Shown: one piece after another, positions 1-64,000 of the stretch
Numbering within the stretch: position 1 is the stretch's first letter
How the letters are laid out: every line of letters begins with the position of its first letter
Source of the DNA: an uncultured archaeon
Lineage (GTDB): Archaea > Nanobdellota > Nanobdellia > Woesearchaeales > UBA9642
Length of the DNA: 64,000 nt
Reading direction: 5' to 3'
NCBI GenBank assembly: GCA_963777125.1
Contig: CAVZPN010000024.1
Location: 6,596 to 70,595, forward strand
Notes under the pieces: model-generated
Told to the model about the DNA's origin: nothing
The model's input: only the letters and a program-made list of their open reading frames with translations
The model's database searches: none
Translations under genes and position numbers: made by a program

Positions 1-421
1 TTATAGTCATTAATCTGTCGTCAAAATAATTTATATATTTCTCCATTAAAGAATCCCAAAATTCATGAATTTCTGCAATAGTTTTTACAATAACAAACAT
101 ACCTAAATTATATGCTACATCCATTGATGCAATCCAAGTAACATTAGACAAAGATTTTAAATAATTAATTATCTCTTCCTCTTTTTTAGGAGTAGTATTT
201 TGTAAATTTAAATATATTCGAAAGCCCATAAATCCTAATTTTCCTATATCTATTAGTGTGTGAAATCCTTTTATTATACCTACCTTTTTCATTAAGTTAA
301 TTCTATATCTAACACTATTCTTACTCAAATTTACTTTACGACCAATTTGATTAAATGATTGACGACAATTCTTATCTAATTCATATAATATTTTCTTATT
401 TTGTTTATCTAATTTATACAT
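1..421 (-). CDS. Lrp/AsnC-family transcriptional regulator, N-terminal part only; ATG at 419-421 and C-terminus beyond the window start
   Basis: Manual minus-strand translation from 421 gives MYKLDKQNKKILYELDKNCRQSFNQIGRKVNLSKNSVRYRINLMKKVGIIKGFHTLIDIGKLGF. This is an HTH_AsnC-type winged helix followed by the start of a RAM domain, similar to the N-terminus of the 41392..42393 protein. There is no in-frame stop before position 1. It is not in the ORF track because it is open-ended. Confidence 0.55.
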   Translation of the reverse strand, partial: MYKLDKQNKKILYELDKNCRQSFNQIGRKVNLSKNSVRYRINLMKKVGIIKGFHTLIDIGKLGFMGFRIYLNLQNTTPKKEEEIINYLKSLSNVTWIASMDVAYNLGMFVIVKTIAEIHEFWDSLMEKYINYFDDRLMTI

Positions 422-587
422 TTTTAATACAAAGTAGTACTTTTATATAAAAATATTACTATTTTGACCTAAAATAAACCAATAACATAGTTATATATGA
501 TACACCATACCAACAATAATAAAAGTATAACAAAAGCGATCTAAACAAATAAGATCTGGGCAAATAAGAATAAAGTATAGAAATTCA

Positions 588-971
588 GTGGGGATTGATT
601 TGATGAATACAAATAAAAGTTTAAGAAATATTATTCTAGCAGCAGGATTTGTAGGTGCATTAGGAGCAATGAACAGCTGTACACCTTATAGTAATGACTA
701 TAATAAACCTTTAGAAAAAAATATCATTCCTAAAAATATTAGCTTAAGTGTTAATCAGCACACCAGAGTAGAATACAAAGGAAGAATGTATAATTTAAAA
801 TATAATGGAATGCCTTCAGAGATAGCATTTTCAGTATCAAGAGAATCAAACAACGATGTAAATACATATTTTCCTTCAAAAACTAAAGAATTCAAATTTA
901 ACGGAGCAAAGTATGAATTAATATCAGTAACACCTGACACATTAAAAGTTAAATACTTACCAGGCAAATAA
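588..971 (+). CDS. small secreted or lipoprotein-like hypothetical protein
   Basis: N-terminal hydrophobic segment IILAAGFVGALGAMNSC resembles a signal peptide with a Cys. There is no recognisable domain. Confidence 0.4.
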   Translation: MGIDLMNTNKSLRNIILAAGFVGALGAMNSCTPYSNDYNKPLEKNIIPKNISLSVNQHTRVEYKGRMYNLKYNGMPSEIAFSVSRESNNDVNTYFPSKTKEFKFNGAKYELISVTPDTLKVKYLPGK

Positions 972-995
972 ATTTATTTTCTTTTTTTAATTTTT

Positions 996-1018
996 AAAAA
1001 TAAGATATAATCAACTTA
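996..1018 (+). promoter_or_regulatory. promoter-like motif (A-rich BRE/TATA-like AAGATATAATCAACTTA) upstream of 1055..1507
   Basis: Shares aaataagatataatcRactta with the element at 1553..1575. Confidence 0.35.
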
Positions 1019-1054
1019 TTGAAAACAATATTAACAAAATAAAAAATATGCGAA

Positions 1055-1507
1055 GTGAAAACAATGGATGATGGTTTGGAAAAAACAATTTTGAAAACAG
1101 AAACGAAAAATGAAAAAACAACTGATAGAGCTTTTAGAAAAATGTCAAGAGATATTAAATTAACAATAACTACTTTATGTGCATTTGCATACACTAGCTG
1201 CGATACACCTAGCGATAATGGTTGGGGTACTGGAAGCGACGGTAATACTTACAAAGAAGTAAAAGCCGATTCAATAGTACATAGAAGTGGTTCAACATTT
1301 TTTTATTATGGTGGAAGACCTTACATGTATGGTTCAGCTCATACCGATGGAACAGTATTTCATCCCTCAGAAAGTGGCAAAGGAGGATACTTCACAAAAC
1401 CTGGAGTTAGTGTGACTTCACATCCTAACGCCGTACGATCAAACAATATTACACGAGGAGGATTTGGAACTACTGGCAAAGGATTTGGAACTTCAGGCGG
1501 AGGATAA
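1055..1507 (+). CDS. hypothetical Gly-rich small protein with an internal hydrophobic segment
   Basis: ORF with a promoter-like motif about 40 bp upstream. C-terminus has GGFGTTGKGFGTSGGG low complexity. It could be spurious. Confidence 0.3.
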   Translation: MKTMDDGLEKTILKTETKNEKTTDRAFRKMSRDIKLTITTLCAFAYTSCDTPSDNGWGTGSDGNTYKEVKADSIVHRSGSTFFYYGGRPYMYGSAHTDGTVFHPSESGKGGYFTKPGVSVTSHPNAVRSNNITRGGFGTTGKGFGTSGGG

Positions 1508-1552
1508 TTTTAATTTACAAAATTAAATATATCTTTTAAAAATATTTTTTTA

Positions 1553-1590
1553 TAAAAAAATAAGATATAATCGACTTAGCGAGAGCTATG
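1553..1590 (+). promoter_or_regulatory. promoter-like motif plus TAGC-GAGA-GCTA dyad upstream of SPFH operon
   Basis: aaataagatataatcgacttagcgagagctat. The dyad TAGC-N4-GCTA is at 1577..1588 and is repeated at 3943..3954. Confidence 0.35.
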
Positions 1591-1694
1591 GAAGCAAATA
1601 TACGTCGATAAAATAGGGGGTTAAGTAGGTATAGAATTTAGAAAAAGGCGAAATTAGCCAAATAATATTTGTATAAAAATAATATAATAGGAGA

Positions 1695-2825
1695 GTGAAT
1701 AACATGTATAGAGGAGAAAATAGATACGAAGATAGAGATGAAGATAAAGATGAATCTATGGCAAATAATATTCAAAATATTAAGCCATTAATGGCTAAGT
1801 ATAAAAATAAGATAATAACTTGGGGTGCAGGAATTGTTGGAGGAGCAGCATTATTACTTAATACAATATATATCGTTCCTGGAGGAAGTGAAGGTGTTGT
1901 AAAAACATTCGGAAAATATACTAGTACATCACAAGAAGGACCGCACTTAAAAATTCCTATTGCGCAAACAGTAACAGTAGTTAATACAGATAAAGTATAC
2001 GAAGAAACATTTGGATATAGACAAAAAAATCCAGGCATAAAATCAGAATATATCGGTGTAGAGGATATTGAAGCCGATAAAGTTGACGAAGGAACACTAA
2101 AAGAAATCATTAAAGCTGAAGGATATACTGTCGGAGATAATCTTAAACAGCAAGCAATAGATATTCTAAAAGATGAGTATCTGATGTTAACAGGAGATTT
2201 AAACATGGCAGAAGTAGAGTACTCAGTACAATATAAAATTGTCGACCCTGTTGCATATTTATTTAATGTGAAAGATATTCGTAAACTAATCAGAGATTAC
2301 GTTCCATCTTGCACTAAAACAATAATAGGAGATGTTAGCATCGATGAAACATTAACAGTTGGAAGAAATATGATTGGACAAAATGCAAAGAAAAAAATAA
2401 ATGAGAATCTAGACTATAATCAAAGCGGAATACAAGTAATTGTATATAAATTACAATCCACTAATCCGCCTAAAGAAGTAAGACCATCATTTAGAAGTGT
2501 TAATGATGCAATAGCTGACAAACAAACCAAAATAAATGTAGCAAAAGGAACATACAATGAGCTAATTTCAAAGGCGCAAGGTACAGCAGATCAAATGATA
2601 AGTGAAGCAGAAGGATATGCAATGAAACAAATTAATATTGCTCAAGGTGATGTTAATTTATTTAGACCAGTATACGATGAATTTAGAAAAAATCCTGAAA
2701 TTACTACATCAAGAATAGTTATGGAAACCTTAGAAGAAATGATGAAAGGAACAAAAAATACTGTTGATTTAACAAAACAAGGTAACGGGTTATTACTAAA
2801 ACAATTACCTATAGGAGGAAATTAA
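1695..2825 (+). CDS. SPFH/band-7 (stomatin/prohibitin) family membrane protein, HflK-like
   Basis: N-terminal TM segment. SPFH-like core (IYIVPGGSEGVVKTFGKY...). C-terminal coiled region typical of HflK. Ends 1 nt before the next SPFH gene. Confidence 0.7.
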   Translation: MNNMYRGENRYEDRDEDKDESMANNIQNIKPLMAKYKNKIITWGAGIVGGAALLLNTIYIVPGGSEGVVKTFGKYTSTSQEGPHLKIPIAQTVTVVNTDKVYEETFGYRQKNPGIKSEYIGVEDIEADKVDEGTLKEIIKAEGYTVGDNLKQQAIDILKDEYLMLTGDLNMAEVEYSVQYKIVDPVAYLFNVKDIRKLIRDYVPSCTKTIIGDVSIDETLTVGRNMIGQNAKKKINENLDYNQSGIQVIVYKLQSTNPPKEVRPSFRSVNDAIADKQTKINVAKGTYNELISKAQGTADQMISEAEGYAMKQINIAQGDVNLFRPVYDEFRKNPEITTSRIVMETLEEMMKGTKNTVDLTKQGNGLLLKQLPIGGN

Positions 2826-2826
2826 A

Positions 2827-3864
2827 ATGAATAAGACAATAAAAAATATAGCACTATGGGCAGGAATTGGACTTGGAACAATTGGTGTATTAAAATCGTT
2901 CTATATTGTAGATCAAACAGAACAAGCAGTAGTTAGTACATTTCAAAAAAGAACAGGAGTAGTATTAAATATTCCTCAAGCAGATGAAACTAAAAAACAA
3001 ACGGAATTAAAACAGATTACTGCAGACATAGAAAAGTTTTGTACAGACAATAAAAAAGAAATGCCTACAATTAAAGAAGGTGCTGGTCTCTATTTCAAAC
3101 TACCTTGGCAATCAGTAACATATTTTGATAATAGATTACTTGCATGGGATGGTTATCCTGAGGAAATAACAACTAAAGATAAAAGATTCCTTAGTACAAC
3201 AGCAACTGCAAGATGGAGAATAAATAATCCTTACATCTATATGACTCAAGTAAAAACAGAAAGTGCCGGACATAGCAAATTAGACAATAACATAGACGGC
3301 ATTGTACGTGATCAAATAAGTATGCGTGATGCAACTGAATCTATAAGATCAAGCAACAGAAAAATGGAAGTTACAGATAAAGATCTTGAAGAAACCATCA
3401 ATGTCGGCGAAATACATGTTGGTCGAGAAGGAATTAGAGACACAATAAAATATGAATCAAAAAAACAATGTGCACAATTCGGAATCGATGTACATGATTT
3501 CCAAATAGTCGGAATAATATATGTAGGAGAAACTAGAACAAAAATAGAAAATAAAATGAAATCAGAAAGAGATAGAGTTGCAAAAAAATATTTATCTGAA
3601 GGTGTTGGAGAAGCAAATAAAATCTTAGGACAAATGAATAGAGCTAATGATAGCATAATGTCCGCTGGAGAAAAAATTGCTAAAACCATCAGAGGCGCTG
3701 CAGAAGGAGAAAAAACAAAGATTTATGCAGAGGGATATAGAGTAAATAAAGACTTTTACGAACTTACAAAGAAATCTGAAATCCTAAAAAGTGTGCCAAT
3801 TGAAAGAATGATATTGGATAAAGATAATCCAATTATTCAACCATTTGTAGGTTATCAAAAATAA
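2827..3864 (+). CDS. SPFH/band-7 family membrane protein, HflC-like
   Basis: N-terminal TM segment followed by FYIVDQTEQAVVSTFQKRTG, matching the HflC-type start of the SPFH domain. Tandem with the preceding SPFH gene. Confidence 0.7.
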   Translation: MNKTIKNIALWAGIGLGTIGVLKSFYIVDQTEQAVVSTFQKRTGVVLNIPQADETKKQTELKQITADIEKFCTDNKKEMPTIKEGAGLYFKLPWQSVTYFDNRLLAWDGYPEEITTKDKRFLSTTATARWRINNPYIYMTQVKTESAGHSKLDNNIDGIVRDQISMRDATESIRSSNRKMEVTDKDLEETINVGEIHVGREGIRDTIKYESKKQCAQFGIDVHDFQIVGIIYVGETRTKIENKMKSERDRVAKKYLSEGVGEANKILGQMNRANDSIMSAGEKIAKTIRGAAEGEKTKIYAEGYRVNKDFYELTKKSEILKSVPIERMILDKDNPIIQPFVGYQK

Positions 3865-3919
3865 ATCGTAACTTACAAATACAAAAAAAGCAACACTATT
3901 ATTTTCTTTTTTTACTTTT

Positions 3920-3955
3920 TTTAGAATAGATACGCGATTATTTAGCGTGAGCTAT
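3920..3955 (+). promoter_or_regulatory. promoter-like motif plus TAGC-GTGA-GCTA dyad upstream of 3990..4595
   Basis: tagaatagatacgcgattatttagcgtgagctat, related to the 1553..1590 element. Confidence 0.35.
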
Positions 3956-3989
3956 AAAATTAATGATTAAAGATTAAGAGGAAATTAAA

Positions 3990-4595
3990 ATGAATACAAT
4001 AAGTAAAATAATCACATATGGTGCACTCGCAACCACTTTAATTACAACAGGAATTACTACATCAGAATATGCAGATCTTCCTATGCCATTTACAGAAAAA
4101 ACAGAAATGGGAAGAACTAAAAATAGTATAGCGGCAGTAATTTCCGGAACTATCGCAAAGGAAATTTACCCGAAATCCGAAGTAAATTTAGAAATACAAA
4201 AAACGTTTTGGCCAAATGCGCACGTAACAGGATATACAACAGAAAATACTATTGCAACAGATGTTAACGACTTAGCATTTACAAGCGTACATTATAAAGC
4301 AGAAAAAAATCCTCAAGGAAATCTTAATGGACTAGTTCAAAAATCAGAATTTGATTGGGATGTTAATCAAACAGCTATAAATAAATACCATATTCACAGA
4401 TTATTATTCAAATTTGATTCGGATTTAGAATTAAAAGCACAAGATGGAAAAATAACTGGAACGTATTTTAGACATGGCCCAGCATTTAATTGGTCGATAA
4501 ATGGAAATTACGACGCTAGTGGCAATATTAAAGTACATGTAAATGTTCCGGCAGGATTAGACTTTACTTTAGAAGGTAAAATTATAGCTAAATAA
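3990..4595 (+). CDS. secreted hypothetical protein
   Basis: Signal-peptide-like N-terminus (IITYGALATTLITTGITTSEYA). Upstream carries a promoter motif and a TAGC-N4-GCTA dyad shared with the SPFH operon. Confidence 0.45.
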   Translation: MNTISKIITYGALATTLITTGITTSEYADLPMPFTEKTEMGRTKNSIAAVISGTIAKEIYPKSEVNLEIQKTFWPNAHVTGYTTENTIATDVNDLAFTSVHYKAEKNPQGNLNGLVQKSEFDWDVNQTAINKYHIHRLLFKFDSDLELKAQDGKITGTYFRHGPAFNWSINGNYDASGNIKVHVNVPAGLDFTLEGKIIAK

Positions 4596-4637
4596 TTCCA
4601 AATAACAAAATAAACTTAAATAACTAATTTTATTTTT

Positions 4638-4874
4638 TTACTTTTTATACATAATATTCATGAATGACTCATATTTTTGAAGTGTTGTATATTCAACATC
4701 TTTAGCTATGAAAGTATGATCTGCTTTTTGCATATCTCCAATAAATTCCACTAATTTCTCATTGTTTAATATTATTACTGTACCATCATGCTCTCCACCG
4801 CCAATATGTAAGGTAGTATGATTATTTAATGCGTGAAGCACTGTTATTGTGTGTTTTGTCATTTTAGCCTCCAA
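4638..4874 (-). CDS. small hypothetical protein
   Basis: 78 aa ORF with no recognisable motif. Confidence 0.3.
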   Translation of the reverse strand: MEAKMTKHTITVLHALNNHTTLHIGGGEHDGTVIILNNEKLVEFIGDMQKADHTFIAKDVEYTTLQKYESFMNIMYKK

Positions 4875-4983
4875 AAATATCTATTTTTTTAAATTAACTA
4901 ATATAGTTATATATTTTATGTTTTATTTTAATATTCTGATTAAATTATTTACTTTAATAAAGCTATTTCAACTTACATTCTTC

Positions 4984-6726
4984 TCATTTAGATACTTTGT
5001 CTTTAAAATCTGCCTTAGAAAATATTGCTTCAATCCCGAAGTTTTTACAAGCAAGCTCATATTTTTCTAAAAATAAATGTGGTGGCGTTAAAGATAACTT
5101 CTGAATAAAATTATTTATAATAGTAGAAACTTTATCATTATCAGCGGCCAAAACATAAGTTGTGCCTGATAATAAATCAGCTATCATATCATTAGATAAA
5201 ATATTTGAAAATTGAATGTTAGTTTTAGAGCGATAACTTTTCTTAGTATATGAAAATTGTCCACGAGTAGAATCTAAAAAAATCATCGTAATCATCATCG
5301 TTCCAATACGATGCAATATTCCTTTATCATAAGAATCAGTAACACTAGTAGATGAGATATCTTTATCATTTACTAATTTCACAAAATCCGTATTATTTGA
5401 TGAAGTAGAGATAAAAGAATAAGTTAATTCTATTGTAGAATAAGAGCCTGTAGTATTAATTACAGTAAATAATTTAGATATTGTGGCAAAACCTTCTGCT
5501 CTACAATGAAATAATATTTGTGCCAATAATTTAGTTCTAAGTGAAGGATCTTTTCCAGAAATCTTCACAGCAACACTACTTAAATCATCCTTATTTACCA
5601 AATAATTCTTTGAAGCAGCAACTAAAATATCTTTAGAACGATTATTGAGCATATAATCTTTTGAATGAAATAACTCATGTAAAATAGTCTTATAAGTATT
5701 ACTATCTTCAGATAATATTAATTGATTAAATTCTAATACTCTTAATAATTCTGGAGTTAAAATTATCTGTATAAATATTTCTTTAAAATCAGATTTATCT
5801 TCATAAGAACCTAACCAATTAGTATCGTAATTTAATTCTATATTTATTCTTTTAACATCAGCTTTAACATTTCCTAAATTACTTTCTAAAACTTTTAAAA
5901 ACGTATTTTTTAATATTTCTAAAGATCTTCTCTCCATTTGTCTTGCAGTCATATTTTTTATTATTAACAAATCTTTCTCTTCATTTTTACACTGTTTTAA
6001 AAATAAATTACAATCGGCCCTAATATACTCTTCCAAAATTCTTGTTTCTTCTCCAAATGAAAATTTAAATTGTGTTTTAGAAAAATCTATCTTATTAGTG
6101 AAACGTAATAATACGCGACTATTATTCAATTCTTTCCATAGATCTATTTTGTATATATAAGAAAACCCTAAAATATCAGAAACCTTTTTTTCGGATTTGG
6201 ATTCTTTTATAATTTTAATATCATTATTAATTCTAATTAAAATATCTTCCAAAAAAGCATTCATATCTGCGTGATTACGAATAAGAGCACTTACTTTATT
6301 AGTGAAATTAATGTACAAATTAACGTCATATAATCCTAAACTACGAACTAGTATAATAACAAAAGTGTGATTATTTACAAAATTAAATGCTTCATCTATA
6401 TCATTAATTAAAGCAGTAATATTAGAGCTTAATTCTTCTATAATATGCAAAATTATATCCTTTTTTGCAAGATCAACACTTTTTTGTAAGTTATCTGTTT
6501 TATAGATTATTTCATTCATAGAATTCTTCAAAGAAACAATATTACCGCTATTTAATTCTATTAAACGTGTTTTCTGCTCTAATAAATTAGCACTAACTTC
6601 TAACTTTTTTATAATATTTTCTAATTCTTCATAAAAAGATATTATTGAATATAATTCTAAAATAAACTTTTTATTAAAAGGTATTACTTTAGATTCAACA
6701 AATAAAACGTCTTTATATATGCCCAT
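4984..6726 (-). CDS. large hypothetical protein (580 aa), predicted helical or coiled-coil
   Basis: Long uninterrupted ORF with no recognisable catalytic motif. Confidence 0.5.
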   Translation of the reverse strand: MGIYKDVLFVESKVIPFNKKFILELYSIISFYEELENIIKKLEVSANLLEQKTRLIELNSGNIVSLKNSMNEIIYKTDNLQKSVDLAKKDIILHIIEELSSNITALINDIDEAFNFVNNHTFVIILVRSLGLYDVNLYINFTNKVSALIRNHADMNAFLEDILIRINNDIKIIKESKSEKKVSDILGFSYIYKIDLWKELNNSRVLLRFTNKIDFSKTQFKFSFGEETRILEEYIRADCNLFLKQCKNEEKDLLIIKNMTARQMERRSLEILKNTFLKVLESNLGNVKADVKRINIELNYDTNWLGSYEDKSDFKEIFIQIILTPELLRVLEFNQLILSEDSNTYKTILHELFHSKDYMLNNRSKDILVAASKNYLVNKDDLSSVAVKISGKDPSLRTKLLAQILFHCRAEGFATISKLFTVINTTGSYSTIELTYSFISTSSNNTDFVKLVNDKDISSTSVTDSYDKGILHRIGTMMITMIFLDSTRGQFSYTKKSYRSKTNIQFSNILSNDMIADLLSGTTYVLAADNDKVSTIINNFIQKLSLTPPHLFLEKYELACKNFGIEAIFSKADFKDKVSK

Positions 6727-6793
6727 AGTAAATAATACAAATGAGAGTTTATAAAATTTAAGATTATAATACTAAAATATCATTAAAACAAAT

Positions 6794-7426
6794 TTAAAAT
6801 TCGTACTTTAAATGGTAAGCATCATTCCATTTAACCAAATTTAATTGCTTACCATCATAATTAAATTCGCTTATTGAAGTATTTTCGAGTACTAATTTGT
6901 AAGTATATTTTGGATCAGAATTAAGTATACCTCGAAGAGCACACTTAAATGCTACGCCATGACCAAATATTACAACATTATCGTAATTTTTAGATAAAAT
7001 ATCTTCGTAAATATATTTTAACATTCTTTCTTCAACTTGTTTTTGTGATTCGCCGTTTGGCGCAGAAAAATTCCAAGGATCAGAATCAATTAATTTCATA
7101 GTCTCATTATTATATATTTCTTCTCGATGTTTACCTGTCCAATCTCCTTGATCTAGTTCTAATAATTTATCAGATAATACTATATCTTCTAAAGTATATC
7201 CTATTTTAGCTAAAGAAATTTTAGCAGTATCAATTGCGCGAATAGCAGTAGATGAATAAACCTTATCAAATTGTAATTTTTCTTTTAATAGATATTTACC
7301 TAATAATTCAGCTTGATTTTTACCATATTCAGTTAGTGGAGTGTAATTAGATTGTCCGCCAATTAAATGCCTATAATTAAGATTAATATCGCTTTCTCCG
7401 TGTCTAATAAAATATACTCTAGTCAC
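6794..7426 (-). CDS. histidine phosphatase superfamily protein (phosphoglycerate mutase-like)
   Basis: N-terminal RHGESDIN motif, which is the catalytic RHG signature. Size about 210 aa. Overlaps the next gene by 8 nt. Confidence 0.75.
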   Translation of the reverse strand: MTRVYFIRHGESDINLNYRHLIGGQSNYTPLTEYGKNQAELLGKYLLKEKLQFDKVYSSTAIRAIDTAKISLAKIGYTLEDIVLSDKLLELDQGDWTGKHREEIYNNETMKLIDSDPWNFSAPNGESQKQVEERMLKYIYEDILSKNYDNVVIFGHGVAFKCALRGILNSDPKYTYKLVLENTSISEFNYDGKQLNLVKWNDAYHLKYEF

Positions 7427-8144
7427 AATTACACCCTTTCATTTTAATATTAGTATACATTAATTTAATAATTTTCTCTAATTCTATCGATTGCTGTATC
7501 GCGTCTTCTAACGCATTATGTGTCAAATCATTTTCTTTTCTTAAATTCAACTCTTTTATTGATGCATTCAAATTATTTGTGAAACCTTTGTAAAAAGAAC
7601 CTATATCAATACCCGAATGACCTAAAGGGTTATAATTAAGAAAATTATGAAAATACCATGAAGTAAACATACCATCAAACTTTATTGGCGCAGCAACTTC
7701 AACAACATTACGATTATGACTAACATCAATTATCCAATCAGAAAAATCTTTCATAGCTTCTTTTGGAGAGATACATGTAGCATGCATAAAATCCAATACT
7801 TGTTTTGGTTGAAAATTAGTATGCTTAGGATTATATAAATTATAATTAATATCATTTTTATAAGATTTTAAACAATTAAGTCCGAGACATGCAATCTTCA
7901 TAGCCTCAAGTTCATATGACGTATTTAATGGTTTTAATTCTCTATAAAAACATGGACGTTCGTTTGAAACATAAATTCCTGCAACTGTTGCGCCAATTGA
8001 AATCATAGAATAAGGTCCTGGAATTGGACCTGTTGTTTCAACATCTATAGAAATATAACAATTCTTTTCAAAAATATTTTTTTCAAAAACATATAATGAC
8101 CTATCCGAATTATTATCAAATATATTTTCTGATATTCTTGACAT
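7419..8144 (-). CDS. DEDDh-type 3'-5' exonuclease (DnaQ/RNase T-like)
   Basis: Exo I motif ISIDVETTGP near the N-terminus and exo III motif HNALEDA near the C-terminus. Confidence 0.7.
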   Translation of the reverse strand: MSRISENIFDNNSDRSLYVFEKNIFEKNCYISIDVETTGPIPGPYSMISIGATVAGIYVSNERPCFYRELKPLNTSYELEAMKIACLGLNCLKSYKNDINYNLYNPKHTNFQPKQVLDFMHATCISPKEAMKDFSDWIIDVSHNRNVVEVAAPIKFDGMFTSWYFHNFLNYNPLGHSGIDIGSFYKGFTNNLNASIKELNLRKENDLTHNALEDAIQQSIELEKIIKLMYTNIKMKGCNCD

Positions 8145-8207
8145 ATTATACCTCCATAAATTAAATTTAATAAAAATTACTTAAATAGCATCAATCAAAA
8201 AATATTC

Positions 8208-8519
8208 TTAATCAATTTTCAAATCACCTGATTTAACATAATTACTTATATCAAAAATTCTTAAACCATATTCTCTTTTCTCTATATGGGAATACAAATT
8301 ACCACTTACTAAAACTAGTTTCGAACCAATTGGTCTTGAATATTCATCTGGTGTTTCATCAGGCATATTATCCCAATAATTTTTAATATATTTATCTGCG
8401 TCAGTAGATGTTAAATGTAATGAATATCCGTCAGGTCTTGTTCCCCAATCTCTCTCTGATTCTTCCCATTCGACTAATAAAATATTTTTTAAAACCTTAT
8501 CTAATGTCATTTTCATCAC
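8208..8519 (-). CDS. small hypothetical protein
   Basis: 103 aa ORF lying between the exonuclease and the IMPase-family gene in the same orientation. Confidence 0.4.
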   Translation of the reverse strand: MMKMTLDKVLKNILLVEWEESERDWGTRPDGYSLHLTSTDADKYIKNYWDNMPDETPDEYSRPIGSKLVLVSGNLYSHIEKREYGLRIFDISNYVKSGDLKID

Positions 8520-8528
8520 CTTATGCCT

Positions 8529-9341
8529 TTATGCTAATATAGTGTCAATTATTTTAGTGTGTTTTTTATTTATAGCAATCAATCCATTAAAGGGATTTTT
8601 ATAATCAAAAGGATTATTATCTATGTCTGTAATGTATAATCCTGCTTGTTTCATAATAAAGTATCCTGCAGCTATATCACACATATCTGTAGCACTCTGT
8701 TTTTTAGATTTCATTATGAGTCCATCATAACTTCCGGCTGCTAATTGCGCAGCGCTTAAAGCAATTGATCCTACAGGAGTTCTTACATTTACGTTATTTT
8801 CAAGTCGCGATAAATACTTGTCAGCATTATTAAATGCTATTGTTGGAACAGATAAGGGAAAGTCTATAGAGGGTAATTTTTTAGATTTATCCCATGTACT
8901 TCGTTTAATGTATGCTCCTTCATTAGTTGCGTAATACATTATGTCCTTCATAAAATCGTAGACTACGCCTACAACTAATTCGTTATTTCTCTCGAGAGCA
9001 ACACTAATACTAGTCATAAATTCGCCTCTACAATAAGATTTTGTACCATCAATTGGATCAACGTATACAGTTATGTTTGCATTTTTATTATTCATACCAT
9101 ATTCTTCACCAATTATATTTGCAGAAACTTCTTTAAGTATGTCGCTTCGTATCATTTGCTCAGCAGTTTTATCTAGATTAGTTACAGGATCATCAAGTCT
9201 CTTCCACTCGAGTGATTCTATATTAAACGCATTTTCATTTAGAAATTTCCCTGTTCTAAGACAAGTGTTTATAATTAGCTGTTCTAATTCTTTGTTTGTT
9301 TGTTTTTCGTTTGGTTTCATAACCTTAATAAACCTAAACAA
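8529..9341 (-). CDS. inositol monophosphatase / FBPase family phosphatase
   Basis: Metal-binding motifs EEYG and VYVDPIDGTKSY (DPIDGT) characteristic of the IMPase fold. Confidence 0.75.
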   Translation of the reverse strand: MFRFIKVMKPNEKQTNKELEQLIINTCLRTGKFLNENAFNIESLEWKRLDDPVTNLDKTAEQMIRSDILKEVSANIIGEEYGMNNKNANITVYVDPIDGTKSYCRGEFMTSISVALERNNELVVGVVYDFMKDIMYYATNEGAYIKRSTWDKSKKLPSIDFPLSVPTIAFNNADKYLSRLENNVNVRTPVGSIALSAAQLAAGSYDGLIMKSKKQSATDMCDIAAGYFIMKQAGLYITDIDNNPFDYKNPFNGLIAINKKHTKIIDTILA

Positions 9342-9390
9342 ATATAAATATATATCTTATATAAGTTATATAAGTTATATAACCTTAAAC
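9321..9390. repeat. AACCTTAA direct repeats flanking a TATATAAGT tandem repeat in a divergent promoter region
   Basis: aaccttaata...tatataagttatataagttatataaccttaaac, between the IMPase-like gene (minus) and the phoU-like gene (plus). Confidence 0.4.
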
Positions 9391-9424
9391 TTTTAATCAT
9401 AAAAAAATAATATAGAGAACTAAC

Positions 9425-10273
9425 ATGGAAAGAAAATTAGTAAAACAAGGACGAGATGCATTAACAGTAACCTTACCATCAAAATGGCTTAAAGATAAAG
9501 GATTAAAAGCGGGAAGGGAAGTAAATATTAACGTGGAAAAAGAGAGATTAATCATTAGCGCAGAAAATAGCATCTTATTCAAAGAAATAACTGTTGACAT
9601 AAGAAATGATGAAAAAGGTATGAGTTGGCATAAATTAATAAGTAAATATGTTGATGGATATGATAAAATAATTATACTTCATTCAAATTCCGAATTAATA
9701 CCCTTATTTTCACAAAGTTTACTCGGAATGATAATAGAAGAACATACATCTTCAAGAACAGTATTAAAATCATTAATTTCTATTCCAGAAAATAATATTG
9801 ATATAATTATTAGAAGAATAGTGCATATGCTCGAGCAACAAGCCACATTACTAGAGCAAGTAGCAAAAGGAATAACGACAGAAAAAGAAGTAAAATCTCA
9901 AGAAAAATTACTAGATGCAAACATATATTATTGTCTAAGATACATAAACAAATATCATTCGCAACAAGACTCATATAAACATTTTTTATTATGCGCGACA
10001 ATAGAATCAGCTGGTGACACTATTTCAATAATTGCACAACATATTGATAAGGATACAAAATTAGCAAAAATAATTGTAAATGCAGTACAAACATATAATA
10101 AATATTTATTTTCTGGAGACTTAGATAAATTATATTTTTCATTAAGAACATTTAGAAACAGCATACCTAAAAAGACATTTGTACAAGGATTAACATTCGA
10201 ACTAGCAGAAATATTATACAATAATTTAGGCTATTTGATGGATAATAACAAAGAGCATCAACATACTAACTAA
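9425..10273 (+). CDS. PhoU-domain regulator with N-terminal AbrB/SpoVT-type swapped-hairpin domain
   Basis: N-terminus KLVKQGRDALTVTLPSKWLKDKGLKAGREVNINV is an AbrB/MazE fold. The remainder is a helical PhoU-like repeat. This architecture is typical of archaea. Confidence 0.65.
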   Translation: MERKLVKQGRDALTVTLPSKWLKDKGLKAGREVNINVEKERLIISAENSILFKEITVDIRNDEKGMSWHKLISKYVDGYDKIIILHSNSELIPLFSQSLLGMIIEEHTSSRTVLKSLISIPENNIDIIIRRIVHMLEQQATLLEQVAKGITTEKEVKSQEKLLDANIYYCLRYINKYHSQQDSYKHFLLCATIESAGDTISIIAQHIDKDTKLAKIIVNAVQTYNKYLFSGDLDKLYFSLRTFRNSIPKKTFVQGLTFELAEILYNNLGYLMDNNKEHQHTN

Positions 10274-10324
10274 CTAAATATAAATTACCATAAAAAATAT
10301 AAAAAGGAACCATAATAGCTCAAA

Positions 10325-10681
10325 ATGACCTTAAATGATCAATTAAATATAGAGGATGCTGAGTTTCTAAAAGCACAAATCGCATTTAATCTAAATCAAA
10401 TACAAACAAAATATGCGGTTTCAGAAAAAGATAGAGATATTGCAATAGATAATATATTACAACTATATGATTCAGGCATTAAAACTGAACAAATACCTAA
10501 AGATAAGCATGAAACATTCTGTCTACTTATGGCTTATAGATATTACAATCTAATTACAGATTCATTTGCTACATTAACAAGAGAAGCTAAAGGAAGAAAA
10601 TTAATATATTCTATTACGCCCATAACCGAGATAACAATAGATTATCTTCTTGAAAATGTAGGAATACAAAAACATAAATAA
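10325..10681 (+). CDS. hypothetical protein
   Basis: 118 aa ORF, co-directional with the PhoU-like gene. Confidence 0.4.
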   Translation: MTLNDQLNIEDAEFLKAQIAFNLNQIQTKYAVSEKDRDIAIDNILQLYDSGIKTEQIPKDKHETFCLLMAYRYYNLITDSFATLTREAKGRKLIYSITPITEITIDYLLENVGIQKHK

Positions 10682-10860
10682 CTCGTTATAAAAATTTCTA
10701 AAAAAAACAGCCCTAATACAAATTGCATCTTAAATTCTAATGCATGCATATTATAATAAAACAGCATAATCTTTCTTCAAATATTTTCTTTAGTCAAATA
10801 GTATTAATAAGGGTATAAAATCACAAATAACGTATATTCATTATAACATAGAAAAATCTT

Positions 10861-10894
10861 GTTACTACGCAAAAATTTATAAATAGCAAGTAAC
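10861..10894 (+). promoter_or_regulatory. inverted repeat GTTACT-N22-AGTAAC enclosing a TATA-like box (tttataaata) upstream of 10925
   Basis: Seen directly. Spacing to the ATG is approximately 45 bp with SD gagggtg. Confidence 0.3.
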
Positions 10895-10924
10895 ATACGT
10901 TTAATATAGTATGAGGGTGTAATA

Positions 10925-11746
10925 ATGAAGTTGCGTAAAATTAAAGATTTTTTAAACAACATTTTCCATGGTGTTAAAGGCAGTGCAATATTCTTTATGC
11001 TAGGAGTAATATTTTTCGCATTCTGGAAATTAATATATATTATTACATCTAAAGATTTACTATTATCCAAATATTTAATCTCAACAGTAATGGGCAGTCT
11101 CATAATTATAGGATTTATCTATGGAGTAATAGCATATAAAAAGAAAAATCATCATTATAAAATCTATACTATGACGGGTAAAAATTTTATAATTAACTTA
11201 ATATTAACAATAATATTTACAGGATATTTCTGGTATGTATTGAGAAATAAAGTCATTCCATCAAATACCATATACTTATTCTTCTTAGGAGCATTTATCT
11301 TATTTTATGCGTTCAGTGCATTAATCAGTAACATACATCATCATGTAACTAAAAAACAACATAAAAAAATAAAGAAAAGCACAATATTTTTTGCAGTAAT
11401 ATTTAATCCAATATTTATATTAATATATCTGTGGTTATTTAGCATGGTAGTATATAACTCAGTATATGTTCCTTGCGGTGTTAGTGTTATAGGAATAGAT
11501 AAGAATGTATACACAAGTAATACTAGAAATCTTGGCATAACAGCTAATGAACGAATAATTCTTATAGATAATATAGAAATAAATTCATTACAAGACGTTA
11601 GAGATTACATGGCAAGTCTTGAATCGACAAAAGAAGTGACTGTTGAAACGACTAAAAGCATATATTTAGTTAAAACATATCAAGTAGATAATAGAAGATA
11701 TATGGGACTATTACTAAAAGAGCAAGTATGTGCTAGAGAATATTAA
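10925..11746 (+). CDS. polytopic membrane protein with C-terminal PDZ-like domain
   Basis: Multiple TM helices. C-terminal GVSVIGIDKNVYTSNTRNLGITANERIILIDNIEINSLQDVRDYM resembles a PDZ fold. SD gagggtg lies upstream of the ATG. Confidence 0.5.
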   Translation: MKLRKIKDFLNNIFHGVKGSAIFFMLGVIFFAFWKLIYIITSKDLLLSKYLISTVMGSLIIIGFIYGVIAYKKKNHHYKIYTMTGKNFIINLILTIIFTGYFWYVLRNKVIPSNTIYLFFLGAFILFYAFSALISNIHHHVTKKQHKKIKKSTIFFAVIFNPIFILIYLWLFSMVVYNSVYVPCGVSVIGIDKNVYTSNTRNLGITANERIILIDNIEINSLQDVRDYMASLESTKEVTVETTKSIYLVKTYQVDNRRYMGLLLKEQVCAREY

Positions 11747-11754
11747 TAATTTCC

Positions 11755-12618
11755 TTATTTATTAATTATTGTGCGTTTACCTTTAAAACTTATACAAGGA
11801 ATGTCTTTAGCCCTATTTTCTAAAGGAACAAATAACTTATACCTCGTTGGATCTAAATTAATATATTTTTCCCCTAATTTAATACCAACCCACATATAAC
11901 TTTCTAAACTATTATTTTTATTAACACGATTACCTAGGCATATTCCTGCATTAAAGCGATAATAAGTTAATATGGAATACAATGCTAAACTCAAATCATT
12001 ACTATCACCTAATTTACCATTAGTTAATTGTTCAAGATCAACATATGAAGGACTTAATTTTCCCGTTCGCATATGTTTTACTGATAAATTATATATTTTT
12101 CTTAATCTTTCGTCTTGAGAAGACTCAGTAGCATTTATAGAATCTAAAGAAAATACTAGTTCTTTTAAAGGAATAAATTTAGGTATAATATTATCACAAG
12201 AAGTATTAGCTACATAATAAAGCTGTTTAAAATTTTGCATAAGATTCATATTAATAGTATTTTCAAGCAATCTAAATGAATTAGCATCAAATGACCAAGT
12301 ATTAACATGTTCTAAACTATCTATAAGTCTAACATAATTTAAATATTTTGGCGTTAAATAATTACGATTAAGTTTATTTAAAACGAAGGAAGAAATACCT
12401 TTTTCATTTTCCATAAAACATGAATCAATAGAATTATAAATGCTTGGCCAAGGAGCATCATTTTTACGTTTGGAAATACTATCAGAAACTTCTCTTGTAG
12501 AATAACTATTGTTTATATTAGAAGGAATGCTTTTATTAAAATTATCAGCATACATATTACTAGTTAAAAATGTTAAGGCAGTAACAAAATACAACTTAGA
12601 TAAAGAGGATAACCCCAT
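11755..12618 (-). CDS. secreted transglutaminase-like (papain-fold) protein, predicted catalytically inactive paralog
   Basis: Signal peptide. C-terminal core aligns with the neighbouring paralog (YSILTYYRFNAGICLG...YMWVGIKLGEKYINLDPT). Leu and Met/Tyr occupy the positions of the catalytic Cys and His. Confidence 0.5.
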   Translation of the reverse strand: MGLSSLSKLYFVTALTFLTSNMYADNFNKSIPSNINNSYSTREVSDSISKRKNDAPWPSIYNSIDSCFMENEKGISSFVLNKLNRNYLTPKYLNYVRLIDSLEHVNTWSFDANSFRLLENTINMNLMQNFKQLYYVANTSCDNIIPKFIPLKELVFSLDSINATESSQDERLRKIYNLSVKHMRTGKLSPSYVDLEQLTNGKLGDSNDLSLALYSILTYYRFNAGICLGNRVNKNNSLESYMWVGIKLGEKYINLDPTRYKLFVPLENRAKDIPCISFKGKRTIINK

Positions 12619-12816
12619 AGCAAAGATAAAAACAAATATATTTAAAAATATTACTATTCATGATTAAAACAACAGTCGCAAATAAGCGCAGTTAATCATT
12701 ATTAACACAAAGAAATTCAAGGTATAATACTTCTTGCAAGAAAAAGTCATATAAATTTTTTTAATACGACATTAGTCAAGAGTTTAATATTAAGCAAAGG
12801 AAAAAAAAACAATATC

Positions 12817-13695
12817 TTAACGCACAGTAATTTTGCGCTTTACTCCAATATATTCATCCTTTACAGTATAACGTTTAATATCTTTACACCTATTTTCTAA
12901 CGGCACAAAAAAAGGATAATAAGTAGGATCTAAATCAATATATCCGTCATCTAAATTTACGCCAATCCAGGCATGATATATTACTTTTTTCCCAGAATTA
13001 TTAATTTGTTTTCCAAAACACATAACAGCATCAAATCCATAATAAGTTAAAATAGAATAAAATGCAGGAGCAACAGCATTACATTTACCTAATTGACCAC
13101 TGACCAGACTATTAATATCCACATCGTCATTTGCATCTTTATCTACACTAATTTTAGTATTCAAACAATTATACATTTTTCGTAATTTCTCTGAAAGATC
13201 TAACTTATCAACAGATATAGAATCTAAAGAAGATAATAAATATTTTAATGAAACAACTTCATTTTTTAAATCAGTTCTCGAAATAGACTCAACATTCGAA
13301 ATGAGTTGAAAATTACGTATAGCAGTATCTACAAGTTCATTACACGATTGTTCTATTAAAGAATCGGGTAGCAAGCCCCAAATACCAACATTTTCTAAAC
13401 TATCAACTCTTCTAAAATATTCTAAATAATCGTCTTTTTTGTAACGAGAATTATCAACATTATTCAAAAATCTCTCAGATATGCCTCCTTTTCGTATAAC
13501 AAAACTTCGAGCGGAAGAATCATATATCTTAGGCCAACAAATTATTTGTTGATTCTTATCAGTAGAACCACTTTGAGAAGTATTTTGAGCATTAGCATTA
13601 ATAGTAGCTATAGATACAGATGAAACAGTTAATAATGCAGCAAGAGATAAATTAGATAAATACGATAAACTCATTAAGTATAGAAAAATAAACAT
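12817..13695 (-). CDS. secreted transglutaminase-like cysteine peptidase-fold protein
   Basis: Signal peptide. GKCNAVAPAFYSILTYYGFDAVMCFG matches the G-x-C...A..F..L...G(I/V)PAR core. YHAWIGVNL...YIDLDPT matches the H-x-W and D-P-T motifs, giving a Cys-His-Asp triad. Confidence 0.55.
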   Translation of the reverse strand: MFIFLYLMSLSYLSNLSLAALLTVSSVSIATINANAQNTSQSGSTDKNQQIICWPKIYDSSARSFVIRKGGISERFLNNVDNSRYKKDDYLEYFRRVDSLENVGIWGLLPDSLIEQSCNELVDTAIRNFQLISNVESISRTDLKNEVVSLKYLLSSLDSISVDKLDLSEKLRKMYNCLNTKISVDKDANDDVDINSLVSGQLGKCNAVAPAFYSILTYYGFDAVMCFGKQINNSGKKVIYHAWIGVNLDDGYIDLDPTYYPFFVPLENRCKDIKRYTVKDEYIGVKRKITVR

Positions 13696-13751
13696 ATTTA
13701 AAAATGTTACTATGGCGGAGTACTAAAACAAACTTAATTTATTAAATGTAC

Positions 13752-15311
13752 CTATTCCTTCACACCATACATCTTATAATATTTATTTTTTAAATAAGTC
13801 GTAAAATCACTTACATCTAAATCTTTACCACACGCATTTCTTATTATTTCTTTTGATGTTTTACTTGCAGCATACTGATGTACATGTTCTTTTAGCCAGC
13901 CTCGAATAAAAGTAAAATCTAATTTTTCTATATCTTTATCTATATCAGGATGTTCTTTTTTCATAGCATTATATAACATTACAGAATAAATACTTCCAAG
14001 AGCATAAGTTGGAAAATAACCTATATTACCTCCTGACCAATGTGAATCTTGTAACACACCTTTGGAAGGTTTATTTGGAGTTATTCCTAAATAATCTTGA
14101 TATTTTGCATTCCATACTTTCTCTAAATCCTCAACACGTATTTTATTTGCAAATAAATCTTTCTCTATTTCATAACGTATTATTACATGTAAACAATAAG
14201 TTAGTTCATCAGATTCTATTCTAACTAAAGATGGTTGTGCAATATTTATTGATTTATAAAATTGTGTCAAAGGTACTTTTTTTAATTGAGGAAACTTGGA
14301 TACATAATAAGTATAATATCCTTCCCAAAAGTTTTCTGATTTACAAACAACATTTTCCCAAAATCTAGATTGTGACTCATGTAATGCTAAACTTAATGAA
14401 CCACCACCCACGAGTATAGTATTATGCATTTTTGTATCAAAACTAGACTCGTATAATGCGTGACCAGATTCATGAACTGTACTTCCAAAACTAAAAAAAG
14501 GATCATCTCGTACAGCAGTTGTTATTCTAATATCATCACTACTAATGGTTGCCATAAATGGGTGTACTGTCTTTGCAAGCATATACCTATCAGTATCAAC
14601 TAATATCTTTTTAGCAATATCAGCCGATATTTCTAATTGAGTTTCTTTTGAAAATACTCCAAATGATTCAAGTTTTTTATTATTAATAGAAACATAATTA
14701 GGCGAAGATTTAATCTTAGATAATATTTCTAAAATATCTTTTTTTAATTTTACAAACACAGTATCAATATCTTTGATAGTAATTCCGCGTTCATAATCGT
14801 CAAGAAAAATATTATAAGGATTAGCTTTTGCATCAATATACTTAGCTTCTTTCTTTTTTAAATCAAATACTTTTTTTAGATGAGGCATAAATTCTGCATA
14901 CGATTCTTTGTTTCTTGCATTTACCCAAGCATTATGTGCAATAGATAAAGTCTTAGTATATTCTTCGACATGTTCTTTCGGAACGTTTAATTGTTTTTTT
15001 AATTTCCAATTATACAAATCAACTCTTGCTTTATCGAAAGTAGATAATTTTGCATAAATATTTTTTTGTGATAAGTTACGTATTAATGAAACTGTTTTTT
15101 TTGAAGTTAATAACTCATGTATTTGAACACTAATTAAAGCTTCTTGATCAGCTCTTTGCTCAAATGCTTTTTTTGGTAAATTAACATCCTCATCCCACTG
15201 AAGTAATGCACTAATTCCCTGAAGTAAAGAAGATTCTTTTTCCAAAGCGTTAAATTCTGTTAATATTACTGACAAATTGTTGGCATTAGATTTTGTATTC
15301 ATAATTATCAC
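13752..15311 (-). CDS. M32 family metallocarboxypeptidase (carboxypeptidase Taq-like)
   Basis: HESGHALYE zinc-binding motif in an approximately 500 aa protein with the typical M32 length and layout. Confidence 0.85.
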   Translation of the reverse strand: MIIMNTKSNANNLSVILTEFNALEKESSLLQGISALLQWDEDVNLPKKAFEQRADQEALISVQIHELLTSKKTVSLIRNLSQKNIYAKLSTFDKARVDLYNWKLKKQLNVPKEHVEEYTKTLSIAHNAWVNARNKESYAEFMPHLKKVFDLKKKEAKYIDAKANPYNIFLDDYERGITIKDIDTVFVKLKKDILEILSKIKSSPNYVSINNKKLESFGVFSKETQLEISADIAKKILVDTDRYMLAKTVHPFMATISSDDIRITTAVRDDPFFSFGSTVHESGHALYESSFDTKMHNTILVGGGSLSLALHESQSRFWENVVCKSENFWEGYYTYYVSKFPQLKKVPLTQFYKSINIAQPSLVRIESDELTYCLHVIIRYEIEKDLFANKIRVEDLEKVWNAKYQDYLGITPNKPSKGVLQDSHWSGGNIGYFPTYALGSIYSVMLYNAMKKEHPDIDKDIEKLDFTFIRGWLKEHVHQYAASKTSKEIIRNACGKDLDVSDFTTYLKNKYYKMYGVKE

Positions 15312-15386
15312 CTTAAAATCAAGTAAGTACTATATTAAAATATTATTTAAAAATTAAAAACTATAAAATTATAAAAACATATAAAC

Positions 15387-16064
15387 TTATTTACTATTAA
15401 TCATAGAAGAACAAATTCTACCTGCACCAATTCTTGACTCATATGTTTGTCCTTCTCTAATATTATTTTTAGTTTCTCTGAGAGTATAAGCAATACCAAC
15501 AATAATGCCTGCAGCAAAACCTACAAGACCAGTATACAAAACATCAGGATTCAAATCCGAATAAGTATTAGCATAGTATTTATCAGAGAAAGCCATAGCT
15601 AATGACTTAACTACTGCAAAGCTCATAAAACCTAACATTCCTAAACTAACTAAATTAAAATCATAATGTGTACGTTCATTTTTTTTAGTAAGTGCCTTTT
15701 TTACTGCCTTTCGTGAACTATAATTACATAATGCATGAACAAATTCTTGTCTATATTTAGAATCTATATCAACATCAATAGATACTCTAGAAGCATTATT
15801 AAGTACATCTTTAGAATAAACATCTGCGCCCATCTTTGCAGCAATAGTATTTATTAATAAGTCTCTATGATTAGGAACTCTAGCAATATCACGATTAATA
15901 TTAACTTTATAGGAAATATTATTATTGGTATAATTAGAACTAACACCTAAATCTTCTAAACTAAGAACATTAGAATCATTTTTTAATAATTTATCTAAAG
16001 TAGAATAATTCAACTTAGACTTCTCTAAAACATCAATCTTACTTAAATTAAGTTCGGCAGTCAT
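15387..16064 (-). CDS. hypothetical protein with C-terminal TM helices
   Basis: 225 aa ORF with hydrophobic segments near the C-terminus. Confidence 0.4.
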   Translation of the reverse strand: MTAELNLSKIDVLEKSKLNYSTLDKLLKNDSNVLSLEDLGVSSNYTNNNISYKVNINRDIARVPNHRDLLINTIAAKMGADVYSKDVLNNASRVSIDVDIDSKYRQEFVHALCNYSSRKAVKKALTKKNERTHYDFNLVSLGMLGFMSFAVVKSLAMAFSDKYYANTYSDLNPDVLYTGLVGFAAGIIVGIAYTLRETKNNIREGQTYESRIGAGRICSSMINSK

Positions 16065-16159
16065 ATTAATCCCCCTATTAACAAAAGCTTAAATAAGAAT
16101 AATTAGGTAATTTATAAATATTGATAAAATATATAAAGATACTAATATGAATTAGAAAT

Positions 16160-16717
16160 ATGAGTGGTGAGTTCGAATTTTCTAAACCTAAAGATGTTGC
16201 TCCAGCAATAGAGATTAAGCTAAAAAAAATTAATCAATTATTTAATTCATTTGATCCAAGTCCCTTTTTAGATAAAGAATTAGATGATGATGCAGTAGAA
16301 TACATTGTAAGTTATGCAATGGAATATGCTAAACTAAATCAAAAAATGATTATATATATTCCAACAAATCATAAATCTAAAATGTCAGAAGTTGAAATTA
16401 GAAGATCAATCCATAATTACTTCGAGTATAAAAGATCACTTGCAGAAAAAAGAATAAAATTAAAATTTCGTGAAGGACAATTAAGTTTAATTGTAGGAAT
16501 AAGTTTTCTCGTATCATGTATATTACTCGGAGAATATGTTAGAACGCTTGCGCAAAATACTTGGACATATATAATATTTGAAGGATTACTAATTGGTGGC
16601 TGGGTTGCTATGTGGAAACCAATAAGCGATATTTTGTATGAATGGTGGCCAATATATGATGAGAAAAAAATCTATCATAAACTTTCTGAAATGCCAATAG
16701 AATTTAGATATGTATAA
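16160..16717 (+). CDS. hypothetical membrane protein
   Basis: 185 aa ORF with 2-3 predicted TM segments in the C-terminal half. Confidence 0.4.
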   Translation: MSGEFEFSKPKDVAPAIEIKLKKINQLFNSFDPSPFLDKELDDDAVEYIVSYAMEYAKLNQKMIIYIPTNHKSKMSEVEIRRSIHNYFEYKRSLAEKRIKLKFREGQLSLIVGISFLVSCILLGEYVRTLAQNTWTYIIFEGLLIGGWVAMWKPISDILYEWWPIYDEKKIYHKLSEMPIEFRYV

Positions 16718-16784
16718 ACAACTATTTGAATTAAATTTTTCTTTAAAACGATTAATTAAATTATAAAAAAAATTAAAAGAAAAA

Positions 16785-17348
16785 TTATATTTTGCCTATC
16801 AAATCAACACCAGGTTTTAATGTCTTACTTCCTGGTTTCCAACTTGCAGGGCATACTTCTCCACCATTCTTTTCAACGAATTGTGCAGCTTCAATTTTTC
16901 TTATCAATTCAGCTGAACTTCTTCCAATGCTATTGTTATGAAATTCGTATGCTTTTACAACACCATGCGGATCAATAACAAACGTCGCTCTTAAAGATAA
17001 TCCTTCTGAATCAATTAATGTACCATAATTATTACATATAGTGTGTGTTGGATCTGCAAGCATAGGATAATTTATTTTTTTAATAGTTGCTGACTCATCA
17101 TGCCATGCTTTATGTACAAATGCAGTATCAACACTAACACTCAATATTTCAGTATTTAATTTTTTAAATGTTTCATAATTATCTGCGAGTTCTCCAAGTT
17201 CAGTTGGACACACAAAAGTAAAATCGGCAGGATAAAAGAATAACACAACCCATTTTCCTTGAAAATCTTTTAATGCAATATTTTTTATTTGTCCATCATG
17301 AAATGCTTCCACATTAAATTCCGGTGCTTTTTCGTTTATTTTTACCAT
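16785..17348 (-). CDS. peroxiredoxin (typical 2-Cys, AhpC/TSA family)
   Basis: Peroxidatic FTFVCPTEL motif and resolving-Cys motif GEVCPASW near the C-terminus. Confidence 0.85.
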   Translation of the reverse strand: MVKINEKAPEFNVEAFHDGQIKNIALKDFQGKWVVLFFYPADFTFVCPTELGELADNYETFKKLNTEILSVSVDTAFVHKAWHDESATIKKINYPMLADPTHTICNNYGTLIDSEGLSLRATFVIDPHGVVKAYEFHNNSIGRSSAELIRKIEAAQFVEKNGGEVCPASWKPGSKTLKPGVDLIGKI

Positions 17349-17369
17349 TTTTATTTTCCTCCATTCTAT

Positions 17370-18131
17370 CTATTTTTTATCTTTTTTAAAATAATACTTT
17401 AAATGCCACAATATATGAAATGCAGACACTATTAACATAATCAACCCGAAGACCACATGCCAATAGGATATATTAAAAAAAGTAGGAATTATAAAATTAT
17501 ATTCAACACGTAATAACCATAATAAAGAGGTAATCATAACAGGAATAAATACAATCAATAATAACCAATTCCATATTTTTCTATGAATATTAACACTAAT
17601 AATATTTCGTTTTGATAAAATAACAGTAAATAAATATAACAAGTGTGTAGCAAGAACTATTGCAATAATCGGATATGTGTGTGTAGAAGTTGTCTTATTC
17701 GTAACATCTTTTGAATCATTAATCATAGTTAATGCAATCTGTCTTACAATCACAGGTTTTACCGCATAATTATCGTGTAAATATTGAAATGAAGAAGATT
17801 TTTTTACTGAAATTCCTGCAACAGCAGATATCTCTTTTGCAAATTGATCGCCTTCAATTTTATAATATTCTGCTACTTGTTCAACAGTCATAGATTTTAT
17901 TTGAGTGCTTGTTAAATCGCTAGCAGATATATTTATATCACAACTATCAATTAAACTTTGAGATAAATCACACAAAGAATCTACATTTTTATCTATGTAT
18001 AGGCCGCATGATCCAGGAGCCGTATCATTAATTAATCCTATCGGACAATCTAATGCATTAACATTATTTAAACTAAATAAAAAAATACTTAGAAATAATA
18101 ATATCATTAAAAAATATTTTTGTAATTTCAT
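17370..18131 (-). CDS. membrane protein with Cys-rich extracytoplasmic N-domain and His-containing TM helices
   Basis: Signal peptide. N-terminal domain has six Cys (DCPIG...GSCG...SLCD...DSCD). Four TM helices carry conserved His (HTYPIIAIVLATHLL, HVVFGLIMLIVSAFHILWH). Sits between trxB and the peroxiredoxin gene. Confidence 0.45.
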   Translation of the reverse strand: MKLQKYFLMILLFLSIFLFSLNNVNALDCPIGLINDTAPGSCGLYIDKNVDSLCDLSQSLIDSCDINISASDLTSTQIKSMTVEQVAEYYKIEGDQFAKEISAVAGISVKKSSSFQYLHDNYAVKPVIVRQIALTMINDSKDVTNKTTSTHTYPIIAIVLATHLLYLFTVILSKRNIISVNIHRKIWNWLLLIVFIPVMITSLLWLLRVEYNFIIPTFFNISYWHVVFGLIMLIVSAFHILWHLKYYFKKDKK

Positions 18132-18159
18132 ATTAGCTCACTAGTAATTTATTTGTAAA

Positions 18160-19119
18160 TTATTTTAATGTAGATAAATAATCATATACTCCTAGAGCTG
18201 CGACAGCACCATTTGAAGCAGATATTACTAATTGTTTGTAAGGATTATATACTACATCTCCTGCTGCAAAAAAACCTGCAGTTTTAGTCATGCCTTTGAC
18301 ATCTATATCTAAATATCCAGATGAATTTAATTCTACAATATTTTTTATTGGTTCAACTATAGGGTTATAACCTACATTAACTATTATACCTTCTATAGGC
18401 AATTCTTTATTTTGACCATTAATATCTAATACTAGCGCAGTAACTCTTTTATCACCAATAATACTTGTAGGTTTTGCAGAATATATTATTTCAACATTAG
18501 GATCTTTAATTAATTTATCAATTAGTACAGGATCTCCTTTTAATGTAGGATATTTACTTATCAAATAGACTTTTTTAGCAATAGATTTCATATATATTGC
18601 TGAAGTTAATCCGTTATTTCCTGCACCAACTACTGCAACAGTCTTATCTTTGTATAATGGTCCATCACATATTGAACAATAGGTTACTCCTCGACCAAGC
18701 ATTTCTTTTTCTCCGGGAACTCCTAATTCTTTATACTTTGAGCCTGTTGCCCAAATTAATGTTTTGGAAAAGTATTTACCACCATAAGTTGTTACAATAA
18801 ATTTACTTCCATCCGAACTAGAATCATTTTTTGTAACATCTGTTACAGCATCTTCAATAATTTCTACATTAAAACCTTTCATATGTGTAACAAATTTTTC
18901 AGCCAATTCTTGTCCAGAAATACTTGAAAAACCAGGATAATTTTCAACAAAAGTAGTGTTCATTATTTCTCCACCAAATTCTGGAGAAATTATTGCAAAA
19001 GTCATTTCTTTTCTTGCAGCATATATTGCAGCAGTTATTCCTGCAACCCCGCCACCAACTATTAATAAGTCGTAGACTTTATTTTCAGTTGTTTGATTTA
19101 CTTGATTTTCATTAGTCAT
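18160..19119 (-). CDS. trxB: thioredoxin-disulfide reductase (low-Mr TrxR type)
   Basis: FAD-binding GGGVAG at the N-terminus. Redox-active CSICDG at the position of CATCDG. NADPH-binding GAGNNG. Confidence 0.8.
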   Translation of the reverse strand: MTNENQVNQTTENKVYDLLIVGGGVAGITAAIYAARKEMTFAIISPEFGGEIMNTTFVENYPGFSSISGQELAEKFVTHMKGFNVEIIEDAVTDVTKNDSSSDGSKFIVTTYGGKYFSKTLIWATGSKYKELGVPGEKEMLGRGVTYCSICDGPLYKDKTVAVVGAGNNGLTSAIYMKSIAKKVYLISKYPTLKGDPVLIDKLIKDPNVEIIYSAKPTSIIGDKRVTALVLDINGQNKELPIEGIIVNVGYNPIVEPIKNIVELNSSGYLDIDVKGMTKTAGFFAAGDVVYNPYKQLVISASNGAVAALGVYDYLSTLK

Positions 19120-19321
19120 ATATTCACCTTAAATTAACTTAGTTTATGTAATATAAAAATTTGATGTTATGCAAATATAAGAAGCATATTCATATTCTCA
19201 TTAGTAGTGCAAATTATAGCACACTTATAAATGTTAAGGAGTTGTGAATAAATACTGATTGAAAATGCACAAATGACAAAAGAAATTAACAATAAAGTAC
19301 AAAATAAAAAAGTATAAAAGT

Positions 19322-20995
19322 CTATTTATCTAATTTATAAAAATGCACTTTATTGCCTGCTAGACTCGTATATGCTAAAATATTATTACTGCTTATAGCC
19401 ATTGATCTAAGAGAGGCATATCCTCCTTCACAAGGATCTTCAGGATAAATGTGTGTTGCCAATTCACCATATCTTTGTCCACGAACATATCCTTGAATAC
19501 TTTGAGCGACTTCAGAAGATAATTTATTTACAGCATATAATACTCCTTGAGAACTTACACAATGATTGGAAGGAATTGCTGCACTGTATTCATCATTTCC
19601 TATCATTAAACGCGCGTTTGTATGAGCTTTTTCTGTAAAACTTTTATCCATAGAGAATATTTTTCTTGCATGCTTAAAATAAATATCATTATTAAAAATT
19701 GCAATTCTTGGATTAGAATTAAAATTGGCATTACTAGCACCGCCGTTAGGACTATATCGCAATTGTGAACCAATTATCTCTTTTCCATTACTTGCTATTA
19801 AAATATTATCATAGCATTTAGGCTCATAATTGGGTTGAATTGCAAAATAAAAAATACCATCATTAAAATTTGTCTGAAAGATTTCATTATAACTAGTTAA
19901 AATATCTTTATTCTTTAATAAATTAATGACATCAATATATTTACTTTCATTATCTGTTAACTCAGCTAAATTACTTGAAGAAAATCTTTTAGTTCCGTTA
20001 ACATATATTACGTTATCTTGACCAACAACCAAACTGCCATCAAAATCCATAATCATGCCTAAAGTCCCTCCAAATTGAGAAGGTATCTTAGTATTTGTAG
20101 AATTTAATAATAGCCCTTTATCAATATCATATATATTCAGAATCATATGTGAATAAGCAAATTCATTTTTACTATTAATTTCTCCACCTAATAGGACTAA
20201 TTTATTATCCGAAGTAAAATCAATAGCGTAAGGCACAATATCTAAATTTAATGTTTTATCAGCTAGTAAAATTGGCGTAGATATTGTGTGTCTTTCCTTT
20301 AATTGTTTATCAATCAATAAATGATTTTCTAAATTAGTTTTAGTACGAGATAATTCGCGATGAAAATTACAATTTAAATCCCACAAACTGCCATCAGACA
20401 TCTTTTCACCAGTTACAAAATCTAATCTCCATTTAAACTCTCTTTCTAAATATCCTAGTCCTAAATTATTATTAGAATCTAAAATCTTTGAACGAATTTC
20501 TTTTACACCAAAATTTACATCTCGAGCTTTTAATACTCCTGTCAACAACATACAATAGATATAATTATCAAATTTTTCATCAGGAGGTAATCCTTTTTGG
20601 CGCATTAAATTAGTATAATCATTAGAAGTTAAAGTAAATAGTTTCATAGAATTATCCATTAATTCGTTATTATCCATATTAGAAACGGTTTTACCAAGAA
20701 GTTTTTCAAGTCCTTCCAAAAAAGTATTTTCTTGCATAATAGATGTATATACTGCAAATACTGAACTAGATTTTAATTTATGCTCGGCAAAGTTATCGAT
20801 AAACATTTCATCATAAAATATTGAACTTAAATCTTCGATAGACATTTCTTTACCAGAATACTGTTTTAAAACAGGCACTAAAGTAGATACATTTTGATTA
20901 AATAACTCATCTTCAGAAAATCTTTTTGAATAATCTAATATTCCTGCTCTTATTTGTTCAATCTCATTAAATGACAATTTCATTTTATCCCCCAA
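19322..20995 (-). CDS. hypothetical protein with N-terminal helical region and C-terminal beta-propeller-like repeats
   Basis: 557 aa. Repeated GxLxVGxDNVIYV and GIFYFA style strands suggest an NHL/SMP30-like propeller. Confidence 0.4.
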   Translation of the reverse strand: MGDKMKLSFNEIEQIRAGILDYSKRFSEDELFNQNVSTLVPVLKQYSGKEMSIEDLSSIFYDEMFIDNFAEHKLKSSSVFAVYTSIMQENTFLEGLEKLLGKTVSNMDNNELMDNSMKLFTLTSNDYTNLMRQKGLPPDEKFDNYIYCMLLTGVLKARDVNFGVKEIRSKILDSNNNLGLGYLEREFKWRLDFVTGEKMSDGSLWDLNCNFHRELSRTKTNLENHLLIDKQLKERHTISTPILLADKTLNLDIVPYAIDFTSDNKLVLLGGEINSKNEFAYSHMILNIYDIDKGLLLNSTNTKIPSQFGGTLGMIMDFDGSLVVGQDNVIYVNGTKRFSSSNLAELTDNESKYIDVINLLKNKDILTSYNEIFQTNFNDGIFYFAIQPNYEPKCYDNILIASNGKEIIGSQLRYSPNGGASNANFNSNPRIAIFNNDIYFKHARKIFSMDKSFTEKAHTNARLMIGNDEYSAAIPSNHCVSSQGVLYAVNKLSSEVAQSIQGYVRGQRYGELATHIYPEDPCEGGYASLRSMAISSNNILAYTSLAGNKVHFYKLDK

Positions 20996-21086
20996 AGATG
21001 TGCTTAAATAGGTAAGCTTAGAAGCATTTTTAAAGGTTACTATAGGTTACTACTGAATAATAAATATTAATAACATTATATTATTA

Positions 21087-21728
21087 TCAATCTCCTTCCA
21101 ATTCTAACTTAAATTCATCCAAAAAATTAAATAGAAAATCTGTTCTTCTTTTAGCTATTTCTCGTGCTGTTTTAGTATGCATTCTATTCCCAACTTTAAG
21201 CAATCTCTCGTAAAATAAATCTAAAGCAAAAGAAGTTGTATCAGATTTACGATATTCACAAAATGGATCATCTAAATTATAAAAAGGCCTTTTCATTTGT
21301 CCTGCTGAAGAATAAGTTCGCATAATAGAAATAGCGCCTGTTGCTTCAAGTCCATCAGCATCCTGTAATATTTTTGATTCCAAAGAATCAGGAATTATTC
21401 CTTTACTAAATGAACACTCTAAAATACATGACTTAATAGGAAGTATTTTATTTTTTGGAAAAGAATCAATAGTATACAATATCTGTTCTGCTTTTTCTGC
21501 ACTCTCTTCTTGCGATTTATATCTATCAGGATGATCTTTTGGATACACTATTAAATCATGAAATAATGCTGCTGGCGTTAGAATATATAAATCTCCACCT
21601 TCAATTTTAGAAATTTTTTCTACGTTTGATAAAACTCGAAATGCATGTGCAAAATCATGAGAAACATCATCTTTAGAAATAATATCTTTAGCAATTTGAA
21701 TTAAATATGTTCTTAACTCAGTATTCAT
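21087..21728 (-). CDS. HD-domain phosphohydrolase
   Basis: H...HD signature (HDFAHAFRV ... ALFHDL). Confidence 0.65.
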   Translation of the reverse strand: MNTELRTYLIQIAKDIISKDDVSHDFAHAFRVLSNVEKISKIEGGDLYILTPAALFHDLIVYPKDHPDRYKSQEESAEKAEQILYTIDSFPKNKILPIKSCILECSFSKGIIPDSLESKILQDADGLEATGAISIMRTYSSAGQMKRPFYNLDDPFCEYRKSDTTSFALDLFYERLLKVGNRMHTKTAREIAKRRTDFLFNFLDEFKLELEGD

Positions 21729-21858
21729 AAAGGTTAGGAAACTAGATTAATTTAAATAAGTTTCTTAAAGCTCAAATAAATAGATAATAAGCCCAATAAG
21801 AATAACAATAACAATAAATGCAACACAGTATAGAACATATAAGAGACATTAGGAAATA

Positions 21859-22722
21859 TTAAGAATATATTCTTTCAAACTTTAAAGTATAATCAGAAGA
21901 AAAATTCTTTAGTTTCATAAAATCTAACAATTTAGAAAATGACCCTAAAGTATTATTCGGAATAGATTCCATAATTATATTATTTTCAGGATTATGACTC
22001 CAAAAACTCTTTAATGCAGTATCAACTGGAAAAAGTTTATATCCATCTTTTGCTGGAACAAACACGTCTGTCCATACATGGCCTTCTTCATCAAGTATTT
22101 TTCCATCAACCCCTTTAGTAGGATAGCTTTTAGCATTACATAATGCACTAAAAAAAGTTTTAGATTCTTTACAATTACCAGAAAAATATCCTTGAGTCGC
22201 ATATTCATTAAACAATACAGATATTGGCTTTCCAATAGTATTTAACTCAGGCAACTGATGTTTACGAACAAAACCATAAAAAGTATATAATATTTTAATA
22301 GTACTTTTTTCTGTTCCTACAAGTTTATTTGCTAAATCACAAATTTCCTTGGGTGCTTTTTCCAAGAAATATTCTTGTATTGCAGGAGAAATATTATTTA
22401 AATGATTTATTGATAGAACATTATCTAAAGTATTAACATATTTTGTTTCAAAAATATATTTTCCTTTTTCTTTTAAAACTAAATTTTCTTCACAGAATAT
22501 TGCAGGATACAAGCGCGTTAATATATGATCTAATTTGGTGCTAGTTAAAATTAAATTTCTCTCTGTTTTTAATGTGGCCCTAATATTGCCTTGCATAGGA
22601 ATAAAAAGCGTATCCTTTGGAAATACAAGTACTTCGTCGTTATAATTACAAAAAGTTTTAGAGTTAGATACGGCGTTAGATATAATATAATCTGCTGACA
22701 TAATATATAGATAAAATAACAT
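21859..22722 (-). CDS. cytoplasmic transglutaminase-like domain protein
   Basis: GNCKESKTFFSALCNAKSYPTKGV matches G-x-C...F..ALCRA.GIPAR. GHVWTDVFV and FPVDTA match the H-x-W and D-P-T motifs. No signal peptide. Confidence 0.55.
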   Translation of the reverse strand: MLFYLYIMSADYIISNAVSNSKTFCNYNDEVLVFPKDTLFIPMQGNIRATLKTERNLILTSTKLDHILTRLYPAIFCEENLVLKEKGKYIFETKYVNTLDNVLSINHLNNISPAIQEYFLEKAPKEICDLANKLVGTEKSTIKILYTFYGFVRKHQLPELNTIGKPISVLFNEYATQGYFSGNCKESKTFFSALCNAKSYPTKGVDGKILDEEGHVWTDVFVPAKDGYKLFPVDTALKSFWSHNPENNIIMESIPNNTLGSFSKLLDFMKLKNFSSDYTLKFERIYS

Positions 22723-22883
22723 ATTTATAAATATTACTATAATTAACTACTATAAAGTAATACTTAAATTCCTTTTATTAAAAACACATTAAATAATAGC
22801 ATAAAGAATAATTTAATATTCGCACTACCCACACAAGTCATCCTCACGTAGCCTATTTAAAGCAATCAGTAAACATTTTATAT

Positions 22884-25223
22884 ATGAGCGCAGATTCTAT
22901 TCTAGTTAATGTTAGTGAGGAATATATGAGAAAAGATACTACAACTAATCATATTGAGTATTTAAAAGATTTCACACCTCGATTATATCAAGAAAATATA
23001 TTCAATACTTGCACTAAATATAATACTTTAGTTGTGCTTCCAACTGGCGTTGGTAAAACAGCAATTTTTCTTATGATGGCAGCATTTAGACTTAACATGT
23101 ATCCTAATAGTAAAATTCTTCTTTTGGGTCCTACAAGACCATTAATTGATCAATACTCGCAAGTATTTGAAAAATATTTTAATATTGATAAATCTAAAAT
23201 TGCAATATTTACAGGTTTTGTTAGTCCTGAAAAACGCGCTGAAATATGGAAAAATGCTCAAATAATATTTTCTACACCACAAGGTCTTGAGAATGATATC
23301 TTATCAAATAAAATCGACATAAGCAATATTTCATTATTAGGCTTTGACGAATCTCACAGAGCAACTGGTGAATACTCATATAATTTTATTGCAAAGCAAT
23401 ACATGAAAAAAGCTCTTCATCCAAGAATCCTGGCCCTTACAGCAAGTCCTGGAACTGATCAAGAAACAATTAATGGAGTATGTCAAAATCTATTTATTGA
23501 AAAAATAGAAGTTAGAAGTACTAAAGACGAAGATGTTGCATCCTATGTTAAAGAGATAGATATAAAAAGAGTTTTTGTGGAATTACCTGATGAATTTTTG
23601 AATATTAAAAAACATTTAGATCTATGTTATAAATCTAAGATGAATGAATTAAAAAATCTTGGATTAGTCACAGATAATATTAGTTATTCTAAAAAAAATA
23701 TTTTAGGAATGCAAGCATCCATTCATGGAAAAATTTCTAGTGGAGAAAAAGATTTCGAATTAATGAAAGCTGCAAGTATGCTAGCTGAAGCAATTAAAGT
23801 TCATCATGCAATTGAACTAGTAGAGACTCAAGGAATTGAACCATTAAAGATGTATATGGATAAATTACAGCTAGAAGCAAAAGCTGGAAAAACTAAAGCC
23901 ACAGTTAATCTTGTTCGAGACATCAATTTTAGAAATGCGTATATTTTAACTGAAAAAGTTTTTGGCAAATTCGAACATCCTAAATTTATTGAATTAAAAA
24001 AAATAATTACTGAAGAACTAGATTCAAAAATGCCTGAAAATTTAAAAAAGAAAATAATTATATTTTCGCAATATCGTGATAGCGGCAGTAAGATTACTAA
24101 AGAATTAATGAGTTTAGGATTTAAAACAAAACTATTTGTTGGTCAAGCAAAAAAGAAAGACACAGGTTTAAGTCAGAAAAAACAAAAGGAAATGATTGAA
24201 CAATTCTCTAATAGCGATTTTAACATTCTAGTTTCAAGTAGTGTCGGTGAAGAAGGCCTTGATATTCCTCAAGTAGATTTAGTTATATTTTATGAACCGG
24301 TTCCTAGTGCCATTAGAAAAATTCAACGTTCTGGAAGAACAGGAAGACTTGAGGATGGAAGAATTATAATGCTTATAACTAAAGACACTATTGATGAAGT
24401 ATATTATCATGTTGCACGAAATAAAGAAAAAATGATGTATAAAAACATTAATACAATCACAAATAATTACAACAATGGCACAACTAACCTCATTAAAAAT
24501 GTTGAAAATAAAACTAAAACATTAATGGATTATCATGAAAAATCGCAAGATGCCAACTCTAAGACAAATACAGACATGACATTAGCAAAAGTTAAAATAT
24601 TTGCAGATTATCGTGAAAAAGGAAGTAATGTATTAAAAGAACTACTAGATAAAGTAGAATTAAATTTAGAAAAATTAGCAATTGGAGATTTCTTACTCAG
24701 CACAAGAGTTGCTGTAGAATATAAAACAGTACAAGATTTCGTTGATTCAATACTTGATGGTAGATTGCTTTCTCAATTAAAAGAACTAATTAAATATGAA
24801 AGACCAATAATTATAATTGAAGGTATAGAAGATATATATTCTGTTCGTAAAATTCATCCTAACAGCATTAGAGGTATGATTGCAACCATAACAGTTTCTT
24901 ACGGTATTCCATTAATACAGACAAGAAATGCTAAAGATACTGCTGAATACTTAATTAGTATTGCAAAACGTGAACAGATAAATGAGAAGAATGAAATACA
25001 GCACCATTATAAAAAACCCGAAAGCATTAAAGAACAACAAGAATACTTCATTTCAGCATTACCAAACATCGGCATGGGTGGAGCTAGACCATTACTCAAT
25101 CATTTTAAGAGTGTAAAAAACATCGTTAATGCAACAGAAAAAGAATTGCAAGATGTTGATTTAATTGGTCCAAAGAAATCAAAAACATTAAAAGAATTGT
25201 TTGATAAAGAATGGGATGAATAA
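22884..25223 (+). CDS. hef: Hef helicase-nuclease (archaeal XPF/FANCM homolog with ERCC4 nuclease domain)
   Basis: Walker A GVGKT and DESH box in the SF2 N-terminal half. Helicase C-terminal motifs (QRSGRTGR). ERCC4 nuclease core (ADYRE...IERK). C-terminal HhH2. Confidence 0.85.
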   Translation: MSADSILVNVSEEYMRKDTTTNHIEYLKDFTPRLYQENIFNTCTKYNTLVVLPTGVGKTAIFLMMAAFRLNMYPNSKILLLGPTRPLIDQYSQVFEKYFNIDKSKIAIFTGFVSPEKRAEIWKNAQIIFSTPQGLENDILSNKIDISNISLLGFDESHRATGEYSYNFIAKQYMKKALHPRILALTASPGTDQETINGVCQNLFIEKIEVRSTKDEDVASYVKEIDIKRVFVELPDEFLNIKKHLDLCYKSKMNELKNLGLVTDNISYSKKNILGMQASIHGKISSGEKDFELMKAASMLAEAIKVHHAIELVETQGIEPLKMYMDKLQLEAKAGKTKATVNLVRDINFRNAYILTEKVFGKFEHPKFIELKKIITEELDSKMPENLKKKIIIFSQYRDSGSKITKELMSLGFKTKLFVGQAKKKDTGLSQKKQKEMIEQFSNSDFNILVSSSVGEEGLDIPQVDLVIFYEPVPSAIRKIQRSGRTGRLEDGRIIMLITKDTIDEVYYHVARNKEKMMYKNINTITNNYNNGTTNLIKNVENKTKTLMDYHEKSQDANSKTNTDMTLAKVKIFADYREKGSNVLKELLDKVELNLEKLAIGDFLLSTRVAVEYKTVQDFVDSILDGRLLSQLKELIKYERPIIIIEGIEDIYSVRKIHPNSIRGMIATITVSYGIPLIQTRNAKDTAEYLISIAKREQINEKNEIQHHYKKPESIKEQQEYFISALPNIGMGGARPLLNHFKSVKNIVNATEKELQDVDLIGPKKSKTLKELFDKEWDE

Positions 25224-25296
25224 TAACTAAATGCTTACTCCTTTATAGTGATGAACATAACATAACTTTTATAAATCACTAACCTATTCTATTTTT

Positions 25297-26238
25297 ATGA
25301 GTATTGAAGATATAACTCGAGAATTAAAAATTAAACCATACAAAAAATATGGTGACGAAATAACATATATATTCGCAGATATGTTAAAAAATACTGATAC
25401 ATGGAATGACGTTAAAATAGAAGAAGATGAACGACTTCTTGATTTTTTAAATGCATTCAATGATATAAAAATTGTAAACAATCTACCTGTATACGATCCT
25501 TCTAAACATATGCAAAAAGAATTCACAGGTTTTGTAAAAAATGAAAATCGACAAGAATTAAGTTTAAGCGAAGATCAAGAATTCTTTAAATATGCCAATT
25601 ATGCCTATATCCTAAATGGCACTACAAGATATATTCAGCACCATAAAATTACTGCATTTTTTAAAGAAAATTTTGTTTTCAAAATTAGTTCTAATCTTCC
25701 TGAATTCTTATCAAGACCTCCTGAACACTGGGCGGAAAATCCTGAAGAAATAGATTGGCATACTAGATATGCGCCACACGTAAGCTATAAAAGTAGACAA
25801 GCAGTATTCCATAATGACAATAATACTAGAATTTATGTTCAATTAAGTGATGAATTTAACGGTTTACCACCATTACTAAACATTACGGTTAACTCAACAA
25901 AAAAAGCATTATTCCATGACGGAACCGTAGGCAATAATACCATACAATTATGGATAAATCCTGAAAATACCTCAAGTCTAATTTATGAAGATTATTCTAA
26001 AGCATTAACAGAAATGCAAAAAGATCCTTATCTTTTCAATAATGCTAAAGAATTCCTAAAAACATTCGGAGAATTCTACATTGATACTCGTTCAGATATA
26101 ACGCATCCTATTGGACAAATATATTTTCCAAATAACATGCTTAAACCAAAAAATATAGATTATAGAAATATAGATAGCAATAGAATAAAATTATCTGAAA
26201 TTATAGATATAATACCTCATTACATAGAAAGAAAATAA
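25297..26238 (+). CDS. hypothetical protein
   Basis: 313 aa ORF directly downstream of hef. The next ORF starts 2 nt later. Confidence 0.45.
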   Translation: MSIEDITRELKIKPYKKYGDEITYIFADMLKNTDTWNDVKIEEDERLLDFLNAFNDIKIVNNLPVYDPSKHMQKEFTGFVKNENRQELSLSEDQEFFKYANYAYILNGTTRYIQHHKITAFFKENFVFKISSNLPEFLSRPPEHWAENPEEIDWHTRYAPHVSYKSRQAVFHNDNNTRIYVQLSDEFNGLPPLLNITVNSTKKALFHDGTVGNNTIQLWINPENTSSLIYEDYSKALTEMQKDPYLFNNAKEFLKTFGEFYIDTRSDITHPIGQIYFPNNMLKPKNIDYRNIDSNRIKLSEIIDIIPHYIERK

Positions 26239-26239
26239 G

Positions 26240-27205
26240 ATGAACGAAGAAAGTAAGATAGACAAAAAAAGACGAAAATTCTTAGAATACAGCGTATTAG
26301 CTGCAATATGCACAACAAAAATAATACTAAAACGTGAATCGGATGCTAATTTAAAGAAAACTGATGACGAGATTAATCCTGCGCCAGTAAACATGCAATT
26401 AGATCAAAAAACTATGTCAGAAATATGGGGTCAATCCAACTATACTCCACACATTTTTGAAACTAATATAAATGAAATTCAACATAAAAGTTTAGGCGTT
26501 AGTCACACAAGAAAATTTGCGCAAATATATTATGATACACTAGAAGAATTAGTTAAAAACTCTAAATACGTTATCTCTGAAGGTGGACCAGAACATTTAG
26601 AAAAAGAATATGTATTCAATGATGCCAAAGCATATTTTGGAACTATAATCAAATTATGTCAACGATATCATAAACCACTAATATTTACGGATCCCTTAAC
26701 AACAACTATAGAAAAATCTGAATTAGCATTATTTATGGTCGCTATGGCTGGAATAACACTAAATAATAAACAAACAGCCTCAAGAAGAACAATAATAAAA
26801 AATGTAGTAAAGGCAGGACTAGCATATTTAAGTATAGGCTCAAGTATAGAAAATTATATTAAAACACCCTTAGATTATGAAACATATTTTAATAGTATTG
26901 GAGCGCAAAAAGCCAGATATTTTAGTGCGATAGATCAAAGAAATGTAGAACTAACTAGAAGAATAACTGCATTATCAAAAGTATTACCACAAAAATATAC
27001 TAATGGAAATTATGTTCTATTTACCTACGGCAAATTACACACAGCAGGCATAGAATATTATCTAAAACATCCAAATATATTACAAGCAAAACATCTTCTT
27101 TATGCATCAAATTATAATCTAATAGATAATGACGATGTTAAAGAATATTCTTGGAACAATAACAGCTGGAATATGAAACCAATACAATTAACACTTAATC
27201 AATAA
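26240..27205 (+). CDS. hypothetical protein with a weak RR-F-L motif at the N-terminus
   Basis: 321 aa. N-terminus has KKRRKFLEYSVLAAI. This is a possible Tat-like signal, but the h-region is weak. Confidence 0.4.
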   Translation: MNEESKIDKKRRKFLEYSVLAAICTTKIILKRESDANLKKTDDEINPAPVNMQLDQKTMSEIWGQSNYTPHIFETNINEIQHKSLGVSHTRKFAQIYYDTLEELVKNSKYVISEGGPEHLEKEYVFNDAKAYFGTIIKLCQRYHKPLIFTDPLTTTIEKSELALFMVAMAGITLNNKQTASRRTIIKNVVKAGLAYLSIGSSIENYIKTPLDYETYFNSIGAQKARYFSAIDQRNVELTRRITALSKVLPQKYTNGNYVLFTYGKLHTAGIEYYLKHPNILQAKHLLYASNYNLIDNDDVKEYSWNNNSWNMKPIQLTLNQ

Positions 27206-27236
27206 TATTTATAAAATAAAGATCAGGTGATTTAAT

Positions 27237-27638
27237 ATGCCTAATAAAAAAGAAAAAGCATTAAGAGACATAGTAAACACAGAAATAAATAAGATACAAA
27301 AAAAGGCAGAAGAAAGAATTAAATTAGTAGAATATTCTAAAATAATTTTTGATATAAATTATAAACAAATAAAAGAAGCAAATCCTAAATATGGAAATGA
27401 TGACGTAGAATTATTCTTAATAACAAAAGAAAAAGTTGAAAAATTAATAACCCTAACTAACTCTAACTACTTTATACATTTAAATAAGAATGAAGATCAA
27501 AAAGAATTAGAAACAATTGCGGAATGGACTACTGTTGTAGGTGCTGATGAACCAAGTCTTGGATATCATAGAAGATTAAATGAATTAGGGAGAGGACTAA
27601 TGATTGGATGGCAAGAATATAAACGCACATTTAACTAA
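27237..27638 (+). CDS. hypothetical protein
   Basis: 133 aa ORF, co-directional with the two preceding genes. Confidence 0.4.
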   Translation: MPNKKEKALRDIVNTEINKIQKKAEERIKLVEYSKIIFDINYKQIKEANPKYGNDDVELFLITKEKVEKLITLTNSNYFIHLNKNEDQKELETIAEWTTVVGADEPSLGYHRRLNELGRGLMIGWQEYKRTFN

Positions 27639-27645
27639 AAATAAG

Positions 27646-28473
27646 TTATTCTCTCTCATAAACTTCTTTTTGATAATATTCTCTCAATAATAAAATTAAC
27701 TGTTTTGTTATCGGACCAACTTCTCGATTAATATCTTCATTAATTTGTCTTATAGGCAAAATACTCATACTCGTACTACTGATAAAAAATTCATCATAAT
27801 CATTTAAATTACTATAAGATATCTCTTCTTCAACTACATTAATATTATTAGCTCTAGCTAACTCTAATACTATTTTACGAATTACACCTTCTAAAACTTT
27901 TGATGAGGGCGCCGTATAAAGAATATTATTTTTTACTGCAAAAAAATTAGTACGAGTCCCTTCCGATAAAAAGCCGTTTGAATCAACGAGTAATGCATCA
28001 TGAGCATTATGCCTTGTAGCTTCCCTATAAGCTAAAAAATTTAGTAATAAATTTTTTGATTTGGATTCAGGAACTAACCTTTCACCAACGTAAGTTATAA
28101 CTTTGATTCCGGAATTATATTCTTTAGAACTATAAAATGTAAGGCCTACAGGAAACAAAAATAGTAAAGGTTTTTCATCACTCGATGCTGCGCCAATAAG
28201 TAACATTCTTATTAAAGAGTCTTTAAGATTATTTTTCTCAATTAGAAGATCAATCCACGAAATAATCTCGTCTTGTGTAAACGGATGAATTAATTCTAAA
28301 ACACGCGCTGATTCGAGTAATCTTGCAACATGAAACTTAGGGAAAAATGATTTACCTTTCACTATCTTCATAGAATCATACACTGCAAAATCAAAAAATA
28401 ATGCTTTATTAAATACAGAAATATTAGCAGAATCTTTAGGTACGATCTCGCCATTAATTATTACAAAAGACAT
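27646..28473 (-). CDS. class IV aminotransferase (branched-chain / D-amino-acid aminotransferase fold)
   Basis: Approximately 275 aa with the typical fold-type IV layout, including the EGTRTNFF motif that resembles the PLP-binding E-G-x-x-x-N-(L/F)-F region. Confidence 0.65.
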   Translation of the reverse strand: MSFVIINGEIVPKDSANISVFNKALFFDFAVYDSMKIVKGKSFFPKFHVARLLESARVLELIHPFTQDEIISWIDLLIEKNNLKDSLIRMLLIGAASSDEKPLLFLFPVGLTFYSSKEYNSGIKVITYVGERLVPESKSKNLLLNFLAYREATRHNAHDALLVDSNGFLSEGTRTNFFAVKNNILYTAPSSKVLEGVIRKIVLELARANNINVVEEEISYSNLNDYDEFFISSTSMSILPIRQINEDINREVGPITKQLILLLREYYQKEVYERE

Positions 28474-28550
28474 TTTTCACCTCTTAAAACAGCAAATAAA
28501 TATATACTCACTAAATACATAGTAGATATTAAATACGCAGTAAATATTAT

Positions 28551-29144
28551 TTAATATTTCTTCTTTAATATTTCTTTGTATATTTCATTAACATCTTTAT
28601 ATAATTTAGAATCTTCAAGTCGCGTAAATACTTCATCATTGTTTATTAAAAAATCCGCTTGTACAAGACACATTCCTACTTGTTGACCATTTAAGGGTTC
28701 ATTAAATCCTCTATCTCTTGCATCTGCAATTACAAATTTATCAGTATTTAATAATTCTGCATCACGATTTCTTGCTTGAATTCTATGCCATCTTACTTCA
28801 AAAGGTGCATCAACACCAATTAAGGTAAAATTAGAATTCTCTCTTAAATATACTATTTCATCAACATTTCGTATGCCGACAATTATTAATGGAATATCAT
28901 AAGAATCATATTTTTTTAATGCTCTTACTGCAAGTACTGAACCGCCTTCATTTTTTCGCAATTCATTACCTAAGTCCTGTTGACTGCTACGAGTTATTTC
29001 AAGACCACGTAATGTTAATTCATCTCGACAGACTTCTCCAAGACTAATTAAGTGACATCCTTTTGTTTTAAGTATTGCTGCAACTACATCTTTTCCAGAA
29101 CATATTGTTCCACTAATTCCTATAACTAATTTTTTTTGTTTCAT
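28551..29144 (-). CDS. P-loop nucleotide/nucleoside kinase (dephospho-CoA kinase-like, UPF0200-like)
   Basis: Walker A ISGTICSGKD and a lid-like R-rich region. The ATG overlaps the histone stop codon (ATGA). Confidence 0.55.
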   Translation of the reverse strand: MKQKKLVIGISGTICSGKDVVAAILKTKGCHLISLGEVCRDELTLRGLEITRSSQQDLGNELRKNEGGSVLAVRALKKYDSYDIPLIIVGIRNVDEIVYLRENSNFTLIGVDAPFEVRWHRIQARNRDAELLNTDKFVIADARDRGFNEPLNGQQVGMCLVQADFLINNDEVFTRLEDSKLYKDVNEIYKEILKKKY

Positions 29145-29356
29145 TTTTTATTTTTGGCCGCAAATTTTACATCTTCAGCTTTAATTGTTTTTCGACCAGC
29201 ATGTATTGATAATTCTGCTGCAGCCTTTGCAAGTTCAAGACCTTTTTCTTCTAAATATAATCTCAATTCTTCCTTTGCAGGCTCGCTTACACGAATATCT
29301 GAAGATCCTTTTTTTAAAATCTTTTCCATAGCTGCTAACGGCAATATTTTACTCAT
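29141..29356 (-). CDS. archaeal histone (HMf family histone fold)
   Basis: MSKILPLAAMEKILKK...RVSEPAKEELRLYLEEKGLELAKAAAELSIHAGRKTIKAEDVKFAAKNKK aligns with HMfB (LPIAP..RI.K.AGAERVS...HAGRKTIKAEDI). The ORF-track start at 29377 is probably an upstream in-frame Met. SD gagggtga lies 4 nt before the ATG at 29356. Confidence 0.85.
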   Translation of the reverse strand: MSKILPLAAMEKILKKGSSDIRVSEPAKEELRLYLEEKGLELAKAAAELSIHAGRKTIKAEDVKFAAKNKK

Positions 29357-29385
29357 GAAATCACCCTCAAATTCCAAAACAAGTT

Positions 29386-29425
29386 ATAATAAGTACTATT
29401 ATAATATTATAAGCACTATTATATT
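29386..29425. repeat. tandem 20-nt direct repeat (ATAATAAGTACTATTATAAT / ATTATAAGCACTATTATATT) in histone promoter region
   Basis: Two adjacent units with 16 of 20 positions identical, 30-70 bp upstream of the histone ATG on the minus strand. Confidence 0.4.
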
Positions 29426-29502
29426 ATTAACAATCTAGAATCGCCTATTTAAAGATTACGGAATATAAAAAAATTTAAATAGAATACTAAGTTAATCTAA
29501 AT

Positions 29503-30180
29503 ATGTGGTTAGCTAAACTCAAACTTCAACATAAAGATTGTCCTATTGTTAATCGCTGTAATAAATTTAATCTTATTGTTTATTCTTATCCGAGTACGTG
29601 GTATCAAGAAAAGAACAAAAAGTATGCCACAACTACTTGCTTTTTTCAAAGTCAAGATAAAATCAAAAAAAATAAATTCTTATTAGATCTAAAGGCAGAC
29701 CGTCGAATTACAAATATAGAAATCTCAGGAGATATGTTCACATATGAAATAAGACTTCTTGGAAACGGTGAACATGTAATGTTATATCATACTAAGCAAA
29801 TATTTTTTATTAAACCAGTTATTAATCATCCAGATGGTCATGAATATTGGGAAGTAGCTTCATGGAAAAAAGAAATCTTAAGTAAATTTATAGAAGACCT
29901 GTCAGCACATATGAATATTTGTAAAATACTTAAATTAGTAGAACAACCTGTCACAGATATTTATCTTCCAAATGTTATGCCAAAACTTTCAGACCAACAA
30001 AAAAAAGCGTTAAAAATAGCTTATGAAAATTCATACTATACATATCCTAGAAAAAATTCTTTAACAACACTTGCTAAAAAGTCAGGATTAAGCGTATCAA
30101 CATTTCAAGAACATCTCCGTAAAGCAGAACTTAAGCTTTTACCAATTATCATTGAACAACAACTTAAAGAAGAAAATTAG
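29503..30180 (+). CDS. HTH_10 (Bat-like) DNA-binding domain protein
   Basis: C-terminal LSDQQKKALKIAYENSYYTYPRKNSLTTLAKKSGLSVSTFQEHLRKAELKLL matches the HTH_10 helix-turn-helix family. Confidence 0.55.
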   Translation: MWLAKLKLQHKDCPIVNRCNKFNLIVYSYPSTWYQEKNKKYATTTCFFQSQDKIKKNKFLLDLKADRRITNIEISGDMFTYEIRLLGNGEHVMLYHTKQIFFIKPVINHPDGHEYWEVASWKKEILSKFIEDLSAHMNICKILKLVEQPVTDIYLPNVMPKLSDQQKKALKIAYENSYYTYPRKNSLTTLAKKSGLSVSTFQEHLRKAELKLLPIIIEQQLKEEN

Positions 30181-30262
30181 TGCCTAATAATTCCATTCTA
30201 TAAAAATATGTGCCGTATATGTTCGGTAAAAGCATTATATCTATAGTTCCATTCCTAACTTA

Positions 30263-31411
30263 ATGACCCAAATAGAATTAGATAATTTAGTAGCCAATAT
30301 AATCTATAATACTGAAATTATAAACGAGGCAAGAAAAACACCTCCAGTACTCACCGAGGCAGAAGCAACAGAAATTGGTAAAATAATAGGAGCAAATAAT
30401 ATAAGTATAGATGTTAATTTAGCGCAAATATTTCTAAAAGAACAGTTTGAAGTATTTTTTGAAGCATATGCCAATAGAAATATAACTGCTGCATTACAAA
30501 GTTTGACCGATCTTAAATTTAGTAATCAATTAATTCCGACACTATATTCTAAACCCAATAAGTATTTTATTACACTCGAACAAAAACTACCTATGAAAGA
30601 TCCGGAATATGAAAATTATGAAGCACCATATTTTTTATCATTTAAAGAATTACGTAAAATAATAAGACATTCAAAAGACAGTATTCCTGTAGGAAATCAA
30701 ATAACGGTTAATGGAGTAAAACCAAATAAAGACTACTTTAAAACTGGAGAAGAAATGCTTATAAATATAAAACAGGCAGAAGAATCACTAATTAAATATC
30801 ATTTTACAATACATCAACTAAGTCATAAGAAAAAACACGCCAAAGAAATAAAGATAATAGGAAATGATTTTCGTAAATACGAGAGTTGGACAGGCGATGT
30901 TAAAATAATTGATTATAGTAATAATAAGTTAAAATATACATATTCTGATTTAAAGGGAAGAGAAAAAACAGAAACAGCTTCACGAATAAATATTAAAACA
31001 TACATCGAACCAGGAAGTAGTATGAATTTACTGGTGCCAAATATAGAATTAGATACTCTGGAGTCAATAATTTCTGCAATACAAAAGAATAATCCTGAAA
31101 AAGAAATAAACATAACAACAATAAAAAAATCCTATCAAACATATTTAGCGATTACTGATTGGGAAAAAGAGCTTGTATACAATCAGTACCTAAATTGTAC
31201 ACATAATAATGATATGTATATACTTAGATACCACAAAAAAGTTTTCGCTGCAATAGCCAAAAGAATGGATACAACATATATTAGAAAAATAGACTCACTT
31301 ATTACTAAACACTGGTATTTACAACCACTTATCGGAATAGTAGCATATATAAAAGAAGAATTTCCATATAAAATAAAATTTAAAATAGATTTCTCAGTTA
31401 AGAGAAAATAA
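30263..31411 (+). CDS. hypothetical protein (382 aa)
   Basis: Uninterrupted ORF with no recognisable motif. Confidence 0.45.
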   Translation: MTQIELDNLVANIIYNTEIINEARKTPPVLTEAEATEIGKIIGANNISIDVNLAQIFLKEQFEVFFEAYANRNITAALQSLTDLKFSNQLIPTLYSKPNKYFITLEQKLPMKDPEYENYEAPYFLSFKELRKIIRHSKDSIPVGNQITVNGVKPNKDYFKTGEEMLINIKQAEESLIKYHFTIHQLSHKKKHAKEIKIIGNDFRKYESWTGDVKIIDYSNNKLKYTYSDLKGREKTETASRINIKTYIEPGSSMNLLVPNIELDTLESIISAIQKNNPEKEINITTIKKSYQTYLAITDWEKELVYNQYLNCTHNNDMYILRYHKKVFAAIAKRMDTTYIRKIDSLITKHWYLQPLIGIVAYIKEEFPYKIKFKIDFSVKRK

Positions 31412-31421
31412 CCTATTACCA

Positions 31422-31928
31422 TTAATTCTTAAGATTTATTAAATTACAAGATAAATCAAAATTAATCTTTAATAGTGACCACATATAATCATAAGAATTG
31501 TCTGTAATAATTTTCACATTATTATCATGATCTGTTGTTCTAATGGAATTTTTAGTGACTGTTCCATATTCGTGTGATAATGCACTATATACTGTTCCTT
31601 CTACCAATTGTTTTGTTTTATTTAAAAATCTAAAATCTGTAACTATATTTCTTCCATAATCTACTAATAATATCTGACCATATATTTCATCAACAACCTT
31701 ATTAGAGTAATAATTCTCTTGTGTTTTATACTTAGTCAAATTAAGGTCAAAATTTTTATAATGTTCAGGTTTATTTTTCAGAAGATAATCATAATCTTTT
31801 ATATCATCTAACTTAAACAACCCTACATGTTTGTTTTGTTGAGCGTTTACGCTAAAAGTATCAGTCAATAATAGTGCACCAATTGATGCAACAGCACTTT
31901 TCTTCAAAAAATCTCGTCTAGTTGTCAT
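31422..31928 (-). CDS. secreted protein with twin-arginine (Tat) signal peptide, paralog A
   Basis: MTTRRDFLKKSAVASIGALLL is a canonical (S/T)RRxFLK motif plus h-region. First approximately 57 aa and the upstream 70 bp are near-identical to the adjacent paralog. Confidence 0.6.
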   Translation of the reverse strand: MTTRRDFLKKSAVASIGALLLTDTFSVNAQQNKHVGLFKLDDIKDYDYLLKNKPEHYKNFDLNLTKYKTQENYYSNKVVDEIYGQILLVDYGRNIVTDFRFLNKTKQLVEGTVYSALSHEYGTVTKNSIRTTDHDNNVKIITDNSYDYMWSLLKINFDLSCNLINLKN

Positions 31929-31988
31929 AGTAATTACCTATTAAATTTTAATCGAATATAGTTTAATTAAGTATAATTATGAATAATA

Positions 31989-32510
31989 TTATTTATCATG
32001 CTTATAAAAAGTATTATTAAAAATGAAGTCATAAGCAGTATGAAATTGTGATTTCGTTTTATTCCATTCTTCAATATAACAATTTACGCTAGTCTCCGTA
32101 TTAATATTATGATTAATAGTAGTTATATTATCTTTAGTTGTTTTTTCAGACATATGTGAATTAGCAGAATATCTTGTACCTTCTACTAACTGGTTTGAAT
32201 CTATTAAAAACCTAAAATCTTTAACACTATGGTTTTCATAATCTACAACTAATATCTGACCTAATTGTTCATTTGCAGATATATTAGAATAATAACTTCT
32301 GCCATTAACAGAACTAACAACATTAAGCTTTAGGCTATTATAATGTTCAGGTTTATTTTTCAGAAGATAATCGTAATCTTTTATATCATCTAACTTAAAC
32401 AACCCCACATGTTTGTTTTGTTGAGCGTACACACTAAAAGTATCAGGCAACAATAATGCACCTACTGATGCAATAGTGCTTTTCTTCAAAAAATCTCGTC
32501 TAGTTGTCAT
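31989..32510 (-). CDS. secreted protein with twin-arginine (Tat) signal peptide, paralog B
   Basis: MTTRRDFLKKSTIASVGALLL. Tandem duplicate of 31422..31928 with a diverged C-terminal two thirds. Confidence 0.6.
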   Translation of the reverse strand: MTTRRDFLKKSTIASVGALLLPDTFSVYAQQNKHVGLFKLDDIKDYDYLLKNKPEHYNSLKLNVVSSVNGRSYYSNISANEQLGQILVVDYENHSVKDFRFLIDSNQLVEGTRYSANSHMSEKTTKDNITTINHNINTETSVNCYIEEWNKTKSQFHTAYDFIFNNTFYKHDK

Positions 32511-32759
32511 AGTAATTATCTATTAAATTTTAATTGAATATATTTTAATTAAGTATAAATTATGAATAATAATATTATTTATATAGTTTTCGTTTTTGTA
32601 ATCACTCTTTAGTGATACTCTTGATTTAATAAATAATTAAATGGTATTAAACAAAGTCAAGTAATGACACTGAATACATAATCATAAAACATATAAACAT
32701 TAAAATTACTAAATACTATTAAATTAATAAGGAATTATAAGGCAGTAATAAATTAAAAG

Positions 32760-33632
32760 GTGATTTATATGGTACGTAAAGCAGTTTTCGCAGGACAATT
32801 CTATGAACATAATGAACAAGATTTAGATAAACAAATTACTGAATGTTTTGAAGGAAAAAATGGTCCAGGAGCTTTGCCATTAAATAAACGAGCAGGAATT
32901 ATTCAAGCAATAATTGCACCACATGCAGGTTATACTTATTCAGGAGCTTGCGCAGCTTGGGCATATAAAGAAATTGCTGAATCAGAATTTGCCGATGTAT
33001 ATATTATTCTTGGTCCTAATCATGCTGGAAATGGTAACGCATTAAGTATGCAAGGTTACGAAACACCATTTGGCCTAGCAAGAGTTGATCAAGAATTTGC
33101 AAATGCATTACTTGAAAAAAATTCTGAATTAAAAGTTGATGAAACAGCACATGAAGCAGAACACAGCATAGAAGTTCAAATTCCATTTTTACAATTTGCA
33201 ACTAAAGATAAGATGCATGAATTAAAAATAGTTCCAATAATATTAAGTAATATCGACTATAATAAATTAGGTCTTGATATTAAAGAAACAATAATTGAAA
33301 GTGGGAAAAAAGTTGTTATAATAGTAAGTAGCGATTTTACTCACTACGGAAGAAACTATCATTACATTCCTTTCAGTACTGATGTTAAGAAAAATATTTA
33401 TAATAGAGATAAGCAAGGAATAGAGTTAATAGAAAAACTTAATGCGGATGCATTTATGGGCTACATTGATGAAACAATGGGAACAATATGTGGAGCATTT
33501 CCAATAGCAACATTATTAAAAAGTATTAAAAGTGATAAAATAGAATTATTACAATACTACACTAGCGCAGATCTAGAAGAAGAACAATCATACAAGAATT
33601 CAGTAAGTTATGCGGCAATGGTGTTTAGATAA
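32760..33632 (+). CDS. MEMO1 / AmmeMemoRadiSam system protein B family (UPF0103)
   Basis: AVFAGQFY...APHAGYTYSGACAAWAY...ILGPNH motifs typical of the Memo-like family. Confidence 0.7.
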   Translation: MIYMVRKAVFAGQFYEHNEQDLDKQITECFEGKNGPGALPLNKRAGIIQAIIAPHAGYTYSGACAAWAYKEIAESEFADVYIILGPNHAGNGNALSMQGYETPFGLARVDQEFANALLEKNSELKVDETAHEAEHSIEVQIPFLQFATKDKMHELKIVPIILSNIDYNKLGLDIKETIIESGKKVVIIVSSDFTHYGRNYHYIPFSTDVKKNIYNRDKQGIELIEKLNADAFMGYIDETMGTICGAFPIATLLKSIKSDKIELLQYYTSADLEEEQSYKNSVSYAAMVFR

Positions 33633-33706
33633 AGTGCATTAGAGTTAAGTATCAGTAAGATATATAAAATCAACAAGTATTCTAATGATTAAGAGTATGA
33701 TTAATC

Positions 33707-35407
33707 ATGAGTAGAGATAAGAAGGAAGCAAATTCAGAAATAGCAGCAAATACTAATATTGATAAGACTACTGGTTTGACTAAAGAACAAGTTGAAAAAA
33801 CTAAAAAATATTCTGTCAGAGATGGTTCAGCTTACAACGTCATGTTTGGATTTGGAGAACAATACGTAACGCCTTATGCGTTAAAACTTGGCGCAACAAA
33901 TTCTGAAATTGGAATACTTGCAAGCGTTCCATCATTTATTGGTTCATTATTTCAAATTGTTGGAGCAAAATTAACTGATAAGTATAAAAATAGAAAAAAA
34001 GTTGTTACATGGTTTGTATTTTTTCAAGCATTAATGATTTTACCATTATTTATTATTCCATATTTTACTAAAAGCATCATGCTATTAACATTAATATTTT
34101 CATTATATCTAATATTTAGTAATGCTGGAGCTCCTGGATGGAATTCTTGGATTGGTTCAGTTATTCCTGAAAGCGAACGTGCAGAATATTTTAGTAAAAG
34201 AAATAGGGTTACAATATTTGCGTTGCTAGTTTCTGTTCTTTGTGCAGGATTAATATTAAATTATTTTACTAATGTAAACATTTGGATTGGCTTTGCAATA
34301 TTATTTGGAATTTCATTTCTTGGAAGAATAGTTTCTTGGTATTACTTAACAAAACAATATGAACCAGAATATGTTATTAATGATAATGCTCAATTTTCTT
34401 TTAAAGATTTTTTAAAAAGAATGCCTGAAACAAATTTCGGTAACTTTGTTATGTTTAGATCATTAATGGCTCTTGCCGTAATGATTGCTTCACCATTCTT
34501 TGCAGTATATATGTTAAATGAATTAAATTTTTCTTATATTCGATTTACAATAATAATTATTGTTCCTATGATTGTTAAAGTTTTAACTATGACTTATTGG
34601 GGTAAGTATAGTAATAAATTTGGTACAAGAAATATTATGATTGTGTCAGCATTCTTAATTGCATTATTTCCATTAATTTGGTTTTTAGGCGGCTACGTAT
34701 TATATAAATATTTTAATATATTCTATATTATTATATGCGCAGAAATTCTCGGAGGATTTGCCTGGGCAGGATTTGAACTAACAACATTTAATTATGTTTT
34801 AGAAACAGTTAGTCCCCAAAAAAGAGCTCAAGCAACAGCATACTTTAATGTAGTATTTGGAACATCAGTATTAATAGGAGGATTATTTGGAAGTTGGTTA
34901 ATTAGCGTTCTTCCAACAAACTTTTACGGCATGTCAACCTTATTAATGGTTATATTAATATCCGTAATTGCAAGATTTATCGTACCATTATTATTTATTT
35001 CTAAATTAAAAGAAGTTAAAATTAAAAAGAACATTGATGAAAGAAAATTATTTATGGATTTAGTTATAAGTAAACCATTACATTCAGCAATGCATCAAAC
35101 ATCTCAAATAATGTTTTTAACAGAAAAAAGTATAACTAAAGTTAGCAGCGTAACACGCAAAGGATTAACTATTGTTAAAAAACCAATTAATCCAGTAATA
35201 TCCGGAGTTGTTAATGGAATTGATAAAGGCTTAACAAAAGTTGAACCAATACGAAAAGCATTAGAGCCAAAAAAGATACGTCATAATAAAAAACAAAGAT
35301 ATGATGACTTAGTGAGTTATGATTATACTAATCATATTAAAAGTCATCCTAAAATGGCGAAGAAACTAGATAGAAAAAGCAGAATAATAGTTGTTAAGAA
35401 AAAATAG
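33707..35407 (+). CDS. MFS-type transporter with a long cytoplasmic C-terminal tail
   Basis: Approximately 12 predicted TM helices arranged as 6+6 with a loop between them. Basic C-terminal extension. Confidence 0.65.
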   Translation: MSRDKKEANSEIAANTNIDKTTGLTKEQVEKTKKYSVRDGSAYNVMFGFGEQYVTPYALKLGATNSEIGILASVPSFIGSLFQIVGAKLTDKYKNRKKVVTWFVFFQALMILPLFIIPYFTKSIMLLTLIFSLYLIFSNAGAPGWNSWIGSVIPESERAEYFSKRNRVTIFALLVSVLCAGLILNYFTNVNIWIGFAILFGISFLGRIVSWYYLTKQYEPEYVINDNAQFSFKDFLKRMPETNFGNFVMFRSLMALAVMIASPFFAVYMLNELNFSYIRFTIIIIVPMIVKVLTMTYWGKYSNKFGTRNIMIVSAFLIALFPLIWFLGGYVLYKYFNIFYIIICAEILGGFAWAGFELTTFNYVLETVSPQKRAQATAYFNVVFGTSVLIGGLFGSWLISVLPTNFYGMSTLLMVILISVIARFIVPLLFISKLKEVKIKKNIDERKLFMDLVISKPLHSAMHQTSQIMFLTEKSITKVSSVTRKGLTIVKKPINPVISGVVNGIDKGLTKVEPIRKALEPKKIRHNKKQRYDDLVSYDYTNHIKSHPKMAKKLDRKSRIIVVKKK

Positions 35408-35454
35408 AAAATACCCCATTAAAACTTATTCAATAATAAACATAAGGCAATAAA

Positions 35455-37248
35455 TCACTTCTTACCCTTTTTCTTAGGTTTTACTTTAGAAACAGAAGGT
35501 AATTTTTTCTTTGAATGTACAGCAGATTCTTTTGATGATTTCTTTTCTTCAACTACCACTTGTTTCTTTTCAACTTTAACATCGCTTATAATAGCCTTTG
35601 TATGCATTACATTAAATAATTCTGTAATGTTAATTTCAAGAACTGCAACAGGCATATCAATTGCCCAATTCATTAATACTTGAGGATGAATCTCGCCAAT
35701 GTAAGCAATTTTTGCATTGTTTACAACAACTCTTCCTGTTCTTCCTTTAATAAATGAGCCATGATCACTATCAGTAATATCATATTTAATATTTAATGCT
35801 TCACAAATTACATCTAATATTTGTTTAATCTTAGTAAAATTAGCATCATTACCACATAATGCAATTCCAAGTCTTTCAGTTTCATGAACACCAGTTTCAA
35901 AAGCAGAATCGAGTTTAAACACTGTTCCAATTTCGAAAATATTTTGAGGATAATCGTAGTGTTTATTGTACTTTAATGTTTCCATTAAACTTGGAGTCAT
36001 CCATGCACGTAAAATATTATAATCTTGCGTCACACTATTTTCTAGTTCAACACATTCAATTGGATAATTCATTAATTTTGATTGAACATCTTTATTTGTT
36101 AGATGATAATTTTTAACTTCAATAAAGCCGAGTCCAATTAATACAGATCTTAAACTATTATTAAATATTTCAACTGGTCTTTCACGTGCTGTTGTTGAAA
36201 ATTCTGATAATTTACCATTAAAATTTTCGTAACCATATGCAATTGCAACATCTTCAACTAAATCAATTGGATGTAATATGTCAGAACGATAATTTGGAAC
36301 TAATGCTTTTTTATTTTTATAATCGTGACCCATTTTTGCAAGATATTTTTTCACATCTGACTCAGATAAATTAAAACCTAAACGCTTATTTACATACTCA
36401 ACATCTAATTTTATTTCGCGTCCAGATAGATTAGGCGTTAAATATTTTTTATCAGGATACTGTAATTCTACACTAAAAATTTGGCCACCCATATCAGCCA
36501 TTGCAGTTACAACCATATTAAGACATGTATGTAAATAATCAAATTCGAATCCAGAACACTCAATAAATACATCTTTAGTTGTAAGAGTAATTTTACCAAT
36601 ATTATTACTATTAATTATTGGCGGCATACTCATAATATTTTGTTTAGAATCAATAAATATTGGATACTTTGATTTTCCTTCAAGTAAGTGCCCATATTCT
36701 CTTCCAGTTGGATGAATTGCAAGTATCTGCGAACCAGATAAATCCTTATTCATATCAAGTGGTTTAAATCTTATTTCTTCAGGAAATAATGCCTTATAAT
36801 AAATAGGTGGTTTAATATGTTCAAGTGGATAAATACCAATAGCAGTTTTTCTTCTATTTCGACCATAAGTAATATGTAATTTTTCTTGTATTTGAATTAA
36901 CTCTTTAATTTTTTCATCAGTTAATTTTAATCCTTTAACAATTGCGCAAGCAGTATACGGCCTTACATCTTTAACAGATTTATCAACAATTACTTTAACA
37001 CCACTTTTTTTAACATCATATTTTTTAAATCCTGATTTTATACCCATAAATGAACTTAGAGCTCTTGCCATTCCTTGTTCGGATAATAAATCAGGTCTAT
37101 TAGGAAATATTTCAACTTCAATTTCTTGCTCATTAATGCCTTCAAACCCGGTTCCAAGAAATGATATTCTATCACCTAATTGTTCATCAGATATTTTTCT
37201 TCCAAGTAATTCTAAAATTGTTTTCTTATTATATTTTAATGTAGGCAT
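35455..37248 (-). CDS. pheT: phenylalanine--tRNA ligase beta subunit, archaeal type
   Basis: Domain order typical of archaeal PheT (B3/4, B5, catalytic-like core). Adjacent to pheS. K-rich C-terminal tail. Confidence 0.8.
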   Translation of the reverse strand: MPTLKYNKKTILELLGRKISDEQLGDRISFLGTGFEGINEQEIEVEIFPNRPDLLSEQGMARALSSFMGIKSGFKKYDVKKSGVKVIVDKSVKDVRPYTACAIVKGLKLTDEKIKELIQIQEKLHITYGRNRRKTAIGIYPLEHIKPPIYYKALFPEEIRFKPLDMNKDLSGSQILAIHPTGREYGHLLEGKSKYPIFIDSKQNIMSMPPIINSNNIGKITLTTKDVFIECSGFEFDYLHTCLNMVVTAMADMGGQIFSVELQYPDKKYLTPNLSGREIKLDVEYVNKRLGFNLSESDVKKYLAKMGHDYKNKKALVPNYRSDILHPIDLVEDVAIAYGYENFNGKLSEFSTTARERPVEIFNNSLRSVLIGLGFIEVKNYHLTNKDVQSKLMNYPIECVELENSVTQDYNILRAWMTPSLMETLKYNKHYDYPQNIFEIGTVFKLDSAFETGVHETERLGIALCGNDANFTKIKQILDVICEALNIKYDITDSDHGSFIKGRTGRVVVNNAKIAYIGEIHPQVLMNWAIDMPVAVLEINITELFNVMHTKAIISDVKVEKKQVVVEEKKSSKESAVHSKKKLPSVSKVKPKKKGKK

Positions 37249-37283
37249 TTTTCACCATAGTTAATTAAAACTGAATTATTTAT

Positions 37284-37526
37284 TTACAAATCCTTTATTT
37301 TATGACTTATAACTTTTAATTTCGAATCCGAATCATATATACAAACTATTCCAACAATAAATAACATTACTGAAACAAGTAATAATTGTAAATGATAACT
37401 ATATATATTTATTATATATAATATTAAGCCTATAAGCGTTATTAACATAAATCCGAACATTAATAACAATCTTTTATTATATGCAAGTTCCAAACGTTTT
37501 AGTTCGAAAACTTTTTTATCATCCAT
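37284..37526 (-). CDS. small membrane protein (2 TM)
   Basis: 80 aa ORF with two hydrophobic helices between pheT and pheS. Confidence 0.35.
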   Translation of the reverse strand: MDDKKVFELKRLELAYNKRLLLMFGFMLITLIGLILYIINIYSYHLQLLLVSVMLFIVGIVCIYDSDSKLKVISHKIKDL

Positions 37527-37623
37527 TCTTAAACTCCCAGCACCTCTTTATTAAAAATACTAAATAAATATAATATCAATCAACATCCAAAAAAACTCAT
37601 TTCAATTGTCAATCAAACATCAA

Positions 37624-39169
37624 TTATTGTGGCTGTAATAACCATTTTTTAATTGATCTTAATTGTTTCATATCGTTTCTTGTGAAATCTCTTAAATCTT
37701 TAATATCGTAATATTGAGTTGTAATTCTTCCAAATCCAAATCCCCAAGCTAAAACAGGACACTCAAATCCCATTAAAGTTTTTGTAACTTCTGGTCTAAA
37801 CATTCCAGCGCCACCAAGTTCAACCCATTCATTTCTTTCTTTATTAAATACTTCAACTTCAATACTAGGTTCAGTATAAGGGAAATGTCCAGGTCTAATT
37901 TTTATCTTGTCATAACCCATTGCTTTGAAAAATACTTTAATATAACCAATTAAATCTTCAAATGTGGCATTAGGATCAACTACTATTCCATCTGTTTGAT
38001 AAAATTCAAATGAATGTTTCCAATCTACCGCTTCATTTCTAAATACTTTACCTATGTTGAAAAATTTAATTGGAAGATCTTCTTTTTTTAATTTAGATAT
38101 TGTCTGTGCAGATAATACAGTTGTATGAGTTCTTAGCATTAATTGTTTAGCTTTTTCTTCATCCCAAGTTCCACCCCAGCCGCAGCTTCCCGTATCTGCC
38201 CCATTTTCATGAACAGCTTTTATTCTCTTTTTTAATTCTTCAGGAATTTTTGCTTTTGAAGGCTTCTTTAAATAGAATGTATCTTGCATTTCTCTTGCCG
38301 GATGATCTTGTGGTACAAATAATGAATCTAAATCCCAGAACGCACTTTGAATCATTGTGCCAGACATTTCTTGAAATCCCTTATTTAACCATATTGATCG
38401 GGCATAATCCATAGCTTCATTTTCAAAATGTTTTTTTCCATAAACAATTTTTGGAACTTGAGATTTAATATCATACGATCTAAATTCTTTATTATTCCAA
38501 GATTTATTTCTAATTATTTCTTGTGTTAACACATCAATTACATCTTTATTTATAGAATCAAAATTTTGTAATAATTCACTTCCTAGAGCTGAAATAGTAA
38601 CTGTTTTTACTTTATCAACATCAACTTTTAAGATACTCTTACGTTTAACAAGTTCATTAAATGCATAGACTTCTTCAGATGACAATGCCTTTGGATCAAG
38701 TGGGAATGATTTTTTTAAGAAAATTTCTTCAAGTGTTTCTTTTTTTAATATATTTCGACCAAGAATCAGTCATAGAAACTAATACATCATTTCCTTTCTT
38801 TGCAATATTTATTGCTCCTTTCTTTTTTAATAATCCTAAAGAAACAGATACTTCTTCTTTTGATAATTTTGATGCTTTTTCAATATCTTTAATTGACATT
38901 TCATGATTTAAAGCGGTTAAAAATAATCTTTCTGGTAATCCTTGTTTAACATACAATTTACCATTTGTATCTAGAAATATTAATTGTTTAGAATCTTCTT
39001 TTAAATCTATTAGATTCTTATTTTTAAGCCATTGTAAGGCTCTACTTACTTCTACGTCTTTTAATTTAGAATTCTTCTCTAAATCACTAATTGTACTAAA
39101 TTTAGGAATAAGTGGCAATAATTTTCTCTCTAAAGGATGCAAACTATCCACTAGCTTTTTCAAATCCAA
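37624..39169 (-). CDS. pheS: phenylalanine--tRNA ligase alpha subunit, archaeal type, reading frame interrupted by a +1 frameshift at an A7 run
   Basis: 38729..39169 encodes the winged-helix N-terminal domain. 37624..38685 encodes the class II core (motif 2 FRNEAVDWKHSFEFYQTDG, motif 3 GAGMFRPEV). Manual translation shows the catalytic frame stays open upstream through the N-ORF stop. Removing one A from the A7 tract (plus-strand T7 at 38740..38746) fuses the two parts into one approximately 510 aa protein. Confidence 0.7.
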
Positions 39170-39630
39170 TGTTATAACCCCCTAAAATTCTATCTTTAGA
39201 TATAACAAATATATAAACCTATCTATTGTATTTATAAATAAACTGAGTAGAATCGACACTAAATATAACTATTGTAGGAGGACAAAAATAAGCAAATAGT
39301 ATACTATATACACACAAAATAAGTCATAACTAGAACAAGTAAATTATTTCACTAACAATAAAACACAAAATATTAAATCATAAAAATACACTATTAATAA
39401 AATATTAAAAATAATAATTATATTTAATAAATATCAATTAAAATTAAAAGCACATCTAAATACTCACTCTACATAATTCACCCCTCTCATCCAATAACAA
39501 TAATATAACCATTCTGTAAGGGTTAAAAACCAAAACATATATAAAGTAGTATACTTATTTCATTTCTATAGAATAGCAATTTTTAAGAAAAAGGGTGAAA
39601 AATTGACTAAGTATTAGTCGAGAGGTTAAA

Positions 39631-40449
39631 ATGATTGTTAAAGAAGAATTTTTAAGCAAGTTAAGAAGATATTTTGGTTTAAATCTTTACGAAGTAAAAA
39701 TTTGGACTGCACTGTTAAGTAGAGGAGTTTCTACAGCAGGAGAATTATCCGACATTGCAAATGTTCCAAGAAGTAGAAGTTACGATATTTTAGAATCTCT
39801 TGAGAAAAAAGGATTCGTTGTAATGAAAATTGGAAAACCTATAAAGTACATAGCTGTTTCTCCAAAAGAAATTGTTGAAAGAGTAAAGAAGAATGTAAGA
39901 ATAGACTCTGATGAAAAAATAAAACGACTTGAAGACTTAAAAGGAACTGACGTTGTAGATGAATTAAATAATTTACACACACAAGGTGTTGAAATTATAG
40001 AACCATCTGATTTAAGCGGAAGTTTAAAAGGAAGACACAACTTATACAATCATCTAGAATTAACTATTAAAAATGCAGAAGAAAGCGTTACTATAATGAC
40101 TACAAATGAAGGTTTAATGAGAAAAATAGAAGGATTAAAACCAGTATTTGAACAATTAAAGAAACGTGGCGTTAAAATAAAAATTGCTGCACCATTAAAT
40201 AAAGATTCAATCCCTGCAGTTAAAGATTTAGGCAACGTTGCTGAAATAAGACACACAGATGCAAAAGCAAGATTTACAATTGTAGATAGAAAAGAATTAT
40301 TATTTATGATTGCAGATGATAAAGAAGTTCATCCAACTTACGATGTAGGAATTTGGGTAAATACTCCTTTCTTTGCTAATGCTCTTGAAGAATTATTCGA
40401 ACTAGCATGGAAAGAAATGAAACCTGCAAAGAATGTACTTAAATTATAA
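39631..40449 (+). CDS. TrmB-family transcriptional regulator
   Basis: N-terminal LYEVKIWTALLSRGVSTAGELSDIANVPRSRSYDILESLEKKGFV TrmB winged helix, followed by a C-terminal effector-like domain. Confidence 0.7.
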   Translation: MIVKEEFLSKLRRYFGLNLYEVKIWTALLSRGVSTAGELSDIANVPRSRSYDILESLEKKGFVVMKIGKPIKYIAVSPKEIVERVKKNVRIDSDEKIKRLEDLKGTDVVDELNNLHTQGVEIIEPSDLSGSLKGRHNLYNHLELTIKNAEESVTIMTTNEGLMRKIEGLKPVFEQLKKRGVKIKIAAPLNKDSIPAVKDLGNVAEIRHTDAKARFTIVDRKELLFMIADDKEVHPTYDVGIWVNTPFFANALEELFELAWKEMKPAKNVLKL

Positions 40450-40538
40450 GTACTTATTTTTTTATTTATTTTTACTTCTTAAAATATAATTAATAATTGA
40501 AAAAAATATTTTCTCTTCCAAAATTCACACAATATTAA

Positions 40539-41300
40539 TTAAAATTCAAACTCTTGTCCAGGTAACACGAAACCTGCAAAGCCATCTGCTTTAGGATTTT
40601 TTGTCTCCCAATTTCCACTAAGATGTACTAAATAAGTTTTAGCTCTGTGTTCATCAGACATTTCTCTAAGTAATTTATCATAAGATATATGTACATCTCC
40701 TGGACCAGAATAAAAACATTGACAATCTTGAAATAATATTTTTTTATTTTCAGGAGGTAATTCAATAGTATCGCCAGAATAATAAATCCCATTTGCAAAA
40801 TCTATTGCATAAGACTCCATTCCTTGAACATGCATTGTCGGTACAAATTTAATTTCAGGAATACCTGGAATATTAATTTTAGAACTTACAACCGAATTAA
40901 AATAAGTGTCGAGTGACGCATCTAATGCTAAACCATTAAAATTTTGTATTTTTTGCATCGAACCTTTTAAACAGTTATTCCAAAGCATTTGTTTAAATCC
41001 TTCTGAACCAAGATATAAGTTAGGATTTTGTTCTTCCCTTTTTTTTAATCCAAAATAATTCATAAAACCCAATCCTTCAAGTCCGCCAACATGATCGCTA
41101 TGAGAATGAGTTATTAAAATATCAGTTATACTAGCTAATTCTCCTCGTTTAAGTAATTCAGACGTTACAGTATAACCACAATCTACAAGAAGATTTCTAT
41201 TTTGATCTCCTTTAACAAGAAAACTAGTATTTCCTAGTTTAAAATTGAGTCCCGACCCTGTACCTAACCAAATTAGTTTCATAATACTATCACTACTCAA
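40539..41300 (-). CDS. MBL-fold metallo-hydrolase
   Basis: ITHSHSDHVGG (HxHxDH) zinc-binding motif and a downstream conserved His. Confidence 0.7.
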   Translation of the reverse strand: MSSDSIMKLIWLGTGSGLNFKLGNTSFLVKGDQNRNLLVDCGYTVTSELLKRGELASITDILITHSHSDHVGGLEGLGFMNYFGLKKREEQNPNLYLGSEGFKQMLWNNCLKGSMQKIQNFNGLALDASLDTYFNSVVSSKINIPGIPEIKFVPTMHVQGMESYAIDFANGIYYSGDTIELPPENKKILFQDCQCFYSGPGDVHISYDKLLREMSDEHRAKTYLVHLSGNWETKNPKADGFAGFVLPGQEFEF

Positions 41301-41391
41301 GAGTAATGGCAGTATATATAAAAAATGTTAAGATTCATTTTTCATCTTTTAACGTAATATTTATATAATATTGCGACTTTAGATATAATTA

Positions 41392-42393
41392 ATGAAATAT
41401 ATATCTAATTCAAACGTAAAAAACAATATAAATCTAGATTTAAAAGATAAAAAAATATTAGGATATTTATCAGAAGATGCCAAAATATCAAGAAATATTC
41501 TTGCAAAAAAAGTAGGTCTTTCTAAAGATTCAGTCAAATATAGAATAGAACGATTAATAAGTAAAGGCATAATTCAAGGGTATAGAACAATAATAGATAT
41601 GAGTAAAATAGGATTTGAAAATTATCATATTTTTCTAAAATTAAATCCCTTGACTACAAGTATAGAATCCGAAATAGTAAAAAAACTTCAAAAATGCGAA
41701 TTTATAAGAGCAATAATAAAATATAATGGACGCTATGATTACGAATTAGCAATACTAGTACAAGGACCATTAGAATTTGAAAAAATATTTGAAAAAATAT
41801 TTAATGAATGTGATAATCAAATAAAAGACTATGAAATAGTACAATTGACAGAATATTATATAGTTAATACATTTCCAAAGAATTTTATAGAGCTAGATGA
41901 ACAAACATTTAGTAAAACCAGTAGTCTAATAAAAATAGATGAAAAAGATAGACAAATATTAAGCATAATATCAAACGATGCAATTTTACCTAATTACAAA
42001 ATAGGGCAACAGATAAACTTATCAGGTGATGCAGTAAGTTATAGAATTAAAAAAATGACTAAAGAAGGAGTAATTCAAAAAGCAATACCAATAATAAATT
42101 ATTCTGCTCTGGATTATGGAATATTTGCAATCCTTATAAGATTTAACAATGCGATAGATAATAGAAATTTAAAAATTAAAGACTTTTTCAAAACAAACAA
42201 AAATATTCTCTGGACTGTTAGATGTTTTGGTAAATATAATATTATTGCATATATTTGTGTAAACAACGTGAAACAATACCATGAAACCATGAATGAACTT
42301 AAAAATAACTTTTCTGAAATAATTATGAACATAGAAACATTAATATCTTATGAAGAACATAAATATAGTTACGTACCAAAAGTGATGCTTTAA
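41392..42393 (+). CDS. tandem double Lrp/AsnC-family regulator (two HTH+RAM modules)
   Basis: First module LDLKDKKILGYLSEDAKISRNILAKKVGLSKDSVKYRIERL. Second module IDEKDRQILSIISNDAILPNYKIGQQINLSGDAVSYRIKKM. Each is followed by a RAM-like region. Confidence 0.6.
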   Translation: MKYISNSNVKNNINLDLKDKKILGYLSEDAKISRNILAKKVGLSKDSVKYRIERLISKGIIQGYRTIIDMSKIGFENYHIFLKLNPLTTSIESEIVKKLQKCEFIRAIIKYNGRYDYELAILVQGPLEFEKIFEKIFNECDNQIKDYEIVQLTEYYIVNTFPKNFIELDEQTFSKTSSLIKIDEKDRQILSIISNDAILPNYKIGQQINLSGDAVSYRIKKMTKEGVIQKAIPIINYSALDYGIFAILIRFNNAIDNRNLKIKDFFKTNKNILWTVRCFGKYNIIAYICVNNVKQYHETMNELKNNFSEIIMNIETLISYEEHKYSYVPKVML

Positions 42394-42444
42394 AATTAAA
42401 TAAATACTAAAACATCAAATCCAAAGAAACTAAAATATGTTTTT

Positions 42445-43446
42445 TTAAGTAGATTCTTTCTTAATAACATACAACAATTCGCTTCCTAAAGTGTATTTTT
42501 CATAAGACCAGGCTAATTTATCTAGGAGTTTTTCAAACCATTGTCTTCTATGTTCCTTAATCTCTCTTACTCCGCCAATAGATAAAGTAGGAAATGTTAC
42601 GGCAAAATATTTTGTTGAAATACTCTTTAATAAACTTTCAGTAATATTCCATTTAATTCTTTCAAGACCATCAAGTGTCTTAAAAATAAAACATATATCA
42701 ACATTAATCTTAGTTAATTTCGGAAATATCTTTTCATCAGTTAAATCTGCAGGAAATATTATTGCATCAATAGTTGTTGTGTCAAAATAATCTTTTAAAA
42801 ATTTACAATCTTCACTAGATATATCTGAAGCATAATATTTTTCTATTTTTTCAGCAAATAACACACTACTAACTGGATTCATACCACAGGCTAAATCCAT
42901 AAAAATATATTTTGCAGAGTTATCTAACTTACCTGATTTATTAAACAACTTAGAATCTTTTTCAAAATCTTCGATTTTACCAAATATGGTAGTATATAAT
43001 TGATCATAATGATCCATTCTTTCTTTTGTTGATTTATGTAATGAAAATAATTGATTATGTAAATCCATATATTCAAAATTATCTTTAGACTTATCATCTT
43101 TTGAAATTGCTTCTAATTCTTCAAGAATTTTCAAACGTTTATTATATCCTTCAAGAATAAATACACCATATACTCTACGTAACTCAGCACGTAACTCTTT
43201 TATTAAAAATTTATATTCTCGACTTTTAGTAAATTGTTTATATGTTTTGGCATTATTTAATTTTATGAGAAACTTTTCTTTTGCTTGCTCATGATTTCTA
43301 TTCTTAAAAAAAACATCTAATTTATTTTTTATAAAATCTTCATCAAGTGTTCTTAATTCTTTTTTATCCTTAATATCTTGTATTAATTCATCTTCGTGTA
43401 ATAATTTAATTTCATGTTTTGTTTCATTAATTATATCTTCGCTCAT
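42445..43446 (-). CDS. putative class I SAM-dependent methyltransferase with N-terminal coiled-coil region
   Basis: Motif I-like FMDLACGMNP and a YASDIS acidic-loop motif. The rest is unassigned. Confidence 0.35.
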   Translation of the reverse strand: MSEDIINETKHEIKLLHEDELIQDIKDKKELRTLDEDFIKNKLDVFFKNRNHEQAKEKFLIKLNNAKTYKQFTKSREYKFLIKELRAELRRVYGVFILEGYNKRLKILEELEAISKDDKSKDNFEYMDLHNQLFSLHKSTKERMDHYDQLYTTIFGKIEDFEKDSKLFNKSGKLDNSAKYIFMDLACGMNPVSSVLFAEKIEKYYASDISSEDCKFLKDYFDTTTIDAIIFPADLTDEKIFPKLTKINVDICFIFKTLDGLERIKWNITESLLKSISTKYFAVTFPTLSIGGVREIKEHRRQWFEKLLDKLAWSYEKYTLGSELLYVIKKEST

Positions 43447-43496
43447 TTTAGTGTCCTATAATATTAGTTTAAAGTTCATTAATTATGAATATAATT

Positions 43497-44544
43497 TCAA
43501 TTAGTATAATCCTTCCATCTAAATATTGCTGCAATTCCGGTTAGACCATCTAATTTTTTCATTGCATCATCGCTACTTATTAATTTAACTTCAGCATTCA
43601 TAGCTTCAACAAGAGTCATAATATTCTCTACTACATCATACTTATGCTCCTTTTTCATTTTTTTTATATAATTATCAGAAATTAATAATTTTGCAACATT
43701 TCCAGCATTTACTTTTTCAAGAACTTCATCAGTTCCGTATACTGCTTCATCCTTAGTAATTTTTCCAAGTAATTCCTCAACTAATTTTACTTCACGTGTT
43801 GCTCTATCTTTATCGAGTACTGTTTTTAATTCAGAATCTTTTTAATATCTCATTAATTGCGCCATCATCAACACTTGAACAAGTTGCCAGCACAATTTTT
43901 TTAAGTATAGTATCATCTTTAACTTCTTTGATTAAATATTCTTTCCAAAATGCAGGACTTGCAAGAATTATATTATCAAATAAATATTTATGATTATAAG
44001 CCAATATATGAGAATAGATTTCTTGATAAAAGTTTGTTTTCTTCTCCTCCATATCCTTCTTTGAAACATCTCCTTTTAAATCAAGTAAAACTTCATATCC
44101 TTGATTTTTGAGTACTGCAAATATTGCTTCCTCACAATCAAACGCAACTATTAAAATATTTACTATTTGAGCATTAATTGCTTCATCAAGCTTTTTTAAA
44201 GCATATTTTGACCAAACAGCCTTAGTAAGAGTCACAACTACGCCTGACGTTAAATCGAAAGTATGATAATCCCCTTTCGGAATATCGTCTGGTGCTTCAA
44301 TTATTTTACCAGATAATCTTAATGAATCTTCATGTTCTAACTTTTCAACTTGTATTTTTAAGAAAACTATACGTTTAATAATTTTAGATTTATCTTCAGA
44401 ACCGCCTAATTTTAATTTTCTTTCAGTTGTACCACTAATAAAATCTCCTTCTTCAATAATACCTGCAAGATGCCATAAATCCGTAGTATCATCTACTTTA
44501 AGCTTTATTTCTCCATGTTTTAAGTCCTTATCTAATATTTTCAT
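43497..44544 (-). CDS. pelA: Pelota (Dom34) mRNA surveillance factor, reading frame interrupted by a +1 frameshift at an A5 run
   Basis: 43831..44544 encodes the Pelota N-terminal and central domains (MKILDKDLKHGEIKLKVDDTTDLWHLAGII...). Manual minus-strand translation of 43497..43830 in the adjacent frame gives the eRF1-like domain 3 (ATREVKLVEELLGKITKDEAVYGTDEVLEKVNAGNVAKLLISDNY...AIFRWKDYTN*). Deleting one T from the T5 run at 43839..43843 joins them into one approximately 345 aa protein. Confidence 0.7.
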
Positions 44545-44719
44545 TATACTAAGTAAATTTATTGCATTTCACCATAATTACAGCATTTAATTATACTTAA
44601 CTAAATAAAAGTCAATACAATTATGAATTAATAGCACAATATTTGTAAAATTATCTTAGAATTTAAAGTTATTCTTTATTTGCTTAATTTAATTAAATAA
44701 AATACCTTAATATGAACAA

Positions 44720-45679
44720 TTACTTCTCACTTGCACGTAAATCTTCAATTTTATTTGCAAGTATAATTCTTTCAAAAACAATAAAATAAGTGAACTGAAC
44801 AACAAGTGCTACTATTAAAGGTATTGCAGTATGTGCTGTAAAAAGCAACAAAACTATTGCAAGACCCGTCATTTCATTTTTTTGAGTAGAATATAATGAA
44901 TAATCAATTGCATCCATTTCTGATACAAACTGACGACTAACATAATATACTATTAAACCTAAAGTAAATATTACGGTAATATTTATCAAAAAGATATGTC
45001 TTATATTAATATCGCTGATATTTAGCAGTATTGATCTATTTAAGGATACAACAATAAAAATAATTAACCCTAATAATAAATTAGTAATTATTTTAGTATA
45101 ATTAAATAGGTAATTGATTACTTTAGTCTCAATATTTCTTGTTAAATAGGCTAAAATTATTGGAATTAAAATCAATATTAAAAGTGAACGTGCGAGTAAC
45201 ATAAATTTTATATTAGTACCAAAAAGAGCATATAATGTTGTTGGAATAATTATCAATGCAAGAAAATAACTTAAAATTAAAGCACTATCAGCAACTTTTA
45301 TATCACACTTTGCTAAATAACATAATGGAACTATAGCAATAGCAGGAGGAATTATTGCAAGTAAAACATAACCTAAAAAGTAATCTGAAGATAGTGGGAA
45401 AAATATTGAAGCAATAAGCAAATAAAATCCCGACAATAAAACATAATTTAATAGAATTGAAATAATAATACTTTTTCTGTCTGAAGAAATATTATTAAAA
45501 TTAGACTTTTTTTTAAAAAAAGGTCTTATTGATAAAAACATCACAACTCCAAGACTAATTTCAGTAATAGATTTAATAGAATTAACATTTATGATAAAAA
45601 TTAAAGGTAAAATTATAGCCATAATAAAAATAAGTTCAGTACTTTCAAACAAAGATTTAATGGAAAAATTAAAGACCAT
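44720..45679 (-). CDS. polytopic membrane protein (approximately 10 TM), possible transporter
   Basis: Highly hydrophobic 319 aa ORF. Divergently transcribed from the Cys-rich pilin-like gene. Confidence 0.45.
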   Translation of the reverse strand: MVFNFSIKSLFESTELIFIMAIILPLIFIINVNSIKSITEISLGVVMFLSIRPFFKKKSNFNNISSDRKSIIISILLNYVLLSGFYLLIASIFFPLSSDYFLGYVLLAIIPPAIAIVPLCYLAKCDIKVADSALILSYFLALIIIPTTLYALFGTNIKFMLLARSLLILILIPIILAYLTRNIETKVINYLFNYTKIITNLLLGLIIFIVVSLNRSILLNISDINIRHIFLINITVIFTLGLIVYYVSRQFVSEMDAIDYSLYSTQKNEMTGLAIVLLLFTAHTAIPLIVALVVQFTYFIVFERIILANKIEDLRASEK

Positions 45680-45892
45680 TAAATAATTAAGACATAACTA
45701 GTATATATTTGTTAGGTATTATAAAATATAGCTACTAAAACAAAAAATCGTAAGCAATAATAAATCAATTTTATTAACTAAAACAATAGTAATATTTATA
45801 AAGATGAATATCAAGTTTGATAATATTATCTCGAGTATTACAAAGAGTATTACAAGAGCAGAATTATCTACATAAAAAAAGGCATATTCAAG

Positions 45893-47578
45893 GTGAACAG
45901 CATGACTCAAAGAAGAGGACAAAGTGCAGGTAATGCAGCAGCATTTGTAGCAATATTAACCGTATTAATAATTGTATACATATTATTCTTACCTCCAGAT
46001 ATAAGAACTGAATTATTAGGAGATAAAAATGGAATATTAAATGATTCTAGTACTAGCACAAATACTGAAATACTATTAAAACAAAATATTGGCAAAGTCA
46101 CCTACATCAATACTGCTGAAAAAACATACGATTTACCAACTGTTCGAATATATTCTCCAACAAGCGGTCAAGTTCTAAAAAGTATTCCGAGTTCTAATAT
46201 AAGATACGCACTTTTTGATACTGAAAAATCTAAATATACTCTTGAATTAAATATTGATAAAAGATCCACAGAAAATCTTGTTTTAGTATTTAATGTCATG
46301 GAACATACAGGACCATTAATTATTGCTCTTAATGGTAATGAAATATTTAATGGCGAAGTAAAAACAACTAATCCTAAACCAATAAAACTTGATTCTGGAT
46401 CATTACTTGAAAACAATATTATAACATTTAGTGTCCCATCCCCTGGTTTAAAATTTTGGACTGCTAATAAATACACTTTAGAAAATATACAAATTACTGG
46501 CGATGTAACTGACTATAGTAATTCTATGGCCATACAAAATTTCGTTATAAGTCAAGTCGAGAAAGAAAATCTTGAAAGTATAAAATTATTTTTTTATCCT
46601 GATTGTGATTTATCTGAAGCTGGAAGCTTAAGAATTGATTTAAACGGAAGAGCAATATATAATAGTGTAGCAGATTGTGGAACAAGAACATTTGCAACAT
46701 TAAATACCAACGATATAATTTCAGGCAGTAATGAATTAAGATTTTATAGTGCTAAAGGATCATACATGTTAGATAATATGTATATCAAAACTACAATGAC
46801 AAAACCAGCATATAAAACATACTTCTTTGACTTAAAAGATGAATATTTTACATTTAAAACAAAAACTAGTATGTGTGGAGAATATGATGGCACATGTCCT
46901 ATTGGTTGTGATGAAACAACTGATGCTGATTGCTGCTTTGATAGAAAAGGATATTGGTGCGCTCTACCATTATCAAACGTTAATGATAGATGTAGATTCT
47001 ATGTAGCAAGCGATGATTGTTCATTATGTAAAACAGGATATTATGATGACAGCGGAGATGCTCCGACTACTTGTGAAAAAAAATGCGGAGATAACAACGA
47101 TAAAATCTGTGATAGTACTTGCTCGCAACCAAATAAATATTACGATAAAGATTGCTGCTTTGCACAAAGCAAGGATAATTTCTGGTGTAAAGAAACACCA
47201 ATAACAGGAATTGCAGACAAATGTAAACCAGCAATAAATCCTAGTGAATGTGACTTATGTCCATCAGGATACATCAATAAAGATGGCTCAGAACCTAAAT
47301 CATGTACTACTACAAACTTTAATATTCAAGATGAAGATTACTTATTTTCAAGCAATTATGAATTGAAAATCGTAGTTAAATTTGTTGATAGTACAACACG
47401 TAAACGTGTAGACTTTAATATCAATGGTCATACATTTAGAATTGATACAACAAATGTTGAATATACTAAATTAATCGCAGACTACGCTACAACTGGAACT
47501 AACAGCATTGAAATAAAACCAGTAGATAAAGATGTGGATATTTCAGAAGTTAGAGTAGAATTAAGAAGAGTTAAGTAA
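45893..47578 (+). CDS. pilin-like surface protein with class III (type IV prepilin-like) signal peptide and large Cys-rich ectodomain
   Basis: Likely true start is the ATG at 45902 (MTQRRGQ|SAGNAAAFVAILTVLIIVYILFL). This gives a short basic leader, a G at the cleavage position and a hydrophobic stretch. Internal duplicated Cys motifs (CSLCKTGYYDDSGDAPTTC / CDLCPSGYINKDGSEPKSC and DADCCFDRKGYWC / DKDCCFAQSKDNFWC). SD aggtga upstream. Confidence 0.55.
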   Translation: MNSMTQRRGQSAGNAAAFVAILTVLIIVYILFLPPDIRTELLGDKNGILNDSSTSTNTEILLKQNIGKVTYINTAEKTYDLPTVRIYSPTSGQVLKSIPSSNIRYALFDTEKSKYTLELNIDKRSTENLVLVFNVMEHTGPLIIALNGNEIFNGEVKTTNPKPIKLDSGSLLENNIITFSVPSPGLKFWTANKYTLENIQITGDVTDYSNSMAIQNFVISQVEKENLESIKLFFYPDCDLSEAGSLRIDLNGRAIYNSVADCGTRTFATLNTNDIISGSNELRFYSAKGSYMLDNMYIKTTMTKPAYKTYFFDLKDEYFTFKTKTSMCGEYDGTCPIGCDETTDADCCFDRKGYWCALPLSNVNDRCRFYVASDDCSLCKTGYYDDSGDAPTTCEKKCGDNNDKICDSTCSQPNKYYDKDCCFAQSKDNFWCKETPITGIADKCKPAINPSECDLCPSGYINKDGSEPKSCTTTNFNIQDEDYLFSSNYELKIVVKFVDSTTRKRVDFNINGHTFRIDTTNVEYTKLIADYATTGTNSIEIKPVDKDVDISEVRVELRRVK

Positions 47579-47625
47579 AATTCTCTAGTAATGAGGTGTA
47601 AGCCTAAGGTGAGGCTAAAGTAAAT

Positions 47626-49182
47626 ATGGGAACAGATAAAGCCGATAAAGATACTGAGAATTCTAAAGAAACTAATAAAGTAGCTAACGCTGGTAAAAAA
47701 ACTGCTGATGCAATAAACGCAGCTGGCGACGCTACATTAAGAAGTTTACGTAATGCTGGAAAAGCAATTGGAGGAAGTGGCGATTCATCATCTAGTTCTA
47801 AATCAAGTAGCGGATCTAATGGTGCAATCGCAATATTATTTGTAATTTCATTATTTCTTCACATTCTTGATTCTATTACTAAATTTGATAGACCAGGATT
47901 TATGTTATTTTATTATATTGGTCTAATAATATTTGCTTTTTTCTTTATTTTTAATATGAAACTTAACCAAGAGGGTGAAAAACAATTATTAGTAGTTATT
48001 TTCATATCTTATTTATTGCCTTTTGCAATAAAATATTTACCAGATAACAGATGGATACTTGCAATTTCAGGAATACTATTTTTAATTCCACTATTACCAC
48101 TATATATTGGACTACAGGCACCTCAAGATTCATTTTTATATAAATTTACAAAATGGTATATTGTCTTTTGGATAATCATACTAGCATTTTATCTTGTAGC
48201 AACATTTGCACCGACACAAGTAAGTACAGCACAACTTAAAGGAAATGTATGGACAGGAGCATCATATGTTTTGGGAAATACTGGAAAAACAATAAGTACT
48301 GTTACAACATCAGCAAATAATGCTCTAGCACGTGCTATTGCGCAAGCAACTGGAGAACCATATGATGGTCAAGAAGAAAGCAGAGTTGGAATTTATGTTG
48401 AAAATGTTAAAGCACTAGAATCAGGATATAATACTAACTCGGATGTTTTTGTTGAAGCTAAAATTAAAGCAATAAATCTAAAAGAACCAGTTAGAGTTAC
48501 AACAATATGTTATATTCCTGCAGTTCGTCAAGGAATTACAAATCCAGCTATCTTACCTGAAGTTAGTGCAGATTATGAAAATATTATTGATTGTGAACTA
48601 GGAAAATTAACTGCAGGAAATCATGAAGTAAAAGTACGTGCAATATTCGAGTTTAAAAGTACATCAGATATTGAATACACTTTTGTTAGCACTAATATTA
48701 AAACTGATCAATATACTAAATTAAATATTGATCCTACAACAATTGCAACATATACAGGTGGACCAGTAGCTGTTGGTTTACCATCCATAAAACAACCATT
48801 ACGAATAGAATTAGATCCTGATAAAACTGATGCAATGACTTATCCATTTGGAGTTAGCTTACAAAATAAATGGCCGCAAGGAAAAATTATGAAAGGATTA
48901 CAGTATAAATTAAATACTCCAAAAGAAGTAAAATTAGTTGAATGTAGTAGAACACCTACTGAAGTAAAAGAACCTGATGTTGATGGAAGAAACATATACA
49001 TATTTAATATTGATACTACCAATGCTCAAGATGTATTTGATGCAGTTAGATGTAGAATGCAAATAAGTGACGCGAAAGGATTATTAGGTAATGATCTAAA
49101 AAGCGTAAAAACATTTGCTGCAGAAGCAACATACGAGTACTCAGTTGAAAGCTCTGCAAGTATTAATATTATTAAAAGTTAG
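47626..49182 (+). CDS. polytopic membrane protein whose extracellular C-terminal domain belongs to the locus-specific paralog family
   Basis: Ser-rich N-terminus and approximately 6 TM helices. Ectodomain has the family N-terminal block (VGIYVEN...NTNSDVFVEAKIKAINLKEPV) and a GGPVAVGLPSIKQP block. Confidence 0.5.
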   Translation: MGTDKADKDTENSKETNKVANAGKKTADAINAAGDATLRSLRNAGKAIGGSGDSSSSSKSSSGSNGAIAILFVISLFLHILDSITKFDRPGFMLFYYIGLIIFAFFFIFNMKLNQEGEKQLLVVIFISYLLPFAIKYLPDNRWILAISGILFLIPLLPLYIGLQAPQDSFLYKFTKWYIVFWIIILAFYLVATFAPTQVSTAQLKGNVWTGASYVLGNTGKTISTVTTSANNALARAIAQATGEPYDGQEESRVGIYVENVKALESGYNTNSDVFVEAKIKAINLKEPVRVTTICYIPAVRQGITNPAILPEVSADYENIIDCELGKLTAGNHEVKVRAIFEFKSTSDIEYTFVSTNIKTDQYTKLNIDPTTIATYTGGPVAVGLPSIKQPLRIELDPDKTDAMTYPFGVSLQNKWPQGKIMKGLQYKLNTPKEVKLVECSRTPTEVKEPDVDGRNIYIFNIDTTNAQDVFDAVRCRMQISDAKGLLGNDLKSVKTFAAEATYEYSVESSASINIIKS

Positions 49183-49195
49183 AATAATTTAACCA

Positions 49196-50671
49196 TTGAA
49201 AGGAACAGTTATGAAAATAAGTATTAAAAAAAATAATAGCGTATTAATGAGTATATTTATATTGCTTACAGTAATATTTTTAACAGGATGTCAGGGTAGT
49301 GGTACTACGGAAAAATATCGTATTGGAACTGAAGGATTAAACTTAGAATTTGCATCATCTAATGTTAAAAGTGTATACGAAAACGAAAACTTCGGAACAT
49401 CAATAATTATCAAAAATATTGGTAGTTATGATATTTTAGATCAGAGTAATCCCGCAATATTAAAAGTTAGTTTTGATGATTATAGATTAAAATTTACTAA
49501 TTCTAAAGAAAATGTTAAAGAACAACAAATGTTAATTAATGGTAAAAGCAAATATTATCCTAAAGGAGATGAAATAAACTCAGAATACTATTTTGAATCA
49601 TTAAAACTCACTGATTTGAGAGAAAAATCAACTACTGAAATTAATTATAACTTATGTTATCCATATAATACTGAAATAACCACAGTTACATGTATTGATA
49701 CAAAACTTGCTAATAAAGATCAAACTGCAGCAGCATGTGCAAGTGAAACATATAGCGGATCTCAAGGTCAAGGAGCACCAATTGTTATAACTAAAATCGT
49801 ACCAGAAATCATGTTGCAAACAGAATATGTACGTCCACAATTTAAAATATATATTGAAAATAAGGGACCTGGATATGTTAATAACGCAAATAGTTGCAAT
49901 GTTGCAGATATTAATGATAGATCATCTTCAGGAAGAGTTAACGTATACGCTACTCTTTCAGGAACTCCTTTAGAATGTGGTCCTGATAATTCAGCATCAC
50001 TAAAATTAGTTGATTCTGAATCATTTATTAGATGCTATCTTCCAAATAAAGAAAAAGGATATTCACGATTAGAAAAAAATTATTTAACTCCATTAACAGT
50101 TAGTATTGATTATACCTATACTGTAATTACTAAACAAGAAATAGAAATTAAAAGAGATGACACAATAGAACGTGTTGTAACAAAAGACTGTGATTCATAT
50201 CAAATATTAAATGAAAATAAAACATGTGTTGATAAATGCTTATATTGTACCACTCATCCAAATGAAGATGTATGTAAAGTAAATTTACCTTTTGCAGAAT
50301 TTGAATTTAAAGAAGGTTTTTCATGTAGTTGTACTCTTGATCAATGTAATAGCAGAAATAAAACAGGAAATTGTATTAAAGGATATTGCCCTGGTAGTTT
50401 GTATTGCTGTAATACTCCTGTTGTTTGTGATAAATATCAAATAGAATTTAAGGGAAAATGTATCAATAAATGCGATTACTGCAGAGATAACTGGACTACA
50501 AACCCTAATGATCCTATTTGTCTCTCTAAATATGATTTTACTAACGCAAAATGTGATTCAATTACTGCGACAACATGTGATTCATTAGCAAAAAATAATT
50601 CCTGCATAAAAGGATTTTGTGGAGGAACAGATTCAAATAAATATTGTGTAAATACCTTTCCACAAGTATAG
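49196..50671 (+). CDS. lipobox-containing (LTGC) surface protein, paralog family member with Cys-rich C-terminal repeats
   Basis: Signal peptide ending LTGCQGSG. Family N-terminal block (GTEGLNLEFASSNVKSVYENENFGTSIIIKNIG). GSQGQGAPIVITKI. Repeated CIKG(Y/F)C(P/G)G Cys motifs. Confidence 0.55.
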   Translation: MKGTVMKISIKKNNSVLMSIFILLTVIFLTGCQGSGTTEKYRIGTEGLNLEFASSNVKSVYENENFGTSIIIKNIGSYDILDQSNPAILKVSFDDYRLKFTNSKENVKEQQMLINGKSKYYPKGDEINSEYYFESLKLTDLREKSTTEINYNLCYPYNTEITTVTCIDTKLANKDQTAAACASETYSGSQGQGAPIVITKIVPEIMLQTEYVRPQFKIYIENKGPGYVNNANSCNVADINDRSSSGRVNVYATLSGTPLECGPDNSASLKLVDSESFIRCYLPNKEKGYSRLEKNYLTPLTVSIDYTYTVITKQEIEIKRDDTIERVVTKDCDSYQILNENKTCVDKCLYCTTHPNEDVCKVNLPFAEFEFKEGFSCSCTLDQCNSRNKTGNCIKGYCPGSLYCCNTPVVCDKYQIEFKGKCINKCDYCRDNWTTNPNDPICLSKYDFTNAKCDSITATTCDSLAKNNSCIKGFCGGTDSNKYCVNTFPQV

Positions 50672-50744
50672 ATTAAAAAAGCAGAATATATTATACTTAA
50701 AAAAAACATAATCTTTATATATTATACACACAGGAGTTAATAAA

Positions 50745-52046
50745 ATGGTATTCAAACTAAACAATAAAATATTCTTAATAAGCACCTTAGTAATTGTTTT
50801 AATTTTAATTACTGGATGCGGAAGCACTACAAGTAATGTTCAAAAAAAATATTACACAGGATATAACAGTTTAGAAATGAATTTTTTAAGCGATAGTCCA
50901 CCATCAATATTTTATTATGACAGTGAAGCTCATGATAGAGGGGACTATGCTGCAAATACTATACCAATACTTGTTCAAATACAAAATAAAGGTTCATCTG
51001 ACAGTTATGGTGCATTATTTATACATGGATTTGATCCAAATATAGTTGCTATTCAAGGATATACTTCAGGATTTCCAGGATATAATGGTCCAATTAGAGG
51101 AGCTAGTTCTTTTGGCGGATGGTACGGTAACAATAATAATTATGCAATTAACGCATTAAATGTTCCTATAGGTACAAATAGCTATAGTTTAAATCTTCAA
51201 AAAGTCAATGGCCAAACAGGAATATCTTTTTCATCATTTGGATCTCGTTCACAATTATTCGGATCACTCGGATTCTCTAAGACATCACAAGTAGGAACTG
51301 GCTATACTGGAATAAATGTTGGTGTAGTACAAAATCGTGTTGGCTCAGTATTAAATCCTATAACTCGAGGAATGTTTAATCAATATGGTTGGAATGGTTG
51401 GTTAAAAGAACTTGAATTAGAGGGTAGAAATTCTGAAAATCCTGCAGGCGGAATGGATGTTATAGAATTCCCTGCAACAATATTAACACTTCCTCCATCA
51501 CTAGAAGAATTTAGACAAAGAGTAATGGTTACATCATGTTTTGATTACGCAACACATTCATCAACAATGGTATGTATTGATCCAGAACCATACTCTAATG
51601 TTAAAAAATCTTGTTTAATAAATACTGTAAGCGGAGGCGCAGGTCAAGGAGCTCCTGTTGCGGTTACAAGTATTGAACAAAGACCTGGCAAGGGCAGAAC
51701 TACATTTATTATAAATATTAGACACAATAAACAAGGAACATACGATGAATTATATGATTACTTTAATTTATACAAATGTGATCCAGCATCTGGCGCAACT
51801 GTAAAAACAAATGATAAAAACATTGTATATGTTGGATATGTGTACTTATCTCAATATGATATAACAATGGATTGTATGCCTGATCAAATGATTAGACTTG
51901 ATGATTCGGGTTCAGGTCAGATAACATGTTCAATAACTTTCCCAGAAGGAATGGCAAGTAGCGCATATCAAGCACCGCTTGAAGTAGAATTATGGTATGG
52001 TTATTCGAAAACAATATACAAAGATATGATTATTAGAAGAATATAA
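50745..52046 (+). CDS. lipobox-containing (ITGC) surface protein, paralog family member
   Basis: Signal peptide ending ITGCGSTT. Family N-terminal block (TGYNSLEMNFLSDSPPS...IPILVQIQNKG) and GGAGQGAPVAVTSIEQ. Confidence 0.55.
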   Translation: MVFKLNNKIFLISTLVIVLILITGCGSTTSNVQKKYYTGYNSLEMNFLSDSPPSIFYYDSEAHDRGDYAANTIPILVQIQNKGSSDSYGALFIHGFDPNIVAIQGYTSGFPGYNGPIRGASSFGGWYGNNNNYAINALNVPIGTNSYSLNLQKVNGQTGISFSSFGSRSQLFGSLGFSKTSQVGTGYTGINVGVVQNRVGSVLNPITRGMFNQYGWNGWLKELELEGRNSENPAGGMDVIEFPATILTLPPSLEEFRQRVMVTSCFDYATHSSTMVCIDPEPYSNVKKSCLINTVSGGAGQGAPVAVTSIEQRPGKGRTTFIINIRHNKQGTYDELYDYFNLYKCDPASGATVKTNDKNIVYVGYVYLSQYDITMDCMPDQMIRLDDSGSGQITCSITFPEGMASSAYQAPLEVELWYGYSKTIYKDMIIRRI

Positions 52047-52104
52047 ATTAGTATAATAATAGTATAAACAAATATAATAATTAAATAAACCTAAAGGTGA
52101 TAAA

Positions 52105-53088
52105 ATGAATAAAGGCATAGTATTGGTAATGATTTTGGCTATAAGTTTGTTTTTAACTGGTTGCGGTAATACGGGCACAACAACCGGTAAAACATTTATT
52201 GGTGGAACAGAAGGATTAAAAACAAGTTTTCTTTCAGGAAATCCTCCAGCTGTAACAACAGACGGCGGAACTACACCATTTAGTATCGGCATAAAAATGG
52301 AAAATATGGGAGAAAGTAGTATTAAATCTAGCGACGGATATGTAGAAATTTGGGGAGCAGATGCTTCAACATATAGTTCTAAATATCCTGACTTTAAAAA
52401 AACATTTTCACAAGAAGCAACTTTTGGAGAAGAATTAAGTGGTGCTAAAATGAATTATGGTAACCAACTACACGGCGGAACCAGCACTCTTACATTTGAT
52501 GACTTAAAATATGTTCCTATAATCACTGGTGATAATCGTGAACAATTAATTAGAGCAAATGTTTGTTACAAATACTCAACACAAGCAACAGCACAAATTT
52601 GTGTAAAAAATAATATAGAACAAGCACTTAGTGGAAAAGAAATATGTACTGTTGAAGAAGAGAAAAATCCTCAAAATAGCGGCGCACCAATACATATTAC
52701 ATCATTAAAAGAATTCTATGGGGGTAATGGAAAAATAGGAATAACATTAACAATTGCTCATGTAGGAAATGGAGATGCATTTTTCAAAGATGATCAAATA
52801 AAATGCGTTGATAGCTTAAGCAACGGCGATAAAGGAAAAGTCAGAATAAAATTCAAAGACATACAATTAGGTGGAAAGAGTATTCCTGTAGTATGCCCTG
52901 GCGTTAGCGAAGATGGATATGTTAGATTGTATAGCGAAGGTGCAGGAAAAGAATCAACTAATGTTCAATGTACAATCGATGTTTCTGGCAATAAAAATGT
53001 TGTAGAGGTACCAATAGAAGCAGAATTAAGCTACGTATACTTACAACACATAGAAACTGGCTTAACAATACGACATGTAGTTCAATAA
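52105..53088 (+). CDS. lipobox-containing (LTGC) surface protein, paralog family member
   Basis: Signal peptide ending LTGCGNTG. Family N-terminal block (GGTEGLKTSFLSGNPPAV...FSIGIKMENMG) and NSGAPIHITSLKE. Confidence 0.55.
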   Translation: MNKGIVLVMILAISLFLTGCGNTGTTTGKTFIGGTEGLKTSFLSGNPPAVTTDGGTTPFSIGIKMENMGESSIKSSDGYVEIWGADASTYSSKYPDFKKTFSQEATFGEELSGAKMNYGNQLHGGTSTLTFDDLKYVPIITGDNREQLIRANVCYKYSTQATAQICVKNNIEQALSGKEICTVEEEKNPQNSGAPIHITSLKEFYGGNGKIGITLTIAHVGNGDAFFKDDQIKCVDSLSNGDKGKVRIKFKDIQLGGKSIPVVCPGVSEDGYVRLYSEGAGKESTNVQCTIDVSGNKNVVEVPIEAELSYVYLQHIETGLTIRHVVQ

Positions 53089-53255
53089 ATAATTGAACTA
53101 TAATTTTTTAATTTACTTTTTTATTTTCTTACTTCTCATTCTAAATATTATAAAAATTATTCAAACAAAAATTAACACTATTACAACTAAATACCTAACT
53201 TCTTAAAATATGCTGACGTTAAATATTATTAAAATAGACGTAAATTAAAACAAAG

Positions 53256-53273
53256 AATCCGGCATATCGGATT
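53256..53273. terminator. hairpin AATCCG-GCATAT-CGGATT between convergent genes
   Basis: 6-bp perfect stem in an otherwise AT-only intergenic region between 52105..53088 (+) and 53355..54575 (-). Confidence 0.25.
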
Positions 53274-53354
53274 AATCTCTAATATAATAAATCATAAGTA
53301 GGAGTAAATAGAAAATAGTTATTAAAATATTTGATTAAATAAAATCATTCTTAC

Positions 53355-54575
53355 TTAACTTGTTACAAACATTCCGCCCATAAGTGTTGCAAACATCATA
53401 GAAGCCACATAATAAATTATTAATGATATAATTATAAATATTGGAATAAGCTTAGTACCATCTTTAACACTGCCTTTTCTAATAACACTAATTATAGCTG
53501 CAGAAAAGAACGAAGATATAATTAATACTAACATCGAAAATCTTCTAAAATCGTTAACATTAATGCTGTCATTAGAAAAATTAAAACTAAAAGAACCCAT
53601 ACCAGAGCTGTCTAATTGCAAACTACCAAAAATTTGCTGTATGATAATTAATAATTGAGTACTTAATGCAAATAATAATGGTGCCGCAAGTACTGAAGCT
53701 ACACCAATAAATATTGCATAAGTTGTAACACTAGCACCGATTTCTTTACGCATTAATTGCGTTTCTTTAATATTACTAGATAATTTATTCAATAATACTG
53801 CCATTTCTCCGCCGCTTCTAATACCCTCTACGATTAAATTTATTGTCTCTCGCAACATTCTTGATTCATACTTAGTTCCAAGACGCAATAATGCCGTTTC
53901 TAAATCATCTCCAACAATCGTAGATTTAGCAACATTTTCCATTTCTACAGCAAGTATTCCAAATTTTGATCGTATAGCATACCATAATGCTCTATCAACA
54001 GTCATTCCTGCACTAATATTAGCAGAAGCTAATTGTAAAAAATCAGGTAATGATTCTTCAATTTGACGTACACGATTATACATTTGTACATCCAAATATA
54101 AAAATATTGCAAGTATTGATAAAAAATATATTGCTAAAAATACTAATATCCAAATTACTAGTAAAAACAAGAATAATACATCAAGAGATTTATGATTAAC
54201 AATTACAAAAGATAAGATAATAAAAGATAATATTGCAGATATTATTGCGACAATTGTTAATATCTTTTTATTAATGTCTCTCGGACTAATCTCAAGACCC
54301 ATCCTAGTAACAAAATCTGCAAATAATCCTATTAACTTTTTTTTAGGCTTTGAAACTCTATCAAATTTACTGCTATTTTTTTGTAAGGCAACTCTCTTTA
54401 AATCTTTTTCAAAAGTGGCTTGATCAAAGTGTGCTTTTAATAAATTATTAAACTTGTCTCTAAAATTATTTAATGAGTTGAATTCTTTAAACTGTACAGA
54501 ACTATCTTGACTAGATATTAACTCTTCTTTAAAGTTTTTCAAACTTCTCTTTTTGTGTTCTATTGTATCGCTCAT
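53355..54575 (-). CDS. type II secretion system F-domain membrane protein (TadC/FlaJ-like)
   Basis: T2SSF-like segment (LPDFLQLASANISAGMTVDRALWYAIRSKFGILAVEMENVAKS...LETAL) flanked by TM helices. Confidence 0.65.
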   Translation of the reverse strand: MSDTIEHKKRSLKNFKEELISSQDSSVQFKEFNSLNNFRDKFNNLLKAHFDQATFEKDLKRVALQKNSSKFDRVSKPKKKLIGLFADFVTRMGLEISPRDINKKILTIVAIISAILSFIILSFVIVNHKSLDVLFLFLLVIWILVFLAIYFLSILAIFLYLDVQMYNRVRQIEESLPDFLQLASANISAGMTVDRALWYAIRSKFGILAVEMENVAKSTIVGDDLETALLRLGTKYESRMLRETINLIVEGIRSGGEMAVLLNKLSSNIKETQLMRKEIGASVTTYAIFIGVASVLAAPLLFALSTQLLIIIQQIFGSLQLDSSGMGSFSFNFSNDSINVNDFRRFSMLVLIISSFFSAAIISVIRKGSVKDGTKLIPIFIIISLIIYYVASMMFATLMGGMFVTS

Positions 54576-54633
54576 TTTTCTATTATTAATATTATTTATA
54601 CAATCATAATATAACTACATTATAAACATCATT

Positions 54634-55425
54634 TTATGTACTTATGGATGGTCTTGATGACTTTGCAACTGATAAAAACATAAATTGTACAAATCCAATC
54701 ATCACTGCAAGTACAACGAGTATAGTCATACTAATCTTTAAACCCATAAATGAAGCAGCAATTACTAGCATAGTTATTCCGAGTGATGGTACAATTATGG
54801 AAATAGTCATATAAAACATTGCTAAAGGACTAAGTTTTTTACCATATTCTGAAACAGCAATAGCTTGTTCTCGAACAATTTGTTCAGCCACTGAATTTAA
54901 TGCTCCTGCAACTTCAGTTCCTGTTTGCAAAGAATTCATTACTTGCCATAATAATCTTCGTAAATTTGGTGAAGGCGAAGTATTTAATGTATCACTTATG
55001 GCATCTTCCATTGTGGTCCCAAAATAAACTTTATTCAATATTTCACCAAAATAATATCCTATATATTCATAATTTTTTTCCATATCCTCAAATATTTTAT
55101 GTATTGGAACACCAGATTCTATTCCAATAATTAAAAATCGTGCAGCAAAAATTATTTCTTCATCTATTTTCTTTTTTATCTTTTCTATTTTTACATCTAC
55201 ATATTTTATAAAATACATAAATAAAAAAGGAAGACTAAATGGAATAATTAATATTGCCAAAAATGACGAAGTAAAAAAAAAGAACATAAAAAATAAACCT
55301 ATAGAAATCATCACTATTGTTGCAACTGTAGATTTAATATACTCTTCAGGCTCAGCAAGTATACCTGCTTGTCTAAGTTTTAGTCTTAACTCAGGCATAC
55401 GTTTGGAAAGGTAGGAATATAGCAT
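54634..55425 (-). CDS. type II secretion system F-domain membrane protein (TadB/FlaJ N-half-like)
   Basis: T2SSF-like segment (GVPIHKIFEDMEKNYEYIGYYFGEILNKVYFGTTMEDAISDTL) plus 3 TM helices. A 58 nt gap with stops in all frames separates it from the next gene. Confidence 0.6.
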   Translation of the reverse strand: MLYSYLSKRMPELRLKLRQAGILAEPEEYIKSTVATIVMISIGLFFMFFFFTSSFLAILIIPFSLPFLFMYFIKYVDVKIEKIKKKIDEEIIFAARFLIIGIESGVPIHKIFEDMEKNYEYIGYYFGEILNKVYFGTTMEDAISDTLNTSPSPNLRRLLWQVMNSLQTGTEVAGALNSVAEQIVREQAIAVSEYGKKLSPLAMFYMTISIIVPSLGITMLVIAASFMGLKISMTILVVLAVMIGFVQFMFLSVAKSSRPSIST

Positions 55426-55541
55426 AATATCACATTTTTGTTAAAACAATAACAACCCATAATAATATATTAAGGTTAAGTACAATATACTCACACATTA
55501 CAATTAATAGAGTATAATCTTATTATAATTAAAAGTAATAC

Positions 55542-57839
55542 TTATTTAGTTTTTTTACTTAGTTTATTCGATTTAGATGAGTCTAATTTTGCTTTAGTTT
55601 TAGAAGACCCTTTTGATTTGTTTTCAGTTGATTTTGTATTGGGCTTTTTAGAGGAACTAGATTTATTCAAATTATCATCTGGAGTAGTAGAATTAACAGC
55701 AGCATTAACTGCGCTTTTTGAATCGGAAGCATTAACAGCAGCAGCACTTGAATCTACAGTTGGAATTTTTAATGCAGAATTAGATTCTGGAACTACAGGT
55801 AATTCTATTTTTAGTTGTGATGCTAGAGGGAAATCTTTATTTGAATTAACATATTTCATAAGATTTGGCTTTGCAGTATAATATTCTGCAACAATTCTTC
55901 CTACACCATCAACATCATCAATATTTTTCGAAACTAAATATTTTAACACCTTCACCTTATCATCTAATTCTTTATTTATTTCAGCCGTAGTCATACCAGT
56001 AAACAATGCAATATTATCAAATAATGATTTAGATTTACTTATTTGCACAAGAACATCTTTATTAATATCATACTGCATTATTACATTAGCTTCACCAGTA
56101 GATAATATTTCAGCAATTTGGAACGTTCTTCTTTTACCGCTTCTTCTATTTCTAAATTGTACTATTATTAAGGATATTGCTGGCAACATAATTTTTGGAA
56201 CGTCAAGCGGAGCATTTGTCAATCTCTCAACTGTCTCTTTAGCGCTATTTGCGTGAAATGTTGCATATACTGAGTGTCCAGTGTGTATTGCTTCGAATAA
56301 TGTTTCTGTTTCTCTCTTTCTTCTAACTTCTCCTACAAGAATTCTATCTGGTCTCATTCTTAAACTATTAACGAGTAAATCTCCCATATTTATTTCTCCT
56401 TTTCCTTCAGCATTTGGAAGAGTAGTATTTAATGGAACCCAATGTAAAAACTTTGGAAGAACAATTTCTCTTGTATCTTCAATACTTAAAATTCTTTGAT
56501 TTGGCGGGAAAAAATTAGCGAAAACATTTAATGCTGAAGTCTTACCTGAAGCTGTTCCTCCTGCAATTAAAGCAGATAATTCAAATTGTATTGCTGTCCA
56601 TATTAATGCTGCAGCTTCAGCTGAAATTGTTGCTGTTCTAATAAATTTAGTTATAGTCCATGGATCCTTAGAAAACTTTCTAATAGTCATAGTATTACCA
56701 TTTGTTGAAACAGGACTTAAAGTAGCATTTACTCTATCTCCAGTTCCTAAATTTGCATCTAAAAGAGGAGTTAGAACAGTAATTTGTCTTCCGACTCTTC
56801 TTCCAATAATACTTGCATAATGTCTTATTTGCTCTTCACTTTTCAGATATACATTTGTTCTAAGCCAATTGTATTTTTTATGATATACCCATGCTGGCTC
56901 AGATGATTGATTTATTACTACTTCTTCAAGTAATTCATCATTCATTAATAATTCTAAATTACCAAGACCTAAACTATGCATTTTCAAATAAGATCTTAAA
57001 AATCCTACTGTATCAATATCGCTGTCAGGAAAATATTTACCGATAAGTATATCTATTAATTGATTAAATTTATCTTCCACCATATCTGTTTTTTTAACAT
57101 TACCTATTTCTTCTGCACCCAAACTTACCCTTCTTATCAATTCTAAACGTACTTTTTCAAGAATCATTTCGGTAGTTTTACTTATTGCGGAAATTTGTAA
57201 ATTATATATAGGAACAAATTCACCAATCTTTTTAACAACAGTCACAGTTATGGGAATACCTTCTGATTTAAATTCATAAGTATCGAGTAATTTATCCTCA
57301 TTACTCTCAATATCTTCAGAATCATTAGAAACTTTAGATAACTTTTTTGTATCTACTAAAATATTTTTAGCGGATTTAGCAGACTTATTACTTTTAGAAA
57401 GTTTAACTAAATTATCAACAGAATTAGTACTCTCACCAGCAGACTTAGTTGCAGTTAAATCTATAGACTTATCTATAATTTTGGCAGATTTATTTACAGC
57501 AGAATCTTTTGATAGATCCTCTTTTTGTATATCCTTAATTATGGATGATTCTTCTAACTCTTTTTTATATTTTTTAGAATTTTCTAAAGTCTTATCAAAA
57601 AGAGAATGAATTGCGTTAGAAACAACATTAACGGGATTTTTATCATTAGAAATAATTTCTGTTTTAGAAGAATTTACAGATTTAACATCATCAGCAGGCA
57701 TATTAAGAACATCTTTTTTAGAAGTAAGAGCAGTAACTGGCTCTTCTTTAGTATTCTTCTCTTTAGTAGCATGCTCTTTAACATGCGCTTTACTAGTTGA
57801 TGATTTTTTACTCATTATTTTCAATAGTCTGTTTCCCAC
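55542..57839 (-). CDS. FlaI/TadA/VirB11-family secretion ATPase with long K/S-rich N- and C-terminal low-complexity extensions
   Basis: Walker A GGTASGKTS, RPDRILVGEVR (Asp box region), ATFHANS His box. Approximately 200 aa N-terminal and 110 aa C-terminal K/S/N-rich tails. Confidence 0.85.
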   Translation of the reverse strand: MGNRLLKIMSKKSSTSKAHVKEHATKEKNTKEEPVTALTSKKDVLNMPADDVKSVNSSKTEIISNDKNPVNVVSNAIHSLFDKTLENSKKYKKELEESSIIKDIQKEDLSKDSAVNKSAKIIDKSIDLTATKSAGESTNSVDNLVKLSKSNKSAKSAKNILVDTKKLSKVSNDSEDIESNEDKLLDTYEFKSEGIPITVTVVKKIGEFVPIYNLQISAISKTTEMILEKVRLELIRRVSLGAEEIGNVKKTDMVEDKFNQLIDILIGKYFPDSDIDTVGFLRSYLKMHSLGLGNLELLMNDELLEEVVINQSSEPAWVYHKKYNWLRTNVYLKSEEQIRHYASIIGRRVGRQITVLTPLLDANLGTGDRVNATLSPVSTNGNTMTIRKFSKDPWTITKFIRTATISAEAAALIWTAIQFELSALIAGGTASGKTSALNVFANFFPPNQRILSIEDTREIVLPKFLHWVPLNTTLPNAEGKGEINMGDLLVNSLRMRPDRILVGEVRRKRETETLFEAIHTGHSVYATFHANSAKETVERLTNAPLDVPKIMLPAISLIIVQFRNRRSGKRRTFQIAEILSTGEANVIMQYDINKDVLVQISKSKSLFDNIALFTGMTTAEINKELDDKVKVLKYLVSKNIDDVDGVGRIVAEYYTAKPNLMKYVNSNKDFPLASQLKIELPVVPESNSALKIPTVDSSAAAVNASDSKSAVNAAVNSTTPDDNLNKSSSSKKPNTKSTENKSKGSSKTKAKLDSSKSNKLSKKTK

Positions 57840-57931
57840 TTATATCCCCACACCACTCTTAACAGTCTAAATTCTAACAGGTCAATATCCTCTCAATCAT
57901 CTCAATGTAGCAATAATACCGCATAAACATA

Positions 57932-57990
57932 CAATATATACTTAATATATATTTAATATATACTTAATATATACTTAAATAAATATTACA
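57932..57990. repeat. approximately 11-nt tandem repeat (ATATACTTAAT)x3-4 upstream of the FlaI-like ATPase operon
   Basis: caatatatacttaatatatatttaatatatacttaatatatacttaaataaat. Confidence 0.4.
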
Positions 57991-59151
57991 TTACTTAGTT
58001 TTTTTAAACATTGAAATTAATTGTGATATCTTTCCTTTAATAGACATCTTTTTATTCTCAAATTCTTTAATTTTTGATTCAATATCTTTTAATTCTGATT
58101 TAATATGCACACTTGAAGTTAATAGAGTAAATGAAATAACTTTTGCCTTTAAAGCTTCGAGTTCTTTTGCTAAAGATAACTTATCACTTTCAATTTCTGT
58201 AATTAATTTTTCAATAGTAATGTTTTTGGAAAAAAAGCCTTCAAAACCCTTATGTACTTTATCACTTAATGCTGAATGTGCATTAATACTTTCTTTTTGC
58301 GAACTTAATTCTTTCTCTATTTGTGCTTGAGTTTTAAAAATCTTATCTTCGTTTGATTTTAAAGCAAGTATTTTTTTTGTTAATAAACTACTTTTTTTAT
58401 CTGAAATTTCCTGATCTAAATTATCTAAAGAAAGTTTATATTTGAGAATAGTTTTATTAGCATCATCAAATTTATTTTTATAATCTAAGATAACTTTATC
58501 GATATTTTTCAAAGATTCTTTCAAAGAAGTAACTGTTCGTTCATAATCATTACGTAATTTTACTAATTCTTCAATTTTTTTACCATATTGATCAACATTA
58601 GTTCTTTCTTTTGCAATTACATTATGTAATTCATCATATTTTTGTGATTCTAATTTTAATTTGTCTTGCGCTTCTTTAACAAAAGAATCATAATCAATTC
58701 TCTGTTTATCAATATCTTTGCCTAAATTCTTTCTTAAAGAATCATATCTATCGAGTTCAGTTAATTGAGTTTTTACTAAATTAATTTCCTCTTTAATATT
58801 GCTTTGAATTTTTGCAAATTCCGCTCTAATAGTCTCAAAATCGCTAGTTTCTTCTTGTAATGCGCTTAATGCAACATCGATTTTTCTTGCTAAAGCATCT
58901 TTTTCTGATGTTACTTCTTTAATATTTGTTAATACGTCTTCTTTGCCTATTTTTCGTTCAGAAATAAATATTTTAGAAAGATGATACTCAAGACTTACAA
59001 GTCCTTCCTCTTCTAGAAATTCAGCCCATTCTTGCACAACATTCTTACCTACACCTAAAGTTTTTGCAGCTGAATCTAGATCTAAGCGCTTTTTTTCGGA
59101 TACAAGTTCAACTAACTTATCCACACCAGTTGTAATGCTTCTTCTCACCAT
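57991..59151 (-). CDS. coiled-coil protein with N-terminal winged-helix-like domain (pilus-locus associated)
   Basis: N-terminal LDLDSAAKTLGVGKNVVQEWAEFLEEEGLVSLEY is HTH-like. Followed by approximately 300 aa of heptad-rich sequence. Confidence 0.45.
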   Translation of the reverse strand: MVRRSITTGVDKLVELVSEKKRLDLDSAAKTLGVGKNVVQEWAEFLEEEGLVSLEYHLSKIFISERKIGKEDVLTNIKEVTSEKDALARKIDVALSALQEETSDFETIRAEFAKIQSNIKEEINLVKTQLTELDRYDSLRKNLGKDIDKQRIDYDSFVKEAQDKLKLESQKYDELHNVIAKERTNVDQYGKKIEELVKLRNDYERTVTSLKESLKNIDKVILDYKNKFDDANKTILKYKLSLDNLDQEISDKKSSLLTKKILALKSNEDKIFKTQAQIEKELSSQKESINAHSALSDKVHKGFEGFFSKNITIEKLITEIESDKLSLAKELEALKAKVISFTLLTSSVHIKSELKDIESKIKEFENKKMSIKGKISQLISMFKKTK

Positions 59152-59250
59152 CTTTATAAACTAAATTCACCTTTACTTATATAATTTTGTTACAACTATT
59201 AAATTAACAAGCACAATGATGCTTAAATTAATACTTCAATCTACCTTAAG

Positions 59251-60279
59251 TTAAGGACATGCTGTTTCATTTATATTATCTAAACCATAAAATGTTTTTC
59301 TATCTCTTGGCAATATTAAAGGATACAAAGGATTATGAGTTAAATTAATACATACTTTATTAACATTTAAATCGTTAAAATAAATATAATCTACCTTTAT
59401 TCGTTTAGGATATGATGTTAATTCGGGATTCAATAAAATCCTATCATCTACAATACTTTCTATACCGTAAGGATCTGAAGTAGTTTTTCCTTCAAAACGC
59501 ATAATAAAAGTAGGAGCATTACTAGATTCAATATAATACGAACTATTAATATGATTTTGTAAAGTCATAAGACTAATATCATTAAACAAAATACTAGAAT
59601 TAATAGTAGAATTTAATCTTCGGATAGTATTTGGAACTTTATTAAATGTATTTTTACTATATAAGGGATCTCTTAAATTATCAATAGGAACGGTTGTTAC
59701 GTATTCTTTATTAATATTCCATGATGCAGTATGTTTATTATCTATAAGAGTTATATTCAAAGCCATATATACATCAATATTCCATGGATCAGATTGCACT
59801 AAATTAATATTTGAAACATTAATGTTTAAATCCATACCAGTATTACTAGATATAGCATCTACTTTAGAAACATAATCATAAAAAGTCGAATTAGCCATTA
59901 TGGGCGAGTTAGTTCCATTTATTGTACCATAATAAAACGTTTCTCTAAAAGACTCATTAATATTTGTTAAATAAACCCCGCTCGTAGTTACATAATCCTC
60001 GAGAGCCAATAAAGTCCTAAACGCAGAGATATATGTTGCACGGTGAATATCATTATTTAAATTTTTAGTAAAATCATTCATTGATCTGATCCTTATTTGT
60101 TGTAATAATTCTTGATCTTGATATCTGTAATTACTAGCAGCAAAAAATATACTAAGTAAAATAGCAACCATAAGCGTTGTAACTAAAACATAAGTAAATC
60201 CTTTACGACTTTTTCTAGAAGTAATGATTAAATTAGATAGTATATTCTTTAAATTCTTAAGTAGCATAATCATTGCCAT
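59251..60279 (-). CDS. pilin-like protein with class III signal peptide
   Basis: N-terminus ...SRKSRKG|FTYVLVTTLMVAILLSIFFAA, a basic leader with G-F then a hydrophobic helix, like prepilins. Start overlaps the end of the giant upstream gene by 10 nt. Confidence 0.5.
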   Translation of the reverse strand: MAMIMLLKNLKNILSNLIITSRKSRKGFTYVLVTTLMVAILLSIFFAASNYRYQDQELLQQIRIRSMNDFTKNLNNDIHRATYISAFRTLLALEDYVTTSGVYLTNINESFRETFYYGTINGTNSPIMANSTFYDYVSKVDAISSNTGMDLNINVSNINLVQSDPWNIDVYMALNITLIDNKHTASWNINKEYVTTVPIDNLRDPLYSKNTFNKVPNTIRRLNSTINSSILFNDISLMTLQNHINSSYYIESSNAPTFIMRFEGKTTSDPYGIESIVDDRILLNPELTSYPKRIKVDYIYFNDLNVNKVCINLTHNPLYPLILPRDRKTFYGLDNINETACP

Positions 60280-63200
60280 ACCTCAAGATTCAATACAGAT
60301 GGTCCCCACATGTAAGGTAAACCTCCGACAGTTAAAACAACGACTTCTAAATCTTCGGCAGCTAATGAAACAATTATTTTACCGTTACTATCAATATCTA
60401 ATTGTCTAAAAATATTATATACCGCTAAATCATATGCATCATCAAAATCATAATCAGGATTAAATGTTTGTGAAGAATTAGTATAATTACATACTTTCGA
60501 ACCAGCATAATTTGAAGGAATAAATATAGTCGTATTATCATTATTCTCCGATTCAACTATCCATTTACAACCAACAACTTTAGGTAAAATCTCAGATCTT
60601 GCAATAGTACTTGGAATTAAAGCAGTATAAATAAAAGAATTATTTACAGAACAATTAGTATTAACTGAAGGATCATCACCAGTAGCCAATATTAATTGAT
60701 GAGTTCCTGAATTATTTAAATAACTAGGAGGTATTTGAATAATAAAAGGATCACCTAATCTAACATAATTGCTATTATATTTAGAAAGATTATATACTTC
60801 TACATCATCAATACTTAAATAATTAGTCCAATGTTGACCTGAGTAGGAAGTTATTTTTGCATCTATAATTCGCATACCTGAAGGCAAATTTATAGTTGGA
60901 CTACAATCATTAAATTTAGAACTTTCAAAAGTAATTTCGATTTCACCAGGAACAGGAGGAGATATTAAAGAAGTATAATTATAAGCAATATAACTATCAG
61001 GATATAGCGTTGATTCAGCAAATGCAGAACCAGAAAATATCATTGCCTGAGATTCGCGAGTAGAAAAACCAGAAACTATAGATGAAGCAATATCTTGGTA
61101 TATATCTGCGATGGCAGAAACATCTGTAGTAGTATAAAAATGAGTAGAATTATCACATGCTGCACTAAGATTTAATGTTTTAGTGCCATTAATACTTGAA
61201 GAAGTACCAAAAGCCACAGAATAAATACTTATATTACGACTATTATGTAAATAGCATGATAAATTGACAACCTGAGCAAAGGCAGTTTCATTACCATCTT
61301 CGCTTCCTCCTAAATCAGCAATAGTTGGACACATAACATTAAACACTCCAGTTGTAGTATTAGGACAACATGCTCTTCCAGAACAATCATTACAATAATT
61401 TAAACTTCCAACACCATCCCATGCGCGTACACAACTATTTGCATCACCATCACTCATAATTAATATTGCGCTCTGTCTTTCAGTCATATTTGCGCGTAAT
61501 TCCACATCAATAAATCCTGAAAGATTATCATTGTTTTTTAATTTTACAGCTAAAATATTATTTCCTTCAACAAAATTAGACATTGGAACAGAAACATTCC
61601 TATTCCAATAAGATCTAACATGATTAGTCGTATCATTATCAATTAAATTCCCATTTAAATATACTTCAGTATTATTGTCAGAAGCGACATATAGACGTGC
61701 ATCAGAAAATCTTGTAAGATTAGTCATTGAAAAAGTATTTCTATAATAAGTATTTCCAACATGATTTACAAATACTATCTGCACATTATCAAAATAAAAA
61801 ATACCTGATAAAGTAGCCTTATCACGACTAAGTTTCCCTCCAAAATCTAAATAATAACTGCCCGACTGAGTTAATATAGAACTTATATCTTGACTAAACG
61901 CTAAATCATCTGCGTTTGTATCAGGATCGTCGGTTGTCCAAACTTCGTAAGTTGAATCACTTGCCGTATGTCCGCTATCTTTTTGAGAACCTAGATAAGT
62001 AATATTTCCGGAAGTATTACTTATTCTTGCTTTAATCCAAACCTGATCAGCAGTTTTGTAACTTCCTGAATTTATCCACGAATAATCAAAAGATACAACA
62101 GCATAACCCCCATTTGAAATAATCGCAAGCATTTCATCAGTTACATTAAATTGAATACCATAAGAACCATCAGAGGTTTGTCTACTCGCAACACCACCAA
62201 TATTTATTCTTAATTGACCTCCAGATATTCCTGCAATAGTTACAGCAGTACTATTTCCACTATATGCACCTGTTTTATTATCCCAACCATCATTTCCACT
62301 AACATTTAATCCATAAGTGTTTGCAGTAGAATTTAATCTTCCTGAAGTAAAATCATTTGGTGACCCTAACACATCATTAACAGAAGCACTATAATATTCC
62401 CATAAATCTGCTGAAATATTATTTGAGTTAATAACTGCACCTAATCCAGACACTTTATATCCTATAGGAACATTTCCCTCTAACCAAGAAGAATCATCAT
62501 ATGAAATAATGTTCCAATTAGAATCAGGTAAATTAAATTGATGAGTAATATCGTATTTCCATAAATCTTTATGTAATTGAGGAGCTGAAAGATTAGATAA
62601 TAAATTATATGCATCAGTAATACCGCAAGAAATACAAGTAGAACCAGACGCTGAATAAAGATCTATTTCATCGCCTAATAAATTTTGATCATTAGTTAGA
62701 TTATACTTTCGTTTAGTATCATCAGCATAAGAAACTAAACCTATTCTATTTAAAGTAGTATTTAATAATACTTCATCAATAAAAATCTTATCAACACATC
62801 TAGCAACAGATATTCTACTTGTTGATAAACTATACAATGAAGGATCAGAGCAATCAAAAATATCATCACCATCATTATCACTATCAAACTCCCAATCCAT
62901 ACTACCACTTACATCTGTTGTTATAACTATGTCTCCAAATCCTTCACCATTACCAACTCTTATGGTTTGAAGAGTAATATTTTCAAACCCTATTCTTAGC
63001 GGAATTGTCGAACTATTAAAAGAAGAATAATCTATTATTGAAAAATTTGCATCAGTCAAATTCATTCTAACTTCACCATTAGAATAATTATCTAAAAATA
63101 CTGTTTTATTACCTAACGTCATAAAAAAAGTATTTTGTACAGTACTAGTATTTATCCTATAATGTAAATATATATTTAAACTATTTAATTCTCCAGGAAC

Positions 63201-64000
63201 GTATATTGAATCATAAAGGTTTACTGCACCAGCAATTCCTGGCAAATCATTAGTTTTATGAGTACTATAAGGATCATCTTGAAAATTATTTGTTTCATAA
63301 TCTATTTTTATATATCCTCCAGAGATATATGCTTTACTAAGATCTGTAAATGAAAAAGTAAAATTATTTTTGCCTTCAATTAAAGAAGCATTACAACCAG
63401 TTATTAACCAATAATCAGAAGTCATATTAATAGTAGATGCAGTAAATATGGAAACTCCTGTAGAACTATTACACGAAATATTGTTAATAGTTAAATGAAA
63501 TACTACACCCTCAGCGACATCTAATTCTAAAATCATTTGTAATACACGAATATTATTTAAATCAAAAGTTTTAGTGATATTACCCTGTCCGACAAACCCG
63601 CCAAAATAAGCATAGGATGAAGTTTTTTTATCACTTATTTTTCGTAAATAAGAAGTTCCTGACGAACCAAGTAATGGTTTTCCCTCTTCGATACCAGATA
63701 TCATTCTACTTGCAGAAATGGAATTTATTTTTAAAGCTAAATCTTGCAATAATATAGTGCTATTACCAATAGTAGTTTTAATACCATAATTATTAGGGAT
63801 AGAATTATTAATAACGTCTTCAAGCAATAATTGCGCTTTATCTTTCCTATTTGTCGCCCAATATATACCTATCTGCTCTAAAACAGTTTTATTAGTATCA
63901 GTAATATTTTGTGAATTTGTCTCATTAATAATAAAAGTGCTATTGAGCTCATTAATTCTTAATTCTGAAATTATAGATAAAATATCTTGTGATACAAAAG
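60270..64000 (-). CDS. giant extracellular vWA-domain protein (putative adhesin/tip protein), 5' end beyond window
   Basis: Frame is open from 60270 to 64000. I translated the 63828..64000 extension by hand and found no stop, so the protein is longer than 1,240 aa. MIDAS motif ITTDVSGSMDWE. Very many N-x-S/T sequons. Cys pairs. Confidence 0.6.
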   Translation of the reverse strand, partial: FVSQDILSIISELRINELNSTFIINETNSQNITDTNKTVLEQIGIYWATNRKDKAQLLLEDVINNSIPNNYGIKTTIGNSTILLQDLALKINSISASRMISGIEEGKPLLGSSGTSYLRKISDKKTSSYAYFGGFVGQGNITKTFDLNNIRVLQMILELDVAEGVVFHLTINNISCNSSTGVSIFTASTINMTSDYWLITGCNASLIEGKNNFTFSFTDLSKAYISGGYIKIDYETNNFQDDPYSTHKTNDLPGIAGAVNLYDSIYVPGELNSLNIYLHYRINTSTVQNTFFMTLGNKTVFLDNYSNGEVRMNLTDANFSIIDYSSFNSSTIPLRIGFENITLQTIRVGNGEGFGDIVITTDVSGSMDWEFDSDNDGDDIFDCSDPSLYSLSTSRISVARCVDKIFIDEVLLNTTLNRIGLVSYADDTKRKYNLTNDQNLLGDEIDLYSASGSTCISCGITDAYNLLSNLSAPQLHKDLWKYDITHQFNLPDSNWNIISYDDSSWLEGNVPIGYKVSGLGAVINSNNISADLWEYYSASVNDVLGSPNDFTSGRLNSTANTYGLNVSGNDGWDNKTGAYSGNSTAVTIAGISGGQLRINIGGVASRQTSDGSYGIQFNVTDEMLAIISNGGYAVVSFDYSWINSGSYKTADQVWIKARISNTSGNITYLGSQKDSGHTASDSTYEVWTTDDPDTNADDLAFSQDISSILTQSGSYYLDFGGKLSRDKATLSGIFYFDNVQIVFVNHVGNTYYRNTFSMTNLTRFSDARLYVASDNNTEVYLNGNLIDNDTTNHVRSYWNRNVSVPMSNFVEGNNILAVKLKNNDNLSGFIDVELRANMTERQSAILIMSDGDANSCVRAWDGVGSLNYCNDCSGRACCPNTTTGVFNVMCPTIADLGGSEDGNETAFAQVVNLSCYLHNSRNISIYSVAFGTSSSINGTKTLNLSAACDNSTHFYTTTDVSAIADIYQDIASSIVSGFSTRESQAMIFSGSAFAESTLYPDSYIAYNYTSLISPPVPGEIEITFESSKFNDCSPTINLPSGMRIIDAKITSYSGQHWTNYLSIDDVEVYNLSKYNSNYVRLGDPFIIQIPPSYLNNSGTHQLILATGDDPSVNTNCSVNNSFIYTALIPSTIARSEILPKVVGCKWIVESENNDNTTIFIPSNYAGSKVCNYTNSSQTFNPDYDFDDAYDLAVYNIFRQLDIDSNGKIIVSLAAEDLEVVVLTVGGLPYMWGPSVLNLEVWQ

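Follow-up and report, generated by a model that had tools for sequence, protein, structure and literature searches.

Is a 558-aa, cysteine-rich protein that begins like an archaeal prepilin actually a pilin? This question is raised by one gene, here gene A, in a 64,000-nt stretch of DNA (the window, meaning the whole stretch that was analysed) from a member of the Woesearchaeota. These are tiny DPANN archaea that are abundant, uncultivated and probably host-dependent. An earlier note on this DNA had read the gene A product as an unusually large pilin-like protein, possibly a minor pilin. We examined its family, its neighbours, its leader and its predicted fold, and arrived at a different reading of what the leader may be doing.

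Gene A, its family and its neighbours

Positions 45893-47578 on the forward strand form an uninterrupted open reading frame whose likely start has a Shine-Dalgarno-like motif ahead of it, just as the earlier note had described. Translation from this ATG at 45902 to the stop codon at 47578 gives 558 aa, in agreement with independent gene callers, and the product is identical to P0001. Motifs of the type aaggtga, like that of gene A, also precede genes B and E. The N-terminus reads MTQRRGQSAGNAAAFVAILTVLIIVYILFL and is followed by PP. Gene A has 116 close homologs, and its family comprises 1,400 representatives after 50% clustering and reaches 92 GTDB species, so that it cannot be a chance ORF; where the taxon label is credible, the names are those of Woesearchaeota or Nanoarchaeota. 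Pfam and NCBIfam scans of genes A to E returned sub-threshold noise alone (Big_7, TDE2712 and an LptM signal region), and a profile search of the whole gene A protein against PDB sequences found no match. Gene A encodes a real, conserved and uncharacterised Woesearchaeota cell-surface protein.

Gene A also heads an envelope cluster of five genes that is found across the lineage (Table 1). Across the 83 loci examined, the order A-B-C-D-E is kept wherever downstream DNA is present: gene B stands directly after A in most loci, and, almost without exception, B and/or C/D/E-type genes follow A on the same strand where the DNA beyond A is available. Lipobox proteins have been reported as prevalent across the DPANN archaea (PMC12462473), and the lipoboxes of C, D and E are conserved (a signal sequence, then [LIV]-x-[GA]-C), as would be expected of putatively lipidated, lipid-anchored lipoproteins. 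The model of gene E has a tandem Ig-like fold (pLDDT 92.6, pTM 0.85). Gene C carries its own duplicated C-terminal Cys module, which is unrelated to that of gene A (z <1). The gene B ectodomain was considered as a further C/D/E paralog and set aside, the hhalign comparison of the E family with it being not significant; the same comparison of the E family with gene A found no significant relation. The A-E cluster shows a conserved depletion of N-glycosylation sequons, as opposed to the pilus adhesin of this genome, which is rich in them.

Table 1. Features of gene A and of the genes that follow it, with positions in the window.
Feature	Position	Strand	Remarks
Shine-Dalgarno-like aggtga	45891..45896	+	5 nt 5' of gene A ATG
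Gene A, 558-aa surface protein	45902..47578	+	stop codon counted in
Basic leader MTQRRG, putative prepilin-peptidase site G6/Q7	45902..45919	+	conserved [KR][GA]Q
Hydrophobic N-terminal helix Q7-P32, ending in near-invariant YILFLPP	45920..45997	+	hydropathy, conservation, AF2
Flexible polar linker, ~aa 40-54	46019..46063	+	low pLDDT, variable in alignment
Beta jelly-roll domain 1, ~aa 55-186	46064..46459	+	AF2 strands, pLDDT ~90
Beta jelly-roll domain 2, ~aa 187-316, invariant pair C235/C259	46460..46849	+	AF2, conservation
Cys module 1, aa 324-393	46871..47080	+	Cys 325, 332, 336, 344, 345, 353, 364, 373, 376, 391
Cys module 2, aa 394-470	47081..47311	+	Cys 395, 403, 407, 418, 419, 429, 441, 450, 453, 468
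C-terminal beta domain, ~aa 478-558	47333..47575	+	AF2 strands 480-556
Gene B, 518 aa	47626..49182	+	polar N-terminal tail, ~5 TM helices, C-terminal ectodomain (hydropathy)
Gene C, lipobox LTGC	49196..50671	+	paralog of D and E; gene callers' start 49211
Gene D, lipobox ITGC	50745..52046	+	paralog of C and E
Gene E, lipobox LTGC	52105..53088	+	paralog of C and D; two tandem Ig-like beta sandwiches, six invariant ectodomain Cys

The leader and the search for a prepilin peptidase

Archaeal SPase III cleavage depends on positions -2, -1 and +1 (PMC3387779), and EppA substrates require Gln at +1, with sites of the form KGQ or RAQ (PMC4371748). We took the site pattern of K/R at -2, G/A at -1 and Q at +1 from these two papers. 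The putative class III site of gene A, RRG↓Q, has a basic residue at -2, Gly at -1 and Gln at +1. In 152/172 members of the family, [KR][GA] stands 25-26 residues ahead of the LFLP helix end, and 118 of these 152 have Q at +1. Among 93 representatives, one per 50%-identity cluster, the full [KR][GA]Q tripeptide occurs in 70, against 8.7±2.7 in shuffles, and the distance from tripeptide to helix end is fixed in ~90% of the family. The hydrophobic stretch is 19-25 residues long, a transmembrane length by hydropathy, and ends in columns that are invariant or near-invariant (Y26, I27, L28, F29, L30, P31 and P32), with P31 and P32 present in at least 90% of members. The -2/-1/+1 pattern is thus in place and the tripeptide is conserved far beyond chance, which supports the proposal of an archaeal prepilin-type leader. 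As judged from sequence, the leader pattern is of the archaeal prepilin peptidase type, specifically the putative EppA type with Gln at +1; the constraint on the motif could in principle have another role at the membrane interface. Signal peptidase I was rejected as an alternative processing enzyme, because the stretch is of transmembrane length, PPD comes next and a small-x-small site is missing.

The earlier note had made its reading depend in part on a prepilin peptidase being encoded in the genome. That expectation was disappointed in the 64-kb window, where the polytopic ORFs examined include no prepilin peptidase, and in the ~5 kb past its right end; the hunt, which also took in motif scanning along both sides of the 83 gene A loci and a phmmer query of 1.4 Mb with the L002 A24 protein, gave no copy from the DNA available for this organism. 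A24 peptidase genes do lie in gene A family loci of three other Woesearchaeal species (L002/L033, L023 and L082). Since the window has a pilus locus of its own, an A24 peptidase is probably encoded elsewhere in this genome.

Predicted fold and cysteine modules

The AlphaFold2 model of the gene A product (pLDDT 87) consists of an N-terminal helix (residues 10-29), then a flexible linker, then three jelly-roll domains of a generic kind, and no part of it is pilin-like. The near-invariant PP interrupts the helix, and no compact globular head packs on it. In the linker, pLDDT falls below 50 at residues 40-52, and both its length (13-25 residues in the alignment) and its composition vary among homologs. 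Foldseek matched the beta domains to generic jelly-roll or carbohydrate-binding-like domains alone (probability 0.97-1.0, E 1e-7 to 1e-4), with 6-13% identity and with low TM-scores on a multi-domain model. Domains 1 and 2 are weakly similar in sequence (z 3.3), and domain 3 resembles neither of them in sequence; this C-terminal domain is kept in long and short forms of the family alike. Jelly-roll domains typically bind carbohydrates or ligands, and those of gene A may do so too.

The product has 22 cysteines rather than the approximately 30 that had been reported for it. Twenty lie in two tandem modules of ~70 aa with 10 each, and the other two, C235 and C259 in the second beta domain, are invariant. 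The internal duplication that had been proposed is real: residues 323-393 and 394-470 are 31% identical (BLASTP E 2e-15), with a local score of z 13.9 over 1000 shuffles, and both of the motifs originally quoted occur twice (CSLCKTGY...C and CDLCPSGY...C; DCCF..YWC and DCCF..FWC). The 10-Cys module has no match in Pfam or NCBIfam, and its profile search against PDB sequences yielded noise at best (E 0.85). A word-index search with the alignment of the module returned zero matches and also missed the parent family, and is uninformative as to whether the module occurs elsewhere.

Across 71 homologs, cysteines are lost exclusively as the pairs 373+391 (in 10/71), 450+468 (6 times) and 395+407 (5 times), and never singly. 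Loss in exact pairs alone suggests that these residues form disulfides, as had been supposed when the module was called disulfide-rich. The whole double module is missing from the short forms of the family, and the ~400-aa form that lacks it is the commonest among the best 150 matches to the gene A product, which makes the module a probable clade-specific insertion. Together, these patterns indicate that the Cys part is a disulfide-bonded insertion confined to one Woesearchaeal subgroup that includes this organism. A large Cys-rich protein is itself less remarkable once the module is seen to be subclade-specific and the protein not a pilin.

Pilin, signal anchor or envelope protein

The case for a pilin begins with the surroundings. 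A complete pilus locus occupies 53.3-64 kb of the window, starting 270 bp past gene E, and the same adjacency recurs in L004, L005, L006 and L012, the four closest relatives. The locus encodes six genuine pilin-type proteins with a class III leader and the customary pilin N-terminus; five of these have D or E at +5 (QAAME, QVSME, QIAVE, QVWTD and FFYTMD). Four are small pilins of 139-176 aa with the full Q-x-x-x-[DE]-[FY]-L pattern, and the sites found on this organism's pilins are KG↓Q, RA↓Q, KA↓Q and NG↓Q. The locus also encodes a 1287-aa VWA protein with a class III-type leader. For a 342-aa pilin-like ORF, the recorded gene start differs.

Given this neighbourhood, the class III-type leader of gene A and the very large pilin-like adhesins next door, among them the 1287-aa protein, gene A might be a minor pilin or tip adhesin of the adjoining type IV pilus, with its cleaved helix in the filament core. 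We consider this quite improbable. T2SS-E/F genes lie within 10 kb of gene A in only 5/83 loci, and the other 78 keep the A-B-C-D-E order without them. Transcription of gene A is also divergent from that of the pilus genes. The acidic +5 residue and the E[FY]L motif are missing from the gene A family (QSAGN in A, QSASS in the consensus), whose +5 residue is S, N or G, as opposed to the D or E of five of the six pilus-locus proteins. Where a pilin has its packed alpha1-C and globular domain, gene A has a disordered linker of variable length. The lack of the +5 acid and of E[FY]L, the disordered linker and the three jelly-rolls argue that gene A is not a filament subunit, and with the pilus genes so rarely nearby we do not regard it as pilin-like beyond the leader. 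The remark that it is far larger than normal pilins is true, but for this type of leader the size is not exceptional, as the 1287-aa protein illustrates. A plain type II (N-in) signal anchor, uncleaved, with the motif reflecting the positive-inside rule and helix capping, is also unlikely, though we take it more seriously. It would suit the transmembrane-length stretch that ends in PP without an AxA-type signal peptidase I site, the window's want of a peptidase gene and the minority of members (~10-25%) that deviate from the motif (KKSQ, K-x-[GA]Q). It would also suit the 5-9 small or polar residues (QSAGN/QSASS) between the putative site and the strongly hydrophobic core, which begins sooner in this organism's own pilins. 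The positive-inside rule, however, accounts for K/R and not for G/A followed by Gln, and it leaves unexplained both the fixed 25-26-residue spacing across sequences with ~30% identity and the presence of the same tripeptide on genuine pilins of the same genome.

A further alternative concerns the cysteines, which could be metal-binding (Zn, Fe-S) or redox-active and make gene A an extracellular electron-transfer or metal-sensing protein. The CxxC (CSLC, CDLC), CC and Cx3C spacings are of a suitable kind, and the organism is probably anaerobic, a setting in which extracellular disulfides are less expected. Yet C373 and C450 are lost with the distant C391 and C468 while their CxxC partners stay, and such joint loss points to disulfide pairs and not to tetrahedral metal sites. 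Conserved His are also absent, most of the top-scoring family members do without the entire module, and invariant Cys come in even numbers in other ectodomains of the A-E operon too. We therefore give this alternative very little credence.

We favour, with modest confidence, the reading that gene A encodes no pilin but a surface protein with a pilin-style anchor, belonging to a conserved envelope module. The product would be inserted via Sec, and its 6-residue leader would be clipped at the cytoplasmic face, after which the mature protein may stay anchored, or oligomerise, by its single N-terminal hydrophobic helix, a route without polymerisation into a pilus. The flexible linker would keep the three jelly-rolls off the membrane; in one Woesearchaeal subclade, two disulfide-knotted ~70-aa modules appear to have been inserted between jelly-rolls 2 and 3, where they probably serve as a rigid spacer. 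Gene A may act with the polytopic B and the tandem-Ig lipoproteins C, D and E as an envelope or adhesion module. In a bolder form that we regard as speculative and rather improbable, A-E would be the principal envelope lattice or host-attachment complex, with prepilin-peptidase processing recruited for a non-filamentous, glycan-free surface structure. Gene A would then be a jelly-roll 'stalk or lectin' subunit acting via its pilin-like helices, the three Ig-like lipoproteins would form the layer and B the base, and the sequon depletion would reflect tight lattice contacts. Because the gene order is kept and the genes are without description in the family databases and source annotation consulted, A-E is a strong candidate for a core structure in the envelope or in attachment, in a lineage on whose cell surface reviews offer little or no information (PMC5744192).

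The gene A product resembles several known systems, each in part. With the EppA-processed pilins of Methanococcus maripaludis (PMC4371748) and with this organism's own DUF361-like pilins, it shares the K/R-G/A↓Q site, the +1 Gln and the short leader; unlike gene A, genuine pilins are small, carry the +5 D/E and E[FY]L, and are encoded beside assembly ATPase and platform genes. C, D and E share the lipobox with archaeal lipobox lipoproteins of the AliA/AliB pathway (PMC12462473), whereas gene A itself does not. The jelly-rolls of gene A have a fold-level likeness to galactose-binding-domain-like and CBM jelly-rolls (GH35 beta-galactosidase C-terminal domains, BcsB, PNGase F and Cry protoxin domains), but gene A has no sequence similarity to these proteins and no catalytic domain; given this, the low identity and the low TM-scores, function is not transferable from the matches. 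Among the top Foldseek matches is the Reelin repeat (PDB 6a48, 2e26) of a eukaryotic extracellular matrix protein, in which two jelly-roll subrepeats are likewise interrupted by a small disulfide-rich module; that module is EGF-like, whereas that of gene A, with 10 Cys per unit, is not by its sequence. The sugar-binding proteins of the Sulfolobus bindosome, which have class III leaders, are likewise large non-pilin surface proteins that retain their helix and reside in the envelope, not in a filament. Unlike gene A, they have a periplasmic-binding-protein fold, ABC transporter neighbours and a dedicated Bas ATPase/membrane-protein system; gene A has jelly-rolls and, as conserved partners, lipoproteins and a polytopic protein, and ABC transporter genes are absent from the A operon of the window and of loci L001-L003. 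The likeness is therefore one of anchoring mode alone, and if our reading is true, non-pilin users of the pilin-type leader extend beyond Sulfolobus.

Architecture and family of the A protein

The earlier note described a large Cys-rich protein with about 30 Cys and both of its Cys motifs duplicated. In this AT-rich window (GC ~28%) the plus-strand ORF and the two motifs behind that description hold, but the start and the number of Cys need correcting. ATG 45902 follows aggtga after a spacing of 5 nt, and independent gene calls on the identical sequence in another assembly also give a 558-aa product, leading us to place the start of A, the surface protein gene, at this ATG. The protein begins MTQRRGQSAGNAAAFVAILTVLIIVYILFLPP and has 22 Cys: C235 and C259 in a beta domain, and 20 in two tandem modules that each carry one copy of each motif and align at 31% identity (BLASTP E 2e-15; local score z 13.9 against 1000 shuffles).

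Features of A, its neighbourhood and compared loci (nt positions in the window unless a locus is named; a slash marks the leader site)
Feature	Location	Strand	Details
A ORF	45893 (GTG)-47578	+
aggtga	45891-45896
N-terminal helix	aa 10-29		AlphaFold2; broken by near-invariant P31-P32
Short helix	after P31-P32, to aa 39		AlphaFold2
Disordered linker	aa 40-52		AlphaFold2
Beta domain 1	aa ~55-186		AlphaFold2
Beta domain 2	aa ~187-316		AlphaFold2
Cys module 1	aa 324-393		10 Cys
Cys module 2	aa 394-470		10 Cys
C-terminal beta domain	aa 480-556		AlphaFold2
C	49196-50671	+	own Cys-rich module, aa ~330-491
E	52105-53088	+
Metallo-beta-lactamase-fold gene	40539-41300	minus	253 aa
Pelota gene	43497-44544	minus	appears split
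Pelota 53-aa ORF	43497-43658	minus
Pilus locus	53.3-64 kb (from 53355), continuing in L084 2577-8882	minus	Tad-like type IV filament system
Two T2SS-F proteins	pilus locus	minus
T2SS-E ATPase	pilus locus	minus	765 aa, long low-complexity N-terminus
Coiled-coil protein	pilus locus	minus
Pilin-like protein	pilus locus	minus	342 aa, SRKG/FTYVLV
VWA-like giant 'pilin'	pilus locus, start outside window	minus	1287 aa, NKA/FFYTMDALLAS
Truncated VWA ORF	60270-63827
Small pilin	after VWA gene (L084)		162 aa, KKKG/QAAMEFLMTYGW
Small pilin	after VWA gene (L084)		148 aa, RA/QVSMEYLIIFG
Small pilin	after VWA gene (L084)		139 aa, KA/QIAVEFLLLL
Small pilin	after VWA gene (L084)		176 aa, NG/QVWTIDFLVG
A24-type gene	L002 2760-3845		361 aa
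A24-type gene	L023 5951-7066
A24-type gene	L082 3641-4762

An AlphaFold2 model from an 80-sequence alignment (mean pLDDT 87) places the two Cys modules (pLDDT ~90) between beta domain 2 and the C-terminal beta domain. All Foldseek hits in the PDB and in viral models are to generic domains of jelly-roll or carbohydrate-binding-like type, for instance those of GH35 (C-terminal), BcsB, reelin, Cry protoxin, PNGase F, and LamG or F5/8-C phage tail proteins. Their probability is high and their TM-scores low, there is no pilin among them, and the sequence profile of A had no match in the PDB. Glycan or ligand binding by A is a tentative possibility.

Searching 5.8 billion proteins yielded 116 homologs, almost all of 557-590 aa, none with a Pfam domain and all unnamed or 'hypothetical'; where a source organism is named, Woesearchaeota or Nanobdellota account for nearly all cases. 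An exhaustive profile search enlarged the family to 1,400 representatives at 50% clustering (553 at E ≤ 1e-30), and 92 GTDB species representatives encode it, the credible labels being Woesearchaeota or Nanoarchaeota. Neither family nor operon is annotated in the protein family databases or source annotations searched. Among the best 150 of the 1,400 representatives, about 40 are long forms and more than 100 are short forms (385-420 aa) with two Cys only. Since the alignment shows the short forms to be missing exactly the double Cys module, we read the module as a clade-specific insertion between beta domains 2 and 3. It has no match in curated families or solved structures.

Across 71 long-form homologs, Cys were lost in 21, every time as exact pairs: 373+391 (10 times), its module 2 counterpart 450+468 (six times) and 395+407 (five times). 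Judging from this pattern, the modules very probably hold disulfides.

The leader and the organism's own pilins

According to reviews, cleavage by archaeal prepilin peptidases is set by positions -2, -1 and +1; a basic -2 residue is typical of archaea, Glu at +5 is missing in many substrates, and EppA substrates need Gln at +1, with sites KGQ or RAQ (PMC3387779, PMC4371748). The end of the helix can be recognised in 172 A family members; 152 of them have [KR][GA], modally 25-26 residues before the LFLP end, and 118 of these have Gln at +1. Most true exceptions read KKSQ or K-x-[GA]Q. Within the pre-core region (median length 14 residues), the exact tripeptide occurs in 70 of 93 representatives, one per 50%-identity cluster, against 8.7±2.7 (maximum 17) in composition shuffles. 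Elsewhere the tail is free to vary in both length and sequence.

No A24 peptidase, the prepilin peptidase type, was found among the window's polytopic ORFs. At locus L002, a gene ~3 kb upstream of the A homolog encodes a protein that matches Arc_PepC (25.8 bits, cut-off 23.4) and, weakly, Peptidase_A24, with both Asp contexts present. Using this protein, phmmer recovered homologs in L023 and L082 and none in the window or its extensions. Woesearchaeota with the A family do, then, encode an A24-type peptidase, which in these loci, from three species, lies 3-6 kb upstream of the A homolog. L002 and L023 have the same genes between A24 and A (a LeuA-like gene and Pelota), suggesting that the proximity is probably inherited synteny and carries little weight for functional coupling.

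The window's organism also has a complete Tad-like archaeal type IV filament locus. Its VWA protein truly starts ~130 nt past the window end, in the L084 extension, and the corresponding ORF in the window listing is N-terminally truncated. The pilin leaders in L084 reveal that this genome employs sites of the [KR][GA]/Q type. At +5 all four small pilins are acidic, as is the VWA protein (Asp), and the four pilins also have an [FY]L motif; in contrast, the A family has QSAGN or QSASS after the site, without the acidic +5.

The conserved operon

In the window, B, a polytopic membrane protein, and the lipobox proteins C, D and E follow A with intergenic gaps of 13-73 nt and SD-like motifs before A, B and E. 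In three distant genomes, A and B precede 3-4 genes of ~310-460 aa, none of these genes has a Pfam match, and pilus genes adjoin in none of the three. Across 83 loci, B and/or C/D/E-type genes follow A on the same strand wherever downstream DNA exists, and a divergent Pelota gene lies upstream in most. T2SS-E/F genes adjoin at only five loci (L004, L005, L006, L012 and L026), the first four of which are the window's closest relatives. Several public records with the operon bear the names Alphaproteobacteria, Allocoleopsis, Bacteroidota or 'uncultured Methanosarcinales' (those behind P0030/P0123, P0133, P0200, and L006, L007, L010 and others); as these loci have the same archaeal gene order, mistakes in binning or labelling probably explain the names.

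C, D and E are paralogs (BLASTP E 5e-7 to 6e-8 and 2e-5) with conserved lipoboxes. The E model (pLDDT 92.6, pTM 0.85) has two tandem Ig-like sandwiches, with weak structural neighbours only (MSCRAMM N2N3 domains, integrin thigh/calf domains and WxLIP). Besides the lipobox Cys, the E family alignment has invariant ectodomain Cys at 154, 166, 181, 234, 264 and 289, the first four positions being common to C exactly; the tandem Ig-like core of the C/D/E paralogs would accordingly have three conserved disulfides. B comprises a polar tail, ~5 TM helices and an ectodomain with no detectable relation to E or A.

In gene C a different Cys-rich module is duplicated in tandem (its two copies align with z 16.6), and it is unrelated to that in A (z below 1). 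The L001 ortholog of C has 29 Cys, and L002 instead bears a Cys-rich C-terminal tail on gene B. Disulfide-rich inserts thus seem to have arisen repeatedly in different operon members.

N-x-S/T sequons are strongly depleted, compared with shuffles, in A (1 observed, 7.0±2.3 expected, p 0.004), D (0, 5.0, p 0.003), E (0, 2.9, p 0.04) and the B ectodomain (0, 2.7, p 0.045). The depletion extends to the A family (n=260; mean 1.5 versus 4.7 expected, 95% of members under expectation) and the E family (n=115; 0.3 versus 2.7, all members under expectation); the VWA protein of the pilus locus instead has an excess (47 versus 22.6 expected). This conserved depletion suggests selection against N-glycosylation of the envelope module, which would be unusual among archaeal surface proteins, and is compatible with tight protein-protein packing.

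Further upstream, the window's Pelota gene comprises a 237-aa ORF (eRF1 domains 1-2) and a 53-aa ORF resembling the C-terminal end, where orthologs have 343-351 aa; a frameshift, an error in the assembly or a pseudogene would account for the split. The nearby 253-aa protein (Pfam family of the anti-Pycsar protein Apyc1, 58.6 bits, cut-off 50) may be either a phosphodiesterase acting on cyclic nucleotides or just a housekeeping enzyme of RNase Z-like type.

Competing readings and precedents

We propose that A is a surface protein anchored in pilin style without being a pilin, which would display three jelly-roll modules on a flexible tether, with two disulfide-knotted spacer modules added in the window's subclade. 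Its partners would be B and the Ig-like lipoproteins C, D and E, and together they would form an envelope or adhesion module found across the lineage. That A lies at the surface and belongs to the operon is highly likely; that the cluster is the core lattice of the Woesearchaeal envelope or of attachment, assembled by way of prepilin-type processing, is quite unlikely.

The pilin-like character claimed earlier, with its class III leader, survives in the leader site type, which is that of the organism's own pilins, but not in the QSAGN/QSASS sequence, the jelly-roll fold or the rare adjacency of pilus genes. We are fairly confident that A is not a pilus subunit, and it is highly unlikely to serve the adjacent pilus as a minor pilin or tip adhesin, given the few loci with pilus genes and the missing acidic +5. 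An uncleaved signal anchor is a less remote alternative, if still somewhat unlikely, as the conserved [KR][GA]/Q exceeds the constraint that a plain anchor needs. A is probably cleavable, but its sequence does not appear built for filament assembly, and we lean slightly towards actual cleavage. Metal- or redox-active Cys modules are very improbable: in the 373+391 and 450+468 losses one CxxC member is gone and its neighbour kept, a pattern that favours disulfide pairs over metal sites.

The pilin-style-anchored surface protein that we favour has precedents for its parts, namely non-pilins that bear class III leaders, surface domains of jelly-roll fold, lipobox proteins and disulfide-rich inserts. 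In mechanism, A would resemble the binding proteins with class III leaders in the Sulfolobus bindosome (PMC3047682, PMC2910488).

What the first reader, a model, noticed from the sequence alone, without database searches (positions are those of the whole stretch)
60270..64000. Giant vWA (MIDAS DxSGSM) protein densely studded with N-glycosylation sequons, translationally linked to a pilin-like gene
The ORF runs off the window at more than 1,240 codons, which I verified by hand past 63827. It contains a metal-ion-dependent adhesion site motif (ITTDVSGSMDWE) and dozens of N-x-S/T sequons. Its stop overlaps the start of the class III-signal pilin-like gene 59251..60279 by 10 nt. A vWA protein co-encoded with pilins recalls bacterial tip adhesins such as PilY1/PilC, and this would be an archaeal analogue.
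Basis: partly seen in the sequence, partly recalled or inferred. Interest (0 to 1): 0.65.

Follow-up and report, generated by a model that had tools for sequence, protein, structure and literature searches.

The report
Archaeal pilus adhesin with vWA domain
This is a real 1,287-residue surface protein of a tiny symbiotic (DPANN/Woesearchaeota) archaeon that joins a pilin-type signal to a metal-dependent adhesion (vWA) domain carrying lectin-like inserts, and it is probably the sticky tip subunit of the cell's type IV pilus.

Summary
The minus-strand frame 60270..64000 is open for 1,242 codons. An identical public protein shows that the complete gene has 1,287 codons, so the window lacks only the first 45. 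The MIDAS residues (DxSGS, T, D) are invariant in 57 homologues. An AlphaFold model (pLDDT 84) shows the canonical vWA strand/helix order. N-x-S/T sequons number 51 against 24±4 expected, and 20 sequon positions are conserved.

Three findings are new. First, the missing N-terminus is itself an archaeal class III (prepilin) signal, [KR][KR][GA] followed by xxFTxDA and about 20 hydrophobic residues, conserved in 88 homologues. The protein is therefore a modular pilin, not a PilY1-type non-pilin. Second, the vWA domain is split in its α3–β4 loop by a 370-residue nested pair of jelly-roll (lectin/CBM-like) modules. About half of the relatives lack this insert, and others have it duplicated or extended. 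Third, the gene sits in a conserved operon found in at least 89 Woesearchaeota/Nanoarchaeota/Altiarchaeota genomes. The order is three small pilins, the vWA pilin, an overlapping 340-aa pilin-like partner, a coiled-coil protein, a FlaI/TadA-type ATPase and a split FlaJ/TadC platform.

The most likely role is a glycosylated tip adhesin of a DPANN type IV pilus. It is functionally analogous to S. sanguinis PilB, TadG/CpaL and PilY1, but it is not a sequence-level member of those families. I found no published description. Novelty: new variant of a known kind. Interest: moderate.

The parts
60270..64000 (-). 3' 96.5% of the vWA modular-pilin gene (codons 46-1287 plus the TGA stop). The first 45 codons, which include the class III signal, lie beyond the window edge.
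   Evidence: Open frame. 100% identical to the full-length P0001, 1,287 aa.
63801..63998 (-). Helical region that follows the N-terminal hydrophobic helix (P0001 residues 46-111).
   Evidence: AF2 models. Coordinates checked.
62985..63785 (-). N-terminal beta-sandwich region (P0001 residues 117-383), family-specific, with 13 sequons.
   Evidence: AF2 secondary structure, strands 30-296 in model numbering. No PDB sequence relative.
62583..62936 (-). vWA domain, first half (beta1-alpha1-beta2-beta3-alpha2-alpha3).
   Evidence: Sub-threshold Pfam VWA/VWA_2 match.
62901..62915 (-). MIDAS motif DVSGS (DxSxS).
   Evidence: D and the first S are invariant and the second S is nearly invariant in 57 homologues. 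Coordinates.
62637..62639 (-). MIDAS threonine (GSTCISCG).
   Evidence: Invariant T412/C413/C416 in model numbering. Coordinates.
61473..62582 (-). 370-residue insertion in the alpha3-beta4 loop of the vWA domain. An outer galactose-binding-like jelly roll is interrupted by an inner jelly-roll module.
   Evidence: Absent from the 908-aa homologue P0075. All-beta in the model. Foldseek hits to GH35/GH2 beta-galactosidase jelly rolls, reelin, BcsB and CBM22. The inner module is duplicated in P0020 and MAM/BetaGal_ABD2 matches occur in P0024.
61065..61475 (-). vWA domain, second half (beta4, Cys-rich arm, alpha4-beta5-alpha5-beta6-alpha6).
   Evidence: (match to BatA-like 4rck).
61449..61451 (-). 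MIDAS aspartate (ILIMSDGDAN).
   Evidence: Invariant M806/D808/G809. Coordinates.
60273..61055 (-). C-terminal 261-residue beta-rich domain. It is the family signature and ends in PYxWGP...VWQ.
   Evidence: No PDB sequence relative. Used to retrieve 89 genomes.
60280..60284 (-). Shine-Dalgarno-like GAGGT inside the end of the vWA gene, 6 nt upstream of the partner's ATG at 60273.
   Evidence: Read directly from the sequence.
59251..60273 (-). 340-aa pilin-like partner with a class III-like signal (RKG|FTYVLV...) and no acidic residue near the N-terminus. It overlaps the vWA stop (ATGA).
   Evidence: A homologue lies directly downstream in 60 of 72 related loci. Family N-termini.
57991..59151 (-). 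386-aa coiled-coil protein of the operon.
   Evidence: SMC/Rad50-like coiled-coil matches only. Conserved in 49 related loci.
55542..57839 (-). FlaI/TadA-type secretion ATPase (T2SSE) with Lys/Ser-rich N- and C-terminal extensions.
   Evidence: PF00437 at 1.8e-30. FlaI model at 4.6e-74.
53355..55425 (-). Two T2SSF (FlaJ/TadC/UpsF-like) membrane platform genes, 54634-55425 and 53355-54575.
   Evidence: PF00482 at 1e-13 and 2e-11. ArlJ/UpsF matches.

Best explanation
The gene encodes a modular minor pilin of an archaeal (DPANN, Woesearchaeota-type) type IV pilus.

The proposed mechanism is as follows. An N-terminal class III signal is cut by a prepilin peptidase (inferred). This leaves a hydrophobic helix with an invariant Asp, which lets the protein enter the filament (inferred). 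The protein probably enters as part of a priming/tip complex with the three small minor pilins encoded just upstream and the overlapping 340-aa pilin-like partner (inferred).

The extracellular part is heavily N-glycosylated (inferred from enriched, conserved sequons). It presents a vWA domain with a complete MIDAS, flanked by Cys-rich arms, which would bind a ligand carboxylate through a divalent cation. A nested pair of jelly-roll (lectin/CBM-like) modules grafted into the alpha3-beta4 loop would add carbohydrate binding.

In an episymbiotic DPANN cell the likely target is the host cell surface, or another surface (inferred).

Shown here: the ORF, the fold, the MIDAS, the signal motif, the insertion, the operon and its conservation. 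Inferred: cleavage, tip location, glycosylation and ligand.
For: 1. ORF. It is real and complete in the source contig.

2. vWA fold. The model has pLDDT 84.1 and the canonical order b1-a1-b2-b3-a2-a3-[insert]-b4-a4-b5-a5-b6-a6. Foldseek matches the Mfa5 vWF domain with probability 1.00. The insert-free homologue P0075 matches ITIH1, Mfa5, PilB of S. sanguinis (8e-11), SpaC, RrgA, LapA and ANTXR, and Pfam VWA at 5.6e-10.

3. MIDAS. D, S, T and D are invariant, and the second Ser of DxSGS is nearly invariant (at least 90%), in 57 homologues.

4. N-terminus. Of 88 homologues, [KR] occupies position -8 in 82 and position -7 in 85, G/A/S occupies -6 in 88, an Asp is invariant, and about 20 hydrophobic residues follow. 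The co-encoded 173-aa pilin family has the same K[GA]|QxWxxD pattern, and the other small pilins have K[AG]|QxxxE.

5. Operon with a FlaI/TadA-type ATPase and split FlaJ/TadC. Across species-level genomes the partner lies directly downstream in 60 of 72, the ATPase in 44 of 57, and small pilins upstream in 47 of 57.

6. Extracellular signature. Sequons number 51 against 23.9 +/- 4.2, 20 sequon columns are kept in at least 50% of homologues, and the protein has 18 Cys, several of them conserved.

7. Precedents. vWA modular pilins are thought to sit at pilus tips in bacteria (PMC8179133; bioRxiv 10.1101/2025.02.12.637803).
Against: The region after the N-terminal helix is modelled as extra helices plus beta-sandwiches, not a canonical pilin head.

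The acidic residue is Asp at +6, not Glu at +5.

No prepilin peptidase or AglB oligosaccharyltransferase turned up in the window: none of the 15 proteins put through Pfam matched either, and I judged the remaining ORFs only by eye from their translations.

No archaeal pilus tip protein has been shown experimentally, and nothing here shows incorporation into a filament.

Pfam VWA is below threshold for the window protein itself, at 18.6 against 23.8 bits. This is explained by the split domain.

pTM is 0.48, so the relative domain arrangement is uncertain.
Confidence: 0.62

Rival explanations
1. Membrane-anchored accessory or adhesin. The N-terminal helix is an uncleaved signal anchor, and the vWA ectodomain stays at the cell surface. 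It would act as a base or anchor of the pilus machinery, as was once proposed for TadG, or as a stand-alone BatA/BatB-like surface vWA protein.
For: There is a single N-terminal TM helix followed by non-pilin-like domains. PDB sequence and fold matches to the BatA/BatB-type vWA proteins 4rck and 3ibs, which have N-terminal TM anchors. Makarova et al. cite the TadG anchor hypothesis (PMC4858521).
Against: An invariant Asp inside the hydrophobic segment and a near-universal [KR][KR][GA] just before it are hallmarks of prepilins, not of plain anchors. The same motif occurs in a bona fide small pilin of the operon. The protein co-varies with a set of minor pilins.
Confidence: 0.17
2. Bindosome-like assembly. 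As with Sulfolobus sugar-binding proteins that carry class III signals and depend on the Bas system (my own knowledge of Zolghadr et al. 2007), the vWA protein would be a cargo displayed on a short pseudopilus or surface lattice built by this ATPase, platform and small pilins, rather than sitting at the tip of a long pilus.
For: The protein has a class III signal on a large ligand-binding protein. The operon contains three small pilin-like genes. The ATPase also matches the BasE model at 4.4e-43.
Against: The ATPase scores much better against FlaI (4.6e-74) and TadA. A highly conserved stand-alone major-pilin gene (KK[AG]QAAMEFLMTYGWAILVV) lies next to the operon, which argues for a real filament.
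Confidence: 0.12
3. Cytoplasmic vWA regulator of pilus or archaellum expression, of the ArnB type with a MoxR partner.
For: vWA proteins linked to archaeal T4P loci have been described as regulators (PMC4858521). ArnB (8s05) appears among the fold hits at 6e-7.
Against: The protein has an N-terminal signal/TM helix, a 2-fold sequon excess with conserved positions, conserved cysteines and lectin-like inserts. No FHA or MoxR partner is present in the operon.
Confidence: 0.01

Closest known systems
PilB of Streptococcus sanguinis (bimodular type IV minor pilin with a vWA module; PDB 7b7p; PMC8179133)
   Same: It has a class III signal and N-terminal helix, followed by a vWA module with a functional MIDAS flanked by 'arms'. 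It is encoded with other minor pilins and is proposed to be a tip adhesin. It is among the best fold matches of the core homologue (E 8e-11).
   Different: It is bacterial, with an IPR012902 N-methylation motif and Glu5. It has a canonical pilin head and is about 460 aa long. It has no N- or C-terminal beta-sandwich domains and no jelly-roll insertion, and N-glycosylation is not reported for it. There is no sequence similarity outside the vWA fold.
TadG / CpaL of bacterial Tad (type IVc) pili (bioRxiv 10.1101/2025.02.12.637803)
   Same: It is a large pilin-like protein with a MIDAS vWA domain split by a beta-rich insertion. It is encoded with two small pseudopilins and a TadA-type ATPase. Tad pili are thought to derive from archaeal pili.
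   Different: The CpaL insert lies between the DxTxS loop and the MIDAS Thr (residues 204-384). Here the insert lies after the MIDAS Thr, in the alpha3-beta4 loop. Pfam gives no TadE/Tad N-terminal match. The flanking domains are different.
PilY1 / PilC of type IVa pili
   Same: It is a pilus-associated adhesin that often has an N-terminal vWA domain. It works with a set of minor pilins at the tip.
   Different: PilY1 is not a pilin, and it is defined by a C-terminal beta-propeller (PF05567/IPR008707). Here there is a prepilin-type N-terminus and a 261-aa non-propeller C-terminal domain.
vWA tip adhesins of other pilus types: Mfa5 (type V), SpaC, RrgA, EbpA (sortase pili)
   Same: The layout is a vWA/MIDAS domain embedded among beta-sandwich domains and displayed at a pilus tip. 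These are top Foldseek hits (6tnj, 6m48, 2ww8), and Mfa5 is the best PDB sequence hit apart from 4rck.
   Different: Their assembly systems are unrelated (sortase, or type V strand exchange), and they have no class III signal.

Membership tests
vWA domain superfamily with MIDAS | Doubly wound alpha/beta fold, b1-a1-b2-b3-a2-a3-b4-a4-b5-a5-b6-a6 | tested here: met
   Secondary-structure order in the AF2 model. Foldseek match to 6tnj at probability 1.00 for the window protein. Many vWA hits with TM up to 0.8 for the core homologue.
vWA domain superfamily with MIDAS | MIDAS residues DxSxS ... T ... D | tested here: met
   D320, S322, S324, T412 and D808 in model numbering are invariant or nearly invariant in 57 sequences. 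Window coordinates.
vWA domain superfamily with MIDAS | Pfam PF00092/PF13519 score above the gathering threshold | tested here: not met
   The window protein scores 18.6 and 16.8 bits against cut-offs of 23.8 and 27, because the domain is split by 370 residues. The insert-free homologue P0075 passes at 40.1 and 39.5 bits.
Archaeal type IV pilin-like proteins (class III signal) | Basic n-region, [KR][GAS] cleavage motif, then about 20 hydrophobic residues | tested here: met
   P0001 N-terminus is MKTIKNNKA|FFYTMDALLASVLLLSALLLIY. Position-specific counts over 88 homologues are. This segment lies just outside the window.
Archaeal type IV pilin-like proteins (class III signal) | Acidic residue at +5 of the mature protein | tested here: inconclusive
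   There is an invariant Asp at +6, counting from the G/A, rather than Glu at +5. The same holds for the co-encoded 173-aa pilin family, which has the canonical G|Q.
Archaeal type IV pilin-like proteins (class III signal) | Genomic association with a T4P ATPase and a FlaJ/TadC platform | tested here: met
Archaeal type IV pilin-like proteins (class III signal) | Cleavage by a PibD/FlaK/EppA peptidase and incorporation into a filament | not testable with these tools
   No peptidase A24 gene was found among the window ORFs scanned. Biochemistry or imaging is required.
PilY1/PilC | C-terminal PilC/PilY1 beta-propeller (PF05567) | tested here: not met
   No Pfam match at E<=1. The C-terminal 261 residues are modelled as a compact beta-rich domain with one helix.
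TadG/CpaL | TadE/TadG-like N-terminal pilin module (PF07811/PF13400) | tested here: not met
   No Pfam or NCBIfam match.
TadG/CpaL | vWA domain with MIDAS interrupted by a beta-rich insert | tested here: met
   Present, but at a different loop (compared with the CpaL description read).
Bacterial modular pilins (IPR012902 plus an extra module) | Bacterial N-terminal methylation motif G|F/MxxxE | tested here: not met
   The motif here is archaeal, KK[GA]|xxFTxD.

The most novel reading that the evidence does not exclude
This family is the host-recognition organelle tip of Woesearchaeota/Nanoarchaeota/Altiarchaeota pili. It would be an archaeal vWA pilin whose specificity is retuned by gain, loss, duplication and swapping of lectin-like cassettes at two hot spots in the vWA domain. 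It would also represent the archaeal lineage from which the bacterial Tad TadG/CpaL vWA pilins descend. That would make a vWA tip pilin an ancestral feature of the Epd/Tad branch of type IV filaments.
Probability: 0.15. Interest if true: 0.75.

Novelty: new variant of a known kind. Interest (0 to 1): 0.55.

Why it matters
DPANN archaea are largely uncultured ultrasmall cells thought to live attached to hosts, and how they recognise and hold a host is mostly unknown. This locus provides a concrete, widely conserved candidate: a pilus subunit that combines a metal-dependent protein-binding site with optional lectin-like modules. The family comprises 746 clusters at 50% identity and is found in at least 89 species-level genomes.

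It also extends the 'modular pilin' principle to Archaea. That principle was established only for bacteria (PilB, CpaL). Neither the 2016 census of archaeal type IV pili nor the papers I could search describe a vWA-bearing pilin in Archaea.

The family's length classes would let host-range hypotheses be tested by comparative genomics and binding assays.

Tried and rejected
- Exact look-up of the 342-aa partner found nothing, because public gene calls start it two codons later at 340 aa.
- Profile searches of the PDB with the C-terminal domain, the insertion and the N-terminal beta region gave nothing significant. The best E-values were 0.39, 0.39 and 0.41. These domains can therefore be described only by fold.
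- Pfam on 11 insertion sequences gave only a weak PA14 match in 2 members.
- The idea that the insert is hypervariable was rejected. Mean pairwise identity is 0.40 for the insert against 0.42-0.46 for the other domains. The variation is in presence, absence and copy number, not in sequence drift.
- BLASTP among the operon proteins and against the vWA protein showed no hidden paralogy.
- The window has no tRNA or Rfam element.
- No prepilin peptidase was found among the membrane ORFs scanned.

Full report
**1. Observation**

On the minus strand, the frame ending at TGA 60272-60270 is open for 1,242 codons up to the window edge. The window is about 71% A+T. A random frame would therefore hit a stop about every 12 codons (my arithmetic), so this is a real gene. 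The ORF listing shows it only from an internal TTG at 63827.

A database protein, P0001, is 100% identical over the window part and is 1,287 aa long. Its contig was retrieved as L001. The window therefore lacks only the first 45 codons, and there is no upstream stop or frameshift.

The motif ITTDVSGSMDWE is at 62889-62924.

The window part has 51 N-x-S/T sequons. 2,000 composition-preserving shuffles give 23.9 +/- 4.2 with a maximum of 39. The excess is therefore not just a consequence of an Asn/Ser/Thr-rich, low-GC proteome. Twenty sequon columns are kept in at least half of 57 homologues, and five are kept in more than 89%.

At the junction, ATG codons of the downstream gene lie at 60279, 60273 and 60267. 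ATG 60273 is preceded by GAGGT with a 6-nt spacer and is the start used by the public gene call. It gives an ATGA 4-nt overlap rather than 10 nt.

**2. Organism and locus**

The neighbouring genes are archaeal. I recognised split PheRS alpha/beta, a Hef-type helicase-nuclease and TrmB-like regulators by eye from the translations. Pfam confirmed eRF1 and RFC on L001. The closest named homologues are from Candidatus Woesearchaeota.

Downstream on the same strand lie four further gene products:
- a 340-aa protein with a class III-like N-terminus;
- a 386-aa coiled-coil protein;
- a T2SSE ATPase that scores best against FlaI (4.6e-74) and then TadA;
- two T2SSF/FlaJ-like membrane proteins.

Upstream, beyond the window in L001, are three small genes on the same strand (147/148, 139 and 173/176 aa by gene call/ORF) and a divergently oriented 162-aa gene. 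All four have class III signals: RA|QVSMEYL, KA|QIAVEFL, NG|QVWTIDFL and KG|QAAMEFLMTYGWAIVV.

**3. The protein is itself pilin-like**

The missing N-terminus is MKTIKNNKA|FFYTMDALLASVLLLSALLLIY. I anchored 88 homologues on the conserved Asp. [KR] occupies position -8 in 82 and position -7 in 85. G/A/S occupies -6 in all 88. The segment then reads xxF-T-x-D(invariant)-A-x-x-A followed by about 20 hydrophobic residues.

This is the archaeal prepilin pattern, except that the acidic residue is Asp at +6. The co-encoded 173-aa pilin family shares exactly this variant (K[GA]|QxWxxD). The 147-, 139- and 162-aa families have the canonical Glu at +5, and the 340-aa family has no acidic residue. An invariant charge inside a membrane helix is expected for a pilin and would be odd for a plain anchor.

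**4. Fold**

I aligned 57 full-length homologues (A1) and predicted residues 88-1287 of the protein. Mean pLDDT is 84.1 and pTM is 0.48.

In model numbering, the secondary-structure order is:
- b 313-320, carrying DVSGS at 320-324;
- an arm, then a 353-369, b 376-382, b 386-393, a 396-403, T412 and a 414-426;
- a 370-residue all-beta insertion;
- b 800-807, ending in D808;
- a Cys-rich arm, then a 864-879, b 881-888, a 894-905, b 912-915 and a 918-936.

This is the canonical vWA topology. D320, S322, T412 and D808 are invariant, and S324 is nearly invariant.

Foldseek of the whole model is dominated by jelly-roll hits: GH35/GH2 beta-galactosidase domains, reelin, BcsB, CBM22 and PNGase. It also finds the Mfa5 vWF domain at probability 1.00.

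The insert-free homologue P0075 (908 aa) was modelled at pLDDT 84.5 and shows an N-terminal helix at residues 11-38. Its hits are ITIH1, Mfa5, the S. sanguinis minor pilin PilB (8e-11), SpaC, RrgA, LapA, BatB and ANTXR. P0075 passes Pfam VWA at 5.6e-10. The window protein is sub-threshold in Pfam only because the domain is split.

**5. The insertion**

P0001 residues 1-512 and 967-1287 align with P0075 residues 1-531 and 592-908. The extra segment is window 61473-62582.

It is nested. An outer module begins (LWKY...W...DDSSW...G..P.GY), is interrupted by an inner module (LWE...NDFTSG.LN.T.NT.G...DGWD...FDN.Q), and then resumes (YYR..F...L...SD...VYLNG...).

Three observations support the nesting:
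- P0020 (1,468 aa) has two tandem copies of the inner module between the same outer halves.
- P0024 (1,614 aa) adds a MAM-like segment.
- The outer C-terminal part of P0024 passes Pfam BetaGal_ABD2 at 28.8 bits against a cut-off of 23.

By the rules of the vWA fold, the alpha3-beta4 loop lies on the face opposite the MIDAS, and the two Cys-rich arms flank the MIDAS. This is an inference, because I could not inspect coordinates.

**6. Family and synteny**

A profile of the short forms finds 746 clusters at 50% identity with E<=1e-30 among 1.84 billion representatives. Lengths run from 830 to 2,031 aa. Matches split at two recurrent profile positions, about 398-448 and about 528.

A scan of species-representative genomes with the family-specific C-terminal domain confirmed 89 genomes. 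Their labels are Woesearchaeota, Nanoarchaeota/Nanoarchaeia and Altiarchaeota, plus generic labels and one probable mis-binned 'Alphaproteobacteria' MAG.

Among the loci with enough flank:
- the 340-aa partner lies directly downstream in 60 of 72;
- the ATPase lies downstream in 44 of 57;
- small pilins lie upstream in 47 of 57.

Of 66 complete ORFs, 37 are 800-1,000 aa and 19 are 1,200-1,400 aa.

Long and short forms interleave. P0032 (1,293 aa) and P0075 (908 aa) share 71.8% identity in the C-terminal domain, whereas the window protein is only about 39% identical to P0032. The cassette has therefore been gained or lost repeatedly.

Where present, the insert is not hypervariable. Its mean pairwise identity is 0.40, against 0.42-0.46 for the other domains.

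**7. Interpretation**

The best-supported reading is a modular, N-glycosylated minor pilin that presents a MIDAS vWA adhesion site plus lectin-like modules on a DPANN type IV pilus. It is most likely at the tip and part of a priming complex with the operon's other minor pilins.

Shown here: the gene, the fold, the MIDAS, the signal motif, the insertion, and the operon and its conservation. Inferred: signal cleavage, filament incorporation, tip position, glycosylation, and the ligand (host surface proteins or glycans).

The rivals are an uncleaved membrane-anchored ectoprotein (the TadG-as-anchor or BatA/B-like idea), a bindosome-like display system, and an ArnB-type cytoplasmic regulator. The regulator reading is excluded by the signal, the sequons and the cysteines.

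**8. Comparison with known systems**

Functionally the protein works like S. sanguinis PilB (PMC8179133) and Tad CpaL/TadG. CpaL/TadG is a pilin-like module plus a vWA domain split by a beta-rich insert, although at a different loop. More loosely, it works like PilY1/PilC.

Membership tests fail for three groups:
- PilY1, because there is no propeller;
- TadG, because there is no TadE-like N-terminal match;
- bacterial modular pilins, because there is no IPR012902-type motif.

The N-terminal beta region and the C-terminal domain have no relatives detectable by sequence in the PDB.

The 2016 census of archaeal type IV pili predates DPANN sampling. It mentions vWA proteins only as cytoplasmic regulators, and TadG only as a bacterial example (PMC4858521). 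Five further literature searches found no description of this family. Database names are 'hypothetical protein' or 'VWA domain-containing protein'.

**9. Verdict**

Novelty is 'new variant of a known kind': a vWA modular pilin, here in Archaea, with its own flanking domains and an insertion cassette. Interest is moderate (0.55). It is unsurprising in principle, but it is a concrete, widespread and testable candidate for DPANN host attachment.

Noticed in passing
window 45893-53088 (+): A divergently oriented cluster of five predicted surface proteins (561, 518, 491, 433 and 327 aa). Three have lipobox-like LTGC signals, and the 561-aa one starts RRG|QSAGNAAAFVAILTVLIIVY, which is class III-like. 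Together they are strongly depleted in N-x-S/T sequons (6 observed against about 26 expected from composition), the opposite of the vWA pilin. The 433- and 327-aa proteins are paralogues (E 1e-8). None has a Pfam family above threshold. Genes of similar size sit beside the pilus operon in L003.
   Followed up: partly
window 53355-55425 (-): The FlaJ/TadC-type platform is encoded as two separate T2SSF genes (263 and 406 aa). The same split occurs in L003 (262 and 405 aa).
   Followed up: partly
window 55542-57839 (-): The pilus ATPase carries long Lys/Ser/Asn-rich low-complexity N-terminal (about 190 aa) and C-terminal (about 90 aa) extensions. It is 765 aa, against 643 aa for its counterpart in L003.
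   Followed up: no
L004 398-8776: In an Altiarchaeota MAG the operon holds two vWA paralogues (1,261 and 906 aa), each followed by a 620-650-aa gene, upstream of the T2SSE ATPase.
   Followed up: no
window 31422-32510 (-): Two tandem paralogous small genes (168 and 173 aa) begin with a twin-arginine-like signal, MTTRRDFLKKS..., which seems unusual for a DPANN archaeon.
   Followed up: no
window 11755-13695 (-): Two adjacent paralogous secreted-looking proteins (287 and 292 aa) share a conserved C-terminal half (…YSILTYY.F.A..C.G…W.G…DPT.Y..FVPLENR.KDI). Function unknown.
   Followed up: no
L058 (DASPMU010000053.1): One homologue of the family-specific C-terminal domain lies on a contig labelled Alphaproteobacteria bacterium. 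This is most likely a binning error, but transfer was not checked.
   Followed up: no
window 60270-63827: the ORF listing reports this ORF from an internal TTG even though the frame stays open to the window edge, so the listed 1,185 aa understates it.
   Followed up: yes
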